Source of the DNA: an uncultured Verrucomicrobiota bacterium
Lineage (GTDB): Bacteria > Verrucomicrobiota > Kiritimatiellia > CAIQIC01 > Lenti-01
DNA: 64,000 nt
Reading direction: 5' to 3'
NCBI GenBank assembly: GCA_964393515.1
Contig: CAYMTY010000012.1
Location: forward strand, 3,473-67,472
Below the pieces are notes generated by a model. That model was not told the origin of the DNA, did not search any database, and saw nothing but the letters and a program-made list of their open reading frames with translations. Positions 1 to 64,000 of this stretch are shown in pieces. Each line of letters begins with the position of its first letter. Within the stretch, counting starts at the first letter, position 1. The position numbers were made by a program, and so were the translations under genes.

Positions 1-2382
1 TCGGAGGCGATCACGCCGCAGAGGAACAGGTGGGAAGCCGCCTCCGGCCCGGCCGCGCCGAGCGCCGCCCAGGGCAGCGCCGCCTCCCAGCGGGTGGTCT
101 CCGGGCTGGAGCCGTCCCCGCCCGTCGGACAGGGCGTGGTGCCCTCCCCGTCGAACTGCGAAAGCGGCGCCGCGGCCAGCGGCACAAACACACCGCTGTT
201 GGTACCCAGGTAATAGATGCCCTGGCCGAAGTCGTAGCCGCCATGGGTGAAATTCGTGTAGCCGGACCCGTCTCCATACTGGTTGCCCAGGATGAGGGCG
301 ATGTCCATCGGCTCGGTGAAGCGCACGTTGTGCAGGAAGTCCAGCGCGTTGGGCAGACCCGCCTTGTGCCAGAGGTTCCACGCATCGTCGGCCAGCGTAT
401 CCACGCCGAGGAACAGAATCGGCACGTTGTTGCTGCCGCCGAGGTCCAGGCCATGGCCGCCCAAATAGAGATGGGTTTCGTCGGCGTTGACCCAGATCTG
501 CCCGAAATCCCCGAACCCCAGCACGGCGTCCTGGGCCGCCAGCGGCGGCCCCGTCATCGCCAGGTCGAAATTGTCGCCGACATTGTTGGGCGGGGCGCCG
601 GTGGGATTGCTGGTGATGACCGGCGAATGGAGGTCCGCCACCGGCGCCGGCGGCCAGGCCCGGTTGGTGGCGCCCGCCACCGCAAATTGCCACGTGCGGT
701 GGTCATTGTCGTCCCGGCCGTTGTTGGCGGTAAACACGACGGCGAGGTCGGAGGCATGAGCCGGCACGGGGAATTCCGCCTCCCAGAGCGCGCCGGAGAC
801 ATTCGCCAGCGGCACGGGATTGGTCGCCGGAAACCGGCCGCCGGTGCACGCGACCCAGGCCGTCACCTGCGTGGCGCCCGCCAGCGGCCCCAAATCGGCC
901 TCGTAGCGGAGCGTGGCGTTGGAACCGGCCGTGGGCGGCGCGGGCGCCAGATCCACCCGCCCCAGCAGCGCCTGCCAGTTATGATCGAAGTTATTCGTCC
1001 AGTTTCCGGCGCCGTCGTGGAAGACGAACGCCAGGCGCTGCGTGGCCGTGGCCGGCACCGTGGATTCGTACACCCAGCGCTGGCGGACGGCATCCCACGT
1101 CATCGGCGCATCGGCGAAGGCGTTGGTGAAGATGTCCTGTCCGAGATGGATGTAGACCGGATCGGCGACGGCCAGCGGCCCTTCGGCGGCGTGGAAGAAA
1201 ATCCGGGCGGTCTGCCCGCGCAGCGGAAACGCCGGTTCCACGCGCACGGCCCGGTGGTGGGTCATGGTCTCGCTGTCGAACACCAGGCCGTCGCTGCGGA
1301 TGCCGCGTACCTGCATGACGTCGCCGGTGACGTGGCAGGACACGTAGTGGTAACAGGTCGTGGCGAAGGCATGCAGCGGCTCGCCCTCGGCGGAGCCGTA
1401 GGGATAGCCGCCGCCGCCGCCGCTGACCAGGTAGCGCACGCCGCGGACCGGCACCGTGCGCTGATAGTTGTGGCTGTGGCCGCTGAACAGCCAGTCGGCC
1501 TCGTACTTCACCAGCAGCGGCGACCAGTTGGTCTTGCCCTCGCCCCATCCCTCCCGCTCGCCCTGCGAATAAGGCGGGCGGTGGCAGGCGGCGATGATCC
1601 ACGTGACATTCGTGTCGTTGGCCGCGGCCTGCAGCTCGCGGGCCAGCCAGTTGGTTTGGGTTGGGGCTGCTTCCTCCGTGTTCAGACCGATGAACCGGAC
1701 GTTGCCGGCCGTGAACGCATAGTACGCGCGGCCCAGGGACGGCTCCGGCAGCGCGAACAGGCGGTGGTACATTCCCCGCTCGTGGTTCGGCACACCGGCG
1801 TTGTCCGGATCGTCGTGGTTGCCCAGCAGCGGCATGAACACGGCCTGCGCCAGCTCCTGGGAGCAGATCTGGAAGAAGTTGGTCCACGTGGAGAAGCCCG
1901 CGTTGGTATAGGCCTCGTCGGACATGTCGCCCATCTGCAGGATCCACTGCGGATCCTCCAGCGCGATGCGGGCGGCCACCCCCTGCGCCCATGTGTAGTC
2001 GAGGCCGCCTTGAAGGTCCCCGTGCACGGCGAAATGCAGCGGTTGGCCCGCCGCCGGCGCGGTCCGGAACGTGCCGGCCTGCAGATCTCCGGCGGTGGAG
2101 GAGGCTTCGTAGAAGTAGCGGGTGCCGGGCTGCAAACCGCGCAGCGTGATCGCGTGGCGGTACACGCCGCCGCCGTCCCGGACGATCCCGGCGTAGTTGG
2201 TGGTCAAGCCGTAGCGCACCGTGCCGCGCGCCGGCACGGGCGTGTCCCACGCGATGGTCGCAGTGGTGGCCGGATCCTCCATCCAGCTGACGCGCACCGG
2301 CGTGGCGTACTGGGCTGCCGCCGTCCCCGCCCAGACCGCCAGCCCCAGCCCGGCCAGCCACCCGCATGTCCATATCCGTTTC
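1..2382 (-). CDS. Secreted metallophosphoesterase (calcineurin-like / purple-acid-phosphatase-like). C-terminus runs off the left window edge.
   Basis: Manual translation of the minus strand from ATG at 2382: MKRIWTCGWLAGLGLAVWAGTAAAQ (signal peptide). Metallophosphatase motifs are present: GDMSDE (about 1930), GNHDD (about 1815), GHSHNYQR (about 1470). The ORF is not in the track because it is truncated by the window edge. The plus-strand ORF 30..2414 and minus-strand ORF 991..2373 are antisense or frame artefacts. Confidence 0.8.
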
Positions 2383-2489
2383 ATGTGTATCCGCCCCGGT
2401 TCATTTCAAGCTAGCCGCCGGCCGGCTAAAACGCAAATGCGAACCGTTTCCCCCTGTCATTTTCGCTTTTTCGTGCTATTTTTCCCGCC

Positions 2490-5102
2490 ATGAACCGGAT
2501 GGTCCGTCACTTCGGCGCTTGTGCCGCCCTGCTGCTTACCCAGGAGTTCGCCATGTCCCAGGATCCCGTGGATGTCTTGAAAGCCGCCAACACCCACGTC
2601 CGGCGCCTCGTGCTGGACAACGGCCTGGTCGTCCTGCTCAAGGAGGACCGCAGCGCCCCGCTGGTGGCCCTCCAGTTCTGGGTCGGCGCCGGCTCCATCC
2701 ACGAGGATGAAAAACTCGGCGGAGGTCTCGCCCACTTTCTCGAGCACATGGTCTTCAAGGGCACGGCGACCCGCGGCCCCGGCCAGGTCTCCCAGGAGAT
2801 CGCCGACGCCGGCGGCGAGATCAACGCCTACACCTCGACCGACCGCACCGTGTTCCACGCCTCGCTCCCCGCCGCCCATTGGCGCACCGGCCTCGATGTC
2901 CTGGCCGATGCCGTCTTCAATCCTTCCTTCCCCGCCGACGAATGGGAACGCGAGCGCGAGGTCATCCTGCGCGAGGTCGACATGGGCGAGGACGACCCCG
3001 GCCGCGTCCACGGCCGGCTGACCGGCGAAACCGCCTACCGCGTCCACCCCTACCGCATCCCCGTCATCGGCTGGCGCGATATCCTGGTCACCATGGACCG
3101 CGACGACCTCGTTGCCTACCACCGCCGGCATTACTCGCCCGACAATATGATCCTCGCCGTCGCCGGGGCCGTGCCGGTGGACGAGTTGGAGGCCGCTGTC
3201 CGCGAGCGCCTGGAGAAGATTCCCCGCACGGCCCGCCCGCCGGCCCCCGTTCCGGCGGAGCCCCCGCAACTGGCCGAGCGCCACGGCCGCAAGACCGGCG
3301 CCTACGAAGTCACCCGCATCAACTGGGTCTTCCATACCACCGACCTGGCCGATCCCGACACGCCCGCCCTCGACGTCCTGGCTTCCGTCGTGGGTTCCGG
3401 CCGCGCCTCCCCCCTCGTCAAGCAACTGCGCGAGGAACGCCGGCTCGTTCTCAACGTGGACGCCTGGAGCTACACGCCCAAGGATCCCGGCCTTTTCGGC
3501 CTCTCCGCCGAATGCGAGCCGGAAAAGGAGGCGGACGTCATCGCCGCCCTGCGCGCGGAAGTCGCGCGCTGGCAGGCCGAACCGTTCGACCCGGCCCGCC
3601 TCGAACAGGCCCGCCGCGAAGTGCTGGCCGGCGCCATCCAGGAACTCGCCACGATGGACGGCCAGGCGGGCTCCATGGCTTCCGGCGAGTTCTATGCCGG
3701 CGATCCGCGCCACGTCGAAACCTACCTGGAGCAGGTCCGGCAGGTCACCCCCGGCGATCTCGCCCGCGTCGCCCGCAAATACCTCCGCCCCGAAAACGGC
3801 TCGTGGGCCATCCTCGCCCCCGCGGCCGCCGCGGCCGCCGCCCCCGCCGCCGCGGCCGCCGCCGGCCAGGAGGTCCAACTGCTGACGTTGTCCAACGGCC
3901 TGCGACTCGTGGTCCGCGAAGATCCGCGCCTGCCCATGGCCTATGTCGCCGCCGTCCTCGGCGGCGGCCTCCTGGCCGAGGCCGAGGGGCAGGCCGGCCT
4001 CTCCCAACTGACCTCCGACCTCCTCACGCGCGGCACGTCGCGGCACACCGCCCCGGAACTGGCCGCCATGCTCGAAGCCCGCGCCATCGCGCTGTCCGCC
4101 TTCTCCGGCCGCAACAGCTATGGCCTCAACGCCGCGGGGCTCTCCGAAGACCTGCCCCTCATGCTGGCCACCGTGGCGGAATGCCTGCTTGAATCGCAAT
4201 TCCCCGTCGACGAGCTCGACAAGCAGCGGGCCCTGCAGCTGGCCGCCATCCGGCGCGAACTCGAACGCCCCATCACCCACGCCCAGCAAATGGTCCGCGA
4301 GAGCTTCTTCCCGGGGCACCCCTACCGGTTCTCCCCGCTGGGTGACCCGGACACGGTGGCCGCCCTCTCCCGCGACACGCTCCTGGCCCACCACCGGAAT
4401 CTGCTGGGTCCGTCCAACCTCGTGCTGGCGGTGTTCGGTGACGTGCGCGCCGCCGCGGTCGCCGCGCAGGTGGAACAGGCCTTCGCCGCCCTGCCCCGCA
4501 ATCCTGCGCCCGCCTGGCCGCCCCTGCCCCCGGCTCCGGCCCAACCCGTGCGCGCCGAAAAGCGCCTGCCGTTCAAGCAAACCGTCCTGGTCCGCGCCTG
4601 GCCGGGCATCGCCGCCGGCGATCCGCGCGAAGACGCCGTGGCCGTCCTTCTCGACGCCCTCAACGGCTTGTCCTCGGACCTGTTCCTCGAGGTCCGGGAC
4701 AAGCGCGGTCTGGCCTACTACACCGGCGCCCTGCACTTCAGCGGGCCCGTGGGTGGCCTCTTCATGATCTACGCCGGCACCACCGCGGAGGGCCGCGCCG
4801 TGGTCGAAACCCAGATCCAGACCCAGGTCGACCGCCTCCGCCAGGCCGGCCTGCGCGACGAAGAGTTCGCCCGCGCCCTCGCGCAATTGCAGGCCGAAAC
4901 CGCCCGCGTCCGGCAGAACAACGCCGGCCTGGCGCAGCAATGCGCCCTCGACGAACTGCTCGGCCTCGGCTACGCCCACTCCCTCGATGCCGCCCAGCGC
5001 CTCGAGCAGCTCGCGCCCGAGGCCGTCCGCGCCGCCGCCGAATCCCTCTTCGCCGCCGCCGGCGACGCCACCGCCGTGGTTTTGCCCGGCGACAACCCGT
5101 GA
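2490..5102 (+). CDS. M16-family zinc metallopeptidase (pitrilysin/insulinase-like), tandem M16 active + inactive halves, secreted
   Basis: Inverted zinc motif HFLEH. The N-terminal half has the M16 catalytic fold and the second half (LLTLSNGLRLVVREDPRLP...) is the non-catalytic M16 repeat. 870 aa with an N-terminal hydrophobic segment. Confidence 0.85.
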   Translation: MNRMVRHFGACAALLLTQEFAMSQDPVDVLKAANTHVRRLVLDNGLVVLLKEDRSAPLVALQFWVGAGSIHEDEKLGGGLAHFLEHMVFKGTATRGPGQVSQEIADAGGEINAYTSTDRTVFHASLPAAHWRTGLDVLADAVFNPSFPADEWEREREVILREVDMGEDDPGRVHGRLTGETAYRVHPYRIPVIGWRDILVTMDRDDLVAYHRRHYSPDNMILAVAGAVPVDELEAAVRERLEKIPRTARPPAPVPAEPPQLAERHGRKTGAYEVTRINWVFHTTDLADPDTPALDVLASVVGSGRASPLVKQLREERRLVLNVDAWSYTPKDPGLFGLSAECEPEKEADVIAALRAEVARWQAEPFDPARLEQARREVLAGAIQELATMDGQAGSMASGEFYAGDPRHVETYLEQVRQVTPGDLARVARKYLRPENGSWAILAPAAAAAAAPAAAAAAGQEVQLLTLSNGLRLVVREDPRLPMAYVAAVLGGGLLAEAEGQAGLSQLTSDLLTRGTSRHTAPELAAMLEARAIALSAFSGRNSYGLNAAGLSEDLPLMLATVAECLLESQFPVDELDKQRALQLAAIRRELERPITHAQQMVRESFFPGHPYRFSPLGDPDTVAALSRDTLLAHHRNLLGPSNLVLAVFGDVRAAAVAAQVEQAFAALPRNPAPAWPPLPPAPAQPVRAEKRLPFKQTVLVRAWPGIAAGDPREDAVAVLLDALNGLSSDLFLEVRDKRGLAYYTGALHFSGPVGGLFMIYAGTTAEGRAVVETQIQTQVDRLRQAGLRDEEFARALAQLQAETARVRQNNAGLAQQCALDELLGLGYAHSLDAAQRLEQLAPEAVRAAAESLFAAAGDATAVVLPGDNP

Positions 5103-5839
5103 GCCGCCCGTTCTACCAGCGCAAGCGGACCTGGGCCCTCGCGGCCGTTGCGCTGGCGGGTTTCCTGGCCGCGGTCTACTGGCCCGAAATCACGGCCTTC
5201 CTCGACCGCTGGGACCTGCCGCACCTGCGGAAAGCCGTGCGGGCCGCCGGGGCCTGGGGGCCGCTGCTGTGCATCCTGCTTAACGCCCTCTTCACCGTGC
5301 TGAGCCTGCCGACCACTCTGGTCTGCATCGTCGTCGGACTGCTGTTTGGCGTGGGGCGGGGCCTGCCCATCTGTCTCGCCGGGCTGACCCTCGGCATGGC
5401 TGCCTCGTTCCTGATCGCCCGCTACCTGGCCCGCGGCTGGCTCCAGCGCCGCATCGGCCATACCCGGCTCTTCGCCCGGCTGGAGGAGAGCATGCGCCGC
5501 GAAGGCTGGAAAATCGTGGTCTTCACCCGCCTCCTGCCGGTCAACCCGTTCAGCGTCCTGAACTACGCCTACGGCCTCACCAACATCCCGTTCTGGCGCT
5601 ATCTGCTGGCCTCCGCCGTCGGCATCATCCCCAACATCCTCGCGCTCCTGTGGACCGTCAAGGCCGCCGGCAAACTCGCCCGGGGCCAGATGGATTGGCG
5701 CGTGCTCCTGATCCTCTTCGCCGGCGCCGGCCTGTTCGCCGTCCTCGCCTGGCTGCCGAAATACCTCCGGCGAAAACCCCGCTTCGCCGGCCTGCCGGGC
5801 ACAGCCGATGACGAGGACGGCGGAAGCTGCTCCGATTAA
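5099..5839 (+). CDS. TVP38/TMEM64 (DedA/SNARE-associated) family inner-membrane protein
   Basis: Multi-pass hydrophobic protein with a DedA-type core: LPTTLVCIVVGLLFG ... RLLPVNPFSVLNYAYGLTNIPFWRYLLAS. A GTG start at 5099 overlaps the M16 stop. The track's upstream extension to 4940 lies inside the M16 gene. Confidence 0.7.
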   Translation: MSRPFYQRKRTWALAAVALAGFLAAVYWPEITAFLDRWDLPHLRKAVRAAGAWGPLLCILLNALFTVLSLPTTLVCIVVGLLFGVGRGLPICLAGLTLGMAASFLIARYLARGWLQRRIGHTRLFARLEESMRREGWKIVVFTRLLPVNPFSVLNYAYGLTNIPFWRYLLASAVGIIPNILALLWTVKAAGKLARGQMDWRVLLILFAGAGLFAVLAWLPKYLRRKPRFAGLPGTADDEDGGSCSD

Positions 5840-5908
5840 AGGTCCGCCGCCGCGCCCCCGCCCATTTCCGCATTGCCCCGCCGGACGCCGGCGAATATCA
5901 TGCCGCCA

Positions 5909-6835
5909 ATGAAAAATCTGGTCATTCTGGGGTCCGGCCCCGCCGGCTTGACCGCCGCCCTCTACGCCGGCCGCGCCGGCCTCGCCCCCCTCGTCCTCGA
6001 CGGCCCCAACCCCGGCGGGCCGCTCATCACCACCCCCCTCATCGAGAACATTCCCGGCTTTCCCGACGGCATCGCCGGCTTTGAATTCATCGAACTGCTG
6101 CGCCGGCAGGCGGAGAAATTCGGCGCCCGCTTCCAAAGCGCCCAGGTGGAAAAGCTGATCCCCCGCCCCGGCGGCGGCGCCGACCTCCGGCTCGCCGACG
6201 GCGCCACGATCGCCGCCGACGTCGTCATCATCGCCACTGGCGCCGACCACCGGCTCCTCGGCCTGCCCGGCGAAAAGGAACTCGCCGGCCACGGCATCTC
6301 CTACTGCGCCACCTGCGACGGCGCCTTCCACCGCGGCCAGCACATCGCCGTCGTCGGCGGCGGCGACACCGCCATGGAGGAAGCCCTTTTCCTGACGCGC
6401 TTCGCCTCCCAGGTCACCGTCATCCACCGCCGCGACGCCTTCCGCGCCTCCAAGATCATGGCCAACCGCGTGCGGGAACACCCCAAGATCCAGGTGCGCT
6501 GGAATTCCGTGGTCGCGGAACTGATCGACCCGGCCAAAGGCAAACTCACCGCCCTGAAGCTGCGCGACGTGAAGACCGGCACCGAAAGCCTCCTCGAGGT
6601 CGGCGCGCTGTTCGTGGCCATCGGCCTCGAACCGGCCACCAGGCCCTTCGAGGACGCGCTGGAATGCGACGCCAACGGCTACCTCGTCACCAACGGCGTC
6701 CTGACCAAGCATTGCTGCATCTTCGTCGCCGGCGACGTCGCCGACGCCCGCTACCGGCAGGCCGTCACCGCCGCCGGGGCCGGCTGCCGCGCCGCCATCG
6801 AGGCCATGCATTACCTGGAATCCCTCGGCGCATGA
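5909..6835 (+). CDS. trxB: Thioredoxin reductase
   Basis: FAD motif GSGPAG, redox-active CATC in YCATCDG, NADPH motif GGGDTA, and full-length TrxB architecture. Alternative upstream starts at 5873 or 5900. Confidence 0.9.
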   Translation: MKNLVILGSGPAGLTAALYAGRAGLAPLVLDGPNPGGPLITTPLIENIPGFPDGIAGFEFIELLRRQAEKFGARFQSAQVEKLIPRPGGGADLRLADGATIAADVVIIATGADHRLLGLPGEKELAGHGISYCATCDGAFHRGQHIAVVGGGDTAMEEALFLTRFASQVTVIHRRDAFRASKIMANRVREHPKIQVRWNSVVAELIDPAKGKLTALKLRDVKTGTESLLEVGALFVAIGLEPATRPFEDALECDANGYLVTNGVLTKHCCIFVAGDVADARYRQAVTAAGAGCRAAIEAMHYLESLGA

Positions 6836-8667
6836 CCGCGGAAACCCGCAAGCTGTCCGACCGCGAACGGCAGATCTACCTGCGCGTGCTGACGCGCTCC
6901 CGGCCGTACCGCGGCCGCCTGGCGCTGGCGGTCTTCTTCGGCATGACCTATGGCGGCTCCCTGTTCGGGCTGTTCGCCTCCGCCAAGGGCGGCATGACCC
7001 AGGTCTTCGGCGGCGCCGCCACCCGCCTGCAGACCGCCGTCTCCGCCTGGGCGGAACGCTGGTTCGCGGGCGAGACGGGGAACAGCTGGCTGGTCACCGC
7101 CCTCGTGCTCGGCCTCGTGCTGTTCTTCGTGCTCCTGCGCGGCCTCAGCTTCTTCCTCAGCAAGTACCTCATCGAGTGGGTCGCCCAGCGCGTGGTCATG
7201 GGCCTGCGCAACGACCTCTTCGCCCGCATCCTGCGCCTGCCCCTGCTCTACTTCACCGGTTCGCGCACCGGCGAACTCATGTCCCGCACCCTCAACGATA
7301 CTCAGCTCATCGAGCGCGGCATCACCGAGGTCATCTGCGACCTCGTCCAGCAGCCGTTCGTCCTCCTCGGCGCGGCGACCGCCCTGCTGCTCATCGACCT
7401 GCGCCTGGCCGTCGTCAGCCTGGCGATCTTCCCCGTGTGCGTCCTGCCCGTCCTGCTGTTCGGCAAGCGCGTCCGCCGCCATTCCAAGGCCGGCCAGGAG
7501 CGCATCGCCGACCTCTCCAGCCTCCAGCAGGAGGTCATCGCCGGGGCGGCCATCGTCAAGGCCTTCGGCACCGAAACCCGCGAGCAGGCGCGGTTCGAGA
7601 AGCACAGCTTCGATTTCTTCCGCCGGCAGGTCAAGATCATCGCCTCCAAGGCCGCCGTCAACCCGCTCATGGAACTGTTCTCCGCCCTGGCCGCCTGCGC
7701 CATCCTCGTCTACGCTCGCCACGCCGGTCTCCAGCTGGCCGACATCTTCATCTTCATCGGCGCCATGGTCGTCATGTACGACCCCGCCAAGAAGCTGTCC
7801 CGCGTCCACCTCGTCATCCAGCAGAGCAGCGCCGCCGCCGAACGCATTTTCACCATTCTCGACACCGAAGACACCGTCGCCGACCTGCCCGGCGCCGCGG
7901 AGTTCGCCGGCCCCATCCGCGAAATCCGCTACGAGGGCATTTCGTTCGCCTACGGCGCCGGCCAGCCGCGCGTCCTCGACGGCATCGATTTCGCCGCCCG
8001 CACCGGTGAACTCGTCGCCCTCGTCGGCGGCTCCGGCTCCGGCAAGACCACCCTGGTCAACCTCCTGCCGCGCTTTTTCGACCCGACCGCCGGCCACGTC
8101 CGCCTTGACGGCCGCGACCTGCGCGAATTCACCCTCGCCAGCCTCCGCCGCCGCATCGGCCTCGTCACCCAGGAAACCATCCTCTTCAACGACACCGTGT
8201 TCGCCAACATCGCCTACGGCGAGCCCGGCGCCACCCGCGCACAGGTCGAGGCCGCCGCGAAAAAGGCCCACGCCCACGAGTTCATCCTCGCCATGCCCAG
8301 GGGCTACGACACCGTCATCGCCGAGCGCGGCCTGCTCCTTTCCGGCGGCCAGCGCCAGCGCCTCGCCATCGCCCGCGCCCTCCTGCGCAATCCGCCCATC
8401 CTCATCCTCGATGAGGCCACCAGCGCCCTCGACACCGAATCCGAACGCGCCGTGCAGGCGGCCCTCAACGAGGCCATGCAGGGCCGCACTGTCTTCGCCA
8501 TCGCCCACCGCCTCTCCACCATCCAGCGCGCCAACCAGATCCTCGTCCTCGACCGCGGCCGCATCGCCGAGCGCGGCCGCCATGAAGAACTCCTTGCCCG
8601 CGATGGCATCTACTGCCGCCTTTACCATATGCAGTTCGAACACCAGGCCGCCGGAACCCCGCCATGA
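6832..8667 (+). CDS. msbA: ABC exporter, fused permease + ATPase (MsbA/lipid A exporter family)
   Basis: A six-TM N-terminal domain is followed by Walker A GGSGSGKTT, ABC signature LSGGQRQR and Walker B ILILDEAT. The ATG at 6832 overlaps the trxB stop. Confidence 0.85.
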   Translation: MTAETRKLSDRERQIYLRVLTRSRPYRGRLALAVFFGMTYGGSLFGLFASAKGGMTQVFGGAATRLQTAVSAWAERWFAGETGNSWLVTALVLGLVLFFVLLRGLSFFLSKYLIEWVAQRVVMGLRNDLFARILRLPLLYFTGSRTGELMSRTLNDTQLIERGITEVICDLVQQPFVLLGAATALLLIDLRLAVVSLAIFPVCVLPVLLFGKRVRRHSKAGQERIADLSSLQQEVIAGAAIVKAFGTETREQARFEKHSFDFFRRQVKIIASKAAVNPLMELFSALAACAILVYARHAGLQLADIFIFIGAMVVMYDPAKKLSRVHLVIQQSSAAAERIFTILDTEDTVADLPGAAEFAGPIREIRYEGISFAYGAGQPRVLDGIDFAARTGELVALVGGSGSGKTTLVNLLPRFFDPTAGHVRLDGRDLREFTLASLRRRIGLVTQETILFNDTVFANIAYGEPGATRAQVEAAAKKAHAHEFILAMPRGYDTVIAERGLLLSGGQRQRLAIARALLRNPPILILDEATSALDTESERAVQAALNEAMQGRTVFAIAHRLSTIQRANQILVLDRGRIAERGRHEELLARDGIYCRLYHMQFEHQAAGTPP

Positions 8668-8945
8668 ACGCCATCGAAGCCCACCTGCTGAGCGCCCTCT
8701 GCGCCATCCGCGACCCCGTCGAAATGCGCCGGGTCCTCGCCGACCTTTTGACCCCCGCCGAATACAAGGCCCTCCGCAAACGCTGGACCATCCTGCGACT
8801 CCTGCGCGCCGGCGTCCCCCAGCGCGAAATCGCCCGCCGCATCGGCGGCAGCCTCTGCAACGTCACCCGCGGCGCCCGCCTCATGCACAACCCCGATTGC
8901 GCCTCCGCCCGCCTCATGGACCGGCTCGAAAAGGCTTCCCGCTAG
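8664..8945 (+). CDS. TrpR-family (Trp repressor-like, YerC/YecD-type) HTH protein
   Basis: 93 aa. The LLTPAEYKALRKRWTILRLLRAGVPQREIARRIGGSLCNVTRG segment aligns with E. coli TrpR [45 protein letters not shown]. The start overlaps the msbA stop (ATGA). Confidence 0.7.
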   Translation: MNAIEAHLLSALCAIRDPVEMRRVLADLLTPAEYKALRKRWTILRLLRAGVPQREIARRIGGSLCNVTRGARLMHNPDCASARLMDRLEKASR

Positions 8946-9083
8946 AATCCGGTACAGAAACGCGCCCGTTCCATTCCGAACCGCCGGGTCAACGCCCCAG
9001 CCTACAACCGAGCCGTTGAACCCTGATCCGCCCAACCACCCGCCGGTAGCCCGGCGCGAGGAGGCGGATGACGGCTTACTTCC

Positions 9084-9125
9084 TTGGTCATTGGATATTG
9101 GGTATTGGATATTGGATATTGGATA
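9084..9125. repeat. Heptanucleotide tandem repeat (TTGGATA/TTGGTCA/TTGGGTA) x6 immediately upstream of nfeD
   Basis: Direct reading: ttggtca ttggata ttgggta ttggata ttggata ttggata. This is an AT-rich microsatellite in a GC-rich genome. Confidence 0.9.
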
Positions 9126-9149
9126 TTGAGTTTTCCGTCCCCCCGCCCC

Positions 9150-10565
9150 ATGCTGGCGGGCATGAAAGCCATCTTTCTGTTGTTCGCCGCCCTGCTGGCC
9201 GTTTCCGCCGGCGCCGCAGCGGAATCCGATCTGCCCGCCCCGGCCCCGGAGGCCCCGGTCTACATCATCCCTATCCGCGGCCAGATCGAGGGCGCCCTGC
9301 TCTACGTCATCCGCCGCGGCCTCGCCGAGGCCGAACAGCGGAACGCCGCCGCGGTCGTCTTCGTCATGGACACCCCCGGCGGCACCCTCGGCGCCGCCAG
9401 CGACATCGTCCGCTCCATCCAGGCCGCCAAGCCCCCGGTTTACACCTTTGTCGAGAAAGACGCCTTCTCGGCCGGGGCCATCATCGCCCTTGCCACCAAG
9501 GCCATCTACATGGCCCCCGGTTCCGTCATCGGCGATGCCCTGCCCATCATGATGACGCCCTTTGGCGGCGTTCAGGAAATGCCCGAGGGCGTCGAGGAAA
9601 AGGCCGTCTCGGCCGTCGCCGCCCTCGTGCGCTCTGCCGCCCAGACCGCCGGCCACGACCCCGAACTGGCCGAAAAAATGGTCCGCCGCGAAACCGAGTT
9701 CAAGATCGGCGACGAAGTCATCAGCCCCGCCGGCCGGCTCCTGACGCTCACCGCCGAAGAGGCCGCCCGCCCCGGCAAGGAGGACAAGCCCCTGCTGTCC
9801 GCCGGCACCGTCAAGGATGTTCCCGCCGTCCTGGCAACCCTTGGGCTGGCCAAACAGCCCGTCGTCGAAATGCAGATCACGTCGACGGAAAAAATCGCGC
9901 GGCTGATCGCCGCCGCCGCGCCCATCCTGATGATCATCGGCTTTCTCGGCATCTACATCGAGATTAAGACCCCCGGCTTCGGCCTGCCCGGCGTCCTGGG
10001 CGCCGCCTGCCTCGCCCTCTTTTTCTGGGGCCACCACATCGCCGGCCTCGCCGGCCTGGAGGACCTGGTGATCCTGATCCTCGGGATCGCCCTGATCCTG
10101 GTGGAGATCTTCCTGATCCCCGGCTTCGGCTTCACCGGGATCTTCGGAATCGCCCTCGTGCTGGTGGCCCTGGTCGGCGCGATGGTCCGCATCGTTCCCG
10201 GCGGCGGTGTTTGGTGGCCATCCTGGGGCGATTTGCAGACGCCCATCTTCAAGACCGGCATTGCGCTGGTCGGCACCGGCGCGGGCACACTCCTGCTGGG
10301 GCGTTTTCTTCCCCAGAGCCGCCTGTTCGGCCGGCTCACCCTCTCCGCCGCAACCGCCGCCGCCGCCGGCTACACCGCCGCGCCCGATTCCTCCGCGCTG
10401 GTCGGCCGGACCGGCACCGCCGCGACCCCCCTCCACCCCGCCGGCGCCGCCCGCTTCGGCGGCGACCGCCTCGATGTCGTCACCTCCGGCGAATTCCTCG
10501 CTGCCGGCACCCCCGTCCGCATCATCGAGGCGTACGGCAGCCGCATCGTCGTCCAAAAGGTCTGA
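9150..10565 (+). CDS. NfeD-family membrane-bound ClpP-class serine protease (long form)
   Basis: Signal/TM segment, then a ClpP-like domain (VYIIPIRGQIEGALLYVIRRGL...VFVMDTPGG...AFSAGAIIALA), a multi-TM middle and a C-terminal OB-like domain. Start chosen at MLAGMKAIFLL. The track start at 9084 lies inside the heptad repeat. Confidence 0.75.
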   Translation: MLAGMKAIFLLFAALLAVSAGAAAESDLPAPAPEAPVYIIPIRGQIEGALLYVIRRGLAEAEQRNAAAVVFVMDTPGGTLGAASDIVRSIQAAKPPVYTFVEKDAFSAGAIIALATKAIYMAPGSVIGDALPIMMTPFGGVQEMPEGVEEKAVSAVAALVRSAAQTAGHDPELAEKMVRRETEFKIGDEVISPAGRLLTLTAEEAARPGKEDKPLLSAGTVKDVPAVLATLGLAKQPVVEMQITSTEKIARLIAAAAPILMIIGFLGIYIEIKTPGFGLPGVLGAACLALFFWGHHIAGLAGLEDLVILILGIALILVEIFLIPGFGFTGIFGIALVLVALVGAMVRIVPGGGVWWPSWGDLQTPIFKTGIALVGTGAGTLLLGRFLPQSRLFGRLTLSAATAAAAGYTAAPDSSALVGRTGTAATPLHPAGAARFGGDRLDVVTSGEFLAAGTPVRIIEAYGSRIVVQKV

Positions 10566-10681
10566 GGCCGGTTCGCTCCCCGGCCGGCAGCCCGGCGGGC
10601 AGGAAATGCGGGCAGGAAATGCTTGCCGCCGCTCCTTCCGCACCGTAGGATTACGGACAGCCAGCGAACGGAGCAGCGCGC

Positions 10682-11200
10682 ATGAAGGCAGTGGTGGTAT
10701 ACGAATCTTTGTGGGGCAATACGGCGGCGGTGGCCCGCGCCATTGCCGAGGGGCTCGGCCCGGGCGCCCGGGCGCTGTCCACGGCCGAAGCCACCGGCGC
10801 GGTGGTGGCCGGCGTGGATCTGATCGTGGCCGGTTCGCCGCTGTTCGCCTTCCGCCTGCCCACGGAAGGCATCCGCGAAAACATCCGGCGGAAGACCTCC
10901 ATGTTCCCCCGTCCGCCCGATCTGTCGCATCCCCCCCTGCGGCAGTGGCTGGAAACCCTGCCGCCCGGCCGGGGCCGCGCCGCGGCCTTCGAAACCCGCA
11001 TCTGGTGGTCGCCCGGCGGCGCCACCAATGCCATCCTCGCCGGCCTGATCCGGGCCGGTTACCAGCCCTTGATGCGCGGCAAGCGCTTCCGCGTCGGCGG
11101 CATGTACGGCCCCCTCAAGACCGGGGAACTCGAACGCGCCCGCGCCTGGGGCGGCGAACTCGCCACCCTCGCCGGCTGGGAAAGCGGCGCCGTGGAGTAA
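10682..11200 (+). CDS. Flavodoxin-like fold protein
   Basis: N-terminus MKAVVVYESLWGNTAAVARAIAEGL is typical of the flavodoxin/WrbA fold. 172 aa. Confidence 0.55.
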   Translation: MKAVVVYESLWGNTAAVARAIAEGLGPGARALSTAEATGAVVAGVDLIVAGSPLFAFRLPTEGIRENIRRKTSMFPRPPDLSHPPLRQWLETLPPGRGRAAAFETRIWWSPGGATNAILAGLIRAGYQPLMRGKRFRVGGMYGPLKTGELERARAWGGELATLAGWESGAVE

Positions 11201-11220
11201 TCCCCCGTCCCCCGGGCGGC

Positions 11221-11577
11221 CTAGAAACTGACGCGCCAGCCGATGGCCGCGCCGGCCAGTTCGGCGGAGGCCGCCCCGCCGGTGGTCTCCAGCCCGATGG
11301 GCGCCGTGATCGCTTGCAAGACCAGGGGGGATTCCTCCGCCGCCCGCGCGGCGCGGGCGATCGCCGCATCCACGTCTTTGGCCGTGTAGCGCTCGACGTC
11401 GGACCGCAGCGACACCAGCCCGTAGACCACGACGATCGTGAACATCAGGCCGACGGTGACCGCCGCGCCGATGGAATCCGCACCCGTTTCGGCGCGCGCC
11501 GGCGCCGCCGGCAGCGTGGCCCACACCAGCGCGGCCGCCAGAATCGCCGCCGTCCCGCTCCAACCCTTGTGCTTCAT
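11221..11577 (-). CDS. Small secreted hypothetical protein (signal peptide + one hydrophobic helix), last gene of the mla operon
   Basis: Real portion of track ORF 11221..12606. MKHKGWSGTAAILAAALVWATLPAAPARAE is a signal peptide with an AXA site. ATG at 11577. Confidence 0.5.
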   Translation of the reverse strand: MKHKGWSGTAAILAAALVWATLPAAPARAETGADSIGAAVTVGLMFTIVVVYGLVSLRSDVERYTAKDVDAAIARAARAAEESPLVLQAITAPIGLETTGGAASAELAGAAIGWRVSF

Positions 11578-11600
11578 GTCCGCCTCCGCTCCTCGCTGCG

Positions 11601-12584
11601 CTAGAACGCCCCGAAGAAAATGCTGGTGAAGGTCGTGATGGGCGAGGTTTCGCGGATGTCGTCCACCGCCGCCCGGCCCTCGCGCACCAGCGCCTTGAAT
11701 TCCGTGTAGAGCTCGTCGTCGGAAACCAGCCGGCCGATCGTCCCCTCGCCCCGCGCGATGGTCTCGGACATCTGGCGGAACGCGGCCAGGGTCGCCGCCA
11801 GGTCGTCGTAGACCTGGCTGTCGCCGGTCAGCAGGCGGCCCAGCGTGCCTTCGCCCTGGTTCAGCCGCGCGCTGATGTCCTTGAGGTTCGCGGCGACGGC
11901 CTGCACGTCGCCGTACACCGCGTCGTCCTGGATCAGCTTGCCGAGCGTGCCCTCGCCCTTGGCCAGGGCGCCGCTGATGTCGCGCAGGTTGGCGGCGGCC
12001 TGCTGCACGTCGCCGTAGACCGTGTCGTCGTTGATCAGCTTGCCCAGGGTGCCTTCGCCCTCCGCCAGGCGGGTGGCGATCTTGCGGGCCTGCTGCAGCG
12101 TGCCCCGGAAGTCGTCGAGGATGCCGTCGTGGAGGGCCTGGCGGATCTCCTCGACCGTGCGGGTGGCGGCGTCGATCAGGTCGGTCGAGGGACTGCCCTG
12201 GTAGATCTTCTGCCGGGGCAGCTCCGCGGCCTCGTAGGTGCCCTCGTGGATGTTCAGGTAGCGGCCGCCCAGCACCGACGTGGGCAGCACCTCGATCCGG
12301 TAGTCCGTCCGCAGATGCACCGGCATCGTCAGCAGCGCCAGCACGTGCACGCCGTCCTTCTTCAGGGCGATCTGCTTCACCTTGCCGACCGTCACCCCCC
12401 GGGCGTTGACGGAGTCGCCCACCCGCAGCCCCATGGCGTTGTCGAACAGGATCTCCACCGGCCGCTCCGCGCGGAACAGCGCGTCGCGGCTCAGCACCAC
12501 CGTCAGCAGAAACAGCGCCGCCAGCACCGCGAAGCTGAACAGCCCCACCGCGCTTTCCACGAAAATCTGCCGCTTGAACTTCAT
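11601..12584 (-). CDS. mlaD: MlaD/MCE-family ABC-transporter periplasmic substrate-binding component with repeated GEGT(L/I)G(K/R)L coiled segments
   Basis: N-terminal TM anchor (MKFKRQIFVESAVGLFSFAVLAALFLL), an MCE domain, then four repeats of EGTLGKLI...DVQ. The start overlaps the mlaF stop. Confidence 0.85.
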   Translation of the reverse strand: MKFKRQIFVESAVGLFSFAVLAALFLLTVVLSRDALFRAERPVEILFDNAMGLRVGDSVNARGVTVGKVKQIALKKDGVHVLALLTMPVHLRTDYRIEVLPTSVLGGRYLNIHEGTYEAAELPRQKIYQGSPSTDLIDAATRTVEEIRQALHDGILDDFRGTLQQARKIATRLAEGEGTLGKLINDDTVYGDVQQAAANLRDISGALAKGEGTLGKLIQDDAVYGDVQAVAANLKDISARLNQGEGTLGRLLTGDSQVYDDLAATLAAFRQMSETIARGEGTIGRLVSDDELYTEFKALVREGRAAVDDIRETSPITTFTSIFFGAF

Positions 12585-13345
12585 GCGCCGAACGCCTTCC
12601 GGACATCCCGCAGGTCCGCGATGCCCTGGGCCTGCAGAAAGTCTCTCACGACCGGGTGCTCCGATGCAACGAATTCCTCCGGCGGGGCGCAGACCACGAA
12701 CCGGCCCTCGTGGAGCATCGCCACCCGGCTGCCGATGAACAGCGCGCTGTAGAGGTCGTGGGTCACGACCACGCTGGTCACGCCCAGCTTCCGCCGCAGG
12801 TCGTCGATCAGCCGGTCGATCTGCCGCGAAATCACCGGGTCCAGCCCGGACGTCGGCTCGTCGTAGAGCACGATCTCCGGCTGGGTCACGATGGCCCGCG
12901 CCAGGCCGACGCGCTTGCGCATGCCTCCCGAAATGCGGTCGGGCAGCTGGTCGCCCGCCCCGTCCAGACCCACCAGCGCCAGCTTCTCGGCCGCGCGCGC
13001 CCGGATCTCGTCGTCGGGCAGGTCCGTCTTCTGCCGCAGCGGCAGGCAGACGTTGTCCTCCACGTCCAGCCACTGCAGCAGCGCCGCGCTCTGGAACAGC
13101 ACCCCGAACCGCCCCAGGATCCGCTCCAGCTGCGCCCCGCGCGCTTCGCTGACGCAATCCGCCCCCACCCACACCCGGCCGGTCTCCGGCGTCAGCAGCC
13201 GGATCATGTGCCGCAGGCTCACGCTCTTGCCCGCCCCCGACCGGCCCACGATCACGAAGGTCTCGCCCGGCGCCAGCTCGAAGCTGAGGTCGTCCAGCAC
13301 CGGCTGGGCGCCGAACCGCTTGGTGACATGCTCGAATCGGATCAT
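12581..13345 (-). CDS. mlaF: ABC transporter ATP-binding protein (MlaF type)
   Basis: Walker A GRSGAGKS, signature ISGGMRKRVGLARA, Walker B VLYDEPTSGLD. 254 aa. ATGA overlaps with both neighbours. Confidence 0.9.
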   Translation of the reverse strand: MIRFEHVTKRFGAQPVLDDLSFELAPGETFVIVGRSGAGKSVSLRHMIRLLTPETGRVWVGADCVSEARGAQLERILGRFGVLFQSAALLQWLDVEDNVCLPLRQKTDLPDDEIRARAAEKLALVGLDGAGDQLPDRISGGMRKRVGLARAIVTQPEIVLYDEPTSGLDPVISRQIDRLIDDLRRKLGVTSVVVTHDLYSALFIGSRVAMLHEGRFVVCAPPEEFVASEHPVVRDFLQAQGIADLRDVRKAFGA

Positions 13346-14154
13346 TGGTAGAACAGCCTCGTCACGAAATAGCCCGTCACCAGGATCAGCAGGAACGACA
13401 CGATCACTGTGCGCCGCGTGGCGCGCCCGACGCCCACCGCGCCTTCCGTCGCGGCGAAGCCCTGGTAGCAGGCCACCGTCACGATGACCAGCCCAAACAG
13501 GAACGCCTTGAACAGCCCCACGTAGAGGTCCTTGTTGTCCGCGTAGCGGAAGGCGTTGTCGAAATAGGCCTCGAACGAGATGCCCAGCTGCATCGAGCCG
13601 ACCAGCGCGCCGCCGAAGATCCCGAGCAGGTCCGTGTAGACCGCCAGCAGCGGCATCATCACCGCCAGCGCGACCAGCCGCGGCATCATCAGGTAGCGCA
13701 GGGGGCTGATCCCCATCACGTCGAGCGCCGCGATCTCCTCGGCTACCGTCATCGTCCCCATCTGCGCGGCGATGGCCGATCCCACGCTGGCCGCGATCAC
13801 CAGCCCCGTCATGAACGGCCCCATTTCGCGCAACATTGAAATGCACACCAGCGTGCCGATGTTGTTCTCCTGCCCGTAGCGGCGCAGCTCCAGGCCCACC
13901 TGCAGGGCCAGGATCATTCCCGTGAACAGCGCCACCACGCTCACCACCCCCAGGCTCTTGATGCCCACCAGGTAGAGCTGGTGCAGCACGTCGGCGCGGT
14001 TCCGGCGCGAGAACAGGTGCGGCACCTGCGCCGCCGCCCCCAGCAGCAGCAGCAGCGCCTGCCCCGACCCCTGGCAGGCCCCGATGACCCCGCGGCCCGC
14101 CGCCACCGCCACGTTCGGCGGCGGATCGTAAATCTGGGGCTCGCGCGTGATCAT
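13342..14154 (-). CDS. mlaE: ABC transporter permease (MlaE type)
   Basis: MITREPQIYD... 270 aa multi-TM permease with the conserved MlaE core (LVCISMLREMGPFMTGLVIAASVGSA...). The track ORF 13342..14964 is extended upstream artefactually. Confidence 0.9.
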   Translation of the reverse strand: MITREPQIYDPPPNVAVAAGRGVIGACQGSGQALLLLLGAAAQVPHLFSRRNRADVLHQLYLVGIKSLGVVSVVALFTGMILALQVGLELRRYGQENNIGTLVCISMLREMGPFMTGLVIAASVGSAIAAQMGTMTVAEEIAALDVMGISPLRYLMMPRLVALAVMMPLLAVYTDLLGIFGGALVGSMQLGISFEAYFDNAFRYADNKDLYVGLFKAFLFGLVIVTVACYQGFAATEGAVGVGRATRRTVIVSFLLILVTGYFVTRLFYQ

Positions 14155-15629
14155 TTGGCTCCGGCGCCCTGCCCGCCCGGGGCGGCCAGCCGGACCCGGC
14201 CCAGCCAGAGGAGGCGCACTTGACGATTTGTAGCGGTTCGGTCGTAGGCGAGCAATCCTTTCAGCACGGACCAGCGCCGGCCGCCGGCGGCCCGCTCGTG
14301 CTGCCACAGCGGGAAGAGCGAAACCGCCCGGGCGTTGTCTTTCCGCCGCGTGTCGCGGTACAGGCCCCAGAGCACGTCGAGGTCGCGCCGCTCCCCGTTC
14401 CGGCGGTAGTCCCACAGCGTCCACAGCGGCGCCCAGCTGCGCTCGACGGGCGGGGGGTGCACGGCCGGCCAGAGGTCCGGCGCCCGCCAGAGGCAGGTGC
14501 CCGCCTCGCGGTCCACCTGCCGGGAGCATAGCGGCCAAAGCTTCGTGCGGTTGGCCACCGCCGCCGCGGCCTGGCGTTCCGCTGGCGGCAGGGCCGCCGT
14601 CTGCGACACGCAGTTCCAGAACGGCGCCACGCTCCAGCGGGTGATCTTCCGCCCGCCCCACGTGTTCTTCTCGCGGGTGATGATGGGCCACAGCCAGTAG
14701 CGCCGGTCCAGCACGCCGTCCTTGCGGTAGCCCCACAGCGGCCAGACGGACAGCCGCGTGCGGTAGCCCGTCTCCCGCTGGAAGAACGGCCACGGGCAGA
14801 ACAGCCGCGTCTGCCGGTCGCCGCCGATGCGCTGGAAGAACGGCGGCAGGACCATCCAGCCTTTCTGGCCCTCCAGGTCCACCCGGCCACAGAGCGGGAA
14901 CAGCACCCAGGCCGTGCCCGGCGCCTTGGGGTGGGTGTAGCGCGCGTGCGTCCAGAAGGGCCACAGCACCGTGTGCTTCTCATGCTGCCGCGCGTTCTTC
15001 GTGCGGGCGTAGAAGGGAAAAACCCGCAGCTTCTCCAAGTGGCCGTCGGGCGTCGTCGTCCGCGAATAAAGCGGCCAGAGCACGTCTGTCGTCCGCACGT
15101 CGTTCACCGCGCTGCGCGCCCACAGCGGCCACAGGAAAAACCGGATCCGGTCCTTCCACAGGATGTTGCGGACCTCCCCGCCCAGCGGGAACAGCGCCGC
15201 GTAGCCCCGGCCGTTTTCGTCCCGCCCGTGGAACCACAGCGGCAGGATCCAGAACCGGTACTGCGACTCCGGATCGGTCCGGTCCTTGTCGAAGAAATAC
15301 GTCGTCAGCGCCCGCCAGTAGCGCTCCGCGCCGAACGCCCGCCCCGACGCCGCCGGCCACAGGCAGTCCCACGACGACCGGTCCGTCGCCGGATCGGTCG
15401 CCCGCGCGTACAGCGGCCGCGGCACCGCCCGCAGCCGCATCCCGCCCGGCCCCTGGGCCGCCTCCCAGAACGGGCCCGCCGCGCGCAGCCGCCCGTTCCC
15501 GTCCGCGTCCACCAGCTCCGAAGCCAGCGGCCCCCAGTCCCATTCCAGGCACCACGGGACCACCGGCCCGTCCGCGCGCGCCCCCGCGCCGGCCAGCCAC
15601 GCCAGCACCGCCACGGTTTTCCACACCAT
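14151..15629 (-). CDS. Secreted protein built from about 20-aa Trp/Pro-rich repeats (LWPL / FPLW / WPFW motifs). First gene of the mla operon.
   Basis: Signal peptide MVWKTVAVLAWLAGAGARA. At least 15 quasi-periodic repeats such as VLWPLYSRTT, VLWPFWTHARY, SVWPLWGYRKD, WLWPIITREK, KLWPLCSRQVD, PLWTLWDYRRN, SLFPLWQHERA. The stop overlaps the mlaE ATG (ATGA). The track extends this ORF to 16763, but everything upstream of 15629 is the low-GC repeat region. Confidence 0.55.
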   Translation of the reverse strand: MVWKTVAVLAWLAGAGARADGPVVPWCLEWDWGPLASELVDADGNGRLRAAGPFWEAAQGPGGMRLRAVPRPLYARATDPATDRSSWDCLWPAASGRAFGAERYWRALTTYFFDKDRTDPESQYRFWILPLWFHGRDENGRGYAALFPLGGEVRNILWKDRIRFFLWPLWARSAVNDVRTTDVLWPLYSRTTTPDGHLEKLRVFPFYARTKNARQHEKHTVLWPFWTHARYTHPKAPGTAWVLFPLCGRVDLEGQKGWMVLPPFFQRIGGDRQTRLFCPWPFFQRETGYRTRLSVWPLWGYRKDGVLDRRYWLWPIITREKNTWGGRKITRWSVAPFWNCVSQTAALPPAERQAAAAVANRTKLWPLCSRQVDREAGTCLWRAPDLWPAVHPPPVERSWAPLWTLWDYRRNGERRDLDVLWGLYRDTRRKDNARAVSLFPLWQHERAAGGRRWSVLKGLLAYDRTATNRQVRLLWLGRVRLAAPGGQGAGAK

Positions 15630-15790
15630 GGAAAACTGTTTCGCCGTTTTTCCACGCAATGGAAAATATTTTTCCACACCGTGGAAAAATCGACCGGTTT
15701 TTTCCACATCCCGGAAGACTTTTTGGCGAATTTTCCACACTATGGAAAAATATTTTCCACACCGTGGAAAACTTCCCTTGTCCGCCGTCC
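15628..15790. promoter_or_regulatory. Array of six 19-21 bp palindromic sites TTTTCCAC-N3/4-(R)TGGAAAA, which are DnaA-box-like TTTTCCACA 9-mers on both strands, in a low-GC (about 40%) stretch
   Basis: Direct reading: TTTTCCACACCATGGAAAA / TTTTTCCACGCAATGGAAAATA / TTTTTCCACACCGTGGAAAAAT / TTTTTTCCACATCCCGGAAGACTTTTT / TTTTCCACACTATGGAAAAATA / TTTTCCACACCGTGGAAAAC. Five plus-strand 9-mers match the relaxed DnaA-box consensus TTWTNCACA. The first site contains the start codon of the WP-repeat gene. Confidence 0.5.
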
Positions 15791-15828
15791 GCAGAACGCG
15801 GAGACCGGGGATTTCTTCCGGATTTTTA

Positions 15829-15983
15829 CGGGCTTTCCCGCGGAAATAAGCCGCGAATTTTCCGATGAGGCCGCTTCGCGGACGACCCGAGCTGGACTCG
15901 TGTCCGCGAGCGGTCGGCCGCGAAGCGGTCGCGCGGAAAAGACGCGGCTTGGTTTCCGCGCCGTCACAATCCGGAAGAAATCC
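15829..15983. repeat. Copy A of a conserved roughly 160-bp palindromic element with 13-bp terminal inverted repeats (GGATTTCTTCCGG ... CCGGAAGAAATCC)
   Basis: About 85% identical to 46238..46402. A 50-nt core, GCCGCTTCGCGGACGACCCGAGCTGGACTCGTGTCCGCGAGCGGTCGGCC, is identical in both copies. Long imperfect hairpin potential: GCCGCTTCGCGG pairs with CCGCGAAGCGG, with the alternative partner GTCCGCGAGCGG. Confidence 0.8.
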
Positions 15984-16015
15984 CCGATTTTTCATCTCGT
16001 CACTTTCGCCATGGC

Positions 16016-17380
16016 CTACAGCAGCAGCCGGCCCTTCCCGGCCGGGCCGACGAACTGCCCGTTGCGCACCATGATCTCGCCGCGCACCGTCACCACCTCC
16101 GGCGCCCCGACCACCGCAAAGCCTTCGTAGGGATTGTAGTCCGTGCCCAGGCTCTGGGTCTTCCGCGAGATCGTGCGCTTCACGTTGGGATCCCACACGA
16201 CCAGGTCGGCGTCGAACCCCGGCGCGACCGCGCCCTTGCGCCCCCACAGCCCGAAAATTTTCGCCGGATTCTCCGCCGCCACCTCCACGAACCGCTCGAG
16301 GGAGATTTTGCCCCCCACCACGCCCGCCGTGTACGCCAGCGCCACGCGCTCCTCCACGCCCGCGATGCCGTTGGGGATCTTCGTGAAATCGCCCCGCCCC
16401 AGCGTCTTCTGCCCCTGGAAGTCGAACGGACAATGATCCGTCCCCAGCGTGTCGATGCGGCCGTCCGCCAGCCCCCGCCACAGCGCCTCCTGGTCGGACT
16501 TTTCGCGCAGCGGCGGCGAGAGGATCCACTTTGCGCCCTCGAAATCCCCGCGCTCCGCGTACGACTTGTCGAGCACCAGGTACTGGATCATCGTTTCGAT
16601 GTATAATTTCTTCAATTTTCCGCGGAAGCGGTCGGCCATGGAGAGTGCCTCGGCGCAGCTCAGGTGGACGACGTACGCCTTCGCACCCGCCGCTGCCGCG
16701 AAGGTCAGGAACTTGCAGACGCCCTCGGCCTCGACCATCGGCGGCCGGCTCGGTTCGTGCCATTCGGGCCCCGTCTTGCCTGCGGCCAGCAGCTTCTGCT
16801 GCAGCGCCGGGATCAGGTCCGCGTTCTCGCAGTGCGCCAGCACGACCAGGTCGTGCGCCGCCGCGAACTCCAGCACCCGCAGCAGGTCCTCATCCGCGAT
16901 CGCCAATGCCGGCTTGTAGGCCAGGTAGATCTTGAGCGACTTCAGCCCCTGCGCCGCCAGCCGTTCCAGTTGCTTCTCCAGTTCCGCGTCGTAGCGCCGG
17001 ACCATCAGGTGCAGGGCGTAGTCGCACGAGGCCTTCCCGTCCGCCGCCGCGCGCCACGCGGCCCACGCCTCGTCGAAGTCCTTCTCCCGCCCCGCCCCCG
17101 CGAAATCCATCAGGCAGGTCGTCCCGCCCAGCAGCGCCGCCTGCGTGCAGTTGGCAAAATCGGACTTCGCCGTCACGTTCACCAGCGGCAGCCAGGCGTG
17201 CACGTGCGGATCGATGAACCCCGGGAACACCAGCTTGCCCGCCGCCTCCACCACCGTCGCCCCCGGCGGCGGCGCGATTCCGGCCGCGACCCGGGCAATC
17301 TTTTCCCCCTCGCACCAGACGTCCGCGGCGCCGCGGCCCCGCGCCGTCACCACCTCGCCGCCGCGGATCAACAAGCCCAT
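16016..17380 (-). CDS. Cyclic amidohydrolase (dihydropyrimidinase / D-hydantoinase / allantoinase family)
   Basis: Metal-binding PGFIDPHVH, carbamyl-lysine region LKIYLAYK, HCEN and GTDHCPF motifs. 454 aa. Confidence 0.8.
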   Translation of the reverse strand: MGLLIRGGEVVTARGRGAADVWCEGEKIARVAAGIAPPPGATVVEAAGKLVFPGFIDPHVHAWLPLVNVTAKSDFANCTQAALLGGTTCLMDFAGAGREKDFDEAWAAWRAAADGKASCDYALHLMVRRYDAELEKQLERLAAQGLKSLKIYLAYKPALAIADEDLLRVLEFAAAHDLVVLAHCENADLIPALQQKLLAAGKTGPEWHEPSRPPMVEAEGVCKFLTFAAAAGAKAYVVHLSCAEALSMADRFRGKLKKLYIETMIQYLVLDKSYAERGDFEGAKWILSPPLREKSDQEALWRGLADGRIDTLGTDHCPFDFQGQKTLGRGDFTKIPNGIAGVEERVALAYTAGVVGGKISLERFVEVAAENPAKIFGLWGRKGAVAPGFDADLVVWDPNVKRTISRKTQSLGTDYNPYEGFAVVGAPEVVTVRGEIMVRNGQFVGPAGKGRLLL

Positions 17381-17389
17381 GATGCCTTC

Positions 17390-17752
17390 CTACTTCCGCA
17401 GGATCTTCCGGATGCGGTTCCGGGCATCCACCTGCACCACCGTCGCCTTGAACTTCCGGGCCTCCGCGTCGTCCACCTGCGCGTAGGCAATGACAATGAT
17501 GGTGTCGCCCCGGTAGGCCAGGCGCGCCGCGGGGCCGTTCAGCATCATCTGGCCCGAGCCGCGCCGGCCGCGGATGGCGTAGGTGACGAAGCGGGCGCCG
17601 CTGTTCAGGTTGAGGACCTGGACCTGTTCGCCGGGCAGGATGTCCGCCGCCTCCAGCAGGTCGGGATCGATGGCGATGCTGCCCTCGTAGTCGAGTTCCA
17701 GCCCCGTCACCGTCGCGCGGTGGATTTTCGCCTTCAGCATCGTCCGTTGCAT
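17390..17752 (-). CDS. panD: Aspartate 1-decarboxylase
   Basis: [60 protein letters not shown] aligns residue-by-residue with E. coli PanD [29 protein letters not shown]. This includes the self-processing Gly-Ser (YEGS). Confidence 0.9.
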
Positions 17753-17803
17753 GATTCAAATCCCTTTATGAAAAAGACATATTATCCTTTGCCGCCCGGC
17801 GCA

Positions 17804-18429
17804 TCAAGCCAGCGGCCGGCCCTCGGCATCGAACCGCGGGGCGGCGGTGACCGCGGGGTGCAGGTAGATCGGCTGCAGTTCCTCGCTCGCGTCCCCCGCA
17901 AAGAACAGCTTGCCCACCCATTCCGCCCGGGGCGGGCGGCTTCGTTCAATCCAGTGCGCGCCCGGCCATTCCCGGCCCCAGGCCTCCGCCGGCAATAGTT
18001 TCCAAGCCCCCACCCGGTGCACTGCCGGCCCCTTCCCGCGCTCGAAAAGGCCGGCCCAGAGTGTTCCGCGCCGGGCCACGCCCGACACCACGACCTGCGC
18101 CAGTTGCGGCCGTTCCGCAAAAAAATCCGCCGCCAGTGCCGCGGCGCTGCTCACCGTCCAGACCGGCTTGTGATCCGGCAGGGCCCAGCCGTGCGCGGCC
18201 GTCAGGCTCACCCGCAGCCCCGTATAGGCCCCCGGCCCTCGGCCGACCGCAACCGCACCGATCTCCCGAAAGGTCCAGCCTGCACCTGCCAGAAGCGCAG
18301 CCGCCGCATCGAACAACCCCTGACTGCGGCGCGAACTGGCGTCCACGGGTTGCACCGCGACCACCGCGCCGTCCGCTAGTAGCGCCAGACTTGCCGTCTC
18401 TGTCGAAAATTCCAAGGCCAGCACGTTCA
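17804..18429 (-). CDS. tsaB: tRNA threonylcarbamoyladenosine (t6A) biosynthesis protein TsaB (YeaZ)
   Basis: MNVLALEFSTETASLALL...GRGPGAYTGLRVSLTAAHGWAL is the inactive-Kae1 (YeaZ) fold. Start chosen at ATG 18429. The track's 18505 extension is unsupported. Confidence 0.75.
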
Positions 18430-18592
18430 TCCCGCCCCAAATTGCCAGTTTTCCATCCGGGGGCAAATCATATTCCATGGGTCCGCCCCCATCTTGGCTG
18501 ACCAACCATCATCGCCGGCTTGCCGATTCCCCCTGCGGGGGCCTGCGCCGGCCCGCCCGCCGCCGTGCCTTCGCGGCTCCAACCGAAGATAC

Positions 18593-18726
18593 CAACGATG
18601 TATTATAATACATCGTTTATAGGTCGTATACTATTACTTATTATAGTGCTCTAAGTTATGTATTATATATAATCAGTTATGTAACAATAATATGATCCTC
18701 ATGCGATCTATTATAATACATCGCAT
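18593..18726. promoter_or_regulatory. About 22% GC island bounded by two palindromes: AACGATGTATTATAATACATCGTT (24 bp, perfect) and ATGCGATCTATTATAATACATCGCAT (26 bp, one mismatch). Core TGT-N8-ACA / TATAAT.
   Basis: Direct reading of 18593-18616 and 18701-18726. Between them lies about 85 bp of A/T-rich sequence (tataggtcgtatactattacttattatag...tattatatataatcag...). It is intergenic, downstream of the glycosylase gene and upstream of tsaB. Confidence 0.45.
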
Positions 18727-18730
18727 GGGT

Positions 18731-19291
18731 TCACGGACTGGGGCGACCGCCTTTGCCCCATCCTGCGGACGGCAGGGCGGCGCGCCAAGCGGCCAGTTTT
18801 CGGGACAGGCTGCGGGTGGCATGGGCGGGGCTGGTCGAGGGCAGCCGCACCCGTTCCACGCCGGCCAGTTGCGCCCGGCAGGCCGGCCACACGTGCTTCC
18901 GGAACAACGCCTCCGCCGCGCCGCCGTTGAACGCAATCAATTCCAGTTCCGGATGCCGCGCCAGCAGGCGGGGGATATCGTTGGCCACCCGTTGCCGGGG
19001 ATGGATGTCCGCGTCCAGGCTGCCGGGCCGCCGGGCGGCCTGCAGCACGTCCCAGAGCATCACGCCGGCCGCCGCCAGTTTCCGCAGGCGGGTCGGATAG
19101 TTCCATTCCCGCCCCGCGCCGTACAGAACGCCCATGATCGGCCAAAAGGCGTTGCGGGGATGCGCATAGTACTCCCCCTGCCGCAGCGAGGCCACACTGG
19201 GCAGCGTGCCCAGCACCAGCACGCGCGCGCGCCGAGGCTCGACCGGCGGAAAGCCCACCGCCCAGGCGGCGGGCGGGCAGGGGTGTTTCAT
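18731..19291 (-). CDS. Uracil-DNA glycosylase superfamily protein (hypoxanthine/deoxyinosine-DNA glycosylase-like)
   Basis: [32 protein letters not shown] matches the UDG-superfamily GT(L)PS...Y.HP.N.FW core. Start at MKHPCPP (19291). The track's upstream extension to 19777 is low-complexity. Confidence 0.6.
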
Positions 19292-19803
19292 GGGTCCGCG
19301 GCGCGCGGCACGAAGCGGAGGGCAACGGAGTTGATGCAGTAACGCAGGCCGGTGGGCCGCGGACCGTCTTCGAAGACATGCCCGAGGTGCGCATCGCACC
19401 GCGCGCAGAGCACCTCCGTCCGCACCATCCCATGGCTGCGGTCCTCCCGCAGGGCCACCTGGCGTCCAGCCACCGGCTGGAAATAGCTGGGCCAGCCCGT
19501 GCCCGAATCGAACTTGGCCTCGGAGGAAAACAACGGCAGGCCGCAACCCACACAGAGATAGGTGCCCGGCTCGTGGTGGTTGTGAAACGCCCCTGAGCAG
19601 GCCCGCTCGGTACCCTGCTGCCGCGTAATCCGGTACTGTTCGGGCGTCAGCAGCGCCCGCCATTCCGCATCCGACTTGACCACTTTCTCCATGGGAGCCT
19701 CCCCGTCCGCCGGAGCGGTCGCCGCCGCGGTCCGGCCGAGGCCGGCGGCCGCCAGCAGGCCCGCCGCCCAGATCCATTTCATTTCCGGTTTCATGGTGTT
19801 CAT
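19288..19803 (-). CDS. msrB: Peptide-methionine (R)-S-oxide reductase MsrB with signal peptide (periplasmic)
   Basis: SelR domain with both CxxC pairs (CVGCGLPLF ... [12 protein letters not shown]) and a catalytic RYCINS. N-terminal [22 protein letters not shown] signal peptide. Confidence 0.85.
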
Positions 19804-19896
19804 TCTACCCTCTTTGTCCCGCCGCCGCCAGTCCGGCCCTTTGAGTCCGGCCCTTTGGCGCTTGCGCCCTCGGGCCGCGCATGGCAGATTGACACC

Positions 19897-20781
19897 ATGA
19901 ACAGCGCGTGGACGGACGTCTTCCGGAGAATCCCCCTTCCGGGCGTGGGCGGGCTGCTCGAAATCCTCGTCCTGGCCGTGCTGTTCTACTACATGATCCT
20001 TTTCTTCCGAGGGACGCGCGGCGCGCAGGTGCTGCTGGGATTCGTCACCGCGGTGGTAGCCATGCTGGTCCTGACGCGGATTTTCAACCTCGACACCCTG
20101 AACTGGCTGCTGCAACGCCTGTCGGTCTACCTGGTCATCGCCTTCGTGGTGATTTTTCAGCCCGAGATCCGGCGGGCCCTTGCGGAGCTGGGCAAGCAGC
20201 CGGTGTTCGCCGCCACCGAGCGCGAACGGGGCATCCTCGACGAAATCGTGAAGGCGGTGGCGGGGCTGGCGGCGGACAAGATCGGCGCGCTGATTGCCAT
20301 CGAGCGCGAAATCGGCACCCGCGCCGTGCAGGAGACCGGCACCCGGCTCGACTCGCTCGTGACCGCGGACCTGCTGCGGACGCTGTTCTATCCCCGGACC
20401 GTCCTGCACGACGGCGGCGTCATCATCGCGGGCGACCGCATCCGCGCGGCCGGCTGCGTCTTTCCCCTGTCCGGCCGGGAGATCGGCAAGATCGGCACCC
20501 GCCACCGCGCGGCCGTCGGGCTATCCGAGGACAGCGACGCCGTGGTGGTCGTCGTGTCGGAGGAGACGGGGGCGATCTCCCTCGCCTATCGGGGGCGGCT
20601 GATCCGGAGCCTCGACGAGGAGCGGCTGCGCCGCATCCTGTCCTACGTGCTGCTGCGCGGCGCCAAGACCCAGAGCCGCTGGCAGCGCCTGCGCAAGAAC
20701 CTCGACCTGTCGGCCGAGAGCCTGGCCCGCAACGAAGAACTGATGGAGCGCGAATTTGAAGATCCTGCCCAAAATCGTTAA
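19897..20781 (+). CDS. cdaA: Diadenylate cyclase (c-di-AMP synthase), membrane-anchored CdaA type
   Basis: Three N-terminal TM helices followed by a DisA_N/DAC domain with [13 protein letters not shown] and SEETG motifs. Alternative upstream start at 19855. Confidence 0.85.
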
Positions 20782-21703
20782 ATTCCTGGGCACGCCGCGC
20801 GGGCTGCGGCTGGTATCCGTGCTGGCCGCCATTGTCGTCTGGTACACCATCCGCGCCGCCACCAGCAACTCGACCATCATCGCCGACATTCCCCTGGGGG
20901 TGCAGCCGCCGCCGGATTGGAGCGTGCTGGACTGCTCGGCCCGGACTGTGGATGTCGCCTTCCTGGGCACCCGCGACGACCTGCGCTACCTGAACCGCGA
21001 GCTGATCAAGGCCACGGTGGACGCCCGCACCCACACGGACAACCGGCCCTTCACCGTAGTGCTCGGGGCGGCCAACATCAACGCGCCCGGCAGCGCCCGC
21101 ATCGATTTCATCCGCCCCGGCGCCGTGACGCTGCGCCTCGACCGTGAAATCACCAAGCAGGTCTCCGTCAAGATCGAGACCCAGAATCTGCTCCCCGACG
21201 GCTACGAGATCGAGAAGACCACGGTCACGCCCGCCACCGTCGAACTGTCCGGCCCGGCGCAGGTGTTGGCGGAAATCGAGTCCATCAGCACGGTTCCCGT
21301 GGACCTGGACGGGCGCATCCGCTCCATCAACAAACGCCGCCTGCCGCTCGTGCCCGCCCACAACATGACCGGCGTGAAGCTGGATTCCGAGGCGGTCACG
21401 CTGGACATGGCGATCGTGGAGCGCTCCGTCAGCGTCGCGTATCCGGATCTGCCCGTCCTGCCGATGCTGCCGCCCGGACGGGCGGGGAACATAGAGCTCG
21501 ACCCGGAGGTAGCCACTTTGACGATCAAGGGCCGGCCCGAACTGATGAAATCCGTCGCGGCGGAGGATCTCCGGCTGTTTGTGGACCTCACCGGGCTGGG
21601 CGGCAAGAAATCCGCCAAGCTGGCCGTCCAGGCGGCCCTGCCGGGCGGCGTGGTTCTGGTCCAGACCGAGCCGGCCATGGTCGATGTCAGCCTGAAGGAG
21701 TGA
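20756..21703 (+). CDS. cdaR: CdaR (YbbR-domain) regulator of CdaA
   Basis: N-terminal TM anchor plus repeated YbbR-like beta domains (VSVKIETQNLLPDGYEIEKTTVTPATVELSGPAQVLAEIESISTVPVDL). It overlaps the cdaA 3' end and sits in the canonical cdaA-cdaR arrangement. Confidence 0.7.
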   Translation: MKILPKIVKFLGTPRGLRLVSVLAAIVVWYTIRAATSNSTIIADIPLGVQPPPDWSVLDCSARTVDVAFLGTRDDLRYLNRELIKATVDARTHTDNRPFTVVLGAANINAPGSARIDFIRPGAVTLRLDREITKQVSVKIETQNLLPDGYEIEKTTVTPATVELSGPAQVLAEIESISTVPVDLDGRIRSINKRRLPLVPAHNMTGVKLDSEAVTLDMAIVERSVSVAYPDLPVLPMLPPGRAGNIELDPEVATLTIKGRPELMKSVAAEDLRLFVDLTGLGGKKSAKLAVQAALPGGVVLVQTEPAMVDVSLKE

Positions 21704-22305
21704 GCATGGCCCGGGGTATGCTTGCCGCAGGCCTGCTTGGGATGCTGGTCCTCCGTGCCGGCGCTGCCGGCGCCCCCTGGCAGACCTTGCGTTTGCCGGC
21801 CGCGGCCGTCCAGTTGAACCAGGCCGCGGAAGCCGCTGCCGACCCGGCTGAAGCGGCGCGGCTCTACACCCAGGCGATCCGCGCCTGCCCCTCCAACTAC
21901 CCCGCCCTCTACGGCCTGGGCCGGGCCCTGCTCGCCCAGGAGCAGGCGGCCGGCGCCCGCAAGGTATTCGAGCGCCTCAACACCCTATTTCCGGACGACT
22001 CGACCATCCTGCTAGCCCTGGCCGCCGCCGTGGCGCGGTTGCCCGAACCCCGGCGCGCCGACATCGCCGTCGGGCTGGCCGCGGCCGGACAGGCCGCCCG
22101 GCTCGGGCCCGGCTCCTCCGAGGTGCAGTACCTTCTGTCGGTCCTGCTGCATATGAACGGCGACCACGCCGCAGCCGTGGCGGCGTCCCGCCAGGCCGTC
22201 GCGCTTGACGCCGCGAATCCCGCCGATGCTGAAACCACTGCCCGCTACCAACAACAGGAGATCATATGCACCGATGCCCTTTGGGTATTCTCGCCCTTGG
22301 ACTGA
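21700..22305 (+). CDS. Secreted TPR-like hypothetical protein
   Basis: Signal peptide MSMARGMLAAGLLGMLVLRAGAAGA, then Ala/Leu-rich TPR-like helical pairs. The 3' end overlaps the next ORF by about 40 nt, so the exact end is uncertain. Confidence 0.45.
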   Translation: MSMARGMLAAGLLGMLVLRAGAAGAPWQTLRLPAAAVQLNQAAEAAADPAEAARLYTQAIRACPSNYPALYGLGRALLAQEQAAGARKVFERLNTLFPDDSTILLALAAAVARLPEPRRADIAVGLAAAGQAARLGPGSSEVQYLLSVLLHMNGDHAAAVAASRQAVALDAANPADAETTARYQQQEIICTDALWVFSPLD

Positions 22306-22982
22306 TCCTCGTTTCCGCCCGCGCCCAGGAACCGGTCCCCGCGCCGGCGCCGGAATCCGCGCCCCCCCCGGTGATTTATCCCGTAGGCTCCGAGCCCCAG
22401 CCGGAGCCTTCCCCCGTGCGGTGGGAGGGCACCACGGCCGTGCTGGGCTCCGTGCAGCTCGATTCCGCCACCAAGACCGTCACGGCCACCGGCTGGGTCA
22501 ACCAGATCGAAGGGCCCATCGAAGTCCTGGCCTGCGGAATCAAGGGCAAGGTCCACGAATCCGTTTTCGTGCTGGTGCTCAATCCGTTGGATCTGCAGGC
22601 CGCCCTCCTGTTGGCAGGCCTGAAAGGCGGCCCCCCCATGCCGGCGCTGGGGGTTGGCCCGCCCCAGGGCGCGCCCGTGGATATTTTCGTCGAATGGCAG
22701 GCCGGGGAGGAAACCCGCAAGGCCCGTGCCGAAAGTTTCTTATGGAATCTCGAGGAGAACGCCGTCCTGCCGGAAACGCCGTGGACCTTCACGGGCTCCG
22801 TGGTGAAGGACGGCCAATTCAAGGCATTTGCCGAAGAGTCCCTGGTCGTGACCTACTGGGACCCCTACGCGATCGTCAACCTGCCCCTGCCCTGCGGCGC
22901 CAACGACGAGATCCTCACGGTCAACACCAACACCGTGCCACCCTACCAGACCCCCGTGACCTTCCGCTTCGTCCCGCGGTAA
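22266..22982 (+). CDS. Secreted hypothetical protein
   Basis: Signal peptide MHRCPLGILALGLILVSARAQE followed by a Pro-rich linker and a globular domain. No family recognised. Confidence 0.5.
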   Translation: MHRCPLGILALGLILVSARAQEPVPAPAPESAPPPVIYPVGSEPQPEPSPVRWEGTTAVLGSVQLDSATKTVTATGWVNQIEGPIEVLACGIKGKVHESVFVLVLNPLDLQAALLLAGLKGGPPMPALGVGPPQGAPVDIFVEWQAGEETRKARAESFLWNLEENAVLPETPWTFTGSVVKDGQFKAFAEESLVVTYWDPYAIVNLPLPCGANDEILTVNTNTVPPYQTPVTFRFVPR

Positions 22983-22994
22983 TCGTCTGGCGCC

Positions 22995-23262
22995 AACCCG
23001 CCCGGCGCAGAGGCCGGGCCTACATCTTGATCCCCGCCCTATTTGCAGGCCAGCCCTCTGCGGCTGGCGAATACCCGCCCGGCGCAGAGGCCGGGCCTAC
23101 ATCTTGATCCCCACCCTATTTGCAGGCCAGCCCTCTGCGGCTGGCGAATACCCGCCCGGCGCAGAGGCCGGGCCTACATCTTGATCCCCACCCTATTTGC
23201 AGGCCAGCCCTCTGCGGCTGGCGAACACCCGCCCGGCGCAGAGGCCGGGCCTACAGGCAAAA
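22995..23262. repeat. 77-bp tandem repeat x about 3.4, BIME-like. Each unit is a REP-like palindrome in forward and inverted orientation separated by a 27-nt spacer.
   Basis: Unit: CCGCCCGGCGCAGAGGCCGGGCCTACATCTTGATCCCCACCCTATTTGCAGGCCAGCCCTCTGCGGCTGGCGAATAC. It repeats with only 2-3 substitutions. GGCGCAGAGGCCGGGCC and GGCCAGCCCTCTGCGGC are near-reverse-complements. It lies in a convergent intergenic region. Confidence 0.85.
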
Positions 23263-23388
23263 CCCTCGCACCCAGCGGGCGCGGCGACAACAAAACGCAG
23301 CCGGGATTCCCCGCCAGCCGCGGAGGACTGGCCGACAGACAAAAAAGCGCCGCGGGAAACCCGCGGCGCCTCCTATGGAATCCGGTTA

Positions 23389-24348
23389 TTATTCAATCTC
23401 TTCCTGGCCTTCGGCGCCCTCTTCTACACCTTCCTCCACGCCTTCCTCCTCCTCGGTGACGGTGATGGTGATGGACGAGGCTACGGCGGTGATGTCGTCG
23501 GAGGTGCCTCCGGCGATGCGGGTGCCGTTAAGGGTGCGATTGGCAAAGACGCCTTCGACCACCACGCCCTCAAGGGTCCCGACGATTTTGGCGCCGGAGC
23601 CGGTGGCTTCGAAGGAGGCAATGATCGCATCGCCGTTTTCCGGCAGCGGGCTCTCGTAATAAGTGAGCTTGGCGTGCAGGGAGTCGTTGATGGTCTCGTC
23701 GGTGCCGACCTGGGTAATATCCGTGTTCTGGGCGCCGGAGGCGGACCGGATCTGGCTGATCCGGCCATCGTAGCGGACGCCGGTGTTGTCGGTCAGGCTG
23801 ATATCCTGGGCGCGATGGTTGACCACGTAGGAATAGGCGTCAACCTGGGTGCCGGCGATTTCATTTCCAGTCGGCTCGACGGCCGCAATGAGATAGGCGT
23901 AGGAAACCACGCCCGTCTTCGTCTCCGCGGGGGCCGCATCCAGGAGAATGCTCCATTCCCCCGTGGAGTAATTGAAATGCCCGGTCCCGCCGGTTCCCGT
24001 CAGAATTCCGTCCTTGTCGGGATCCGACAGCGAGGCGATGCCGGGAACCGAAATAGAGGCGGAGCCCGGGATCAGGTTGCCGTGAGGCACCTGCTGCGGA
24101 CCGACGGGCGCCAATTGACCCGGAGGCACCAGAAAGGTCGCGGAGGCCAGATTGGTTGTGGCTGGCGTGCCGGGATCATAATCCGAGTCCAAGGTGATTG
24201 TCGTGGTGCCGCGATAGACGCCGCTGAAGTTGACCCAGTCAAAGGCCGAACTCCAGCTGTCCGCGCCGCTGCCGGTCTCCCATTCGCATCCCGCGAGGCC
24301 CAGGGCGAACACCGCCGCCAAAACGCCAAACCAAGCAATTCGTTTCAT
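23389..24348 (-). CDS. Lipoprotein, hypothetical, with C-terminal poly-acidic tail (EEGVEEGVEEGAEGQEEIE)
   Basis: MKRIAWFGVLAAVFALGLAGC lipobox. Thr/Gly/Ser-rich beta-rich body. 319 aa. Confidence 0.6.
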   Translation of the reverse strand: MKRIAWFGVLAAVFALGLAGCEWETGSGADSWSSAFDWVNFSGVYRGTTTITLDSDYDPGTPATTNLASATFLVPPGQLAPVGPQQVPHGNLIPGSASISVPGIASLSDPDKDGILTGTGGTGHFNYSTGEWSILLDAAPAETKTGVVSYAYLIAAVEPTGNEIAGTQVDAYSYVVNHRAQDISLTDNTGVRYDGRISQIRSASGAQNTDITQVGTDETINDSLHAKLTYYESPLPENGDAIIASFEATGSGAKIVGTLEGVVVEGVFANRTLNGTRIAGGTSDDITAVASSITITVTEEEEGVEEGVEEGAEGQEEIE

Positions 24349-24463
24349 CCTGTCCGGTCTCCTTGCTAGATGCCTTTATCCTGTTGACCTTAAACTTTAT
24401 ACCGCGGTGGCGTCAACGTCTTTTGGCGGATCCGCCAGGACGGGCGGATCCGCCGGGGCTCCC

Positions 24464-27400
24464 CTATTTGCTCCGGAGCCGGATGAAGAGCGTGCCGTCC
24501 GCGTCCGGATCCACCACGGTGTCGGTCAGCCCGGTGGTGGCGGCGCTCACCGCCCGCTGCACGCCGACCCCGGTCCAACCCGCGCCATCGGTGAGATCCT
24601 CGTTCACCATGAATTCCACGACGGCCGAGTTGCCTGCCGGGTTCACCTCGGTGACATTGTAGGTCACCACGGCGCCGGTGGCGGTTTTTTCGATGCGGGT
24701 GATGACGGTACCGGCGGTGATGCCGCTGGGGGGCCGGTCGAACCGGTTGTTGGGATCGGAACCGGCGGCCAACTCGACGCCATCGCTGTAGCCGTCGCCG
24801 TCGGAGTCCCACATCAGCGGATTGGTCCGGCGGACGACGACCTCGTCGGCATCGTTGATGCCGTCGCCGTCGGTATCCGCCATCCGGGGATCCGTGCCCA
24901 GATCCCGTTCCTGGGCATTGGGCAGGGTGTCGCCGTCGGGATCGCCGTCCGGCCCGTCGTCGCCGGTGGGAACCAGCGGATTCAGGCGGTAGCGGACTTC
25001 CCAATCGTCCTGCAAGCCGTCGTCATCGGAATCTGCGTCGCAGGGGTTGGTGCCGTTGGCCTGTTCGAGGGCGTTGGACAGGTTGTCGCCATCCGCGTCC
25101 GCGGTGCCGTCGGCGGGATCCCGCGGGTCGAGACCGGCGCAGGCCTGGTAGGTGAGTTCCCATCCGTCGAGCAGGGTATCCCCGTCGGTATCGGGATTGG
25201 CGGGATTGGTGCCGTAGATTTCGAGTTCGGCCCGGTCATTGAGCCCGTCGAAATCGCTGTCCCAGCGCATGGGATTGGTGCCCAGCGCCAGTTCGGCTTC
25301 GTCGGTCAGGCCGTCGCCGTCGCTGTCCACGTTGTTCTTCCAGTAGGCCAGCGAATTATAGATCAGCAGATTCTGGCCCGGCACCGATCCTTGCGAAGTC
25401 AGCGCCAGGGTTTTCACGGAGAATTCCAGCGCGTAGGGCAATTGAGAGCCGGTCGATCCCTTGGGGTTCGCTTTGCGGGCCAGGATGATCCCGCCCGAGG
25501 GCTCGCCCTTGAGGAAGCCCCACGGCTCGCCGACATCCAGCATTCCGTTGCTGTTCCGGTCCAGGAAACCCCGGACATGATAGGCCCCGGCGCGCAGGCC
25601 CAGCAGGGTGTAGCTGCCGTCGGCGGCCGCCCGGACACGGGCGGCGGGGGTCTGATCAAAACCGGCCCCGGCAAAGGCCTCCACGACACGCACGCCGGTA
25701 TTGGTGCCGAAGTAGCCGATCTTGCCCCGGATGGTGCCGGCCCCGACGGGCGCCGGCTGCAGGTTGACCGAGAAGGGCGCCGAGGCCGTTCCGGAGCTGA
25801 CGCGCGGATTGAGGGCCGAGACGCGGATGGCATAGTCGCCATTGGTAAAAGTTCCCCAGCCCGCCAACCAGGGCAGGTCCATCTCGGCGATGCCGGCGTT
25901 GTTGACCACCGGCGCGGGGACCGTGAAGCTCAAGAAGGTGGTCCCGCCGCGCTGAATCTGAACCGTCACCTGGGCGGCATTCTTGGAAAGGCGGAGCTGC
26001 AGCCGGTTCCGGGCATGCGGCAGGGTCATGTTGGTCGGAGACAAGATGCTCGGCGCGGCCAAGGAGGCGGCATACCAGATGCTGTTCGAGCCCGAGGCAA
26101 ATACATTGGTACCGGTCATGACGATGGAACCATCGGAGGGCGGCGCCCCACCGACCACGGCCCACTTGTAGTTCCCGTACAGGGGTGCCACGCCGGCCTG
26201 CCGGAAATCCATCTCCGTGATAAACGGCCGATCCATGGATTCCAGGTCGCGCACCGCGGAATAGATGATGGAGCCGCCGATCTGCTGGATCGATACGATG
26301 TAGGTCGTGCTGTTCACCTGCGCGAGCGCCGCGGCGATCTTCGCCAGGTCCTGCTCCCACGAGAAGCGGATGTAGCCGGCCGGCTTGTCGGTCAGGGTGA
26401 CGCGGACGTCTGCGGAGCCCCACTGGATGTTTTCGACGCCGCTCTGCGCGAAGCCCTCGCTGAAGCCCAGCCACTCGGCCTCGCCGGCTGTGCCGCCGGC
26501 GTTCCACTTGCCGTCTCCGTTGGCATCGATGAACGCCATGAAGATGTTGTTCCCCTGCCGCAGGTGGCCGACATCCCAGTTGGTGACCGTGCAGGTGCTG
26601 CCGTTGGCGAACAGGCCCTCCAGCGGGATGACGGTCCGGGCATCCGGCCGGCGCATGGCCAGGTCCGAATAGGCCCAGACCACGAGCGGGGCTTCGGCCG
26701 ACAGCGTGGCCGCCGCATCGCCCAGGAAGGTGAAGGTCACCGGCGGCACCGGATAGGAGTCGGGGTCGTCGGGCCGGGTCGGCCCCACGGCCATCCGGTT
26801 GGTGACGCCCTCCACCACGGTCAAATCAAAACCCGTTCCCAGGTATTCCGCGAGATTGTGCCAGCCGTCGCCGTCGGGGTCGGTGCCGGCGTCGTTGACG
26901 AGCGGGCTCAGCACGTCGGCATAGATGATCTCCCAGGCGTCCGGGATCAGGTCGCCGTCCATGAAGTATTCGCCGAAGCTCAGGCAGTTGCCGACGCAGA
27001 GCGGATCGTTGGAGTCGTAGTCGCTGAAGCCGTCGCCGTCGCTGTCCCAATCGGTGGGATTGGTGCCGGCCAGGTATTCGGCCAGGTTGGTCAGGCCGTC
27101 GCGGTCCGGGTCGCCGTAGGCGCCGTCGTTGCCGCGTTCGCTGTTGGGATCCAGGCCGTACAGGGTTTCCCAGCCGTCGGGCAGGCCGTCGCCGTCGCTG
27201 TCGCTTAAGAAAGGCTGGTTTTGCTGGGAGAGCACTTCAAACGCCACATCGCCCACCAGCCGGCCGGCATAGTCCCAGTTGTTCTGGTAGATCAGGTTTT
27301 CCAGGGTGGCGCCGCCATCGTCGGCGGGATAGTAGCCCACCAGCGCAGTCAGGGCGTAGACCCGCAGCGGGTAGAAGTTTTCCAGGGGTGCCTGGTCCAC

Positions 27401-30400
27401 CGTGCGCACGTGCAGTGCGCCGGGGATGTACGTGCCGTACTCCATGTCCGGATTGCGCACGGCCGCCCGGTCTTCCGCATGCACCCCCTGCTGGAAGTCG
27501 AAGTTGAAATAGCTCACCAGGCCGCTTTCGCTGCCGTACAGGTTCTGCTTCATGGCGCTGCGGACTTCCTCGGTCGTGAGCGCGTTGTTCCAAATGCGGA
27601 CTTCGTCGATGTCGCCCGCAAGGCCGCGGCCGATCTCCACGGGACCGTCCAAAATGCGGATTGACAGGTCCGTGTAATCCGTCCCGATCGAAATCGGCAC
27701 CAGCAGGCTGTTCTGGATGGCAGACAGTTCACCGTCGATGTACAGGGTGGTGTTCATCTCATCCCGCGTGTAGGCCACGTGATGCCATTTGCCGTCGTTC
27801 ACCGGCTTGGCCGAGATCAGATTGTTGATCGAGGTGTTAACAACCACATCGCCAACGGTCACGACCCCGTTGGTATCCGTGTCCGTTTCGCGCCATTGGA
27901 TTGCAAACCGGCCGACCAGCCGGCCGCCCTCGCCGACGGTGAGGGCGTAGTTGAAATCGTCGGTTTCGCCGATGACATTCCCCGTGTTCACGCGGGAGAT
28001 GATGGCGCCGGCGTCGTCCGAAGTGCGCACCCAGCATTCCAGGGTCCAGGTCTGCAACTGGTCGCGGGCCGTGTTGGGGGCCGCCACTTCGCGCAGATGC
28101 CCCTGGTCGCCCACGACGCGCAGCAGGCCGGAATCGGCAGCGGCCACCCCGAAGAGCAGATTGCGGCGGCTGAATTCCTGGATGTCCACGTCCCGGCGGC
28201 CGATCTTCCAGATCCGCACGTCCTTCAGACGGCCCACGAAGCCATTGCCGCCGAAATAGGTATCGCCCGGGCCCTGGGCCGGATCATAGCTGGTGATCTG
28301 GGAGCGGACCACCTGGCCGTTGATGAACAAGCCCAGGCTGCCATCGGAGAGGCGCCCGGCCAGATGCACCCACTGATTCGTCTCCAGCGGGAGGTTCACG
28401 GTCAGTTCCGTGAGGTTGGCGTCGTTGAAGTGGTTGAAGCGGACATAGGGTACGATCTGGTTGCTGCCGTTGTTGCGGATGCCCAGTTCGTAGTTGAGCC
28501 AGTTGCTGCAGCGCACGGTGCGCTGCACGAGCGGCTGATCCACGCCCAGCGGCGGCACGGCCTCCGGCTGGACGAAGCATTCGATCGTCCACTCCTCGGC
28601 GCCCAGGTGTTCCGTGTCCACGCCCCGGACCCGGTCCGCCACCACGATTTCGCCCGCGCCGCCCGAGGCCCCGAAGCGGAGCGCCTTCATTTCGTAGGGA
28701 ATCATGGAATAGGCCGGATCGGTGGCGGCCGCGAGTTCCCCGTTGTCGTCCAGGCCGGAATCATCGGTGTCCCGGCGGTCCACCCGGCTGCCGTGGTGGG
28801 CCTGTTCATCCCGGCTGATCAGCGTATCGCCGTCGTGATCCTCATTGCCGTCACCGGTGCCATTGCCGTTGCTGTCGGCCAGCACCGGATTCAGGGACGG
28901 CAGGCCCAGCGCCTGGTTCATGAAGCTGATTCGCCATTCATTCAGGTTGGTCAGGCCGTCGCCGTCGGGATCGTCGTCGGGCTCGTCCTCCTCGGTCTGC
29001 GCCAGGAACCACTCCTCCCACCAGACGGGCATGTCCTCTTCCGAATCCACGAACGAGTAGTTGAAGGGCGTGATGGCGGTCGCGAACGTTGCGGCGTCGA
29101 AGGCCACGCCGGTGAGGGCGTAGTCCCAGTTCCGGAACTGGGTGTAGTCCTCCGCCAGCAGGCCGCCGTCGTCGAAGGGATAGAAGGCGAAGTCCTCCGC
29201 GGCATCATCGGTGACAATGGCGGTGAGGATCTGGGACAGTTCGGAGCCGCCCGGCGCCGGGAAGAAGGTGCCGCCGGTTCCGGTGGCAATGCGCTCCAGT
29301 TCGAACGTGCTGCCGGCCAGGATCGAGGAGCCGAAGCCCACGGTGTTGACCTTGGCGCCCAGCGTCACGAGCTGGGCCAGATCCGTGTCCGTCGGCACGC
29401 CCGAGTTGGGCACGCCGTCCGAGATCAGGATGCCCACGTATCCGCCGGGGGCTTCGCGACCCGAGATGATTTCGATCATCTTGGACACGGGCGCGCTGTA
29501 GCTGGTGTTCCCGATCGGGACCAGGGAATCGACCAAGGTCTTCAACGTGTCCCGGTCGGCGGTGAACTCCTGGACCATCTGGACTTCGTTGTCGAAGGTG
29601 ATGATCGCCATGGAAGCGCCCTTGGGCATGGAATCGATGGCGACCGTGGCGGCCTCCTTGGCCTGGTCCATGCGGCTTTCCGCGGCCATGCTGCCCGAGA
29701 CGTCGATCATCAGGACGTAGTCGGCCGAGGGCATACCGCCGCCCAGCAATTGGCGGCCGATGAACACATCGTCGATCCGGCCGGTGATGTTCTCCCCGAT
29801 GTAGGTGGCGCCCCGCCCCGTGATGCAGGGCGCGGCGACGTTCAGGGCCGCCACGACGCAATCATCGACCAGGAGCCGCAGAATGTGGTTGGACGGGCTC
29901 CACTCGGCAATCACGGCGGAGAACCGGTCGGTCGGCAGCGGGTCGGTGCCGCTGGCCGTGTAGGTCGCCATCAGGGGGTTGTTGAAGCGCACAAAGGGGA
30001 CGTTGTTATTCAGGCCCAGTTCGAAATGGATGCCGCCGCCCTCCACGTCCCGCCGGATGAGGGAGCCGGTCTGGGCGGCATCGGGCTTCACCATGGCCGC
30101 CAGATGCCACTGGGCAAGGTTTTCGAAACGCTGCGGGGTGAGATCGTCTTCAAGCACCCGCTGGGGCTCCGGAACCAGCACGGGGGTTCCGTCCAGCACC
30201 AGGCTGCGGTCCACCTGCGGGCTCCGCGAATAGATGCCGGAGGTGTTCTCGGTGACCTCCAGGTCGTCCCGGCGGCCATCGTCGTCCGTGTCGGAATTGT
30301 CCGGATCGGTGCCCCAGGTCCAGATTTCCGCCGCATTGGCCAGGGTGTCGCCATCGCTGTCCCATTCGGCGTCGGTCAGGCGGCCGGTGGGATCCTGGGA

Positions 30401-33400
30401 GTACATGCCGTGCGGATCGCTGCCGATGCGGAATTCCCAGTAGTTGCTGAGGCCGTCCCCGTCGGGATCCTCTTCGGCCACGGAAGCGCCGCGCGGATCG
30501 AACCCGTGTTCGAGGTACCACCAGTCCGGGATGCCGTCGCGGTTGGAGTCATAGCTCATGCTGGCACCGGCGCCGGCGCCGTCCCACAATTCGACCGCGG
30601 CGTCCGCCCGGGCGTCGCGCAGGGGCAGCAGATCGTTGAAGAGCGAATTGTCCCGGGTCGTGAAGACCAGGTGTTCCTGGTTCAGGGCGTCCGGGTGGTT
30701 CTCCAGCCATTCGGTGGCGCCGTGATAGTAACCCATATTGTAGGGATTGGCGCTGTTGGGGAAGTCGCGCTGCTGCTGGATCACGGTGGTCACGTTGGTG
30801 GCCACGTTGGTGACCGTCACCACGTCGCCGTCCGTGTTGGTGGTGGAAGTCGTGGTGATCTCCAGGTTGGTGACCTGGACGGGGACCATCATCTGGTTGT
30901 AGGGCGAATCGGGCGGCGGATCGAGCGGGAAGCGCGCGGCGATGTTGGCGATCCACGGCACATAGTGGTAGTTGTCATACACCGTGGACCGGTCGAGGGC
31001 GGTTCCCCACCACGGCACGTTCGGATAGGAGCCGTCGTTTGGCCGGCCGTTCAAGAGCTCGAAGCCGGCGGGCGCGACGCCTTCGCCCGCGGTCAGCGGG
31101 TCCATCAGGTTGTTGAAATTGTAGAGGTACATCAATTCCGGCGCGGCGGGGGTGTCGGTCACCGCGGCGCGGTTGGCGATCACATCGTCCAGGTCCATCT
31201 TCGCCATGCGCTCCTGCGCGATCTGGGCGCTGGTTTTCGCGCCGTTCCAGATGCGCACTTCATCCACCCAGCCTTCGAAGTAATTCGACAGGTCCGGCTG
31301 GGTCAGGACGGTCCCGGCATAGTACCCGACGAGGATCGGCGTGCCCGACACCCAGCCGTCCGGATTGTTTTCTTTCGCGCCCACCACGATCGGCGCGGAA
31401 AACACAAAGGCGGGATTCCCGGTGAACCAGCCGTTGGCGGGCCGTTCGGCGCTGGCCACGCTGGCGCGCATTTCCCCGTCGATGTACAGATACAGGCGCT
31501 TGGCGGTCCCGTCATACACCCCGGCCAGGTGATACCAGCGATCGGCCTGCAGGGCGTAGGCGCTGGCGGCCTTGGCTTCCACGTAGAGCGCGTCGTAGCC
31601 CAGCCCGTTGTAGGCGACATACGGCTGCCCATTGGCATCCAGGGCCAGCCGGAAATTGAGCCGGTTGCCTTCCGGGAAGCCCATGAGATTGCCGTTGGGC
31701 ACGGTCATCGGCCGTTCCAAGATGACCTGCATCTCGCCCTTGGCCGGATTGACGGCCCGGACCCAGGTCTCGATGGTGAAGGTGGTCATGGCGTAGGCGG
31801 GATGGAGGAACCGGCCGCGGGTGCGGGCGGCGGCATCGCCGTCGAGATACAGGGCGCGCCGGCGCGGCGGCGATTCCACGTTCAGCGGATCCGTGCTGCC
31901 CGGGCTGGTGGGCGTATGCACGAGTTCGGCCCGGTCACCCAGCATGTCGCTGTCCGAGTCAAAGCCTTCGCTGGAGGCAAACGAGAACATATAGGACGGC
32001 GGCGGACGAATCGTCGAGCCCCAATACCAGTAATTCAGCAGGTTGCCGAGGCCGTAATACAGGTTCACCCAGCTGAGCTGGTAGCTGGTGTCCCGGACCC
32101 ACAGCGGCGAAGGGCTGGTGTGGTAGTAGGCCGGAGCCGGGACATTGGCCTGAATGGATTCATCCGAGTTGGGCAAGCCGTCCTGGTCCGGGTCGGCAAA
32201 CGGGGAACCGGCGACAAAGGGCCACAGGCGGATGTCGAAGGTGGGCGGTACTCCGGCAAAGACCGTGGCGCCGAGGACCATGGACTGGTGGATGTCCAGC
32301 GTCCCGTACATGGGATTCAAGCCGTGATAGATCTCCCAGAAATCATCCATGCCGTCCCAGTCGGTATCGGCGACGCGCGGGCTGGTGGCCGTGTACCGGT
32401 TGTTGACGTGGTTGATGTAATAATAGTCGTAGGTGTTCTGCTGGCTGTTCCAATCCCAGGGGAACGGCGTGCCGCCGAAGAACAGCATGGGGTCGTAGCT
32501 GCCCAGCGGTTGGTTGGCGATCCATTCCGTATAGCGCCAGTGGTGCACGGACCCGCTCAGGTACTCCTGGTAGTTGACCAGCCCGTCGTCGTCATAATCC
32601 GCCGGGGCGTCCTTGTGGGTGCCGTCCATGCCGTTGCGGCCGTCCAGGTCGGTGATGTCATAGATCGTCGAGCGGTAGCGGGCCTCCCAGTGGTCGGGGA
32701 TGGCGTCGCGGTCCGTGTCGGCTGTCGTGGGGTTGAGGCCGCAGCCGATGTAGCAGCTGTTGTTCCAGTTGATGACGCCCCCGGCGTACTTGAGGACGGC
32801 CAGGCTGCCTTCCGCGTCCTCGCCGCCCGGGAGATCCTTGTCGCTGTAGCCGCCCTCGCCGCCGTCGATCAGGCCGTCGCCGTCGGTGTCGTCCACATTG
32901 GGATCGGACGGCCAGACCTTGTTGAGCCAGGCCATGTCGAAATGGGTCCGGCCGTTGGGCCAGCTCGCTCCGCGGGTCAGATTGATGTCGTAGGCGCTGA
33001 ATTCCTGGAAGGCGTTCAAGCCGTCCGCATCCCCGTCCACAATGGCGTCGTCCTGGTTCACGGGATTGAGCCCCACATAGAGCTCCCAGCCGTCGAAAAT
33101 CCCGTCGGTATCCGTGTCGATGCTCAACGGATTCACGGCAAAACTGTTGAAATTGGCGCAGGAAAACCCGCCCTGGAGGAAGCCCAGGTAGAGGGTGGCC
33201 AGGAATTTCTCGCGGTTGTTGAAGGGCTGCGTGTTTTCCTGGCCGGAGAGGGCCCGGACCGTCCCGCGCGTCAGATAATTTTCACCCCAGCCGGTGCGGG
33301 GGTCGAATCCCAGTTCGTCGTACACCTGCCGGTGGCGGAATTCGGAAACGCCGTCGTCGTAATAGGCCATGTAGTCGCCGGAGGGATTGCGGGTGCCGTC

Positions 33401-34495
33401 GGCCGGATCAATGGGCTTGAGGCCCATCCGGATTTCAAAGCCGTCGGCGATCTCATCCGCATCCGTGTCCCAGTGGAAAGGATCGGTACCAGCGAGGAAT
33501 TCATCCCGGAGGCCGGCGCAATCGCCATCCAGATCCTCCGTCGGGTCCACGACCAGCTCAAAGCCGAAGGTGGCCAGCATGGCGGGATTGAGCAGCGGCA
33601 GCGTCGGGATGGCCCAGCTCACGGTGGGATCGAAGGAGGGCACATCGAGCGCCACCCCCTCGAGCAGGAGGGTGACGCCATCATTGAGCAAGCTGCCGTA
33701 GAAATAATACTTCCAGCCGTCGGAGATCCCGTCGCCGGCGGTGCTGAGCAGCGTCGGGTCGGTGCCGGGATCGTCATTGAAACCAGTGAGGGCATTGAAG
33801 CCGTACCAGCCGTCGAAGCCGCGGGCCTGGAACCAGTTGTTGAAGGGAATCGTGCCGATGTAATAGTCGGGCGGCCGCACCCCCGTGACGGGGAAGCGGA
33901 AGGGCCAGTCGGTATTGATCACGGCCGGATAGGCCCCGGACGCGAACTGGTTCATGGTGCCGGGAGTCCACCCGCCCGGCATGGTGTCGCCGGAGGGATT
34001 TCCCGTGCGCCCGTCGTTGCCGGTCGCCTTCTTGTGGTTCAGGCCGTACTTGTATTCCCACTTGTCCGGCAGGCCGTCGAGGTCGACATCGCCCACCCCT
34101 TCCCCGGGATGGTATTCCCGGCTGAAGAGAATGGTGATGTCCTTGTCTTCATCCAGGGTCAGTTGGATGCTGGTCAGGTTGATATGGGGTCCCTCGCCGA
34201 GATGCTCGGGAATGTCCCCGCCCCATTCGCAGACGAAACTATCATAGGGCCCCACCGGGGTCGGCGTCAACGTAATGGTGACGAGATCGCCTTCCACATA
34301 GGGGCCGGCCGGATTGACGACATACGTACCGGTACCCACCCCTTGCAATCCCTGATAGTCGGCCGGCAGCACCGTGATGGCCAGGGATACGGGATCCTGC
34401 GCGACGGCAGGTTGAATCCCCGCCACGACCAGCAGGGCAAGTGCCCCGAGGCAAACCGAAACGACGCTGAAGGGTGTCCGTTTGTTTTTCATCAT
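24464..34495 (-). CDS. Giant (3343 aa) secreted multidomain protein: multiple LamG/concanavalin-A-like lectin domains, a VWA domain with MIDAS, many thrombospondin type-3-like Ca-binding repeats (DxDxDGxxD), and a C-terminal beta-domain
   Basis: Signal peptide MMKNKRTPFSVVSVCLGALALLVVAGIQPAVAQ. LamG-type signatures end in ...VDEVRIWN (at least four occurrences). VWA: MIDVSGSMAAESRMDQAKEAATVAIDSM...ISDGVPNSG. TSP3-like: DTDGDGINDADE, DSDGDGYSDGVE, DPDGDGLTNLNE and many more. Both antisense giant ORFs in the track (24230..27208 + and 27779..34939 +) are GC artefacts. Confidence 0.85.
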   Translation of the reverse strand: MMKNKRTPFSVVSVCLGALALLVVAGIQPAVAQDPVSLAITVLPADYQGLQGVGTGTYVVNPAGPYVEGDLVTITLTPTPVGPYDSFVCEWGGDIPEHLGEGPHINLTSIQLTLDEDKDITILFSREYHPGEGVGDVDLDGLPDKWEYKYGLNHKKATGNDGRTGNPSGDTMPGGWTPGTMNQFASGAYPAVINTDWPFRFPVTGVRPPDYYIGTIPFNNWFQARGFDGWYGFNALTGFNDDPGTDPTLLSTAGDGISDGWKYYFYGSLLNDGVTLLLEGVALDVPSFDPTVSWAIPTLPLLNPAMLATFGFELVVDPTEDLDGDCAGLRDEFLAGTDPFHWDTDADEIADGFEIRMGLKPIDPADGTRNPSGDYMAYYDDGVSEFRHRQVYDELGFDPRTGWGENYLTRGTVRALSGQENTQPFNNREKFLATLYLGFLQGGFSCANFNSFAVNPLSIDTDTDGIFDGWELYVGLNPVNQDDAIVDGDADGLNAFQEFSAYDINLTRGASWPNGRTHFDMAWLNKVWPSDPNVDDTDGDGLIDGGEGGYSDKDLPGGEDAEGSLAVLKYAGGVINWNNSCYIGCGLNPTTADTDRDAIPDHWEARYRSTIYDITDLDGRNGMDGTHKDAPADYDDDGLVNYQEYLSGSVHHWRYTEWIANQPLGSYDPMLFFGGTPFPWDWNSQQNTYDYYYINHVNNRYTATSPRVADTDWDGMDDFWEIYHGLNPMYGTLDIHQSMVLGATVFAGVPPTFDIRLWPFVAGSPFADPDQDGLPNSDESIQANVPAPAYYHTSPSPLWVRDTSYQLSWVNLYYGLGNLLNYWYWGSTIRPPPSYMFSFASSEGFDSDSDMLGDRAELVHTPTSPGSTDPLNVESPPRRRALYLDGDAAARTRGRFLHPAYAMTTFTIETWVRAVNPAKGEMQVILERPMTVPNGNLMGFPEGNRLNFRLALDANGQPYVAYNGLGYDALYVEAKAASAYALQADRWYHLAGVYDGTAKRLYLYIDGEMRASVASAERPANGWFTGNPAFVFSAPIVVGAKENNPDGWVSGTPILVGYYAGTVLTQPDLSNYFEGWVDEVRIWNGAKTSAQIAQERMAKMDLDDVIANRAAVTDTPAAPELMYLYNFNNLMDPLTAGEGVAPAGFELLNGRPNDGSYPNVPWWGTALDRSTVYDNYHYVPWIANIAARFPLDPPPDSPYNQMMVPVQVTNLEITTTSTTNTDGDVVTVTNVATNVTTVIQQQRDFPNSANPYNMGYYHGATEWLENHPDALNQEHLVFTTRDNSLFNDLLPLRDARADAAVELWDGAGAGASMSYDSNRDGIPDWWYLEHGFDPRGASVAEEDPDGDGLSNYWEFRIGSDPHGMYSQDPTGRLTDAEWDSDGDTLANAAEIWTWGTDPDNSDTDDDGRRDDLEVTENTSGIYSRSPQVDRSLVLDGTPVLVPEPQRVLEDDLTPQRFENLAQWHLAAMVKPDAAQTGSLIRRDVEGGGIHFELGLNNNVPFVRFNNPLMATYTASGTDPLPTDRFSAVIAEWSPSNHILRLLVDDCVVAALNVAAPCITGRGATYIGENITGRIDDVFIGRQLLGGGMPSADYVLMIDVSGSMAAESRMDQAKEAATVAIDSMPKGASMAIITFDNEVQMVQEFTADRDTLKTLVDSLVPIGNTSYSAPVSKMIEIISGREAPGGYVGILISDGVPNSGVPTDTDLAQLVTLGAKVNTVGFGSSILAGSTFELERIATGTGGTFFPAPGGSELSQILTAIVTDDAAEDFAFYPFDDGGLLAEDYTQFRNWDYALTGVAFDAATFATAITPFNYSFVDSEEDMPVWWEEWFLAQTEEDEPDDDPDGDGLTNLNEWRISFMNQALGLPSLNPVLADSNGNGTGDGNEDHDGDTLISRDEQAHHGSRVDRRDTDDSGLDDNGELAAATDPAYSMIPYEMKALRFGASGGAGEIVVADRVRGVDTEHLGAEEWTIECFVQPEAVPPLGVDQPLVQRTVRCSNWLNYELGIRNNGSNQIVPYVRFNHFNDANLTELTVNLPLETNQWVHLAGRLSDGSLGLFINGQVVRSQITSYDPAQGPGDTYFGGNGFVGRLKDVRIWKIGRRDVDIQEFSRRNLLFGVAAADSGLLRVVGDQGHLREVAAPNTARDQLQTWTLECWVRTSDDAGAIISRVNTGNVIGETDDFNYALTVGEGGRLVGRFAIQWRETDTDTNGVVTVGDVVVNTSINNLISAKPVNDGKWHHVAYTRDEMNTTLYIDGELSAIQNSLLVPISIGTDYTDLSIRILDGPVEIGRGLAGDIDEVRIWNNALTTEEVRSAMKQNLYGSESGLVSYFNFDFQQGVHAEDRAAVRNPDMEYGTYIPGALHVRTVDQAPLENFYPLRVYALTALVGYYPADDGGATLENLIYQNNWDYAGRLVGDVAFEVLSQQNQPFLSDSDGDGLPDGWETLYGLDPNSERGNDGAYGDPDRDGLTNLAEYLAGTNPTDWDSDGDGFSDYDSNDPLCVGNCLSFGEYFMDGDLIPDAWEIIYADVLSPLVNDAGTDPDGDGWHNLAEYLGTGFDLTVVEGVTNRMAVGPTRPDDPDSYPVPPVTFTFLGDAAATLSAEAPLVVWAYSDLAMRRPDARTVIPLEGLFANGSTCTVTNWDVGHLRQGNNIFMAFIDANGDGKWNAGGTAGEAEWLGFSEGFAQSGVENIQWGSADVRVTLTDKPAGYIRFSWEQDLAKIAAALAQVNSTTYIVSIQQIGGSIIYSAVRDLESMDRPFITEMDFRQAGVAPLYGNYKWAVVGGAPPSDGSIVMTGTNVFASGSNSIWYAASLAAPSILSPTNMTLPHARNRLQLRLSKNAAQVTVQIQRGGTTFLSFTVPAPVVNNAGIAEMDLPWLAGWGTFTNGDYAIRVSALNPRVSSGTASAPFSVNLQPAPVGAGTIRGKIGYFGTNTGVRVVEAFAGAGFDQTPAARVRAAADGSYTLLGLRAGAYHVRGFLDRNSNGMLDVGEPWGFLKGEPSGGIILARKANPKGSTGSQLPYALEFSVKTLALTSQGSVPGQNLLIYNSLAYWKNNVDSDGDGLTDEAELALGTNPMRWDSDFDGLNDRAELEIYGTNPANPDTDGDTLLDGWELTYQACAGLDPRDPADGTADADGDNLSNALEQANGTNPCDADSDDDGLQDDWEVRYRLNPLVPTGDDGPDGDPDGDTLPNAQERDLGTDPRMADTDGDGINDADEVVVRRTNPLMWDSDGDGYSDGVELAAGSDPNNRFDRPPSGITAGTVITRIEKTATGAVVTYNVTEVNPAGNSAVVEFMVNEDLTDGAGWTGVGVQRAVSAATTGLTDTVVDPDADGTLFIRLRSK

Positions 34496-34541
34496 TTGCT
34501 CCTGGCAGAGACGGCCCGACTGGTAAACATGGTCCTACAAA

Positions 34542-35045
34542 TCATGGCTCTTCTTCCAAAACGTCCTGTGTCTCGGCGGCGCCGGCCGGCCGGCTCAACG
34601 CGCGCAATTCATCCAGCAGGGCGGTCTCCTGCTCGCGCAAGGCACGCCACTGCTCATCCGCGCCCACCTGGGCTTCCAACTGCAGGCTTTTCTCCCGCAG
34701 CTTCTGCCGCGATTCTTCTATTTCCCGGACCAAGGCGCGCGCGCCTTCGCCGGCCTCGATTTGCTGGCGGCGCTGGAAGACGTCCCGGCGGACGGCGATC
34801 AACTGCGTGCGCAACTGGTCCAGGCGTTCGGTCCGGGCTTCCGGCGAAAGCGCCGGTGTCTCGGCGGCAACCGCCTCGACTGCCGGTGGCGGGGCCGCGG
34901 GTGGCGCTTCCGGCGGCGGGGCTTCCGCCGGTGCGATAACCGGAACGCAGGCAACGCAAAGCGCGATCAAGCCACAGCGCACGGTTCCCGCCCCGAGGCG
35001 GGTGCGCCGGCAGAGTTCCGGCCGAAAAAACAGCGTAGCGATCAT
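34542..35045 (-). CDS. Small secreted acidic coiled-coil protein (partner 1), 46 bp upstream of the 3343-aa gene
   Basis: From ATG 35045: MIATLFFRPELCRRTRLGAGTVRCGLIALCVACVPVIAPAEA (signal), then a Pro/Ala/Glu linker, a coiled-coil heptads segment (LDQLRTQLIAVRRDVFQRRQQIEAGEGARALVREIEESRQKLREKSLQLEAQ) and an acidic tail. The track start at 35153 is unsupported. Confidence 0.5.
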   Translation of the reverse strand: MIATLFFRPELCRRTRLGAGTVRCGLIALCVACVPVIAPAEAPPPEAPPAAPPPAVEAVAAETPALSPEARTERLDQLRTQLIAVRRDVFQRRQQIEAGEGARALVREIEESRQKLREKSLQLEAQVGADEQWRALREQETALLDELRALSRPAGAAETQDVLEEEP

Positions 35046-35166
35046 CTGTTCAATCCTAGGTCTTGTTGGGTTCCTTGTCAACGGCGGCAAATCGCCGCGC
35101 CGGCCCGCCGCAACCGCGGGAAGCGTCAGAAACCGGCTGCATTTCATTTCCATGATCTCCGCGGGA

Positions 35167-38100
35167 TTAAGGCAGGCGGACCGGGCGGAAGAACAGCCAG
35201 GGGACGTTCACATCGAGGTTGGTAAAGACTTGCAGGCCGGAGGTGGCGACGGCCACTTCCGAACCCGGTATCGTCATCCAGGGGGCCGACACCAGGTTGG
35301 AGGTCACCTGCACGGCATACGTCATGCCGGCCGAGCCCATCCACGTGAAGGTGAAGGGCGCGGCGGGCTGGAGGTTCCGCACGTACAGGGGGGCATCGGT
35401 CGGATCCGCGGGGTCGGTTCCAGCCGCCACCTCCTCGCCGTCGGTGTACCCGTCGCCGTCCGTGTCGGCCACCTGCGGATTCAGGCGCAGGCGGTATTCG
35501 CCGATGTTCAGGAGCAGGTCGCCGTCGTCGTCCTCCATGGCATCCAGCGGATTGGTGGGATCCAGGTCATGGAGCAGTTCGTAGGTGTCGTCGATGCCGT
35601 CGCCGTCGCCGTCCAGGACGGCTTCGAGCTGCAGCAGCCGGTGGTTCCAGGTGTCGGCCACGTAGATTGCCCCCGAGTCGAGGGCGGGCGCGGCGTCGTG
35701 CGGGAACTTGACTTCGCCGTCCCCGCTGCCGTACTGCCCCAGGGCGCCCACCGGAGTGCGGGAGGGATTCAACACCTGGATCCGGTGATTGGAGGTGTCG
35801 GCCACATAGAGGCGGCCGCCCGCCCCGAGCTGCAGATCCATGGGCTTGTTGAACTGCCCCAGGCCGTTTCCGGCCGTGCCCGTCTTCCAGAGGAAGGCCC
35901 CGCCGCCGGAGAAGCCCTGGAGGCGGTCATTGTCCGTGTCGGCCACATAGACGATGCCGTCGGCGTCCACCGCGATGCCCTGCGGGGATTTCAGCTGGCC
36001 GTTCGCGGTGCCGTACGCGCCGAAGGCGAACTGGAAGTTGCCTTCCGGATCGAAGACCTGCACGCGGTGGTTGTCCATGTCGGCCACGAAGAAGCGGCCC
36101 AGCGGATCGATGGCCACGTCGCGGGGGTTCTTGAACTGGCCGTTGGCGCTGCCGTAGGACCCGAATTGGCGTTCGAAGGCGATCTGGCCGGTCCCGGGAT
36201 AGAAGGTGAACACCTGGATGCGGTGATTGGCGGAATCGGCCACGGCGAACCGGTCGGCATTGGGATCCTTCCCGAGGCCGTACGGCGAGGCGAACTGCCC
36301 GGCCCCCGTGCCGTTGGCCCCGTAGTTGCGGACATGGGCGAGCGTGGCGCGGTTCCAGACGGAGATCCGGCTGTTTTCGCGGTCCAGGACGAACACGAAG
36401 GCCTCGGTCAGGAACAGGCGGGTCGGGAACCGGAACTGGCCGGTGGCCGTGCCGTAGTCGCCCACGGCCTGCTGCTGCGTCCAGCCCGCCTCCAGCGGCA
36501 GGATGGGCTGATGGGGATCCATTCCGTTGAGAACGCAATAGCCGTCGGGGATCGAATCCCCGTTGCTGTCCGGCAGGGCCCCGGGCGTTCCCGGATAGCC
36601 CAGCACGCGGTCGACCACCCAGGTGCCGAAATCGTGGGTTTCGCCGGCCGAGAGGTCCAGCGCGTACAGCCCGGAATCCCCGTAGGCGACGGAATCCACG
36701 AACGTCGCGGCGTCCCAGGCGCGGACGTAGACGTTGCGGACCGGGGTCGTGGGCATCAGGTCGTGCTGGAAGTTTTCATCAAAGCGGCCGTGTTCGGGCA
36801 GCCATTCATAGCCCACGCCGATCCGGCCGTGGTTCCGGCCGAACGGGAACGTGAGCAGGATGACATCGTCGCCGGTGGTCTGGCCGTCGGTCCGCGGCGC
36901 ATTGATGGCTCCGTCCGGGCCGGCGTAGACCAGTTGGAAGAGGCTGGCGTCGGGCCCGCCGGTGCCGGACAGGTACTGGCCCATCCAGTTCTGCACGCCG
37001 GTGGTGGACTGCGCGCGCAGGGTCGGCCGGGCCACCTCGAAGCTGACCGCCACGGTCCGCACATCGGCGCCGGGATAGTTCCCACGCACGAGCAGCACGG
37101 CCTGGTGGGTGCCGATCGCAAGGCCGGCGGACTCGGCCCGTACCGTCACCGGCAGCGAGCCGCCGGAGAACCCGGCGGTCTCGGGGGTGACGTGCAGCCA
37201 GGCGACCGGTTCCCGCAGCTCGTTCTCGACCAGGCCCTGCAACACATCCTGCCAGACGCCCCGCTGATTCCATTCCCCGGCATCCAGGTTCCCGTTCCAA
37301 AGAACGACCACGCCGCCCTCGGCAGTGACACGACGCATGATCTTGGAGGCGCCATCCACTTCAAAGAAGGAGGCGACGGTCTCGGCCGCATCGGGCGTGG
37401 CTTCGTCGTAGATCCTGGGCGCAACGGCCACGCGGTCGCCCGGCTGGATGGCGACCCAGTTGGTGTCGATCGGCAGCGCCTGGGCGAGCACGGCCACCGT
37501 CCCCGTGCTGGCCGCGCGGTCCAGCGAGTCGGCGCCGACCAGGCCGCACATGCGCCGGTCATCCGGCCGGGTCAGGACGTTGGCCCCCACTACGATGAGC
37601 TTGCCGCCCCGGGCAAGGAAGGTGTTGAACAGGGTTTCCTCCGCCGCCGACAGCAGGCGGCCGGTTCCGGCGGTTCCGCCGAGGTCCAGGATGACGAGGT
37701 CCTGGGGCAGAACAACTTCTTCGTCGGTGGAATGCAGTCCGGTCTGCACGCCGTCCGCCACGGCCAGGTTGTTCGACCACAGCGCCACCGTCCAGCCCAG
37801 CGCCTGCAGCACCGGCTGCAGCGGAGCCAGGTTGTTCCGGTCGGAGATCAGCCCGATCCGGCGCGGCTGGGAGCTCAGGATCCTGAACTGGAACGAATCC
37901 GCGGCGGGATTGTCGAGCAGCAGTTCCAGCTCCTGGTCCTGCCCGGCCTGGACCGCGAATTCCAGCTGGGTGGCGCCGAAGGCGACCTCCGGCCGGCGGA
38001 GGGAGAAATGAGCCGTCTGATTGCCGCCGGCAATGGTGCACACGGTCGCCGCGGACTTTTCATGGGATTCACCCAGGGCGCGGACGCGGTAGACGCCATC

Positions 38101-41100
38101 CTCCAGGCCGTCCAGCCGGTAGGCCCCGCCGGCATCGGTGAGTACCCGGCCGCCGGCGGCGCCCCAGTACTCCACGGCCAGCCCGCCCAGCCCCGCCGCG
38201 GTCTGCGCATCCCGCACCACCCCCGAAATGGTGTGCCGACGGGCGACCGGCACCGTGAAGGACAGCACCCACGGCCCCCGGGTCGGATGCACCATCGTCA
38301 GCGTGAATTCCGCCGGCCCGGCCGCGGCCGGCATCCGGACCCGGAAAGGCAGCGTGTTGCTCTGCTGCTGCCCGCTGGGAATGCCGGGCCAGGCCGCGGT
38401 GCCCTGCTGGATCACCACGCCGGCCGTGGCGCTGGCGAGAGTGCCAGTCGGATTCGCATAAAGGGCCGAGCCGTCATTGAACAGGCGGATGTACAAATCC
38501 ACGGTTTCGCTCGGCTCGGCGTGGCTGTCGCCGTCACCCGTGCCGTTATCCACCACGCGGACCTCCGTGATCACCGGGAACGGCGCGGCCAGCACGTCGA
38601 CCGTCACCGGGACCATCAGGACGTTGACACCGCCGCGGATGACGATATTGGCGGTATAGGTCCCCGCGGGCAGCTGGCCCGCCGCGTTGATCGCCACCTC
38701 GACGGACAGCCGGTCTCCCGCCGGGATGTTCCCCCGCTCCAGGTCCAGTTGCAGCCAAAAGGCCTGGATCTGCTCCAAGGCCGCTGCGGCGTCCAGGTGG
38801 CCGCCGGAGGCGACCTTCCCGGCCAAGACCGGGTCCCGCCGCGCCCCCAGCATCAGGGCGTCCCGCAGCATCGCCGGCGTGGCCCACGGGGCGATGGATT
38901 TCATCAAGCCGGCCACGCCGGCAACGTGGGGCGCGGCCATCGAAGTGCCGGATATGCTCTTATAGCCGTCCGCCATGGTGAAGACATCCAGATAGGTACT
39001 GAGAATGTCGACGCCGGGGGCGGCAATATCCACGGACTGTTCCCCGTAGTTCGAGAACCACGCCAGCAGCCCGTCGTGGTCCGTGGCGGCCACCGACACG
39101 ATGTTGTCGAGGTTGTACGACGCCGGATAGCTGGGATAGACATCGTTGTTCAGCGTATCGTTGCCGGCCGCCGCGACCACGAGGTGATCCTGGGCCAGCG
39201 CGGCGGCAATGGTTTCATACTCCACTCCGCTGAAATAGCTCCCGCCATAGCTGTGGTTGCTGATCTTGACGCCCTCGGCCACCGCGCGATTCAACGCATC
39301 TATCGCCGCCGCCGCGGAAAGGCTCAAGGTCTCGAGGCCCGTCAGCGGGTCGATCACCACGGTGGCGATTTTCAGCGGCATGAGCTTGGAATTCCAATTC
39401 ACGCCCACCACGCCGATTCGGTTGTCGCCAACGGCGCCGATGGTGCCGGCCACGTGGGTGCCGTGCTCGGCGACGTCGGCAATGGGATCCGGCGTGGGAT
39501 CGGGATCGTCGTCCCCGCAATCGTAGCCCGGCACCAGGTTGGCGGCCAGGTCGACGTGGTCGAGCTTCACGCCGGTGTCCACCACGGCGATGACCGTCCC
39601 GGTGCTGCCGACCGTGATGTCCCATGCCTGCGGCGCGCGGATGTCCGCGCCCAGGGTGCCGCCGGTCTGCCGGGTGTTCTCCAAGCCGTACATCTGCCCG
39701 AAGAACGGGTCCTCCGGCACGGCGAAGGGCTTCCGCCGGTAGTTGGGCTCCACGTAGCGGATGGCGGCATCCGCGGTGAGCGTGTCGGCGATCGCCGGCA
39801 GGGACCGGTTGGCCGGCACCCGGACGAGCGCCGCGGAAACCAGATCGAAGCGACGCAGCACCTGCGCGCCGACCGCGGCCAGGGCGCCGGCCTGGGCCTG
39901 AAGGCCGGCGGCGTCCTCGAACCGGACCAGCAATTCCCCTGGAACGTACGCCTCCGCGGGCAGGGACGCCCAATCGGTTGCGGGCAGCACCACCTCGCCC
40001 ACCCGGTCATGCGGAATCCCGGATACGAGTTCGATCCCGAGCTCGACAAAGCCGTCGAAGACTCCGGCGTTGTCGATTTCCAGCGTCAGGTTGGTCCCCG
40101 TGCCTTCGCGCAGGGTCACCGCGATGGGATCGGGCGCGGCCGTGACATTCCACGGCGCCACGGTGAAGTCCACGTTGGGGACATCGGCGTCCGCCACCGG
40201 CACGATCCGGGCGGGCGGCGCGCCGTACGGCGGCGGCGGCAGGACATAGACTTCATAGGCGCCGTTGACCAGGCCGAACACCTGGTAGTCGCCGGCGGCA
40301 TCCGTCAGGGCCTGGCCCGTGAAATTGCTGCCGACGACCTTGACGACCGCACCCTCCACCGGAGCGGCCGCCATATCCTGCACGTTTCCGGAGATGGCGT
40401 GGCGCACGGTCACGGTCAGGGCGAAGGTCAAGGCGGTCACCCGGGCCTCGACATCGGTAACTTCCAGATCGAACTCAACCACCTCGCCCGCCGCCAAGGC
40501 CGGATCCAGAGTGATCCGCGGATACTCCGCCGGCGGCACGGTCAGGGGATCGACCACCGGGCTGGCCGCGCTGCCGGCCGGCACGCTGATCCAGGACACG
40601 GCGTCCTGGTCGACAGTCGTGGCGGTGCCGCCGCCGTAGCTGACAATGCCCGCCAGCTGCAGCGCATCCTGGCTCCCGGAGTTGCCCAGGAAAATATCGA
40701 TGTCCAGAGACTCGCCGGCCTCCGGATAGGCGTCCCCGTCGCCGCCGATCACGCGTGTGCCCTGGATATAGAGGACCGGGCTGGCCGCCACGGTCAGCGT
40801 CACGGGGATCAGGATGTCCTCGCCGCCGATGTCATTGCTGATCAACCGCAGGATCGCTTCATACGGCTGTTCGGAGGGCGTCAAATCGGCGGCGGCGACG
40901 GCCACTTCGACCGTGGCGCCCGCGCCCGCGGGCACGGCGCCGGCGGCCGGGTCCACGGCCAGCCAAGCCGGGATTTCCGCCATGGCCGGGTGCGGGAGAT
41001 AATCCACCCGGAGATCATAGTCCAGCGGCAGATTGCCGGTGCTGTTGTCCAGCGCGAGGCTCTCCAGCGCCGCGCCGCCCTCGCCCAGTTCCAGGACAAA

Positions 41101-44100
41101 GAGCAGCGGCGCAGGATTGGCGGTGGCCCGTCCCAGGCCGAAGTTGGCGGTGGCCGGGCCCGTCCGGGAAACCGGCGCGCTCGGCGAATATTCGCCGGGT
41201 TTCAACGCCCGGATATCGTACGCCACGCCCGGAACGAGGCCATGCAGGGCATAGGTGCCATCCGCCCCGGAATAGGCCTCGAGCTCCGGATATCCGGGTG
41301 CCTGGCCGCGGATCCAGGCATCCGCGATGGGATTGCCGGTGAACAGGTCCGTCACCACGCCGGTCACGCTTTCCCGCACGGCGATTTCCACCGCCAGCGT
41401 ATCGGGATACGGCCCGAGGCCGCCGTCGGCCTGCGCGCTGTGGAAAACCGTGAACCACGTTCCGCCGGGCACATCCGCAGCAACCGCCAGAGGCAGCTGC
41501 GTCCCGCTGAAGGCGTTGTCCCCGGGATCCAGGTCGCCGTAGAGGACGGTGGCCGGAGTCGGCGTCAACGTCACCCCGGGGGTGGGCACGGTGACCGTGG
41601 CCCGGGCATTCATGAGCGCCTGGGTCTGGGTCGAGTTGTAGACCTCCAAATCCAGGAAGAAGCTTTCGCCCGGTTCCGCATGACCGTCCCCGTCGCCCCC
41701 GGCCAGGTCGTCGATGACATGGCTCACGATGCTGATGCCCGGCGGCAGCACGTGGGAAATCCGGACGTCATCGAGATACCAGCCCGCGGCGGTTTGCTGG
41801 GCGTCGGACTCGATGCGGAACCGCACCCGGATGGCTTGGTTGCTGAAATTGGCCAGTTCCACCGTCACCAGCTGCCATTCTGCGGCGGAGCCCTCCACGA
41901 CGTTCGCCCCAAACGAGGATTGGGCCGTGACATTGACCCAGCCGGCCCCGGCATTGACCTCGATGACGCCGAAATCCCCGGCGCCGAACTGGTGCCACGA
42001 CCAGAATTCCAGGCGCGGGTTGAGTTTCACCTCGACGGACGTGCCTACCACTGCGGCTTTGGCCAGGTGCGGATAGTTGCCGTCCAGAATGGTGCCCCAG
42101 GCCCGCATCCCCGAATGGGCGCCCACCGGGCCGAAGGTCGGAATGCCGTACTCCCAACAGGCCACCCCGTTGAGGTTGGTGATGGTCCATCCGGCCACGC
42201 CGGATTCCATGTCGTTCTCGTAGACCACCCGGCGCAGCGGCGTGATGAACTTCAAGTAGTCGTCTTCCACCGTGGAGGTCAGATCTGCCGGGGCCGAGGC
42301 CTTGTTGCCGGCATAATCCTCGGACAGGACCGCGACAAAGTAGCGGGTTGCGCCTTCGACGGGGATCGACACTTCATGCACGTATTGCGTCACGCCCTCG
42401 ACCACGGTCGGCGTGTCCACATACACGCCCCCGCCCGTCTCCGGCAGCAACGTGGCCAATCCGCCGGCCGGAATTGCCTGGGCCAGAACGTACCGGGAAT
42501 CCGCCGGCTCGTCCGTGGCCCAGGACACCACGGCCGTATCCTCGGTCAGACTGAGCAGCTTTACCCCGCTGATGACCGGCGGTGTGTCGTCGATGGGAGC
42601 CGCCGCCGTCGCGGTCTTGCCGCCCGGACTGGTGTAGGAAATCGTCAGCGTGTCGCCATCCACCGCCATGGTGCCGCTGGCCAACGCCAGCTGGCCGGTA
42701 AAGCTGATGCCTGCGTCATACGGCAGGGTCAACGCATCGCTCCAGCGCAGGACCCCGTCGGGATCCCGGATCTCGCCGTCCGCCGTCACGTCCGCCGGCA
42801 GCGGCGCGGGCAGGGTCGGATCGCTCACGGTGACCTGGACCGTGGCATCCGACTGGTAGGCCGGCCGGTCCAGCGCAACTTGCGGCCCCAGCGCCGCCAC
42901 TGCGGCGTAGAGATCCAGCTCGCCGCCGGTGACCACCTTGCCATCCAGATTCGCATTCGGCGCAACACTCGTCAGGAGCGCGTCCCGGATCACGGTGTAG
43001 GGATAATCCGGATTGAGGCTCCACAGCAGAGCCGCCGCCCCCGCCACGTGCGGGCAGGCCATGGAGGTGCCGCTGTAGGAGTCCAGCGCATCCCCCCCGC
43101 CGCCGGGGACGGTGCTGAGAATGTCCACGCCGGGCGCGGCCAGATCCACGCTTTCCAGGCCGTAATTGGAAAAGTCCGCCAGTTCCCCGGCGGAATCGAT
43201 GGCTGCGACCGCGATCAGGTTGGGCAGGTCATAGCTGGACGGATAATGGGGATAGGCGTCGTTGTCCTCGCCGTCATTGCCCGCCGCCGCAATGAACAGC
43301 TGCCCGTAGACTTCGCCGGCTTTCTTGATGGCGTCGTACAGGCCCTGGCTGTACCCGCCCCCGCCCCAGCTGTTGTTGGTGATCTTGATCTTGAGCGCGG
43401 TGTTGGTGGCCGCATATTCGACGGCCTCGATCGCGTCGGCCGTGCTGCCATAGGGATCCAGGAATTTCAGGGCGATCATCTTGACCTGCCAGTTCACGCC
43501 CGCCACCCCGAGGGCATTGTTGCCGACGGCCCCGATGGTTCCGGACACATGTGTGCCATGGCCGTGGTTGTCCTGCTGGTCCGGGATGTCGTTGGCAAAA
43601 TCGTAGCTGCCCGGCGCGATGTTGGCCTGCAAATCCTGGTGGGCGGTGTAAATGCCCGTGTCAATGATGCCGACCACCATTTCCTGGCTGCCTTGCGTGA
43701 TGTCCCAGGCTTCTGGCGCGCGGATGCGCTCCATGCCCCATAAATCACCGTAATGGGGGTCGTCCGGCACCGTTGCGACCGGGCGCAGGATGTAATTCGG
43801 CTCGACATAGGCCACCGCGGGATCCGCCAGGTACTGCTTGGCGGCCTGGGCCAGGGAGACCTGCCGGGGCAGGCGCACCTGCGCCACGGGGGTGATCCGG
43901 AACTGCCGGACGACTTCGGCGCCAACCTGCCGGTGCAGGGCGGCGACCGTCGCCGGGACGGCTTCCCCCTTGAATCCAACCAGCAGCTCGCCGGCCACAT
44001 ATTGTTCCGTGAAAACCGGCTTGTCCCAGTCGATGCCGGGGTGCGCGGCCCAGCCCGGACCGGCGGCCAGGAAGAACAAGCCGGCGCACAGCAGCCGGAA

Positions 44101-44130
44101 ACTGCGAAACGCGTGATGGTTTTTCGTCAT
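35167..44130 (-). CDS. Giant (2987 aa) secreted protein with two complete tandem (I9 propeptide + S8 subtilisin) units, CarbopepD_reg-like beta-sandwich domains, a six-blade NHL-repeat propeller, TSP3-like repeats and a C-terminal beta-domain
   Basis: Signal peptide MTKNHHAFRSFRLLCAGLFFLAAGPGWA. Triad 1: VGIIDTGI / HGHGTHVSGTIGA / GTSMACPHVAGAAALL. Triad 2: AVVDTGV / EHGTHVAGTIGA / GTSMAAPHVAGVAGLM. NHL repeats include ADSANHRIQVF, ADMDNHRVQVFDPEGNF, ADTDNDRLQGF, ADTSNHRIQVLNP and ADTWNHRLLQLE. The antisense 3089-aa ORF 34474..43743 + is an artefact. Confidence 0.85.
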   Translation of the reverse strand: MTKNHHAFRSFRLLCAGLFFLAAGPGWAAHPGIDWDKPVFTEQYVAGELLVGFKGEAVPATVAALHRQVGAEVVRQFRITPVAQVRLPRQVSLAQAAKQYLADPAVAYVEPNYILRPVATVPDDPHYGDLWGMERIRAPEAWDITQGSQEMVVGIIDTGIYTAHQDLQANIAPGSYDFANDIPDQQDNHGHGTHVSGTIGAVGNNALGVAGVNWQVKMIALKFLDPYGSTADAIEAVEYAATNTALKIKITNNSWGGGGYSQGLYDAIKKAGEVYGQLFIAAAGNDGEDNDAYPHYPSSYDLPNLIAVAAIDSAGELADFSNYGLESVDLAAPGVDILSTVPGGGGDALDSYSGTSMACPHVAGAAALLWSLNPDYPYTVIRDALLTSVAPNANLDGKVVTGGELDLYAAVAALGPQVALDRPAYQSDATVQVTVSDPTLPAPLPADVTADGEIRDPDGVLRWSDALTLPYDAGISFTGQLALASGTMAVDGDTLTISYTSPGGKTATAAAPIDDTPPVISGVKLLSLTEDTAVVSWATDEPADSRYVLAQAIPAGGLATLLPETGGGVYVDTPTVVEGVTQYVHEVSIPVEGATRYFVAVLSEDYAGNKASAPADLTSTVEDDYLKFITPLRRVVYENDMESGVAGWTITNLNGVACWEYGIPTFGPVGAHSGMRAWGTILDGNYPHLAKAAVVGTSVEVKLNPRLEFWSWHQFGAGDFGVIEVNAGAGWVNVTAQSSFGANVVEGSAAEWQLVTVELANFSNQAIRVRFRIESDAQQTAAGWYLDDVRISHVLPPGISIVSHVIDDLAGGDGDGHAEPGESFFLDLEVYNSTQTQALMNARATVTVPTPGVTLTPTPATVLYGDLDPGDNAFSGTQLPLAVAADVPGGTWFTVFHSAQADGGLGPYPDTLAVEIAVRESVTGVVTDLFTGNPIADAWIRGQAPGYPELEAYSGADGTYALHGLVPGVAYDIRALKPGEYSPSAPVSRTGPATANFGLGRATANPAPLLFVLELGEGGAALESLALDNSTGNLPLDYDLRVDYLPHPAMAEIPAWLAVDPAAGAVPAGAGATVEVAVAAADLTPSEQPYEAILRLISNDIGGEDILIPVTLTVAASPVLYIQGTRVIGGDGDAYPEAGESLDIDIFLGNSGSQDALQLAGIVSYGGGTATTVDQDAVSWISVPAGSAASPVVDPLTVPPAEYPRITLDPALAAGEVVEFDLEVTDVEARVTALTFALTVTVRHAISGNVQDMAAAPVEGAVVKVVGSNFTGQALTDAAGDYQVFGLVNGAYEVYVLPPPPYGAPPARIVPVADADVPNVDFTVAPWNVTAAPDPIAVTLREGTGTNLTLEIDNAGVFDGFVELGIELVSGIPHDRVGEVVLPATDWASLPAEAYVPGELLVRFEDAAGLQAQAGALAAVGAQVLRRFDLVSAALVRVPANRSLPAIADTLTADAAIRYVEPNYRRKPFAVPEDPFFGQMYGLENTRQTGGTLGADIRAPQAWDITVGSTGTVIAVVDTGVKLDHVDLAANLVPGYDCGDDDPDPTPDPIADVAEHGTHVAGTIGAVGDNRIGVVGVNWNSKLMPLKIATVVIDPLTGLETLSLSAAAAIDALNRAVAEGVKISNHSYGGSYFSGVEYETIAAALAQDHLVVAAAGNDTLNNDVYPSYPASYNLDNIVSVAATDHDGLLAWFSNYGEQSVDIAAPGVDILSTYLDVFTMADGYKSISGTSMAAPHVAGVAGLMKSIAPWATPAMLRDALMLGARRDPVLAGKVASGGHLDAAAALEQIQAFWLQLDLERGNIPAGDRLSVEVAINAAGQLPAGTYTANIVIRGGVNVLMVPVTVDVLAAPFPVITEVRVVDNGTGDGDSHAEPSETVDLYIRLFNDGSALYANPTGTLASATAGVVIQQGTAAWPGIPSGQQQSNTLPFRVRMPAAAGPAEFTLTMVHPTRGPWVLSFTVPVARRHTISGVVRDAQTAAGLGGLAVEYWGAAGGRVLTDAGGAYRLDGLEDGVYRVRALGESHEKSAATVCTIAGGNQTAHFSLRRPEVAFGATQLEFAVQAGQDQELELLLDNPAADSFQFRILSSQPRRIGLISDRNNLAPLQPVLQALGWTVALWSNNLAVADGVQTGLHSTDEEVVLPQDLVILDLGGTAGTGRLLSAAEETLFNTFLARGGKLIVVGANVLTRPDDRRMCGLVGADSLDRAASTGTVAVLAQALPIDTNWVAIQPGDRVAVAPRIYDEATPDAAETVASFFEVDGASKIMRRVTAEGGVVVLWNGNLDAGEWNQRGVWQDVLQGLVENELREPVAWLHVTPETAGFSGGSLPVTVRAESAGLAIGTHQAVLLVRGNYPGADVRTVAVSFEVARPTLRAQSTTGVQNWMGQYLSGTGGPDASLFQLVYAGPDGAINAPRTDGQTTGDDVILLTFPFGRNHGRIGVGYEWLPEHGRFDENFQHDLMPTTPVRNVYVRAWDAATFVDSVAYGDSGLYALDLSAGETHDFGTWVVDRVLGYPGTPGALPDSNGDSIPDGYCVLNGMDPHQPILPLEAGWTQQQAVGDYGTATGQFRFPTRLFLTEAFVFVLDRENSRISVWNRATLAHVRNYGANGTGAGQFASPYGLGKDPNADRFAVADSANHRIQVFTFYPGTGQIAFERQFGSYGSANGQFKNPRDVAIDPLGRFFVADMDNHRVQVFDPEGNFQFAFGAYGTANGQLKSPQGIAVDADGIVYVADTDNDRLQGFSGGGAFLWKTGTAGNGLGQFNKPMDLQLGAGGRLYVADTSNHRIQVLNPSRTPVGALGQYGSGDGEVKFPHDAAPALDSGAIYVADTWNHRLLQLEAVLDGDGDGIDDTYELLHDLDPTNPLDAMEDDDGDLLLNIGEYRLRLNPQVADTDGDGYTDGEEVAAGTDPADPTDAPLYVRNLQPAAPFTFTWMGSAGMTYAVQVTSNLVSAPWMTIPGSEVAVATSGLQVFTNLDVNVPWLFFRPVRLP

Positions 44131-44732
44131 TGCTCGGAATCCTCCGCTGGCAGGGCTGTACCGGTCTCTTCGGGATCCGGAGCCGCCGCTCCGGACGTGA
44201 AATCATTTCCAGCGGCCACCCCGTCCGGCGGCTGCTCCAGGGCTTGCAGTTCCAGTTGCTTGCGTACCCGGTCATTGGCCAGCGTCATGATTTCCCGCTG
44301 GATTGTCCCAATCCGCCCGCTCACCCCTGCCTGCTGTTCCTGGAATGCCGTATAGCCCGGGTCGGCAGCCAGCTGCTGGGCCAGGGATTCCTGCAGAGCT
44401 TGCAGTTCGCGCTGCGCGGCTTCGATCCGCTGCTCGAGATCCTGCATGACGGCGTTGCTGGCCACGATCTGCCGGTGGATCTCAAACTGGCTGCGGTGCG
44501 TTTCGCGGGCCTGTTCCATCAGGGCGGTTTGCTCCTGCTCCAGGACCGCCAGCCGGCTGTCAATGGCGCTGATTTGCTCCTGGAACTCGCGCGCCGGATC
44601 TGCCGGCATCTCCGCCGGCGCCGGCGTTTCTGGAAGCTCTTCGGCAAAACTGCTTGCGGGTAAAAATAATAGCGGAACCAGGCTGAAAACCAACGACAAG
44701 CCGCAACGCGAAAACATGCCCAACCTCTTCAT
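44127..44732 (-). CDS. Small secreted acidic coiled-coil protein (partner 2). Its stop overlaps the ATG of the 2987-aa gene (ATGA).
   Basis: MKRLGMFSRCGLSLVFSLVPLLFLPASSFAEE (signal), a Pro/Glu linker, then long Gln/Glu-rich coiled coil (RLAVLEQEQTALMEQARETHRSQFEIHRQIVASNAVMQDLEQRIEAAQRELQALQESLAQQLAAD...) and an acidic tail. Same architecture as 34542..35045. Confidence 0.55.
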   Translation of the reverse strand: MKRLGMFSRCGLSLVFSLVPLLFLPASSFAEELPETPAPAEMPADPAREFQEQISAIDSRLAVLEQEQTALMEQARETHRSQFEIHRQIVASNAVMQDLEQRIEAAQRELQALQESLAQQLAADPGYTAFQEQQAGVSGRIGTIQREIMTLANDRVRKQLELQALEQPPDGVAAGNDFTSGAAAPDPEETGTALPAEDSEQ

Positions 44733-45044
44733 TTCATTCTATAGCAGGCTCAATCCGCCGGCTGGCCAAACCGGATGAAACTCCCTCGTCACCGCCGCCT
44801 GCAGGAGCCAGGCAACGGCTCAGATTGTCCAACGCTCTTCCTCGGAACGCGGAAAAAACGTTGTGCTTTCTTTAATTACACTCCAATTCGCCGGAACTGG
44901 CAACCAAAAAAAAGCCTGGGACGCAGTCGGTTTTCCCCTCCCGATCGCGTCACCGGGCAACTTGTTGGGGGGATCGCCGCGCCCGGCCGGTAAATCGTTT
45001 TCCGGCGAAAAGGTCGGAGGCGGAAGGCGGTAATAATTCCGTAA

Positions 45045-46085
45045 TCAACCGGCCAGAGCCGCGAGAAAGGCGTCCATCTGCGCGTCGGTTCCGATGCTCA
45101 CGCGCAAATAGTTGGCCGTGCGTCCCGCCGGGAAATAGCGGACCAGGATGTTCTGCCGCCGCAGCGCGGCGAAGAGATCGGCGGCGGCGGTCCCGGCCGG
45201 CGGCGCCACGAACAGGAAATTGGCGGCCGAAGGCACGATTGCGAAGCCTCGCTTCTCCAGTTCGGCGACGATGCGCCGGCGGGTAGCCACGATCCGGCGC
45301 GCATTGTCCTCCATCCACGGCAAATCCCCCAGGGCGGCCAAGGCGAGCGCCTGCGCCAGCCGGTCCACGTTGTAGGAATCCTTCAGCTTGTACAACGCCC
45401 CGATCAATTCCGGAGAGCCAATGGCATATCCAATGCGCAACCCGGCAAGGGAGAATGACTTGGAAAGCGTGCGGCACACCAGCACATTGGGCAGTTCCCG
45501 AGCCAGTGCAAGGCAGTCCCGCCCTTCGGCAAAGGCCACATAGGCCTCGTCCACCAGCACCACCCCTGGAAAATGCCGGCAGAAAGCCCGAATGGCCTCC
45601 ATGGGATAGAACATGCCGGTCGGGGCATTGGGATTGGCCAGGAAGAACAGCGAGGCGGCCAGGTTGTCCGGCGGCTCCGCCCAACCGAAACCTCCCGGCA
45701 GGGGAACCGACCGGAAGGCTACCTCTTCCGCCGCGGCCAGCACCGGATAAAGCGAATAGGATGGATCGAACGACGCCACGGCACCGCCCGGTTGCGTGAA
45801 GGTCCGCGTGGCCAGTCGCAAAACCTCGTCGGACCCGTTGCCCACGAACACCTGGTCGGCCGAGCAGCCGCTGATCGCCGCAATCCGCGCCCGCAAGGCC
45901 GAGCACATCGGATCGGGATAGAGGCGCAAGTCCTCCGCCGCGAATCCGCGCAGGACGCGCGTCACCGCCGGGCTCGGCGGATACGGATTCTCGTTGGTGT
46001 TGAGCTTGACCAGCCCCGCCACCTGCGGCTGCTCGCCGGGCGTGTAGGCCGTCAACTCCTGGACCGATTTGCGGATGAGATTCAT
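45045..46085 (-). CDS. hisC: Histidinol-phosphate aminotransferase
   Basis: NTNENPYPPSP substrate loop, PLP lysine context TLSKSFSLAGLRIGY, and class-II aminotransferase length (346 aa). Confidence 0.9.
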   Translation of the reverse strand: MNLIRKSVQELTAYTPGEQPQVAGLVKLNTNENPYPPSPAVTRVLRGFAAEDLRLYPDPMCSALRARIAAISGCSADQVFVGNGSDEVLRLATRTFTQPGGAVASFDPSYSLYPVLAAAEEVAFRSVPLPGGFGWAEPPDNLAASLFFLANPNAPTGMFYPMEAIRAFCRHFPGVVLVDEAYVAFAEGRDCLALARELPNVLVCRTLSKSFSLAGLRIGYAIGSPELIGALYKLKDSYNVDRLAQALALAALGDLPWMEDNARRIVATRRRIVAELEKRGFAIVPSAANFLFVAPPAGTAAADLFAALRRQNILVRYFPAGRTANYLRVSIGTDAQMDAFLAALAG

Positions 46086-46237
46086 GGATGTTCCGGGGAT
46101 TCATAACGCAAAAGGCGCACGGGACGCAAGAAAACAGCCGACAGCCGGAACTACGAATGTCGCGAATCGCACGAATGAACCGCTGACGAACACCACGGGG
46201 ATCAACGTGTCCGCCCACCGCAGGTGCGGCAGGCGGA

Positions 46238-46402
46238 GGATTTCTTTGGGATTTTGCCGGGTTTTCTCGCGAAAATAATACGCAGATTTTCCGGAGATGC
46301 CGCTTCGCGGACGACCCGAGCTGGACTCGTGTCCGCGAGCGGTCGGCCTCGAAGCGGCAGAACGGAAAAGATGCGGATTGGTTTTCGCGCCGGCGAACTC
46401 CC
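46238..46402. repeat. Copy B of the roughly 160-bp palindromic element (TIRs GGATTTCTTTGGG ... CCCAAAGAAATCC), inserted between hisD and hisC
   Basis: Aligns base-by-base with 15829..15983. The identical 50-nt core is retained. The TIR substitution CCGG to TGGG is mirrored by CCGG to CCCA at the other end, a compensatory change. Confidence 0.8.
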
Positions 46403-46448
46403 AAAGAAATCCTCTTGTCCCCGAACTGTCCGAAACGGAAGCAGGCGG

Positions 46449-47765
46449 TTACGGGTTCGCCGCGGCGTCGAAGCGGACGGCGGCGGCGCGCGCGTGGGCG
46501 TCAAGGCCCTCCACCTTGCCCAGCGTCTCGATCAGCGGCAGGGTCTCGAGCAGGTCCGCGCGGGTGAAGGCCACCACGCTCGTGCGCTTGCGGAACGAAT
46601 CCACCGTCAGGCCCGAGAAGAACGCCGCGGTGCCGCCCGTGGGCAGCACGTGGCTGGGCCCGGCGACGAAGTCACCCGCGCTCTCCGGCGTCCAGGCGCC
46701 GACAAACACCGCGCCGGCGTTCTTCACTTTCTGCAGCCAGCGCCGCGGCTCCTTCGTCATGATTTCGAAGTGCTCCGGCGCGAAGCGGTTGATGATGTCC
46801 ATGCCCGTGTCGAGCGTGTCGACCACCACGGCCAGCGCCCCGGCGGCGGCCGCGTGCCCGATGGCTTCGCGGCGCGAGAGCCCGGCGGTCTGCCGCTCCA
46901 TCTCCGCCAGCACCTTGTTCGCCATGGCCATATAGGGCGTCACCAGCAGGGCCTTCTCGTGGCCGGTGCCGTGCTCGAGCTGCGAGAGCAGGTCGGCGGC
47001 CACGTGCGCGGGCACCGCCGTCTCGTCGGCCAGCACCGCGATCTCGCTGGGACCGGCCACCATGTCGAGGTCCACGTCGCCGTAGACCAGTTTCTTGGCG
47101 GCGGTGACGTACGGTCCGCCCGGGCCGACGATCTTCTGCACCTTGCGCAGCGTGGCAGTGCCGTAGGCCATGGCGCCGATCGCCTGGATGCCGCCGAGAC
47201 GGTAGACCTCCGTTGCGCCGGCCACCTCGAGGGCGTGCAGCAGGAACGGATTCACCTGCCCCCGCTTGTCGCAGGGCGTGCAGGCGACGATCTCCGGCAC
47301 GCCGGCGATCTTGGCCAGGGCCACGCTCATCAGGGCCGTGGAGGCCAGCGGGGCCGCGCCGCCGGGAATGTAGGCGCCCACGCGGGCCAGCGGCGTGAAG
47401 CGCTCGCCCAGCACCCCGCCCTTCGGCGTGGCCAGGCTCCAGTCCTTGCGCATGCCCGCCTTGCCGAAGCGCGCAATGCGCGCGAACACCTCCGAGGCGG
47501 TGCGCTTGAACATCAGGTCCACCTTGTCCGCCGCGGCCAGGATCTCCTCGCGCGGGACCGCGAAGCGGGCGGGCGCCAGGGCGATCCCGTTGAACTCCTT
47601 GGTGTACTTCTGGACCGCCTTGTCGCCGGCGGCGCGGATGTCCTCCAGCACGCGGCGGGCCGTCGCCTCCGCCTCCGGCGCGAACGCCGGCCGCGCCAGG
47701 AACCGCTCCAGCTCGGGCGCTTCCTTGTGCGGCGAATACTTCAGAATCGGAATGTTCAGGCTCAT
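46449..47765 (-). CDS. hisD: Histidinol dehydrogenase
   Basis: Full-length HisD (438 aa) with conserved zinc/NAD regions (GGIQAIGAMAYGT, VAGPSEIAVLADE, SQLEHGTGHEKALLVT, HVLPTGGTA). Confidence 0.9.
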   Translation of the reverse strand: MSLNIPILKYSPHKEAPELERFLARPAFAPEAEATARRVLEDIRAAGDKAVQKYTKEFNGIALAPARFAVPREEILAAADKVDLMFKRTASEVFARIARFGKAGMRKDWSLATPKGGVLGERFTPLARVGAYIPGGAAPLASTALMSVALAKIAGVPEIVACTPCDKRGQVNPFLLHALEVAGATEVYRLGGIQAIGAMAYGTATLRKVQKIVGPGGPYVTAAKKLVYGDVDLDMVAGPSEIAVLADETAVPAHVAADLLSQLEHGTGHEKALLVTPYMAMANKVLAEMERQTAGLSRREAIGHAAAAGALAVVVDTLDTGMDIINRFAPEHFEIMTKEPRRWLQKVKNAGAVFVGAWTPESAGDFVAGPSHVLPTGGTAAFFSGLTVDSFRKRTSVVAFTRADLLETLPLIETLGKVEGLDAHARAAAVRFDAAANP

Positions 47766-47777
47766 GGGAAAAGCTTG

Positions 47778-47877
47778 GGTTCAGGGTTCACAGTTCACAG
47801 TTCAACGTTCTTGGTTCACGGTTCAGGGTTTGCGGTTCAGCGGCTGCCATTCTGAATTCTGACTCCTGACTTCTGAC
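47778..47877. promoter_or_regulatory. hisD leader/promoter region with two adjacent heptanucleotide arrays: (GGTTCAS)8 and (TTCTGAC)4
   Basis: Plus-strand reading: gggttca gggttca cagttca cagttca acgttct tggttca cggttca gggtttg cggttca, then tctgaat tctgact cctgact tctgact tct. Confidence 0.5.
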
Positions 47878-47885
47878 TTCTTCTC

Positions 47886-48123
47886 CTAGAAACTCTTCAC
47901 GCTTTCGTTCATGGCGCCGCACTTTTCGCACTCGGCCAGCGGCACGTTGCGGCGGTCGAGATAGACATGGCCGCAGGCCGCGCACCGGAAGATGAACGGG
48001 GCGGCGCGCCGCCGCGGCAGGCGCCGGTACCGCCGGACAGCATAATAGAGCGTGACTACGAACACCAGCGCCAGGTTCGCGGCGAAGAACAGGAAGAACC
48101 AGTCGGGCGGCGTCAGCGGGATC
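47886..48123 (-). CDS. Small membrane protein with C-terminal zinc-ribbon (CxxC...CxxC)
   Basis: Real 3' part of track ORF 47886..48686: MIPLTPPDWFFLFFAANLALVFVVTLYYAV (TM) ... FRCAACGHVYLDRRNVPLAECEKCGAMN. ATG at 48123. Confidence 0.45.
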
Positions 48124-48904
48124 ATGGCGGCGGCTCCCCCGCCGCGCCGCCCGCCGCGAGCTCGGGAGCGGGAGCCGCCGGACTGAGCCAGGCGACCAGT
48201 CCGGCGCGCGCGGCGGCGGGTTCCAGCAGGCGCCAGCCGCCTGCCGACCGCACCAGGCGGCGGTCGATCTCCGGCAGCCCGCTCGGCTGCGCCAGCAGCA
48301 CCGAGATGGGCACGCCCCGGGCATCGAACCGCAGCTCGATCCGCGCGGTCCAGGCGGCGTTCGTCCACGCGCTGAAATTCAGGTCGATCCCGGAAAACAG
48401 CCGGGACTCCCAGCCGGCGGGAAACTCCAGGTGGGGCGATTCGGCCGCGGCCGGCCGCGGGGGAAAGACCGCCGAGACGGACGGCAACCCGGCCGGCCTT
48501 TCCGCGGGCAGCGGCCGGACGACGCCGACGGACGTCAGCCCCGGCCGCGGCAGAGGCCGGGGATTGCCCAGATAGGCCGTCCAGGGGCGTACCGACTCCA
48601 CCGGCGGCGTCAACCCGATCCGCTCCCGGCGCAGGGCGTGAGTGAATCCCGCCGGCGTGGCCAGCGCGAATGCGGCCGGCGTCCAAACGCTGCGCACGTC
48701 CCAGGCGTCAGCGCCCTCCGCCGGCCACCAGGCCAGCGCGGGCGCCGAGGGCTTCGCCCCCGCCGGCAACGGCAGCGCCAGGCGGAACAGCAGGGCGAAG
48801 GCCGCGAACCAGAGCGCGGCGAACACGCCAGCCAGACGCCAGCCCGACCGGCTGAACCGGCGCCAGCGCCGGTCGGGATCGTCGCCGGGACGGGATCGGT
48901 GCAT
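48122..48904 (-). CDS. TonB/TolA-like energy-transducer candidate: N-terminal TM anchor, Pro-rich spacer, C-terminal beta domain
   Basis: TM anchor WRLAGVFAALWFAAFALLF, then a Pro-rich span (PPVESVRPWTAYLGNPRPLPRPGLTS...PLPAERPAGLPS) and a C-terminal domain. It follows exbB-exbD on the same strand. Confidence 0.45.
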   Translation of the reverse strand: MHRSRPGDDPDRRWRRFSRSGWRLAGVFAALWFAAFALLFRLALPLPAGAKPSAPALAWWPAEGADAWDVRSVWTPAAFALATPAGFTHALRRERIGLTPPVESVRPWTAYLGNPRPLPRPGLTSVGVVRPLPAERPAGLPSVSAVFPPRPAAAESPHLEFPAGWESRLFSGIDLNFSAWTNAAWTARIELRFDARGVPISVLLAQPSGLPEIDRRLVRSAGGWRLLEPAAARAGLVAWLSPAAPAPELAAGGAAGEPPP

Positions 48905-48919
48905 GCGGCCCCCTCCCCC

Positions 48920-49381
48920 CTAGGGCGCCACCGGCGGCGGCCGCGTGGCCAGAACCACTTCGCGGATGCCGGCCTTCTGCGCCAGGGCGTAGACCTCGAT
49001 CAAGGTCCCGTAGGGCGTGCCTTCGTCGGCCTCGATCAGCAGCGGCAGGCCGGCGGCCTCGCCGGCCGGACGCGCCAGGGCGGCGCCCAGCGCGGCCAGC
49101 GGCAGCCGCTCGTCGTTGAAAAAAACCTGGCCGCCCTGCGCCAGCGTCAGCACCCGCGCGCGGTAGGATGCGCCGGCGGCGAACGGCGCCTCCGGCAGGC
49201 GCAGGCGCACGCCCGGCTGCAGCACGAAATCCGCGGCGGCGAACAGGAACATCCCCGCCAGGGCCAGAATATTGAGCAGCGCGGTCACTTCGACCGGCCC
49301 CACGGCGCGGCGGTAGCGCCCGGTGAAGCGGCGGCGCACGCTCCGGAACTGCAGCTGGATGGGCTGGTCCGGAATCCTCAT
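48920..49381 (-). CDS. exbD: Biopolymer transport protein ExbD/TolR
   Basis: Single N-terminal TM (VEVTALLNILALAGMFLFAAA) plus the ExbD periplasmic domain (VFFNDERLPLAALGAAL...LLIEADEGTPYGTLIEVYALAQKAGI). Start at ATG 49381. The upstream part of track ORF 48920..50086 is out of frame with real sequence. Confidence 0.8.
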   Translation of the reverse strand: MRIPDQPIQLQFRSVRRRFTGRYRRAVGPVEVTALLNILALAGMFLFAAADFVLQPGVRLRLPEAPFAAGASYRARVLTLAQGGQVFFNDERLPLAALGAALARPAGEAAGLPLLIEADEGTPYGTLIEVYALAQKAGIREVVLATRPPPVAP

Positions 49382-50010
49382 GTTCGCGGCGCCTCCCGGG
49401 CCGGCTTCCACTGCCGCATGAAGTTCAGCAGCGCCGAGGCCGAGCGTTCCATGTCCAGCAGGATCGATTCCACGCGCGACACCAGCAGGTTGTAGCCCGC
49501 ATAGGCCAGGATGGCGATGACCAGGCTCAGGGCCGTCGCCGTGAGCGCCCGCCACAGCCCGCCCGCCAGGTCGGCCGACTGCACCAGCGGGGCGTTGCGG
49601 TTCACCGCCAGCAGCATGTCCATCATGCCCAGCACCGTGCCCAGCAGCCCGATCAGCGGCGTGATGCGCGCCAGCGTCGCCAGCCAGCCCAGACCGCGTT
49701 CCATCCGCGGGATCTCCTCGAGGCCGGCGTCCTCGATCGCCCGCCCGATGTTCTCCAGCGTGTCGTCGTGGTGCAGGACCGCCGCCAGGGCCAGCCGGGC
49801 CACGGGTCCCGGCGCCTCCTCGCAGATCGCCGCCGCCTCGACCGGGTTGTCGCGGTTGAGGATGTTGTAAAGGCCCTTCAAAAAGTCGTCGGGCGCGATC
49901 TGCGCGCGGTGCAGGTTGAACAGGCGCTCCAGGAAAACCAGTGCCGTGACCAGGCCGCAGCCCAGCAGGATCCAGACCACCGGCCCGCCGTTTCCGATCA
50001 GGTTCAACAT
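49378..50010 (-). CDS. exbB: MotA/TolQ/ExbB proton-channel family protein
   Basis: Three TM helices with the conserved ITPLIGLLGTVLGM segment. 210 aa. It overlaps the exbD start. Confidence 0.8.
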   Translation of the reverse strand: MLNLIGNGGPVVWILLGCGLVTALVFLERLFNLHRAQIAPDDFLKGLYNILNRDNPVEAAAICEEAPGPVARLALAAVLHHDDTLENIGRAIEDAGLEEIPRMERGLGWLATLARITPLIGLLGTVLGMMDMLLAVNRNAPLVQSADLAGGLWRALTATALSLVIAILAYAGYNLLVSRVESILLDMERSASALLNFMRQWKPAREAPRT

Positions 50011-50086
50011 AGGCTTCTCCGTCCGCAGGATTCCAAGGGAATTGACAGCCCAGTCTAGGCCGCCGCCCGCCCCCGCTCAACCACAA

Positions 50087-50150
50087 AAACCAGGTTCACG
50101 GTTTATGGTTCACGGTTCAACGGCTGGAAAACTGTGAACCGCTGAATCTT
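50087..50150. promoter_or_regulatory. GGTTCAC heptad direct repeats followed by inverted TGAACC copies, immediately upstream of exbB
   Basis: aggttca cggttta tggttca cggttca acggctggaaaactgtgaaccgctgaatcttgaactcg. Same heptad as upstream of hisD and uvrA. Confidence 0.45.
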
Positions 50151-50166
50151 GAACTCGAAACCCCTG

Positions 50167-52712
50167 TCAGAACAGCGTCCAATGCTCCTGCCGGATACGT
50201 TCAAGGCGGGCGCGGGCCTCGGCAGCGGACGGCGCGCCGGAGTCGGCCACGCGCCGGTAGATGCCGGCAGCTTCGCGCCACTTGGCGGCGGCCTCCTGGA
50301 GCGCAGCGGCGGCGAACGCCGCGCGGGTGAACCAGACGTGGGCCTCGGCCGGCGGCTGGCTTTCCTGGAGGTAGGCGTAGACGACCTCCATGTAGCGGTC
50401 GAGGGCGGCGGCGGCGCGGCCCATCTTTTCCAGGCAGCGCCCGAGCTTGTAGCCCGCCTGCAGGCGCAGATCCGCGGGTGCCCCCGCGGAATCCAGCAGG
50501 GTGCGGTAGGACAGCAGCGCCTCTTCGTAGCGCGCGGGATTCTCCTGCCCGAGGGTGTACTGGCAGTCCCCCTTCCGCCCCCAGGCGACGGCCGCCTCCG
50601 CCGACTGCGGGAACTTCACGATCACCTCGTTGAAGGCGAGAATGGCCGCCGCGAACTGGCCCAGTTCGCCCAGCACGTCGCCCTGGGCCAGCAGGGTCTC
50701 GGCCAGCCGCGGATGGTCCGGATGGCGGGCCATGAGATTGTTGTAGTGTTCGTTCGCGGCGAGATAGGCCCGCCGCGCCGTCGCCGCCCGGCCTGCCCAG
50801 TAGAGCGCCTCCGCGGCGCGCGGGCCGTCGGGATGGTCGGCGGCCAGGTCGGCGAACCGCCGCTCCGCCTTTTCATATTCGCCGTGGTTGAACGCATGCT
50901 CGCCGAGCCAGAAGCGGACATCTTGCGCGTAGGCGGACCGGGGATCCTCCGCCAGGAACTGTTCGGCGGCCTTGAGCGCCTCAGCGTCGCGGCCGAGCAG
51001 GTAGAGACACCAGGCACGCATGAACTTCGCCTGTGCCGCCGGCCGCGTGCGCGCAAACTCGTCGCGGATGCGCGTGAAGTCGTCCAGGGCGGCCTGGAAG
51101 GCACCCATGCGGTAGCGGATGAGGCCGCGCGCCAGCAGGGCCTGAGCGCAGGGGCCGGGCACGGAGCAGGCGGTGATGAGCCGGGTGTACTGTTCCATGG
51201 CAGTCTCGAGCGCGCCGCGCTCTTCGTAGAGCGCCCCGAGGCGCATCGTGGCTGCGCGCGTGAACTCCGTTTCCGCCTTCTCCCGGCTCAGGTCGAGCAG
51301 GCGGATCTCGCCCGCTTCGGTCGCGCCCTGCGCCAGTTCCGCCTCGGCCAGCTGCAGCTGCGCCCGGCCCGCGAGTTCCCCGTCCGGCGGGGCGGCTGCC
51401 AGGATCGCCGCATAGGTACCCTGTGCCGCCGCATATTGCCGGCTGGCGAACTGCGCATCCGCCAGCTTCTGCAGCAGCGGCAGGCGACGGCCGGAATCGG
51501 GCTCCGCCGCCGCGGCGCGCGCAAACACCGCCGCGGCTTCTTCGTGGCGGCCGGCCGCCCACAGCGCCCAGCCCTGGCCCGCCAGCACCTCGCCGGTGCC
51601 GGGCAGGCCGGCGAAGGCGTCGAGCCAGGCCTGGTATTCCCCGGCCGCCAGGTTCCACTTCTCCAACCGGGCCAGGTTGTCAGCCAGCCCCAGCTGCAGC
51701 TGGGCGGCCCGGGTTTCGTCGGGGATCCGGGCCGCGACGGCGCGCATCAGTTCCGCGCCCTCCGCCACCTGGCCGGCCAGGAGCAGGAGGCGGGCCTTGA
51801 TGACCTCGCTCTCCAGCCGCTGGGCCGGATCGGCGGCGGCGGCAATGCTGCGGTTGATCAGCCGCAGGGCGGCGGGATAGTTGGCCTCGGCCCCCAGGGC
51901 CTGGGCCACGATCCGGTAGCCCTGCGCGCGGGTCTCCGCGAGCAGGTTCGTGTTTTCCGCCAGCGCCTGCAGGCGCTGGACGGCCAGCGCGCGCGCGCCC
52001 TGCCGGATCTGCAGTTCGGCCAGCTTGAGGGTCGCCCGTTCGCTCCAGACCCGGCCGGCGTAGTTGGTTTCGACCTGCTCGAGCAGGCTGCGGGCCTGGC
52101 CGGCGCGGTTTGTCGCCGCCAGGTCCGCCGCGAGATCCAGCCAGGCGCCCGGAGCGTCGGGATGTTCCGGATGCCGGGCGGCAAGATCGCGGCAGGCGGT
52201 CTCGGCCGCCTCCCAGTTCCCCTGCGCGGCCAGGATCCGCGCCAGCAAACGCAGGGCCTGCGGCGCCGATTCCTGGCCGGCGTGTTTATCCTTGAATCCT
52301 TCGAGTTCCGCGGCCGCCTCGTCCAGCCGCCCCAGGCCGTACAAGGCCTGGCCGCGGGCCAGGGCGTAGTCCGCGGATAGCGCCGCGGCGCGCACCTGTC
52401 CGCCATGCGCTTGCAGCGCCGCCAGGGCGGCCCCGGGATTCTGCTCGGCCAGCAACACCCGCGCCAGCCACAGCGCGCCTTCGGCCTGCCGGCGCCGGTC
52501 CGGCGCGCCGGCCACCAGTTCCTCGAGGCGGCGGCGCGCCAGCCGGTAGAGGCCGTCCTCGTAGGCCGCGCGCGCCGTCGTCAGCAGCCGGCCGGCGTCC
52601 TCGAGGGTCAGCTGGGCCGTCGGCAGCCGCGCCTCCCCGCCGGGTTCTTGCGCGAGAACAGGACCGGCGCACACCAGCGCCGCAAGCGCCCCCAGGATGG
52701 CCCGCCACTTTC

Positions 52713-52716
<4 letters not shown>
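50167..52716 (-). CDS. Secreted tetratricopeptide-repeat protein (849 aa, TPR throughout)
   Basis: Signal peptide MRKWRAILGALAALVCAGPVLAQE, then more than 15 TPR-like units (AEALYWAGRAATARRAYLAANEHYNNLMARHPDHP...). Its start overlaps the uvrA stop (ATGA). The upstream part of track ORF 50167..54855 is the uvrA antisense/other-frame artefact. Confidence 0.7.
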
Positions 52717-55592
<2,876 letters not shown>

Positions 55593-55667
55593 CGCCTGAC
55601 GCCTCTTCAAAATGGATGGTCTAACCTACCACGCTTGCAACCCGCGGCAAATCCGGATAACGAGGGT

Positions 55668-55973
55668 TCAGGGTTCGGGCGGGGACGGGGATGGTTTGGA
55701 CAGATATTCCGCCGGCGGCTCGCCCACGGCCGGAGCCACCAACCCCTGTTGTCGCGCGAACTTCATGAACCACCGTTGCATTTCCACCAGACCACTGGTG
55801 GCGCGGGGTTTTCCGAACCGCAAAGCCAGATCGACCAAAGCATCCACCGTGGACACGTCCTTGCGCGTGTCCAGGGCGCGCAACTCTTCCCGCCGGATCC
55901 GATCCAATTCGGGTCCGGCCCGTTTCCACCCCTGAACGTATTGCCGATACTGCTCCCGGACCGTCGCGTTCAT
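55668..55973 (-). CDS. Small hypothetical protein, translationally coupled (ATGA) to the upstream nucleotidyltransferase gene
   Basis: MNATVREQYRQYVQGWKRAGPELDRIRREELRALDTRKDVSTVDALVDLALRFGK... (101 aa, helical). No family recognised. Confidence 0.4.
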   Translation of the reverse strand: MNATVREQYRQYVQGWKRAGPELDRIRREELRALDTRKDVSTVDALVDLALRFGKPRATSGLVEMQRWFMKFARQQGLVAPAVGEPPAEYLSKPSPSPPEP

Positions 55974-56533
55974 CGGGCCGTCTCCACCAGTTTGCGGAAA
56001 CGGACGATGATTTCCGGCGCCTCCTTCAACTCGCACAAGGGGGTCAGTTGGCGCATCACATAGTTCATATTCAGCTTCTGACCTTGCCGGACCAGCACGC
56101 CCTCGATGTCCAGCCAGTCCTTGGGACGGTCTGCAAAAGCCTTGGCCACGAGCAGATCTTCCGCGGAACAGGTCTTCAAGCGGCAGCCTTCATCAAATTC
56201 AAAGACCGAGGCCCGTTTCAGAATCGCCTCCTCAAAAGGGAATCCCGCCAACGCTACGTCCACGCCCACTCCGTTCACCGTCGACAACAGTAAAACCCGG
56301 TTGCGCATGGCTTGGGCGCGGGCCTCCGGGCCTCGCGCCGCAAACCCGGTCAGCAACTCGTCCACGAAACGCTTTTCGGCGCCGAATCCTGTCAGCAGGG
56401 TGATGTCCACGTCCCGGGTCGTGCGCGGTTCCCCCCAGCGCATCACCGCAAGGCCGCCGATGATGCAGTAGGTCCACTCCCGCGCCTCCATGAAGTCCGT
56501 AACCTCTTTGGCCGCTTGGAACACCGCGTTCAT
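55970..56533 (-). CDS. Pol-beta-superfamily nucleotidyltransferase-fold protein
   Basis: The TYCIIGGLAVMRWGEPRTTRDVDITL segment fits the minimal NTase signature hG[GS]x9-13 D-x-[DE]-h. 187 aa. Confidence 0.55.
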   Translation of the reverse strand: MNAVFQAAKEVTDFMEAREWTYCIIGGLAVMRWGEPRTTRDVDITLLTGFGAEKRFVDELLTGFAARGPEARAQAMRNRVLLLSTVNGVGVDVALAGFPFEEAILKRASVFEFDEGCRLKTCSAEDLLVAKAFADRPKDWLDIEGVLVRQGQKLNMNYVMRQLTPLCELKEAPEIIVRFRKLVETAR

Positions 56534-56615
56534 AAAATGCCCCTGGCTTGCCGGCAGTTATTCACACCCGGATGCTACCTCATCCGGCCTGGGCACATCA
56601 AGCTCGCCCCCGCCG

Positions 56616-58505
56616 TCAATCCATGGTTTCCAGCACTGCGAGCAAGCGCGGGCGGCGTTTGTTCTCCGCGCGCAGTCCGGTCAACAGGGTCCGCCACTCG
56701 TCCAGCCTTCCCGTCGCTCGACAGATGCCACGGATATTCCTCAAATATCGGCCCGCTTCTTCATAGGCCGACGGCTTGACATAGGCAATCTGGTTTGCGG
56801 CCAGTCCCTTCCAGATCCGGATGGCCTCCTCCGGATGGGTCTGGGCCACGGCCTGGGCCAGTTCCCTTGCGCAGTCGCCTCCATAGAAGCGGTCGCGCTC
56901 CGCGCTTTCACGGTGCAAACGAATGGCTTCGTCGTGCCGTTTTTCGTCGAGGGCAATCAAGATCAGGCTCGTCCAGTCCGGGAAACGCTGCCACCGCTTT
57001 TCTTCCGCAGGCCATTTCACCTCCGTGGGTGGCAGCGGCCAGCCGGTATCATTTTCCGGCCTATGGCCTGTTTGGAGGAACGCCAATGCCGACTTGCGGA
57101 TCGAATCCCACATCCCGACCTTGGCGGAGGCCTTCCGCAACACAGCATAGCGCGCCAGGCCGGGCTCTTTGAAAAATTCCAGCGCCCGATAGGCTGCCAC
57201 CCGCGGATTGTCCCGGTCTTTCGCCGCCAGTTCGCAGAGCAACTGTTCCAGTTCCCAGGCCAAGCCCGGCAACGCCTTCAGCGTTCGGTTGAAGCCGGTG
57301 ATCGCCCATTCCCGGGCCCGGGCGATCCGGCCCGCGGCGCGATGCGCCTTCACCAGCTCGGCATAGCAATGCACTTGCTCGACTTCGCGCTCCAAAACTG
57401 CGAGACATTCGTTCCCGCGACCGGCCTTTTCCAGCGCGCGCAACAGCCAGCGCATCAGTTCTGCGCGCCGATACCGGGCAGAATCCCCCGCCTGTGGATT
57501 CGCGGGACAGGCCGGCCATTTCGCCAATCGTCCTGCCAATTCGTCCGCCACCGGGCTCCAGTCCTCCCGGTGGCATGACTCCATCTCCAACGGCCCCCGG
57601 AGACTATCGAAAATACTGTACTGATCTTGAAGCGCCAGATCGATCTGCCACAGCAGCCGTTTTGAATTCGGCCAGGGTGAACGCAAAACGGCCTGGCAAA
57701 CCACTTCCATGCAGCTGGCGATCTCCATGCCGGTCTCGCCTTCGTCGTGACTGCGCTCGATTTGCTCCGTGCCAAGTTCCACGAGCAACTCGCCCAGTTC
57801 GATCACGGCCTCCACTTGGCCCAGGGCCAGCAACTGTTCCAACTTCCGCTTCGCCTTGGAATAATCGGGAATATTTCCGCTCCGGTCCCAGTAATTCATC
57901 CAAGCTTCTTCCGCGGCTGCCGCTTCGATTTCCCGGCGCGCAGAGCTGATCAATCGACCGACATCCCCCTTGCGGACCGGCAACCCGTCGGCCAGCTTTT
58001 CCCTCAGCTCCGGCGCCAGTCCCATTCCTTCTTTCACCAGCTTGAGCAACTCCCGTTTCGACAACCCCTCCAGATGGCGTTGGAGGCGGCGGTCATCGCG
58101 TTTTTTGCCGGCTTGTTCCTCCACAAGGGATTTGAGGGTTTTTTCGGCCTGAGCGCCCTTTCTTTTCAACAGTTCGAGGCGCTCGTCGTCTCGACGCGCC
58201 GGCGGCAGAACTTCGTTGCTCTTGGCTCCCCGTTGAAAGGACAACACCACCGCCACGGCATGTTTGCAGGGGCTCCCCTCGTAAGGGCAACTGCATTCAG
58301 AGACAACCCCATCCTGCTTGTCGATTTCGACCCGGGTGGCATAGCGATCGCCGCCATCGACCCATGCCAGCAGAGAGCCATCCTCTAACTGAACCAACTC
58401 CGCCACCTTGCGCGCGTAAGACCGGGCCCGGCTTGCAACCTTCGTTCCGGCCCACCGTTCCAAATCGGCCCAGCTCAACTCCACGAATTTCACGCCGGCT
58501 TTCAT
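56616..58505 (-). CDS. SWIM zinc-finger domain protein with long alpha-helical repeat C-terminal region
   Basis: A CxCxnCxH SWIM finger at the N-terminus (VSECSCPYEGSPCKHAVAVVL) is followed by about 500 aa of helical repeats. The protein is more Lys/Glu-rich than its neighbours. Confidence 0.7.
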   Translation of the reverse strand: MKAGVKFVELSWADLERWAGTKVASRARSYARKVAELVQLEDGSLLAWVDGGDRYATRVEIDKQDGVVSECSCPYEGSPCKHAVAVVLSFQRGAKSNEVLPPARRDDERLELLKRKGAQAEKTLKSLVEEQAGKKRDDRRLQRHLEGLSKRELLKLVKEGMGLAPELREKLADGLPVRKGDVGRLISSARREIEAAAAEEAWMNYWDRSGNIPDYSKAKRKLEQLLALGQVEAVIELGELLVELGTEQIERSHDEGETGMEIASCMEVVCQAVLRSPWPNSKRLLWQIDLALQDQYSIFDSLRGPLEMESCHREDWSPVADELAGRLAKWPACPANPQAGDSARYRRAELMRWLLRALEKAGRGNECLAVLEREVEQVHCYAELVKAHRAAGRIARAREWAITGFNRTLKALPGLAWELEQLLCELAAKDRDNPRVAAYRALEFFKEPGLARYAVLRKASAKVGMWDSIRKSALAFLQTGHRPENDTGWPLPPTEVKWPAEEKRWQRFPDWTSLILIALDEKRHDEAIRLHRESAERDRFYGGDCARELAQAVAQTHPEEAIRIWKGLAANQIAYVKPSAYEEAGRYLRNIRGICRATGRLDEWRTLLTGLRAENKRRPRLLAVLETMD

Positions 58506-58623
58506 GCCTCGCTACGCTACCACGCTCCCCCAACCGTGCAAACCCGTATAATCAGCCCCATGTCCCAAGCTTGCCGGTTCGCCCCCCCACGACTTTGCGG
58601 CGTGGGTGAATCAGTTTATCCGG

Positions 58624-59041
58624 TTATGGTTGCCCGTGGCCCGGGACCATGGTCCGGTCGGTGGACAAATGCGTTTTCGGACAGCCGAACAGGGCGACGA
58701 GCCGCTCGTCGTTGTCGTTGACCAGCTGGTGAACCTCGCCCGACTGGATGGTGAAGCAATCGCCCTTCTTGACCGCCGTGGCGGAAATCCAGTTTGTCCG
58801 GCCTTCGCCGACGGGCTTGCCGATGTGGATGACGCCTTGGCCCTCGACGATCTGGTAGATTTCCGCCCCCTGGTCGTGGTAGTGCGCCCCGACCCGCTTG
58901 CGCGGGCCGATTTCCGCCGCGAAAAACGTGAAATCGTCGTTGCCCGTCAGCGGTACGACCCGAATGCCCACCGCCGGATCCAGCGCCGCGGATACGATCT
59001 GATCGTAAATATTCTTCACGTTCAAGCTGGCGGCGGACATG
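58624..59041 (-). CDS. Cupin-2 domain protein
   Basis: From ATG 59041: MSAASLNVKNIYDQIV...AHYHDQGAEIYQIVEGQGVIHIG...FTIQSGEVHQLVN. This carries the two-His cupin motif. The track's upstream extension to 59139 is unsupported. Confidence 0.6.
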
Positions 59042-59169
59042 GCACTGCTCCTGTTACGGTTCGTTGCCGCACAGTTTCTTTCGTTCCGGCTTGTTTGGCG
59101 AGAGTAGTTTTCATCTTTTTGCCGGCCGCCCGGTTGCAATCTCTAGGAAATCAGTTTAGAATACGGCCA

Positions 59170-61506
59170 ATGACACCCGCGACGCATCTGGGAACCTCGC
59201 CGGTCCGGACGGACGCCCCGGCCAAGGTCCGCGGCACGCTCCGCTACACCGACGACCTGATCCGCCCGGGCACCCTCCACGCCGCGGTCCTCTACAGCCC
59301 CCAGGCGCATGCCGAAATCAAGAAAATCGACACCACGGCCGCCGCGGCCGCCCGCGGCGTGCGCGGCGTTTTCACGGGCGCCGACTGGCCGGATATTCTG
59401 ATCGGCCTCTATATGGGCGACAAGCCACCACTCGCCCGCAACAAGGTACGCCATCACGGCGAGCCGGTTGCCGTCGTCGTGGCCGACGAAGAAGCCATCG
59501 CCCAAAACGCCCTGCGGTTGGTGAAGGTCGAATACGCGCCCCTCCCCGCCCTCGGCACCCCGCGCGAGGCGCTCGCGCCGGGCGCGCCGATCCTGCATCC
59601 CGATATGGCGCAATACGCGCGCATCCCCGATATTCTCCCCGAGCCGGGCACCAATATCGCCAACCGCACAAAAATCCGGCAAGGCGACGTGGACAAGGCC
59701 TTTGCCGAAGCGGACGCCGTCGTGGAAGGCGAATTCTCGTTTCCGCCGGGCGACCACGTGGCCCTGGAGCCGCGCGTGGCCATCGCCGAATACGGCGCCG
59801 ACGGACGCCTCGAAATCGACAGCTCCACGCAATCGCCGTTCGAGGTGCGCAATCTCTTGGCTCGCGCCCTGAAGCTGCCCGAGCGGCAGATCCTCGTGCG
59901 GGCGGCCCCCATCGGCGGCGGCTTCGGCGGCAAGGCGGGCATCATGAACGAACCCCTCGCCGCGCTGCTCGCCCTGCGCTTCCCCGGCCGCCCCGTACGT
60001 CTCGCCAACACCCGCGAGGCCGACCTGCTCGCCAGCCCCGGCCGTTGCGGCCTGCAGGCGCGCGTGCGCCTCGCGGCGCGCGCCGACGGCACGCTCCTCG
60101 GCGCGGACATCGAGTTCCTGTTCGATTCCGGCGGCTACGCCGACTACGCCGTCAACGTTTCGCGCGCAGCGGCGATCTCCTGCACCGGGCCCTACCATAT
60201 TCCCGCCGTGAAGGCCGATTCGCTCTGCGTCTACACGAACCACCCCTTCGCCACCGCGTTCCGCGGCTTCGGCCACATCGAACTCTCCTTCGCCACCGAG
60301 CGCGCCATGGACCTCCTGGCCGAGCGTCTGCAAATGGATCCCGCCACGCTGCGCCTGAAAAACGCCATCCGGGAAGGCGATCTCACCCCCACCGGCGCGC
60401 CGATGGACGAAAACACCGGCGACCTGCCCGCCTGCCTGGCAAAGGTGAGGGAGCGCCTGGAATGGGATTTCCAACCGCACCGCGTCGTCCTGCCCGACGG
60501 CAAGATCCGCGCCAAGGGCATTTCCTGCTTCTGGAAGGCCCCGGCCATCCCCACGTTCACCGACGCCGGCGCGGTGCTGTATTTTGCCGAAGACGGCAGC
60601 GCTACGCTCGCCACCGGCGTCATCGAAATCGGCCAGGGCGCACACGAAGGCCTGCGCATGCTCGTGGCCGAGGCGCTCCAGACCGATCTCGACCACGTGC
60701 GCGTGACGCGCCACGTGGACACCAACCGCTCGCCGCACGACTGGGCCACCGCCGCCAGCCGCTCGCTCTTCATGGCCGGCCGCGCCGCGCTCGACGCCGT
60801 CGCCGACGCCGTCGCCCAGATCAAGAATATCGCCGCCGTACCCCTGCACTGCCCAGCGGAAGACCTCGAAGTCACCGGCAACCGCGTGTTCGTCCGCACC
60901 GAGCCGGCGCGCTTCCTGCCGCTGGGAAAAGTGGTCCTGGGCTACGTCCATCCCAACGGCAACTCCATCGGCGGCCCCGTCATCGGCCGCGGGTGGTACA
61001 TCACCCCCGACCTGACCAGCCTCGATCCCGCGACCGGCGCCGGCAAGCCGTGGCTCGAATGGACGCTCGGCGCCGAGGGCGTCGAGGTCGAGATCGATCC
61101 CGCCGACGGCGCCATCCGCGTGCTCAAGGCCGCCTGCACAATGGATGTCGGCAAGGTGGTGCATCCCGCCCTGGCGCGCGGCCAGGCCGTCGGCGCCATG
61201 GCCATGGGCATCGGCTATTCGCTCCAGGAGGGCTTCGTCTTCGACGCTCGCCAAGTGGTCCAGAACGGCAGCCTGCGCGACTACAAGATCATGCGCTACG
61301 GCGAGGATCCGGAATATCTCGTCGATTTCGTCGAAACGCCGCAGCACGACGGTCCCTACGGCCTGCGCGGCCTCGGCGAACAGGGCATCGTCGGCATGCC
61401 CGGCTGCCTCGCGCAGGCGGTTTCGCTCGCCGTCGGCGCGCAGATGACCGCGCTGCCCATGACCCCCGAAACCATCTGGCGGAAAGCCCGGGAGGCCGCG
61501 CCATGA
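59170..61506 (+). CDS. Molybdopterin-dependent oxidoreductase, large (MoCo) subunit of the xanthine dehydrogenase/aldehyde oxidase/CO-dehydrogenase family
   Basis: From ATG 59170 (MTPATHLGTSPVRTDAPAKVRGTLRYTDD...). Ald_Xan_dh_C hammerhead and MoCo-binding domains (GGGFGGK, AFRGFG motifs). 778 aa. The track extends the ORF upstream to 58606 in the same frame, but that part overlaps the cupin gene. Confidence 0.85.
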   Translation: MTPATHLGTSPVRTDAPAKVRGTLRYTDDLIRPGTLHAAVLYSPQAHAEIKKIDTTAAAAARGVRGVFTGADWPDILIGLYMGDKPPLARNKVRHHGEPVAVVVADEEAIAQNALRLVKVEYAPLPALGTPREALAPGAPILHPDMAQYARIPDILPEPGTNIANRTKIRQGDVDKAFAEADAVVEGEFSFPPGDHVALEPRVAIAEYGADGRLEIDSSTQSPFEVRNLLARALKLPERQILVRAAPIGGGFGGKAGIMNEPLAALLALRFPGRPVRLANTREADLLASPGRCGLQARVRLAARADGTLLGADIEFLFDSGGYADYAVNVSRAAAISCTGPYHIPAVKADSLCVYTNHPFATAFRGFGHIELSFATERAMDLLAERLQMDPATLRLKNAIREGDLTPTGAPMDENTGDLPACLAKVRERLEWDFQPHRVVLPDGKIRAKGISCFWKAPAIPTFTDAGAVLYFAEDGSATLATGVIEIGQGAHEGLRMLVAEALQTDLDHVRVTRHVDTNRSPHDWATAASRSLFMAGRAALDAVADAVAQIKNIAAVPLHCPAEDLEVTGNRVFVRTEPARFLPLGKVVLGYVHPNGNSIGGPVIGRGWYITPDLTSLDPATGAGKPWLEWTLGAEGVEVEIDPADGAIRVLKAACTMDVGKVVHPALARGQAVGAMAMGIGYSLQEGFVFDARQVVQNGSLRDYKIMRYGEDPEYLVDFVETPQHDGPYGLRGLGEQGIVGMPGCLAQAVSLAVGAQMTALPMTPETIWRKAREAAP

Positions 61507-62327
61507 TTCCCGCCGACATCGCCTATGTCCGCCCCGACGCCGCCGAGGAAGCCGTCGCCGCCTGGGGCCGCCATCCGGACGCCCGTTACCTTGCCGGCGG
61601 CACCGAAATCACCACCTCCGCCCGCCGCACCGCGGCCTACGACCTCGGCGCCTGCATCGACATCAAGCGCATTCCCGAAGCCAACGTCCACGAAACCTCC
61701 GGGGACCTTCTCCGCCTCGGCGCGGCGCTGACGCTCACGGATATTGCCGACCGCGACCTCTTCCCGCTGCTCTCCGCCGCCTGCCGCGGCATTGCCGACC
61801 GCACCGTCCGCAACCGGCTCACCCTCGGCGGCAACCTCGCCGGCATGCTGCCCTACCGCGAGGCCGCCCTGCCCCTGCTGATCGCCGACGCCGCCGTGCA
61901 GACCATCCTGCCCGGCTCCGGCGGCGCCGCTCCCGTCCGCCGCGAACGCAAGCTGCGCGACATCTTCGACCGGCGGCTGGCTCTGGCCCCCGGCGAACTT
62001 GTGCTGTCGTTCGCCGTGCCCGCCGCGGCCGCGCACTGGCCCTGGCAGCACCGGCGGAAGACCCGCACCGGGGCCGTCGATTATCCGCTCCTCACGACTT
62101 GCCTGATCCGCGACGGAAAAGCCATCCGCCTCGCCATCGCCGGCGCCCATCCCTATCCGTTCCGCTCCGACAAGATCGATGCGGCCCTCACGAAAAACGG
62201 GCTGGCCGCCCTCCCGGCCGTGCTTGACGCCTTCGGGCCATTGCGGTCCGACTCCCGCGCCTCGGCCGAGTACCGCGTCAGCCTGCTCCGGAACCTGATC
62301 CGCTCCGCGCTGGAGGCCCTCGCATGA
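61503..62327 (+). CDS. FAD-binding subunit (CoxM/XdhB-like) of the molybdoenzyme
   Basis: FAD_binding_5 / CO_deh_flav_C architecture (YLAGGTEI, LTLGGNLAG). The start overlaps the large-subunit stop (ATGA). Confidence 0.85.
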   Translation: MIPADIAYVRPDAAEEAVAAWGRHPDARYLAGGTEITTSARRTAAYDLGACIDIKRIPEANVHETSGDLLRLGAALTLTDIADRDLFPLLSAACRGIADRTVRNRLTLGGNLAGMLPYREAALPLLIADAAVQTILPGSGGAAPVRRERKLRDIFDRRLALAPGELVLSFAVPAAAAHWPWQHRRKTRTGAVDYPLLTTCLIRDGKAIRLAIAGAHPYPFRSDKIDAALTKNGLAALPAVLDAFGPLRSDSRASAEYRVSLLRNLIRSALEALA

Positions 62328-62800
62328 AAGAGCTCACCGGCACCGTCGATCTGGTCCTGAACGTCAACGGCGAGGAGCGCCGCGCCGCCGTCCGCCCCGG
62401 CGACACCCTCCTGCGCGTCCTGCGCGAGAAGCTCGGGCTCACCGGCGCCAAGTGCGGGTGCGAGAACGGAGACTGCGGCGCCTGCACCGTCCTGCTCGCC
62501 GGCCGGCCCGTCAAGTCCTGCATGATCCTGGCCGTCGAGTGCGACGGCGCGGCCATCACCACCATCGAAGGCCTGCGCGACCATCCCGTCCAGCAGGCGT
62601 TCATGGAGGAAAACGGCTTCCAATGCGGCTTCTGCACCCCCGGCATGCTCCTCAACGCCGCCGCGCTGGTGGAGGCGCATCCCACGCCCGACGAGGCCGC
62701 CGACCGCGAATGGATGCAGAGCAACCTCTGCCGCTGCACCGGCTACGAGGGCATCCGCCGCGCCCTCGCCCGCGCCCGCGATCTGCGCGCGCCGGAATAA
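62324..62800 (+). CDS. (2Fe-2S)-binding small subunit (CoxS/XdhC-Fe-S-like)
   Basis: Plant-type ferredoxin cluster CGCENGDCGACTV plus a second cluster (QCGFCTPG ... CRCTGY). Confidence 0.9.
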   Translation: MKELTGTVDLVLNVNGEERRAAVRPGDTLLRVLREKLGLTGAKCGCENGDCGACTVLLAGRPVKSCMILAVECDGAAITTIEGLRDHPVQQAFMEENGFQCGFCTPGMLLNAAALVEAHPTPDEAADREWMQSNLCRCTGYEGIRRALARARDLRAPE

Positions 62801-62853
62801 CCGGCCCGCCCGGATTCCCGGTCCCGCCCCCCTCTTTATTCATCTCCTGGCGT

Positions 62854-63369
62854 TTAGAGATCCGCGACGGTGAACTGCCATGTCTCCGACCACCGGACCT
62901 CTTCTTCCGTGCCGCCCGTGGCCGGATCGGGACGCACGGCGGCGGCCTGCCAGTTGTAGGTGCCGATCGGCCTTGTGGATCTGAACGAAGTGCCGTCCAC
63001 ATCGCTCACCTGCCCGTTGACCTTCACCTTGTAGGATGCCGCATCCTCCACGCTGTTCCACCGCAGGCGCACCGTCGCGGCGCCGGCGCGGGCCGCGATC
63101 ACGGCCCCGTTCGCCGGAGCCGTCAGCACCGGCGGGGCGAGAACCTGGTATACCTCGAACCCCACGTAAATATCGGCGTCGACGGCCGGTTCGTTGACTC
63201 CCGTGCCGGTTTCGTCGGCTCCGGCCCCGTCGGTTCCGCCCGTTCCGGTCCCGTCGGCCACGGTCGCCGCCGCCCCGGCGTCGTTGTCGTCATCATCGCA
63301 TCCCGCCATCGGCAGAATGGCGGCCGCGCACAGCCATCCGGCGAGCATCAGCCGGTTCCAGTTCTTCAT
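62854..63369 (-). CDS. Lipoprotein with fibronectin-III-like domain
   Basis: From ATG 63369: MKNWNRLMLAGWLCAAAILPMAGC (lipobox), a Gly/Thr/Asp-rich linker, then an FN3-like segment (PPVLTAPANGAVIAARAGAATVRLRWNSVEDAASYKVKVNG). Confidence 0.5.
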   Translation of the reverse strand: MKNWNRLMLAGWLCAAAILPMAGCDDDDNDAGAAATVADGTGTGGTDGAGADETGTGVNEPAVDADIYVGFEVYQVLAPPVLTAPANGAVIAARAGAATVRLRWNSVEDAASYKVKVNGQVSDVDGTSFRSTRPIGTYNWQAAAVRPDPATGGTEEEVRWSETWQFTVADL

Positions 63370-63614
63370 CGTGACCTCCTTCGGGCAGCGGATTCCGGTT
63401 GCCAGCAACCACCTCGGGAACAAGACCTCCCGCGGCCGGTATCGGCCAGCAGGGCTCGATTCCATGCCCGTCATAGTAGCGGCCTCCGGCGGAGGGATGT
63501 CAACCGCAATGTCCGCCCCCCTCCACTTTCACGTCCGCCCCCCCCCGTGCCGATTAGCCTTTCGTACGCCGCAGGATCCGGCTATACTGCCTGCCAACCC
63601 AACCAAGGAAATCC

Positions 63615-64000
63615 ATGAGAATCGTCTCGCTGTTGCTGGTCGCACTGTTGTCCGTTACCGCCTCCACGTTGGCCGCCGACCTGTCCATCGGCGATCCCGC
63701 GCCGGAGCTGAAGGTTTCTACCTGGGTCAAGGGCGGTCCGGTGGAAAGCCTCGATCCGGCCAAGACCTACGTCGTGGAATTCTGGGCGACGTGGTGCCCG
63801 CCCTGCCGCGCCTCCATCCCCCACCTGACCGAACTGGCCAAGGAATATCCGGACATCACGTTCATCGGGATGAACGTCTGGGAACGCGGCGCGGACGTCG
63901 CGGCCAAGGTGGACCAGTTCGTCGCGGACATGGGTGACAAGATGGACTACCCCGTCGCGATGGACACGGACGACCAGTTCATGGCGAAGAACTGGATGAC
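63615..64000 (+). CDS. Secreted TlpA/ResA-like thiol-disulfide oxidoreductase (thioredoxin fold). The 3' end runs off the window.
   Basis: Manual translation: MRIVSLLLVALLSVTASTLAADLSIGDPAPELKVSTWVKGG...YVVEFWATWCPPCRASIPHL. WCPPC is the redox motif. Not in the track because it is edge-truncated. Confidence 0.75.
   Translation, partial: MRIVSLLLVALLSVTASTLAADLSIGDPAPELKVSTWVKGGPVESLDPAKTYVVEFWATWCPPCRASIPHLTELAKEYPDITFIGMNVWERGADVAAKVDQFVADMGDKMDYPVAMDTDDQFMAKNWM

What the first reader, a model, noticed from the sequence alone, without database searches (positions are those of the whole stretch)
35167..44130. Single 2987-aa polypeptide with two complete propeptide+subtilase units, an NHL beta-propeller and TSP3 repeats
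Both S8 domains retain the full Asp/His/Ser triad in canonical contexts (DTG..HGTHV..GTSMA-PHVAG). Each is preceded by its own I9-like propeptide: ELLVGFKGEAV...YVEPNY and ELLVRFEDAAG...YVEPNY. This looks like a tandem duplication of the entire zymogen unit rather than a degenerate second domain.

The C-terminal third carries six NHL repeats (...A(D)xxNHR(I/V)Q(V)F...). This combination is unusual for a protease-plus-propeller on one chain. It may represent a surface-tethered dual-specificity protease.
Basis: seen in the sequence. Interest (0 to 1): 0.6.

Follow-up and report, generated by a model that had tools for sequence, protein, structure and literature searches.

The report
Giant secreted two-protease polyprotein
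This is a real 2,987-residue secreted bacterial protein with two intact subtilisin-type protease units plus binding domains, and it belongs to a conserved but unstudied family of giant multi-protease proteins in Kiritimatiellae/Lentisphaerae-type bacteria, which is noteworthy but not unprecedented.

Summary
Window 35167-44130 (-) is one uninterrupted 2,987-aa gene. It encodes a signal peptide and two prodomain+S8 units, both with the catalytic Asp/His/Ser and the oxyanion-hole Asn. It also has a MAM-like domain, three CARDB-like+CarboxypepD_reg modules, a conserved 525-aa region with no family match, a six-bladed NHL propeller, TSP3 repeats and an unassigned C-terminal domain.

It is not an assembly fusion. 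The identical ORF occurs in two independent run-level assemblies, and about 50 full-length homologues (36-72% identity) keep the same layout.

It is not a recent tandem duplication. The two S8 domains are 46-49% identical and fall into two separate clades (NJ bootstrap 86/98). Slot 1 groups with single-S8-NHL proteins. Slot 2 is the constant one. In relatives, slot 1 is replaced by a C25, M4, M36 or C14 protease.

Multi-S8 chains, including triple-S8 proteins, are common among the database hits.

The gene is always followed by a giant LamG/TSP3 adhesin-like gene.

Most likely it is an exported zymogen polyprotein. Cleavage at the internal prodomain would split it into two active proteases for extracellular proteolysis alongside the adhesin partner. 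Tethering to the surface and dual specificity are unproven.

It is an undescribed variant of a known kind and of moderate interest.

The parts
44047..44130 (-). Sec-type signal peptide, residues 1-28 (MTKNHHAFRSFRLLCAGLFFLAAGPGWA|A)
   Evidence: Read from the sequence: basic n-region, hydrophobic core, G-W-A before the predicted cut. The Cys is not in a lipobox context. Inferred; no predictor was run.
43795..44010 (-). Prodomain 1 (Fervidolysin_NPro-like), residues 41-112, ending in YVEPN
   Evidence: Pfam PF22148, 58.7 bits, E 7e-16.
42856..43773 (-). Subtilase domain 1 (S8-1), residues 120-425. Catalytic D157 (43660-43662), H191 (43558-43560), oxyanion N285 (43276-43278), S356 (43063-43065).
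   Evidence: PF00082 189 bits. Best PDB match is deseasin MCP-01 3VV3, E 4e-74. Residue positions. D/H/N/S are invariant in all 54 slot-1 domains of the family.
41746..42213 (-). MAM-like / choice-of-anchor-J-like beta-sandwich, residues ~640-795. It follows an Fn3/Ig-like stretch (~430-630).
   Evidence: Weak hits only: NCBIfam choice_anch_J E 0.0018; Reelin_subrepeat-B and InhA-like_MAM, E 1e-3 to 8e-3.
41140..41370 (-). CarboxypepD_reg domain 1 (residues 921-997), preceded by a CARDB-like module with DGDGHAEPGE at residue 813
   Evidence: PF13620 30.3 bits. Motif. Internal repeat 804-1001 matches 1858-2046 at 30% identity.
40159..40395 (-). CarboxypepD_reg domain 2 (residues 1246-1324), preceded by a CARDB-like module (DGDAYPEAGE at residue 1131)
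   Evidence: PF13620 39.3 bits. Internal repeat 1049-1297 matches 1784-2019 at 33% identity.
39742..39972 (-). Internal prodomain 2 (Fervidolysin_NPro-like), residues 1387-1463, ending in YVEPN
   Evidence: PF22148 36 bits, E 9e-9. The AF2 model packs it against S8-2 as in solved zymogens.
38725..39723 (-). Subtilase domain 2 (S8-2), residues 1470-1802. Catalytic D1518 (39577-39579), H1556 (39463-39465), oxyanion N1657 (39160-39162), S1730 (38941-38943).
   Evidence: PF00082 180 bits. 3VV3 E 1e-52. D/H/N/S kept in 81 of 82 slot-2 domains, variants included.
37999..38232 (-). CarboxypepD_reg domain 3 (residues 1967-2044), preceded by a CARDB-like module (DGDSHAEPSE at residue 1866)
   Evidence: PF13620 33.9 bits. 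Motif.
36421..37995 (-). Family-specific middle region, residues 2046-2570: Ig-like, then alpha/beta domain (~2091-2305), then Ig-like, then beta-sandwich 'M2' (~2380-2525)
   Evidence: No Pfam or PDB sequence match. AF2 pLDDT 89. Conserved in all family members and protease-swap variants. The M2 half is also found in ~1700-aa single-S8-NHL proteins.
35617..36408 (-). Six-bladed NHL beta-propeller, residues ~2575-2838
   Evidence: PF01436 137.8 bits with 5 significant stretches. Six blade cores.
35401..35613 (-). Three bacterial TSP3-type Asp-rich calcium-binding repeats, residues 2840-2910
   Evidence: PF18884 42.8 bits. Motifs at 2840, 2867, 2889.
35170..35400 (-). Unassigned ~77-residue C-terminal domain ending ...PWLFFRPVRLP
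   Evidence: No family hit at E<=0.1. Family consensus W..G..Y..E...L....W .... FFR..R. The LamG giant has the same terminal layout: last TSP3 repeat, AAGxDP, then a ~80-aa domain.
44127..44732 (-). Upstream small gene (201 aa; signal peptide plus coiled coil). Its stop overlaps the protease start by 4 nt.
   Evidence: Homologue in the same position in L001, L004-L007 and L018 at 31-41% identity.
34542..35045 (-). Downstream small gene (about 167 aa from M37; signal-peptide-like segment plus coiled coil)
   Evidence: Called as 167 aa in L034/L035. A ~200-aa gene sits in this position in L001 and L003.
24464..34495 (-). Conserved partner gene: 3,343-aa LamG x3-4 / VWA / TSP3-repeat giant (17 TSP3-like motifs)
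   Evidence: Pfam. NCBIfam TSP3 resemblance to MtsD and CglD, below cut-off. A homologue lies downstream on the same strand in all 22 distinct loci that hold >=3 kb of downstream DNA.
23389..24348 (-). Downstream 319-aa predicted lipoprotein (LAGC lipobox); possible last gene of the cluster
   Evidence: Weak homologues in the same position in L009 and L016 at 29-30% identity.

Best explanation
The gene encodes an exported zymogen polyprotein of a PVC-group bacterium (Kiritimatiellae-like).

Shown:
- It is one real gene.
- It has an N-terminal signal peptide.
- It has two complete prodomain+S8 units, each with an intact Asp/His/Ser triad and oxyanion Asn.
- The two units are ancient paralogues. 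Each is kept as an orthologous 'slot' across a family of roughly 3,000-aa proteins.
- Slot 2 and everything C-terminal to it (CARDB/CarboxypepD_reg, the 525-aa middle region, NHL propeller, TSP3 repeats, terminal domain) form a constant scaffold.
- Slot 1 is exchangeable: S8 here; C25, M4, M36 or C14 in relatives.
- The gene is always paired with a giant LamG/TSP3 adhesin-like gene downstream.

Inferred:
- After Sec export, each prodomain folds its own catalytic domain and is cut off autocatalytically. The cuts would fall near ...YVEPNYILRPVA|TVPDDP (about residue 119) and ...YVEPNYRRKPFA|VPEDP (about residue 1469).
- The second cut is internal, so it would split the chain into two fragments. 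The N-terminal fragment carries S8-1 with its MAM/CARDB/CarboxypepD_reg domains and still carries prodomain 2. The C-terminal fragment carries S8-2 with the propeller, TSP3 repeats and terminal domain.
- The two fragments would stay together through the prodomain-2/S8-2 complex until that prodomain is degraded.
- The likely role is extracellular breakdown of insoluble or matrix (glyco)proteins. The non-catalytic domains and the LamG/VWA/TSP3 partner would provide calcium-dependent binding to substrate or cell surface.
For: Gene reality:
- (ORF, codon-position GC).
- Identical ORF in two independent run assemblies.
- Contiguous full-length homologues.

Two active units:
- Pfam.
- PDB alignments.
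- Alignment to BPN'.
- D/H/N/S conserved in 205 of 206 S8 domains from the 120 hits.

Zymogen geometry of unit 2:
- AF2 pLDDT 87, pTM 0.88, with a low-confidence linker at residues 1472-1490.
- The model superimposes as one unit on unautoprocessed pro-subtilisin E 3WHI (TMt 0.85-0.87, ~398 columns).
- It also matches pro-Tk-subtilisin (TMt ~0.75, ~440 columns) and fervidolysin 1R6V (TMq 0.73, 443 columns).

Ancient paralogy:
- 46-49% identity between the units, against 54-86% (slot 1) and 45-83% (slot 2) to the same slot in homologues.
- Two clades in the NJ tree.
- Bootstrap 86 for slot 1 plus single-S8-NHL, and 98 for slot 2 plus variant S8.

Slot swapping:
- Precomputed Pfam lists.
- Confirmed for P0032 (FTP+M4 at 147-629, pro+S8 at 1604-2000) and P0106 (C14 at 37-243, S8 at 2050-2340).
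- Confirmed for P0060 (C25 then S8).

Conserved partner.

Degradative lean: the closest solved enzyme for both domains is deseasin MCP-01. From my own knowledge, this is a collagen-degrading enzyme.
Against: - Nothing here is experimental.
- Autoprocessing and the internal cut are inferred from homology to subtilisin zymogens and from an AF2 model.
- No recognised cell-surface anchor or dedicated secretion signal was found beyond the signal peptide, so localisation is unknown.
- The strict pairing with the LamG giant could mean a narrower role, such as processing that partner.
- The conserved 525-aa middle region has no assigned function.
- One homologue (P0054) has lost His and Ser in slot 2, so slot-2 catalysis is not indispensable everywhere.
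- The trees are NJ on 294 columns, not ML.
Confidence: 0.6

Rival explanations
1. It is a dedicated maturation or remodelling protease for the co-encoded LamG/VWA/TSP3 giant, or for a surface structure built from it, rather than a nutrient-acquiring protease. The constant S8-2 scaffold would process the partner.
For: - A LamG-giant homologue is downstream on the same strand in all 22 distinct loci with enough sequence, including next to single-S8-NHL relatives.
- Both proteins share the same terminal TSP3+domain layout.
- Small secreted coiled-coil genes flank the protease.
Against: - Slot 1 is exchanged among four other catalytic classes. That fits broad degradative capacity better than one fixed cleavage.
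- Some partner giants carry their own M10 or S8 domains.
- The closest solved relative is a degradative enzyme.
Confidence: 0.2
2. The chain is not cut internally. Prodomain 2 would stay as a covalently linked chaperone/inhibitor, so the protein acts as one tethered chain, possibly with S8-2 latent until triggered.
For: - In some subtilases the prodomain remains bound after processing (CspB; general knowledge).
- The AF2 model shows a tightly packed prodomain 2.
Against: - Intact triad and oxyanion Asn in slot 2 in 81 of 82 family sequences.
- Zymogen-like geometry with a disordered linker after the prodomain's last strand.
- Both point to standard autoprocessing.
Confidence: 0.15
3. One of the two subtilase domains is a non-catalytic pseudoprotease, as CspA is in CspBA.
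For: One family member (P0054, slot 2) has Tyr and Thr in place of His and Ser.
Against: In the window protein both domains keep D/H/N/S in canonical motifs, aligned with BPN' D32/H64/N155/S221. So do 205 of 206 related domains.
Confidence: 0.03
4. It is a recent tandem duplication of one zymogen unit.
For: Both units have the same prodomain+S8 layout, YVEPNY ends, and a following CARDB/CarboxypepD_reg module.
Against: - Only 46-49% identity between the units.
- Each is closer to its orthologous slot in distant homologues.
- Separate clades with bootstrap 86 and 98.
Confidence: 0.02
5. It is an assembly or sequencing artefact that fused two adjacent genes.
For: None found.
Against: - The identical 2,987-aa ORF is in assemblies of two different runs.
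- About 50 homologues from unrelated metagenomes are collinear across the junction.
- Coding-type GC3 runs throughout.
Confidence: 0.01

Closest known systems
Deseasin MCP-01 (PDB 3VV3), S8 collagenolytic protease of Pseudoalteromonas sp. SM9913
   Same: Best solved match for both catalytic domains (E 4e-74 and 1e-52 by sequence; Foldseek E 1e-30, 37% identity for S8-2). It shares the QTGGT N-terminal insertion seen in slot 2.
   Different: Deseasin is a single-protease enzyme of a few hundred residues. It has no second protease, NHL propeller, TSP3 repeats or middle region. Collagen degradation was not tested here.
Fervidolysin (1R6V), pro-subtilisin E (3WHI) and pro-Tk-subtilisin (2Z2Z, 2E1P) zymogens
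   Same: The prodomain family (PF22148) matches, and the predicted prodomain-2/S8-2 packing superimposes as a unit (TM 0.68-0.87).
   Different: In those enzymes the prodomain is N-terminal. Here the second one is internal, about 1,390 residues into the chain, so cutting it would split a polyprotein.
CspBA of Clostridioides difficile (tandem subtilase fusion; NCBIfam NF040809)
   Same: Two subtilase-fold domains on one precursor chain that is later separated (general knowledge).
   Different: CspA is a pseudoprotease and the system acts in spore germination. NF040809 scores 38.6 bits against a cut-off of 1250. Here both domains are catalytically complete and the context is secretion.
Gingipain polyproteins RgpA/Kgp of Porphyromonas gingivalis (C25 plus adhesin domains)
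   Same: A large exported precursor combining protease and binding domains, processed into associated pieces (general knowledge). Relatives of the window protein carry a C25 domain in slot 1.
   Different: Gingipains have one catalytic domain and a T9SS C-terminal signal. No T9SS domain was detected here.
Single-S8-NHL proteins of ~1,650-2,050 aa (P0080, P0087, P0089-P0102, P0108) in the same bacterial groups
   Same: Prodomain+S8 of the slot-1 clade, the M2 beta-sandwich, the NHL propeller, and a LamG giant downstream.
   Different: They lack slot 2 and the N-terminal half of the middle region.
Triple-S8 giants (P0076-P0088, P0105-P0120; Sumerlaeota, cyanobacterial and other sources)
   Same: Several complete S8 units on one chain, with triads largely intact.
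   Different: Different accessory domains (Fn3, PKD and others), no NHL or middle region. Their S8 domains form separate clades.

Membership tests
Peptidase S8 (subtilase), applied to both domains | PF00082 match above the gathering score | tested here: met
   189.1 and 179.7 bits against a cut-off of 21.8.
Peptidase S8 (subtilase), applied to both domains | Asp-His-Ser triad in that order, plus the oxyanion-hole Asn, in canonical motifs | tested here: met
   D157/H191/N285/S356 and D1518/H1556/N1657/S1730 align with BPN' D32/H64/N155/S221.
Peptidase S8 (subtilase), applied to both domains | Proteolytic activity | not testable with these tools
   Needs expression and assay.
Subtilase zymogen with an intramolecular-chaperone prodomain | A recognisable prodomain directly N-terminal to each catalytic domain | tested here: met
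   PF22148 Fervidolysin_NPro-like, 58.7 and 36 bits against a cut-off of 21.
Subtilase zymogen with an intramolecular-chaperone prodomain | The prodomain packs on the catalytic domain as in solved zymogens | tested here: met
   Unit 2 only, and on a predicted model: TMt 0.85-0.87 to 3WHI, TMq 0.73 to 1R6V.
Subtilase zymogen with an intramolecular-chaperone prodomain | Autocatalytic cleavage at the prodomain/mature junction | not testable with these tools
   Sites near residues 119 and 1469 are inferred from the alignment.
   No I9 hit at E<=0.01 on the whole protein or at E<=1 on the segments. The prodomains match PF22148 instead.
NHL-repeat six-bladed beta-propeller | Repeated PF01436 matches that make up six blades | tested here: met
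   137.8 bits with 5 significant stretches. Six blade cores, the first degenerate.
Bacterial TSP3 repeat (PF18884) | Match above the gathering score and DxDxDG-type motifs | tested here: met
   42.8 bits against a cut-off of 25. Three motifs, only one of them significant by HMM.
CspBA-type tandem subtilase | NF040809 above cut-off, with a degenerate second or third domain | tested here: not met
   38.6 bits against 1250. Both triads are intact.
Mycosin (T7SS subtilase, TIGR03921) | Score above the cut-off | tested here: not met
   273.8 bits summed over two domains against a cut-off of 278.75. No ESX-related genes were seen among the window genes scanned.
Known cell-surface sorting signals (T9SS CTD, PEP-CTERM, LPXTG, lipobox) | A recognisable C-terminal sorting domain or an N-terminal lipobox | tested here: not met
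   No such family in Pfam or NCBIfam hits. The N-terminus lacks an L-[AS]-[GA]-C context.
The ~3,000-aa 'two-slot protease / middle region / NHL' family defined here | Collinear full-length homology including the 525-aa middle region | tested here: met
   36-72% identity at 96-100% coverage to P0002-P0047. The middle region is present in all.
The ~3,000-aa 'two-slot protease / middle region / NHL' family defined here | A LamG/TSP3 giant gene immediately downstream | tested here: met
   Window 24464-34495, and 22 of 22 informative loci.

The most novel reading that the evidence does not exclude
The family is a modular protease-delivery scaffold specific to Kiritimatiellae/Lentisphaerae-type bacteria.
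- A constant C-terminal part (S8-2, middle region, NHL propeller, TSP3, terminal domain) docks, through calcium-dependent TSP3/terminal-domain contacts, onto the co-encoded LamG/VWA/TSP3 giant at the cell surface.
- Autoprocessing at the internal prodomain then releases an exchangeable N-terminal 'warhead' protease (S8, C25, M4, M36 or C14).
- Together these would form a previously undescribed multi-protein extracellular proteolytic/adhesive apparatus.
Probability: 0.2. Interest if true: 0.65.

Novelty: new variant of a known kind. Interest (0 to 1): 0.42.

Why it matters
Kiritimatiellae and Lentisphaerae are largely uncultured degraders of complex marine and gut polymers, and how they attack the protein part of such material is unknown. 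This family shows a repeatable design:
- two protease slots on one exported chain;
- an internal zymogen prodomain that should split the chain;
- a first slot that evolution has refilled with five different catalytic classes;
- an obligatory giant adhesin-like partner gene.

If the proposed processing is right, it would be a clear bacterial example of a self-cleaving protease polyprotein. It would also be a source of paired proteases for biotechnology. As a plain annotation, though, it is an 'S8 family serine peptidase' of a kind already present, unstudied, in the databases.

Tried and rejected
- **Self-BLAST of the whole protein** gave no off-diagonal output. Segment-against-segment BLAST worked.
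- **Foldseek of the 525-aa middle-region model against the PDB** gave only low-TM Ig/PapD-like matches.
- **A profile of the middle region against PDB sequences** found nothing.
- **Pfam on 12 members of the middle region** gave only single weak DUF4159/DUF4350 hits. These hint at a glutamine-amidotransferase-like fold and nothing more.
- **Five literature searches** found no description of this family or of tandem active subtilase polyproteins in these phyla. The one paper opened was irrelevant.
- **Rfam** found nothing in the window.
- **An ARAGORN tRNA-Leu inside the ORF** is treated as a false positive.
- **Search for class-specific substrate-pocket residues** that would support 'dual specificity' found only four class-specific conserved positions, none at known S1/S4 determinants.
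- **Rejected readings:** assembly fusion, pseudoprotease and recent duplication (see rival explanations).
Full report
**1. Observation**

The window is high-GC (about 0.63-0.73). ORF 35167..44130 on the minus strand starts with ATG and encodes 2,987 aa. Its codon-position GC (0.69/0.48/0.86) matches the other real genes of the window. The 3,089-aa ORF on the opposite strand does not pass this test and is a shadow ORF.

Pfam and NCBIfam scans of the whole protein and of ten segments give this map:

| Residues | Feature |
|---|---|
| 1-28 | signal peptide |
| 41-112 | Fervidolysin_NPro-like prodomain |
| 120-425 | Peptidase_S8 |
| ~430-630 | Fn3/Ig-like stretch |
| ~640-795 | weak MAM / choice-of-anchor-J-like domain |
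| 921-997 | CarboxypepD_reg (after a CARDB-like module) |
| 1246-1324 | CarboxypepD_reg (after a CARDB-like module) |
| 1387-1463 | second prodomain |
| 1470-1802 | second Peptidase_S8 |
| 1967-2044 | third CarboxypepD_reg (after a CARDB-like module) |
| 2046-2570 | 525 residues with no family match |
| ~2575-2838 | six NHL blades |
| 2840-2910 | three TSP3-like motifs |
| 2911-2987 | 77-residue terminal domain with no match |

Window coordinates were checked.

**2. Are both proteases intact?**

The catalytic residues are D157/H191/S356 with oxyanion N285, and D1518/H1556/S1730 with oxyanion N1657. They align with the catalytic residues of deseasin MCP-01 and pro-subtilisin E.

I extracted 206 full-length S8 domains from the 120 best database hits. 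The four columns are D/H/N/S in 205 of them. The single exception is slot 2 of P0054, which reads D-Y-N-T. So both sites are under purifying selection across the family.

An AF2 model of residues 1380-1810 (pLDDT 87, pTM 0.88) has a confident prodomain, a low-confidence linker at 1472-1490 and a confident catalytic domain. It superimposes as one unit on:
- unautoprocessed pro-subtilisin E (3WHI, TMt 0.85-0.87 over ~398 columns);
- pro-Tk-subtilisin (TMt ~0.75 over ~440 columns);
- fervidolysin (1R6V, TMq 0.73 over 443 columns).

The second unit therefore looks like a complete zymogen, not a relic.

**3. Artefact?**

The identical 2,987-aa product is called on contigs assembled independently from two sequencing runs, SRR8925744 and SRR8925725. 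Nineteen proteins of 60-72% identity, and about thirty more of 36-45%, cover 96-100% of the query at nearly the same length. A fusion by misassembly is excluded for practical purposes.

**4. Duplication or fusion, and when?**

- Unit 1 (residues 73-422) and unit 2 (residues 1424-1799) are 45.6% identical by BLAST, and 49% over 294 trimmed columns.
- Slot 1 of the window protein is 54-86% identical to slot 1 of its dual-S8 homologues, apart from three outliers at 47-52% (P0034, P0035, P0038).
- It is 55-62% identical to the S8 of ~1,700-aa single-S8-NHL proteins.
- Slot 2 is 45-83% identical to slot 2 of its homologues.
- In an NJ tree, all 54 slot-1 domains plus 15 single-S8-NHL domains form one clade. 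All 54 slot-2 domains plus the 28 S8 domains of the 'variant' proteins form another.
- On a 65-sequence subsample these two splits have 86% and 98% bootstrap support.

The paralogy therefore predates the spread of the family. The tree fits fusion or insertion of a second module into a single-S8-NHL ancestor at least as well as a simple tandem duplication. These are NJ trees only, so this is an inference.

**5. The family**

In relatives that keep slot 2, the middle region and the NHL propeller, slot 1 holds a different protease:
- Peptidase_C25 in 22 of the listed hits;
- M36 in 2;
- C14 in 2;
- M4 with its FTP propeptide in 1.

I confirmed positions for P0032 (FTP at 147-196, M4 at 322-629, prodomain at 1604-1676, S8 at 1723-2000) and P0106 (C14 at 37-243, S8 at 2050-2340), and the domain order for P0060.

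The middle region is present in all of these. Its second half also precedes the propeller in the single-S8-NHL proteins. A profile of the middle region against 1.84 billion representatives finds 137 proteins at E<=1e-30. About 55 of them span the whole region, and most of those are 3,000-4,200 aa.

A scan of one genome per species found 30 loci. All are MAGs, labelled Kiritimatiellae/-ia, Verrucomicrobiota, Lentisphaerales, Victivallales, 'Spartobacteria' or PVC group, plus one each labelled simply 'bacterium', 'uncultured bacterium', Neomarinimicrobiota and, weakly, Margulisiibacteriota. None is a cultured isolate.

Several of the top 120 hits outside this family carry two or three complete S8 units. 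Multi-subtilase chains as such are not rare.

**6. Genomic context**

The surrounding window is housekeeping: uvrA, exbB, hisD, hisC, cdaA/ybbR, panD, an MlaE/ABC pair, an M16 peptidase and others.

The local cluster, all on the minus strand, is:
- a 201-aa secreted coiled-coil gene whose stop overlaps the protease start by 4 nt;
- the protease;
- a ~167-aa coiled-coil gene;
- a 3,343-aa LamG x3-4 / VWA / TSP3 giant;
- a 319-aa lipoprotein.

The same order, including the hisD-hisC flank, occurs around a 68%-identical homologue. More distant loci keep protease, small gene and LamG giant. Some of those giants carry M10 or S8 domains.

By tblastn, a homologue of the LamG giant lies downstream on the same strand in all 22 distinct loci that hold at least 3 kb beyond the protease gene. 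This includes loci of single-S8-NHL relatives.

The protease and the giant end the same way: a last TSP3 repeat (58% identical over 33 residues), then AAGxDP, then a ~75-85-residue domain.

**7. Mechanism**

*Shown:* an exported protein (signal peptide read from the sequence) with two catalytically complete zymogen units, a constant C-terminal scaffold and a conserved adhesin-like partner.

*Inferred from established subtilisin biology:* each prodomain acts as an intramolecular chaperone and is removed autocatalytically. By alignment with the mature N-terminus of BPN', the cuts fall near residue 119 and near residue 1469. The second cut is internal and would divide the chain into two protease-bearing fragments. 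Prodomain 2 would hold them together non-covalently until it is degraded.

*Function:* both domains are closest to deseasin MCP-01, which is a degradative, collagen-cleaving enzyme (my knowledge of it, not tested here). The exchange of slot 1 among five catalytic classes also fits degradative versatility. I therefore favour extracellular degradation of insoluble or matrix proteins. The MAM/CARDB/CarboxypepD_reg/NHL/TSP3 domains and the LamG/VWA/TSP3 partner would supply binding.

*Main rival:* a dedicated role in processing or assembling the partner giant.

*Open points:*
- No LPXTG, PEP-CTERM, T9SS or lipoprotein signal was found, so 'surface-tethered' remains a guess resting on an unassigned terminal domain.
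- 'Dual specificity' is also open. Only four positions are conserved differently between the slots.
- The differences are mostly insertions in slot 2: an N-terminal QTGGT segment, also present in deseasin, and a 9-residue insertion in the loop equivalent to BPN' 97-104.

**8. The unknown middle region**

AF2 with a 25-sequence alignment gives a confident model (pLDDT 89) with four parts: Ig-like, alpha/beta domain, Ig-like, beta-sandwich. Foldseek against the PDB returned only low-TM Ig-type matches. Sequence profiles found nothing in the PDB. Pfam gave only isolated weak DUF4159/DUF4350 hits. Its role is unexplained.

**9. Comparison and novelty**

Each domain is a bona fide member of its family (S8, Fervidolysin_NPro-like, NHL, TSP3_bac, CarboxypepD_reg). 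The protein is not a CspBA (38.6 bits against a cut-off of 1250). It is not a mycosin: the score is just under the cut-off only because two domains are summed, and the context is wrong.

Five literature searches found no description of this family. Source annotations say only 'S8 family serine peptidase', 'subtilisin family serine protease', those names combined with others such as 'sugar lactone lactonase YvrE', or 'hypothetical protein'.

I rate it a new variant of a known kind: a secreted multidomain subtilase built as a two-slot zymogen polyprotein with a conserved partner. It is of moderate interest because the pieces are ordinary and multi-S8 chains are common. The internal prodomain, the slot swapping and the obligatory partner are nonetheless undescribed and testable.

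Noticed in passing
window 24464-34495 (-): A 3,343-aa neighbour with 3-4 LamG (ConA-like) domains, a VWA domain and 17 TSP3-like DxDxDG motifs. The layout resembles thrombospondin or CglD/MtsD. It is conserved downstream of every informative homologue of the protease.
   Followed up: partly
window 44127-44732 (-) and 34542-35045 (-): Two small secreted coiled-coil proteins (~200 and ~167 aa) flank the protease gene. The upstream one overlaps the protease start by 4 nt. No family was assigned. They are conserved only among closer relatives.
   Followed up: partly
P0054 residues 1464-1792 (protein named as Lentisphaerae; homologue, not in the window): The only one of 206 S8 domains with a broken catalytic site (D-Y-N-T). 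This is a slot-2 pseudoprotease within an otherwise intact family.
   Followed up: no
P0032, P0036/P0064, P0106/P0115 and 22 C25-bearing hits (homologues): Slot 1 of the same scaffold is occupied by M4, M36, C14 or C25 proteases instead of S8. Some partner giants carry M10 or S8 domains.
   Followed up: partly
P0076-P0088 and P0105-P0120 (database hits): Chains with three complete S8 units, about 2,900-5,100 aa, with source names including Sumerlaeota and Okeania. They have different accessory domains.
   Followed up: no
window 36498-36571 (+): ARAGORN calls a tRNA-Leu(GAG) antisense inside the protease ORF. Rfam found no tRNA at gathering score, so this is probably a false positive in GC-rich coding sequence.
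   Followed up: partly
window 34474-43743 (+): A 3,089-aa open frame lies antisense to the protease gene. Another (27779-34939, +, 2,386 aa) lies antisense to the LamG giant. Both are shadow ORFs typical of high-GC DNA, and neither passed the codon-position GC filter.
   Followed up: yes
window 36421-37995 (-): The alpha/beta domain of the middle region (profile positions ~46-242) also occurs on its own in unrelated architectures of 950-2,250 aa: P0200, P0202, P0204, P0227, P0232. Its function is unknown.
   Followed up: no
window 11221-12606 (-) and 14980-15762 (-): Two ORFs next to an MlaE/ABC-ATPase pair have no Pfam match and lower GC3 than the neighbouring genes.
   Followed up: no
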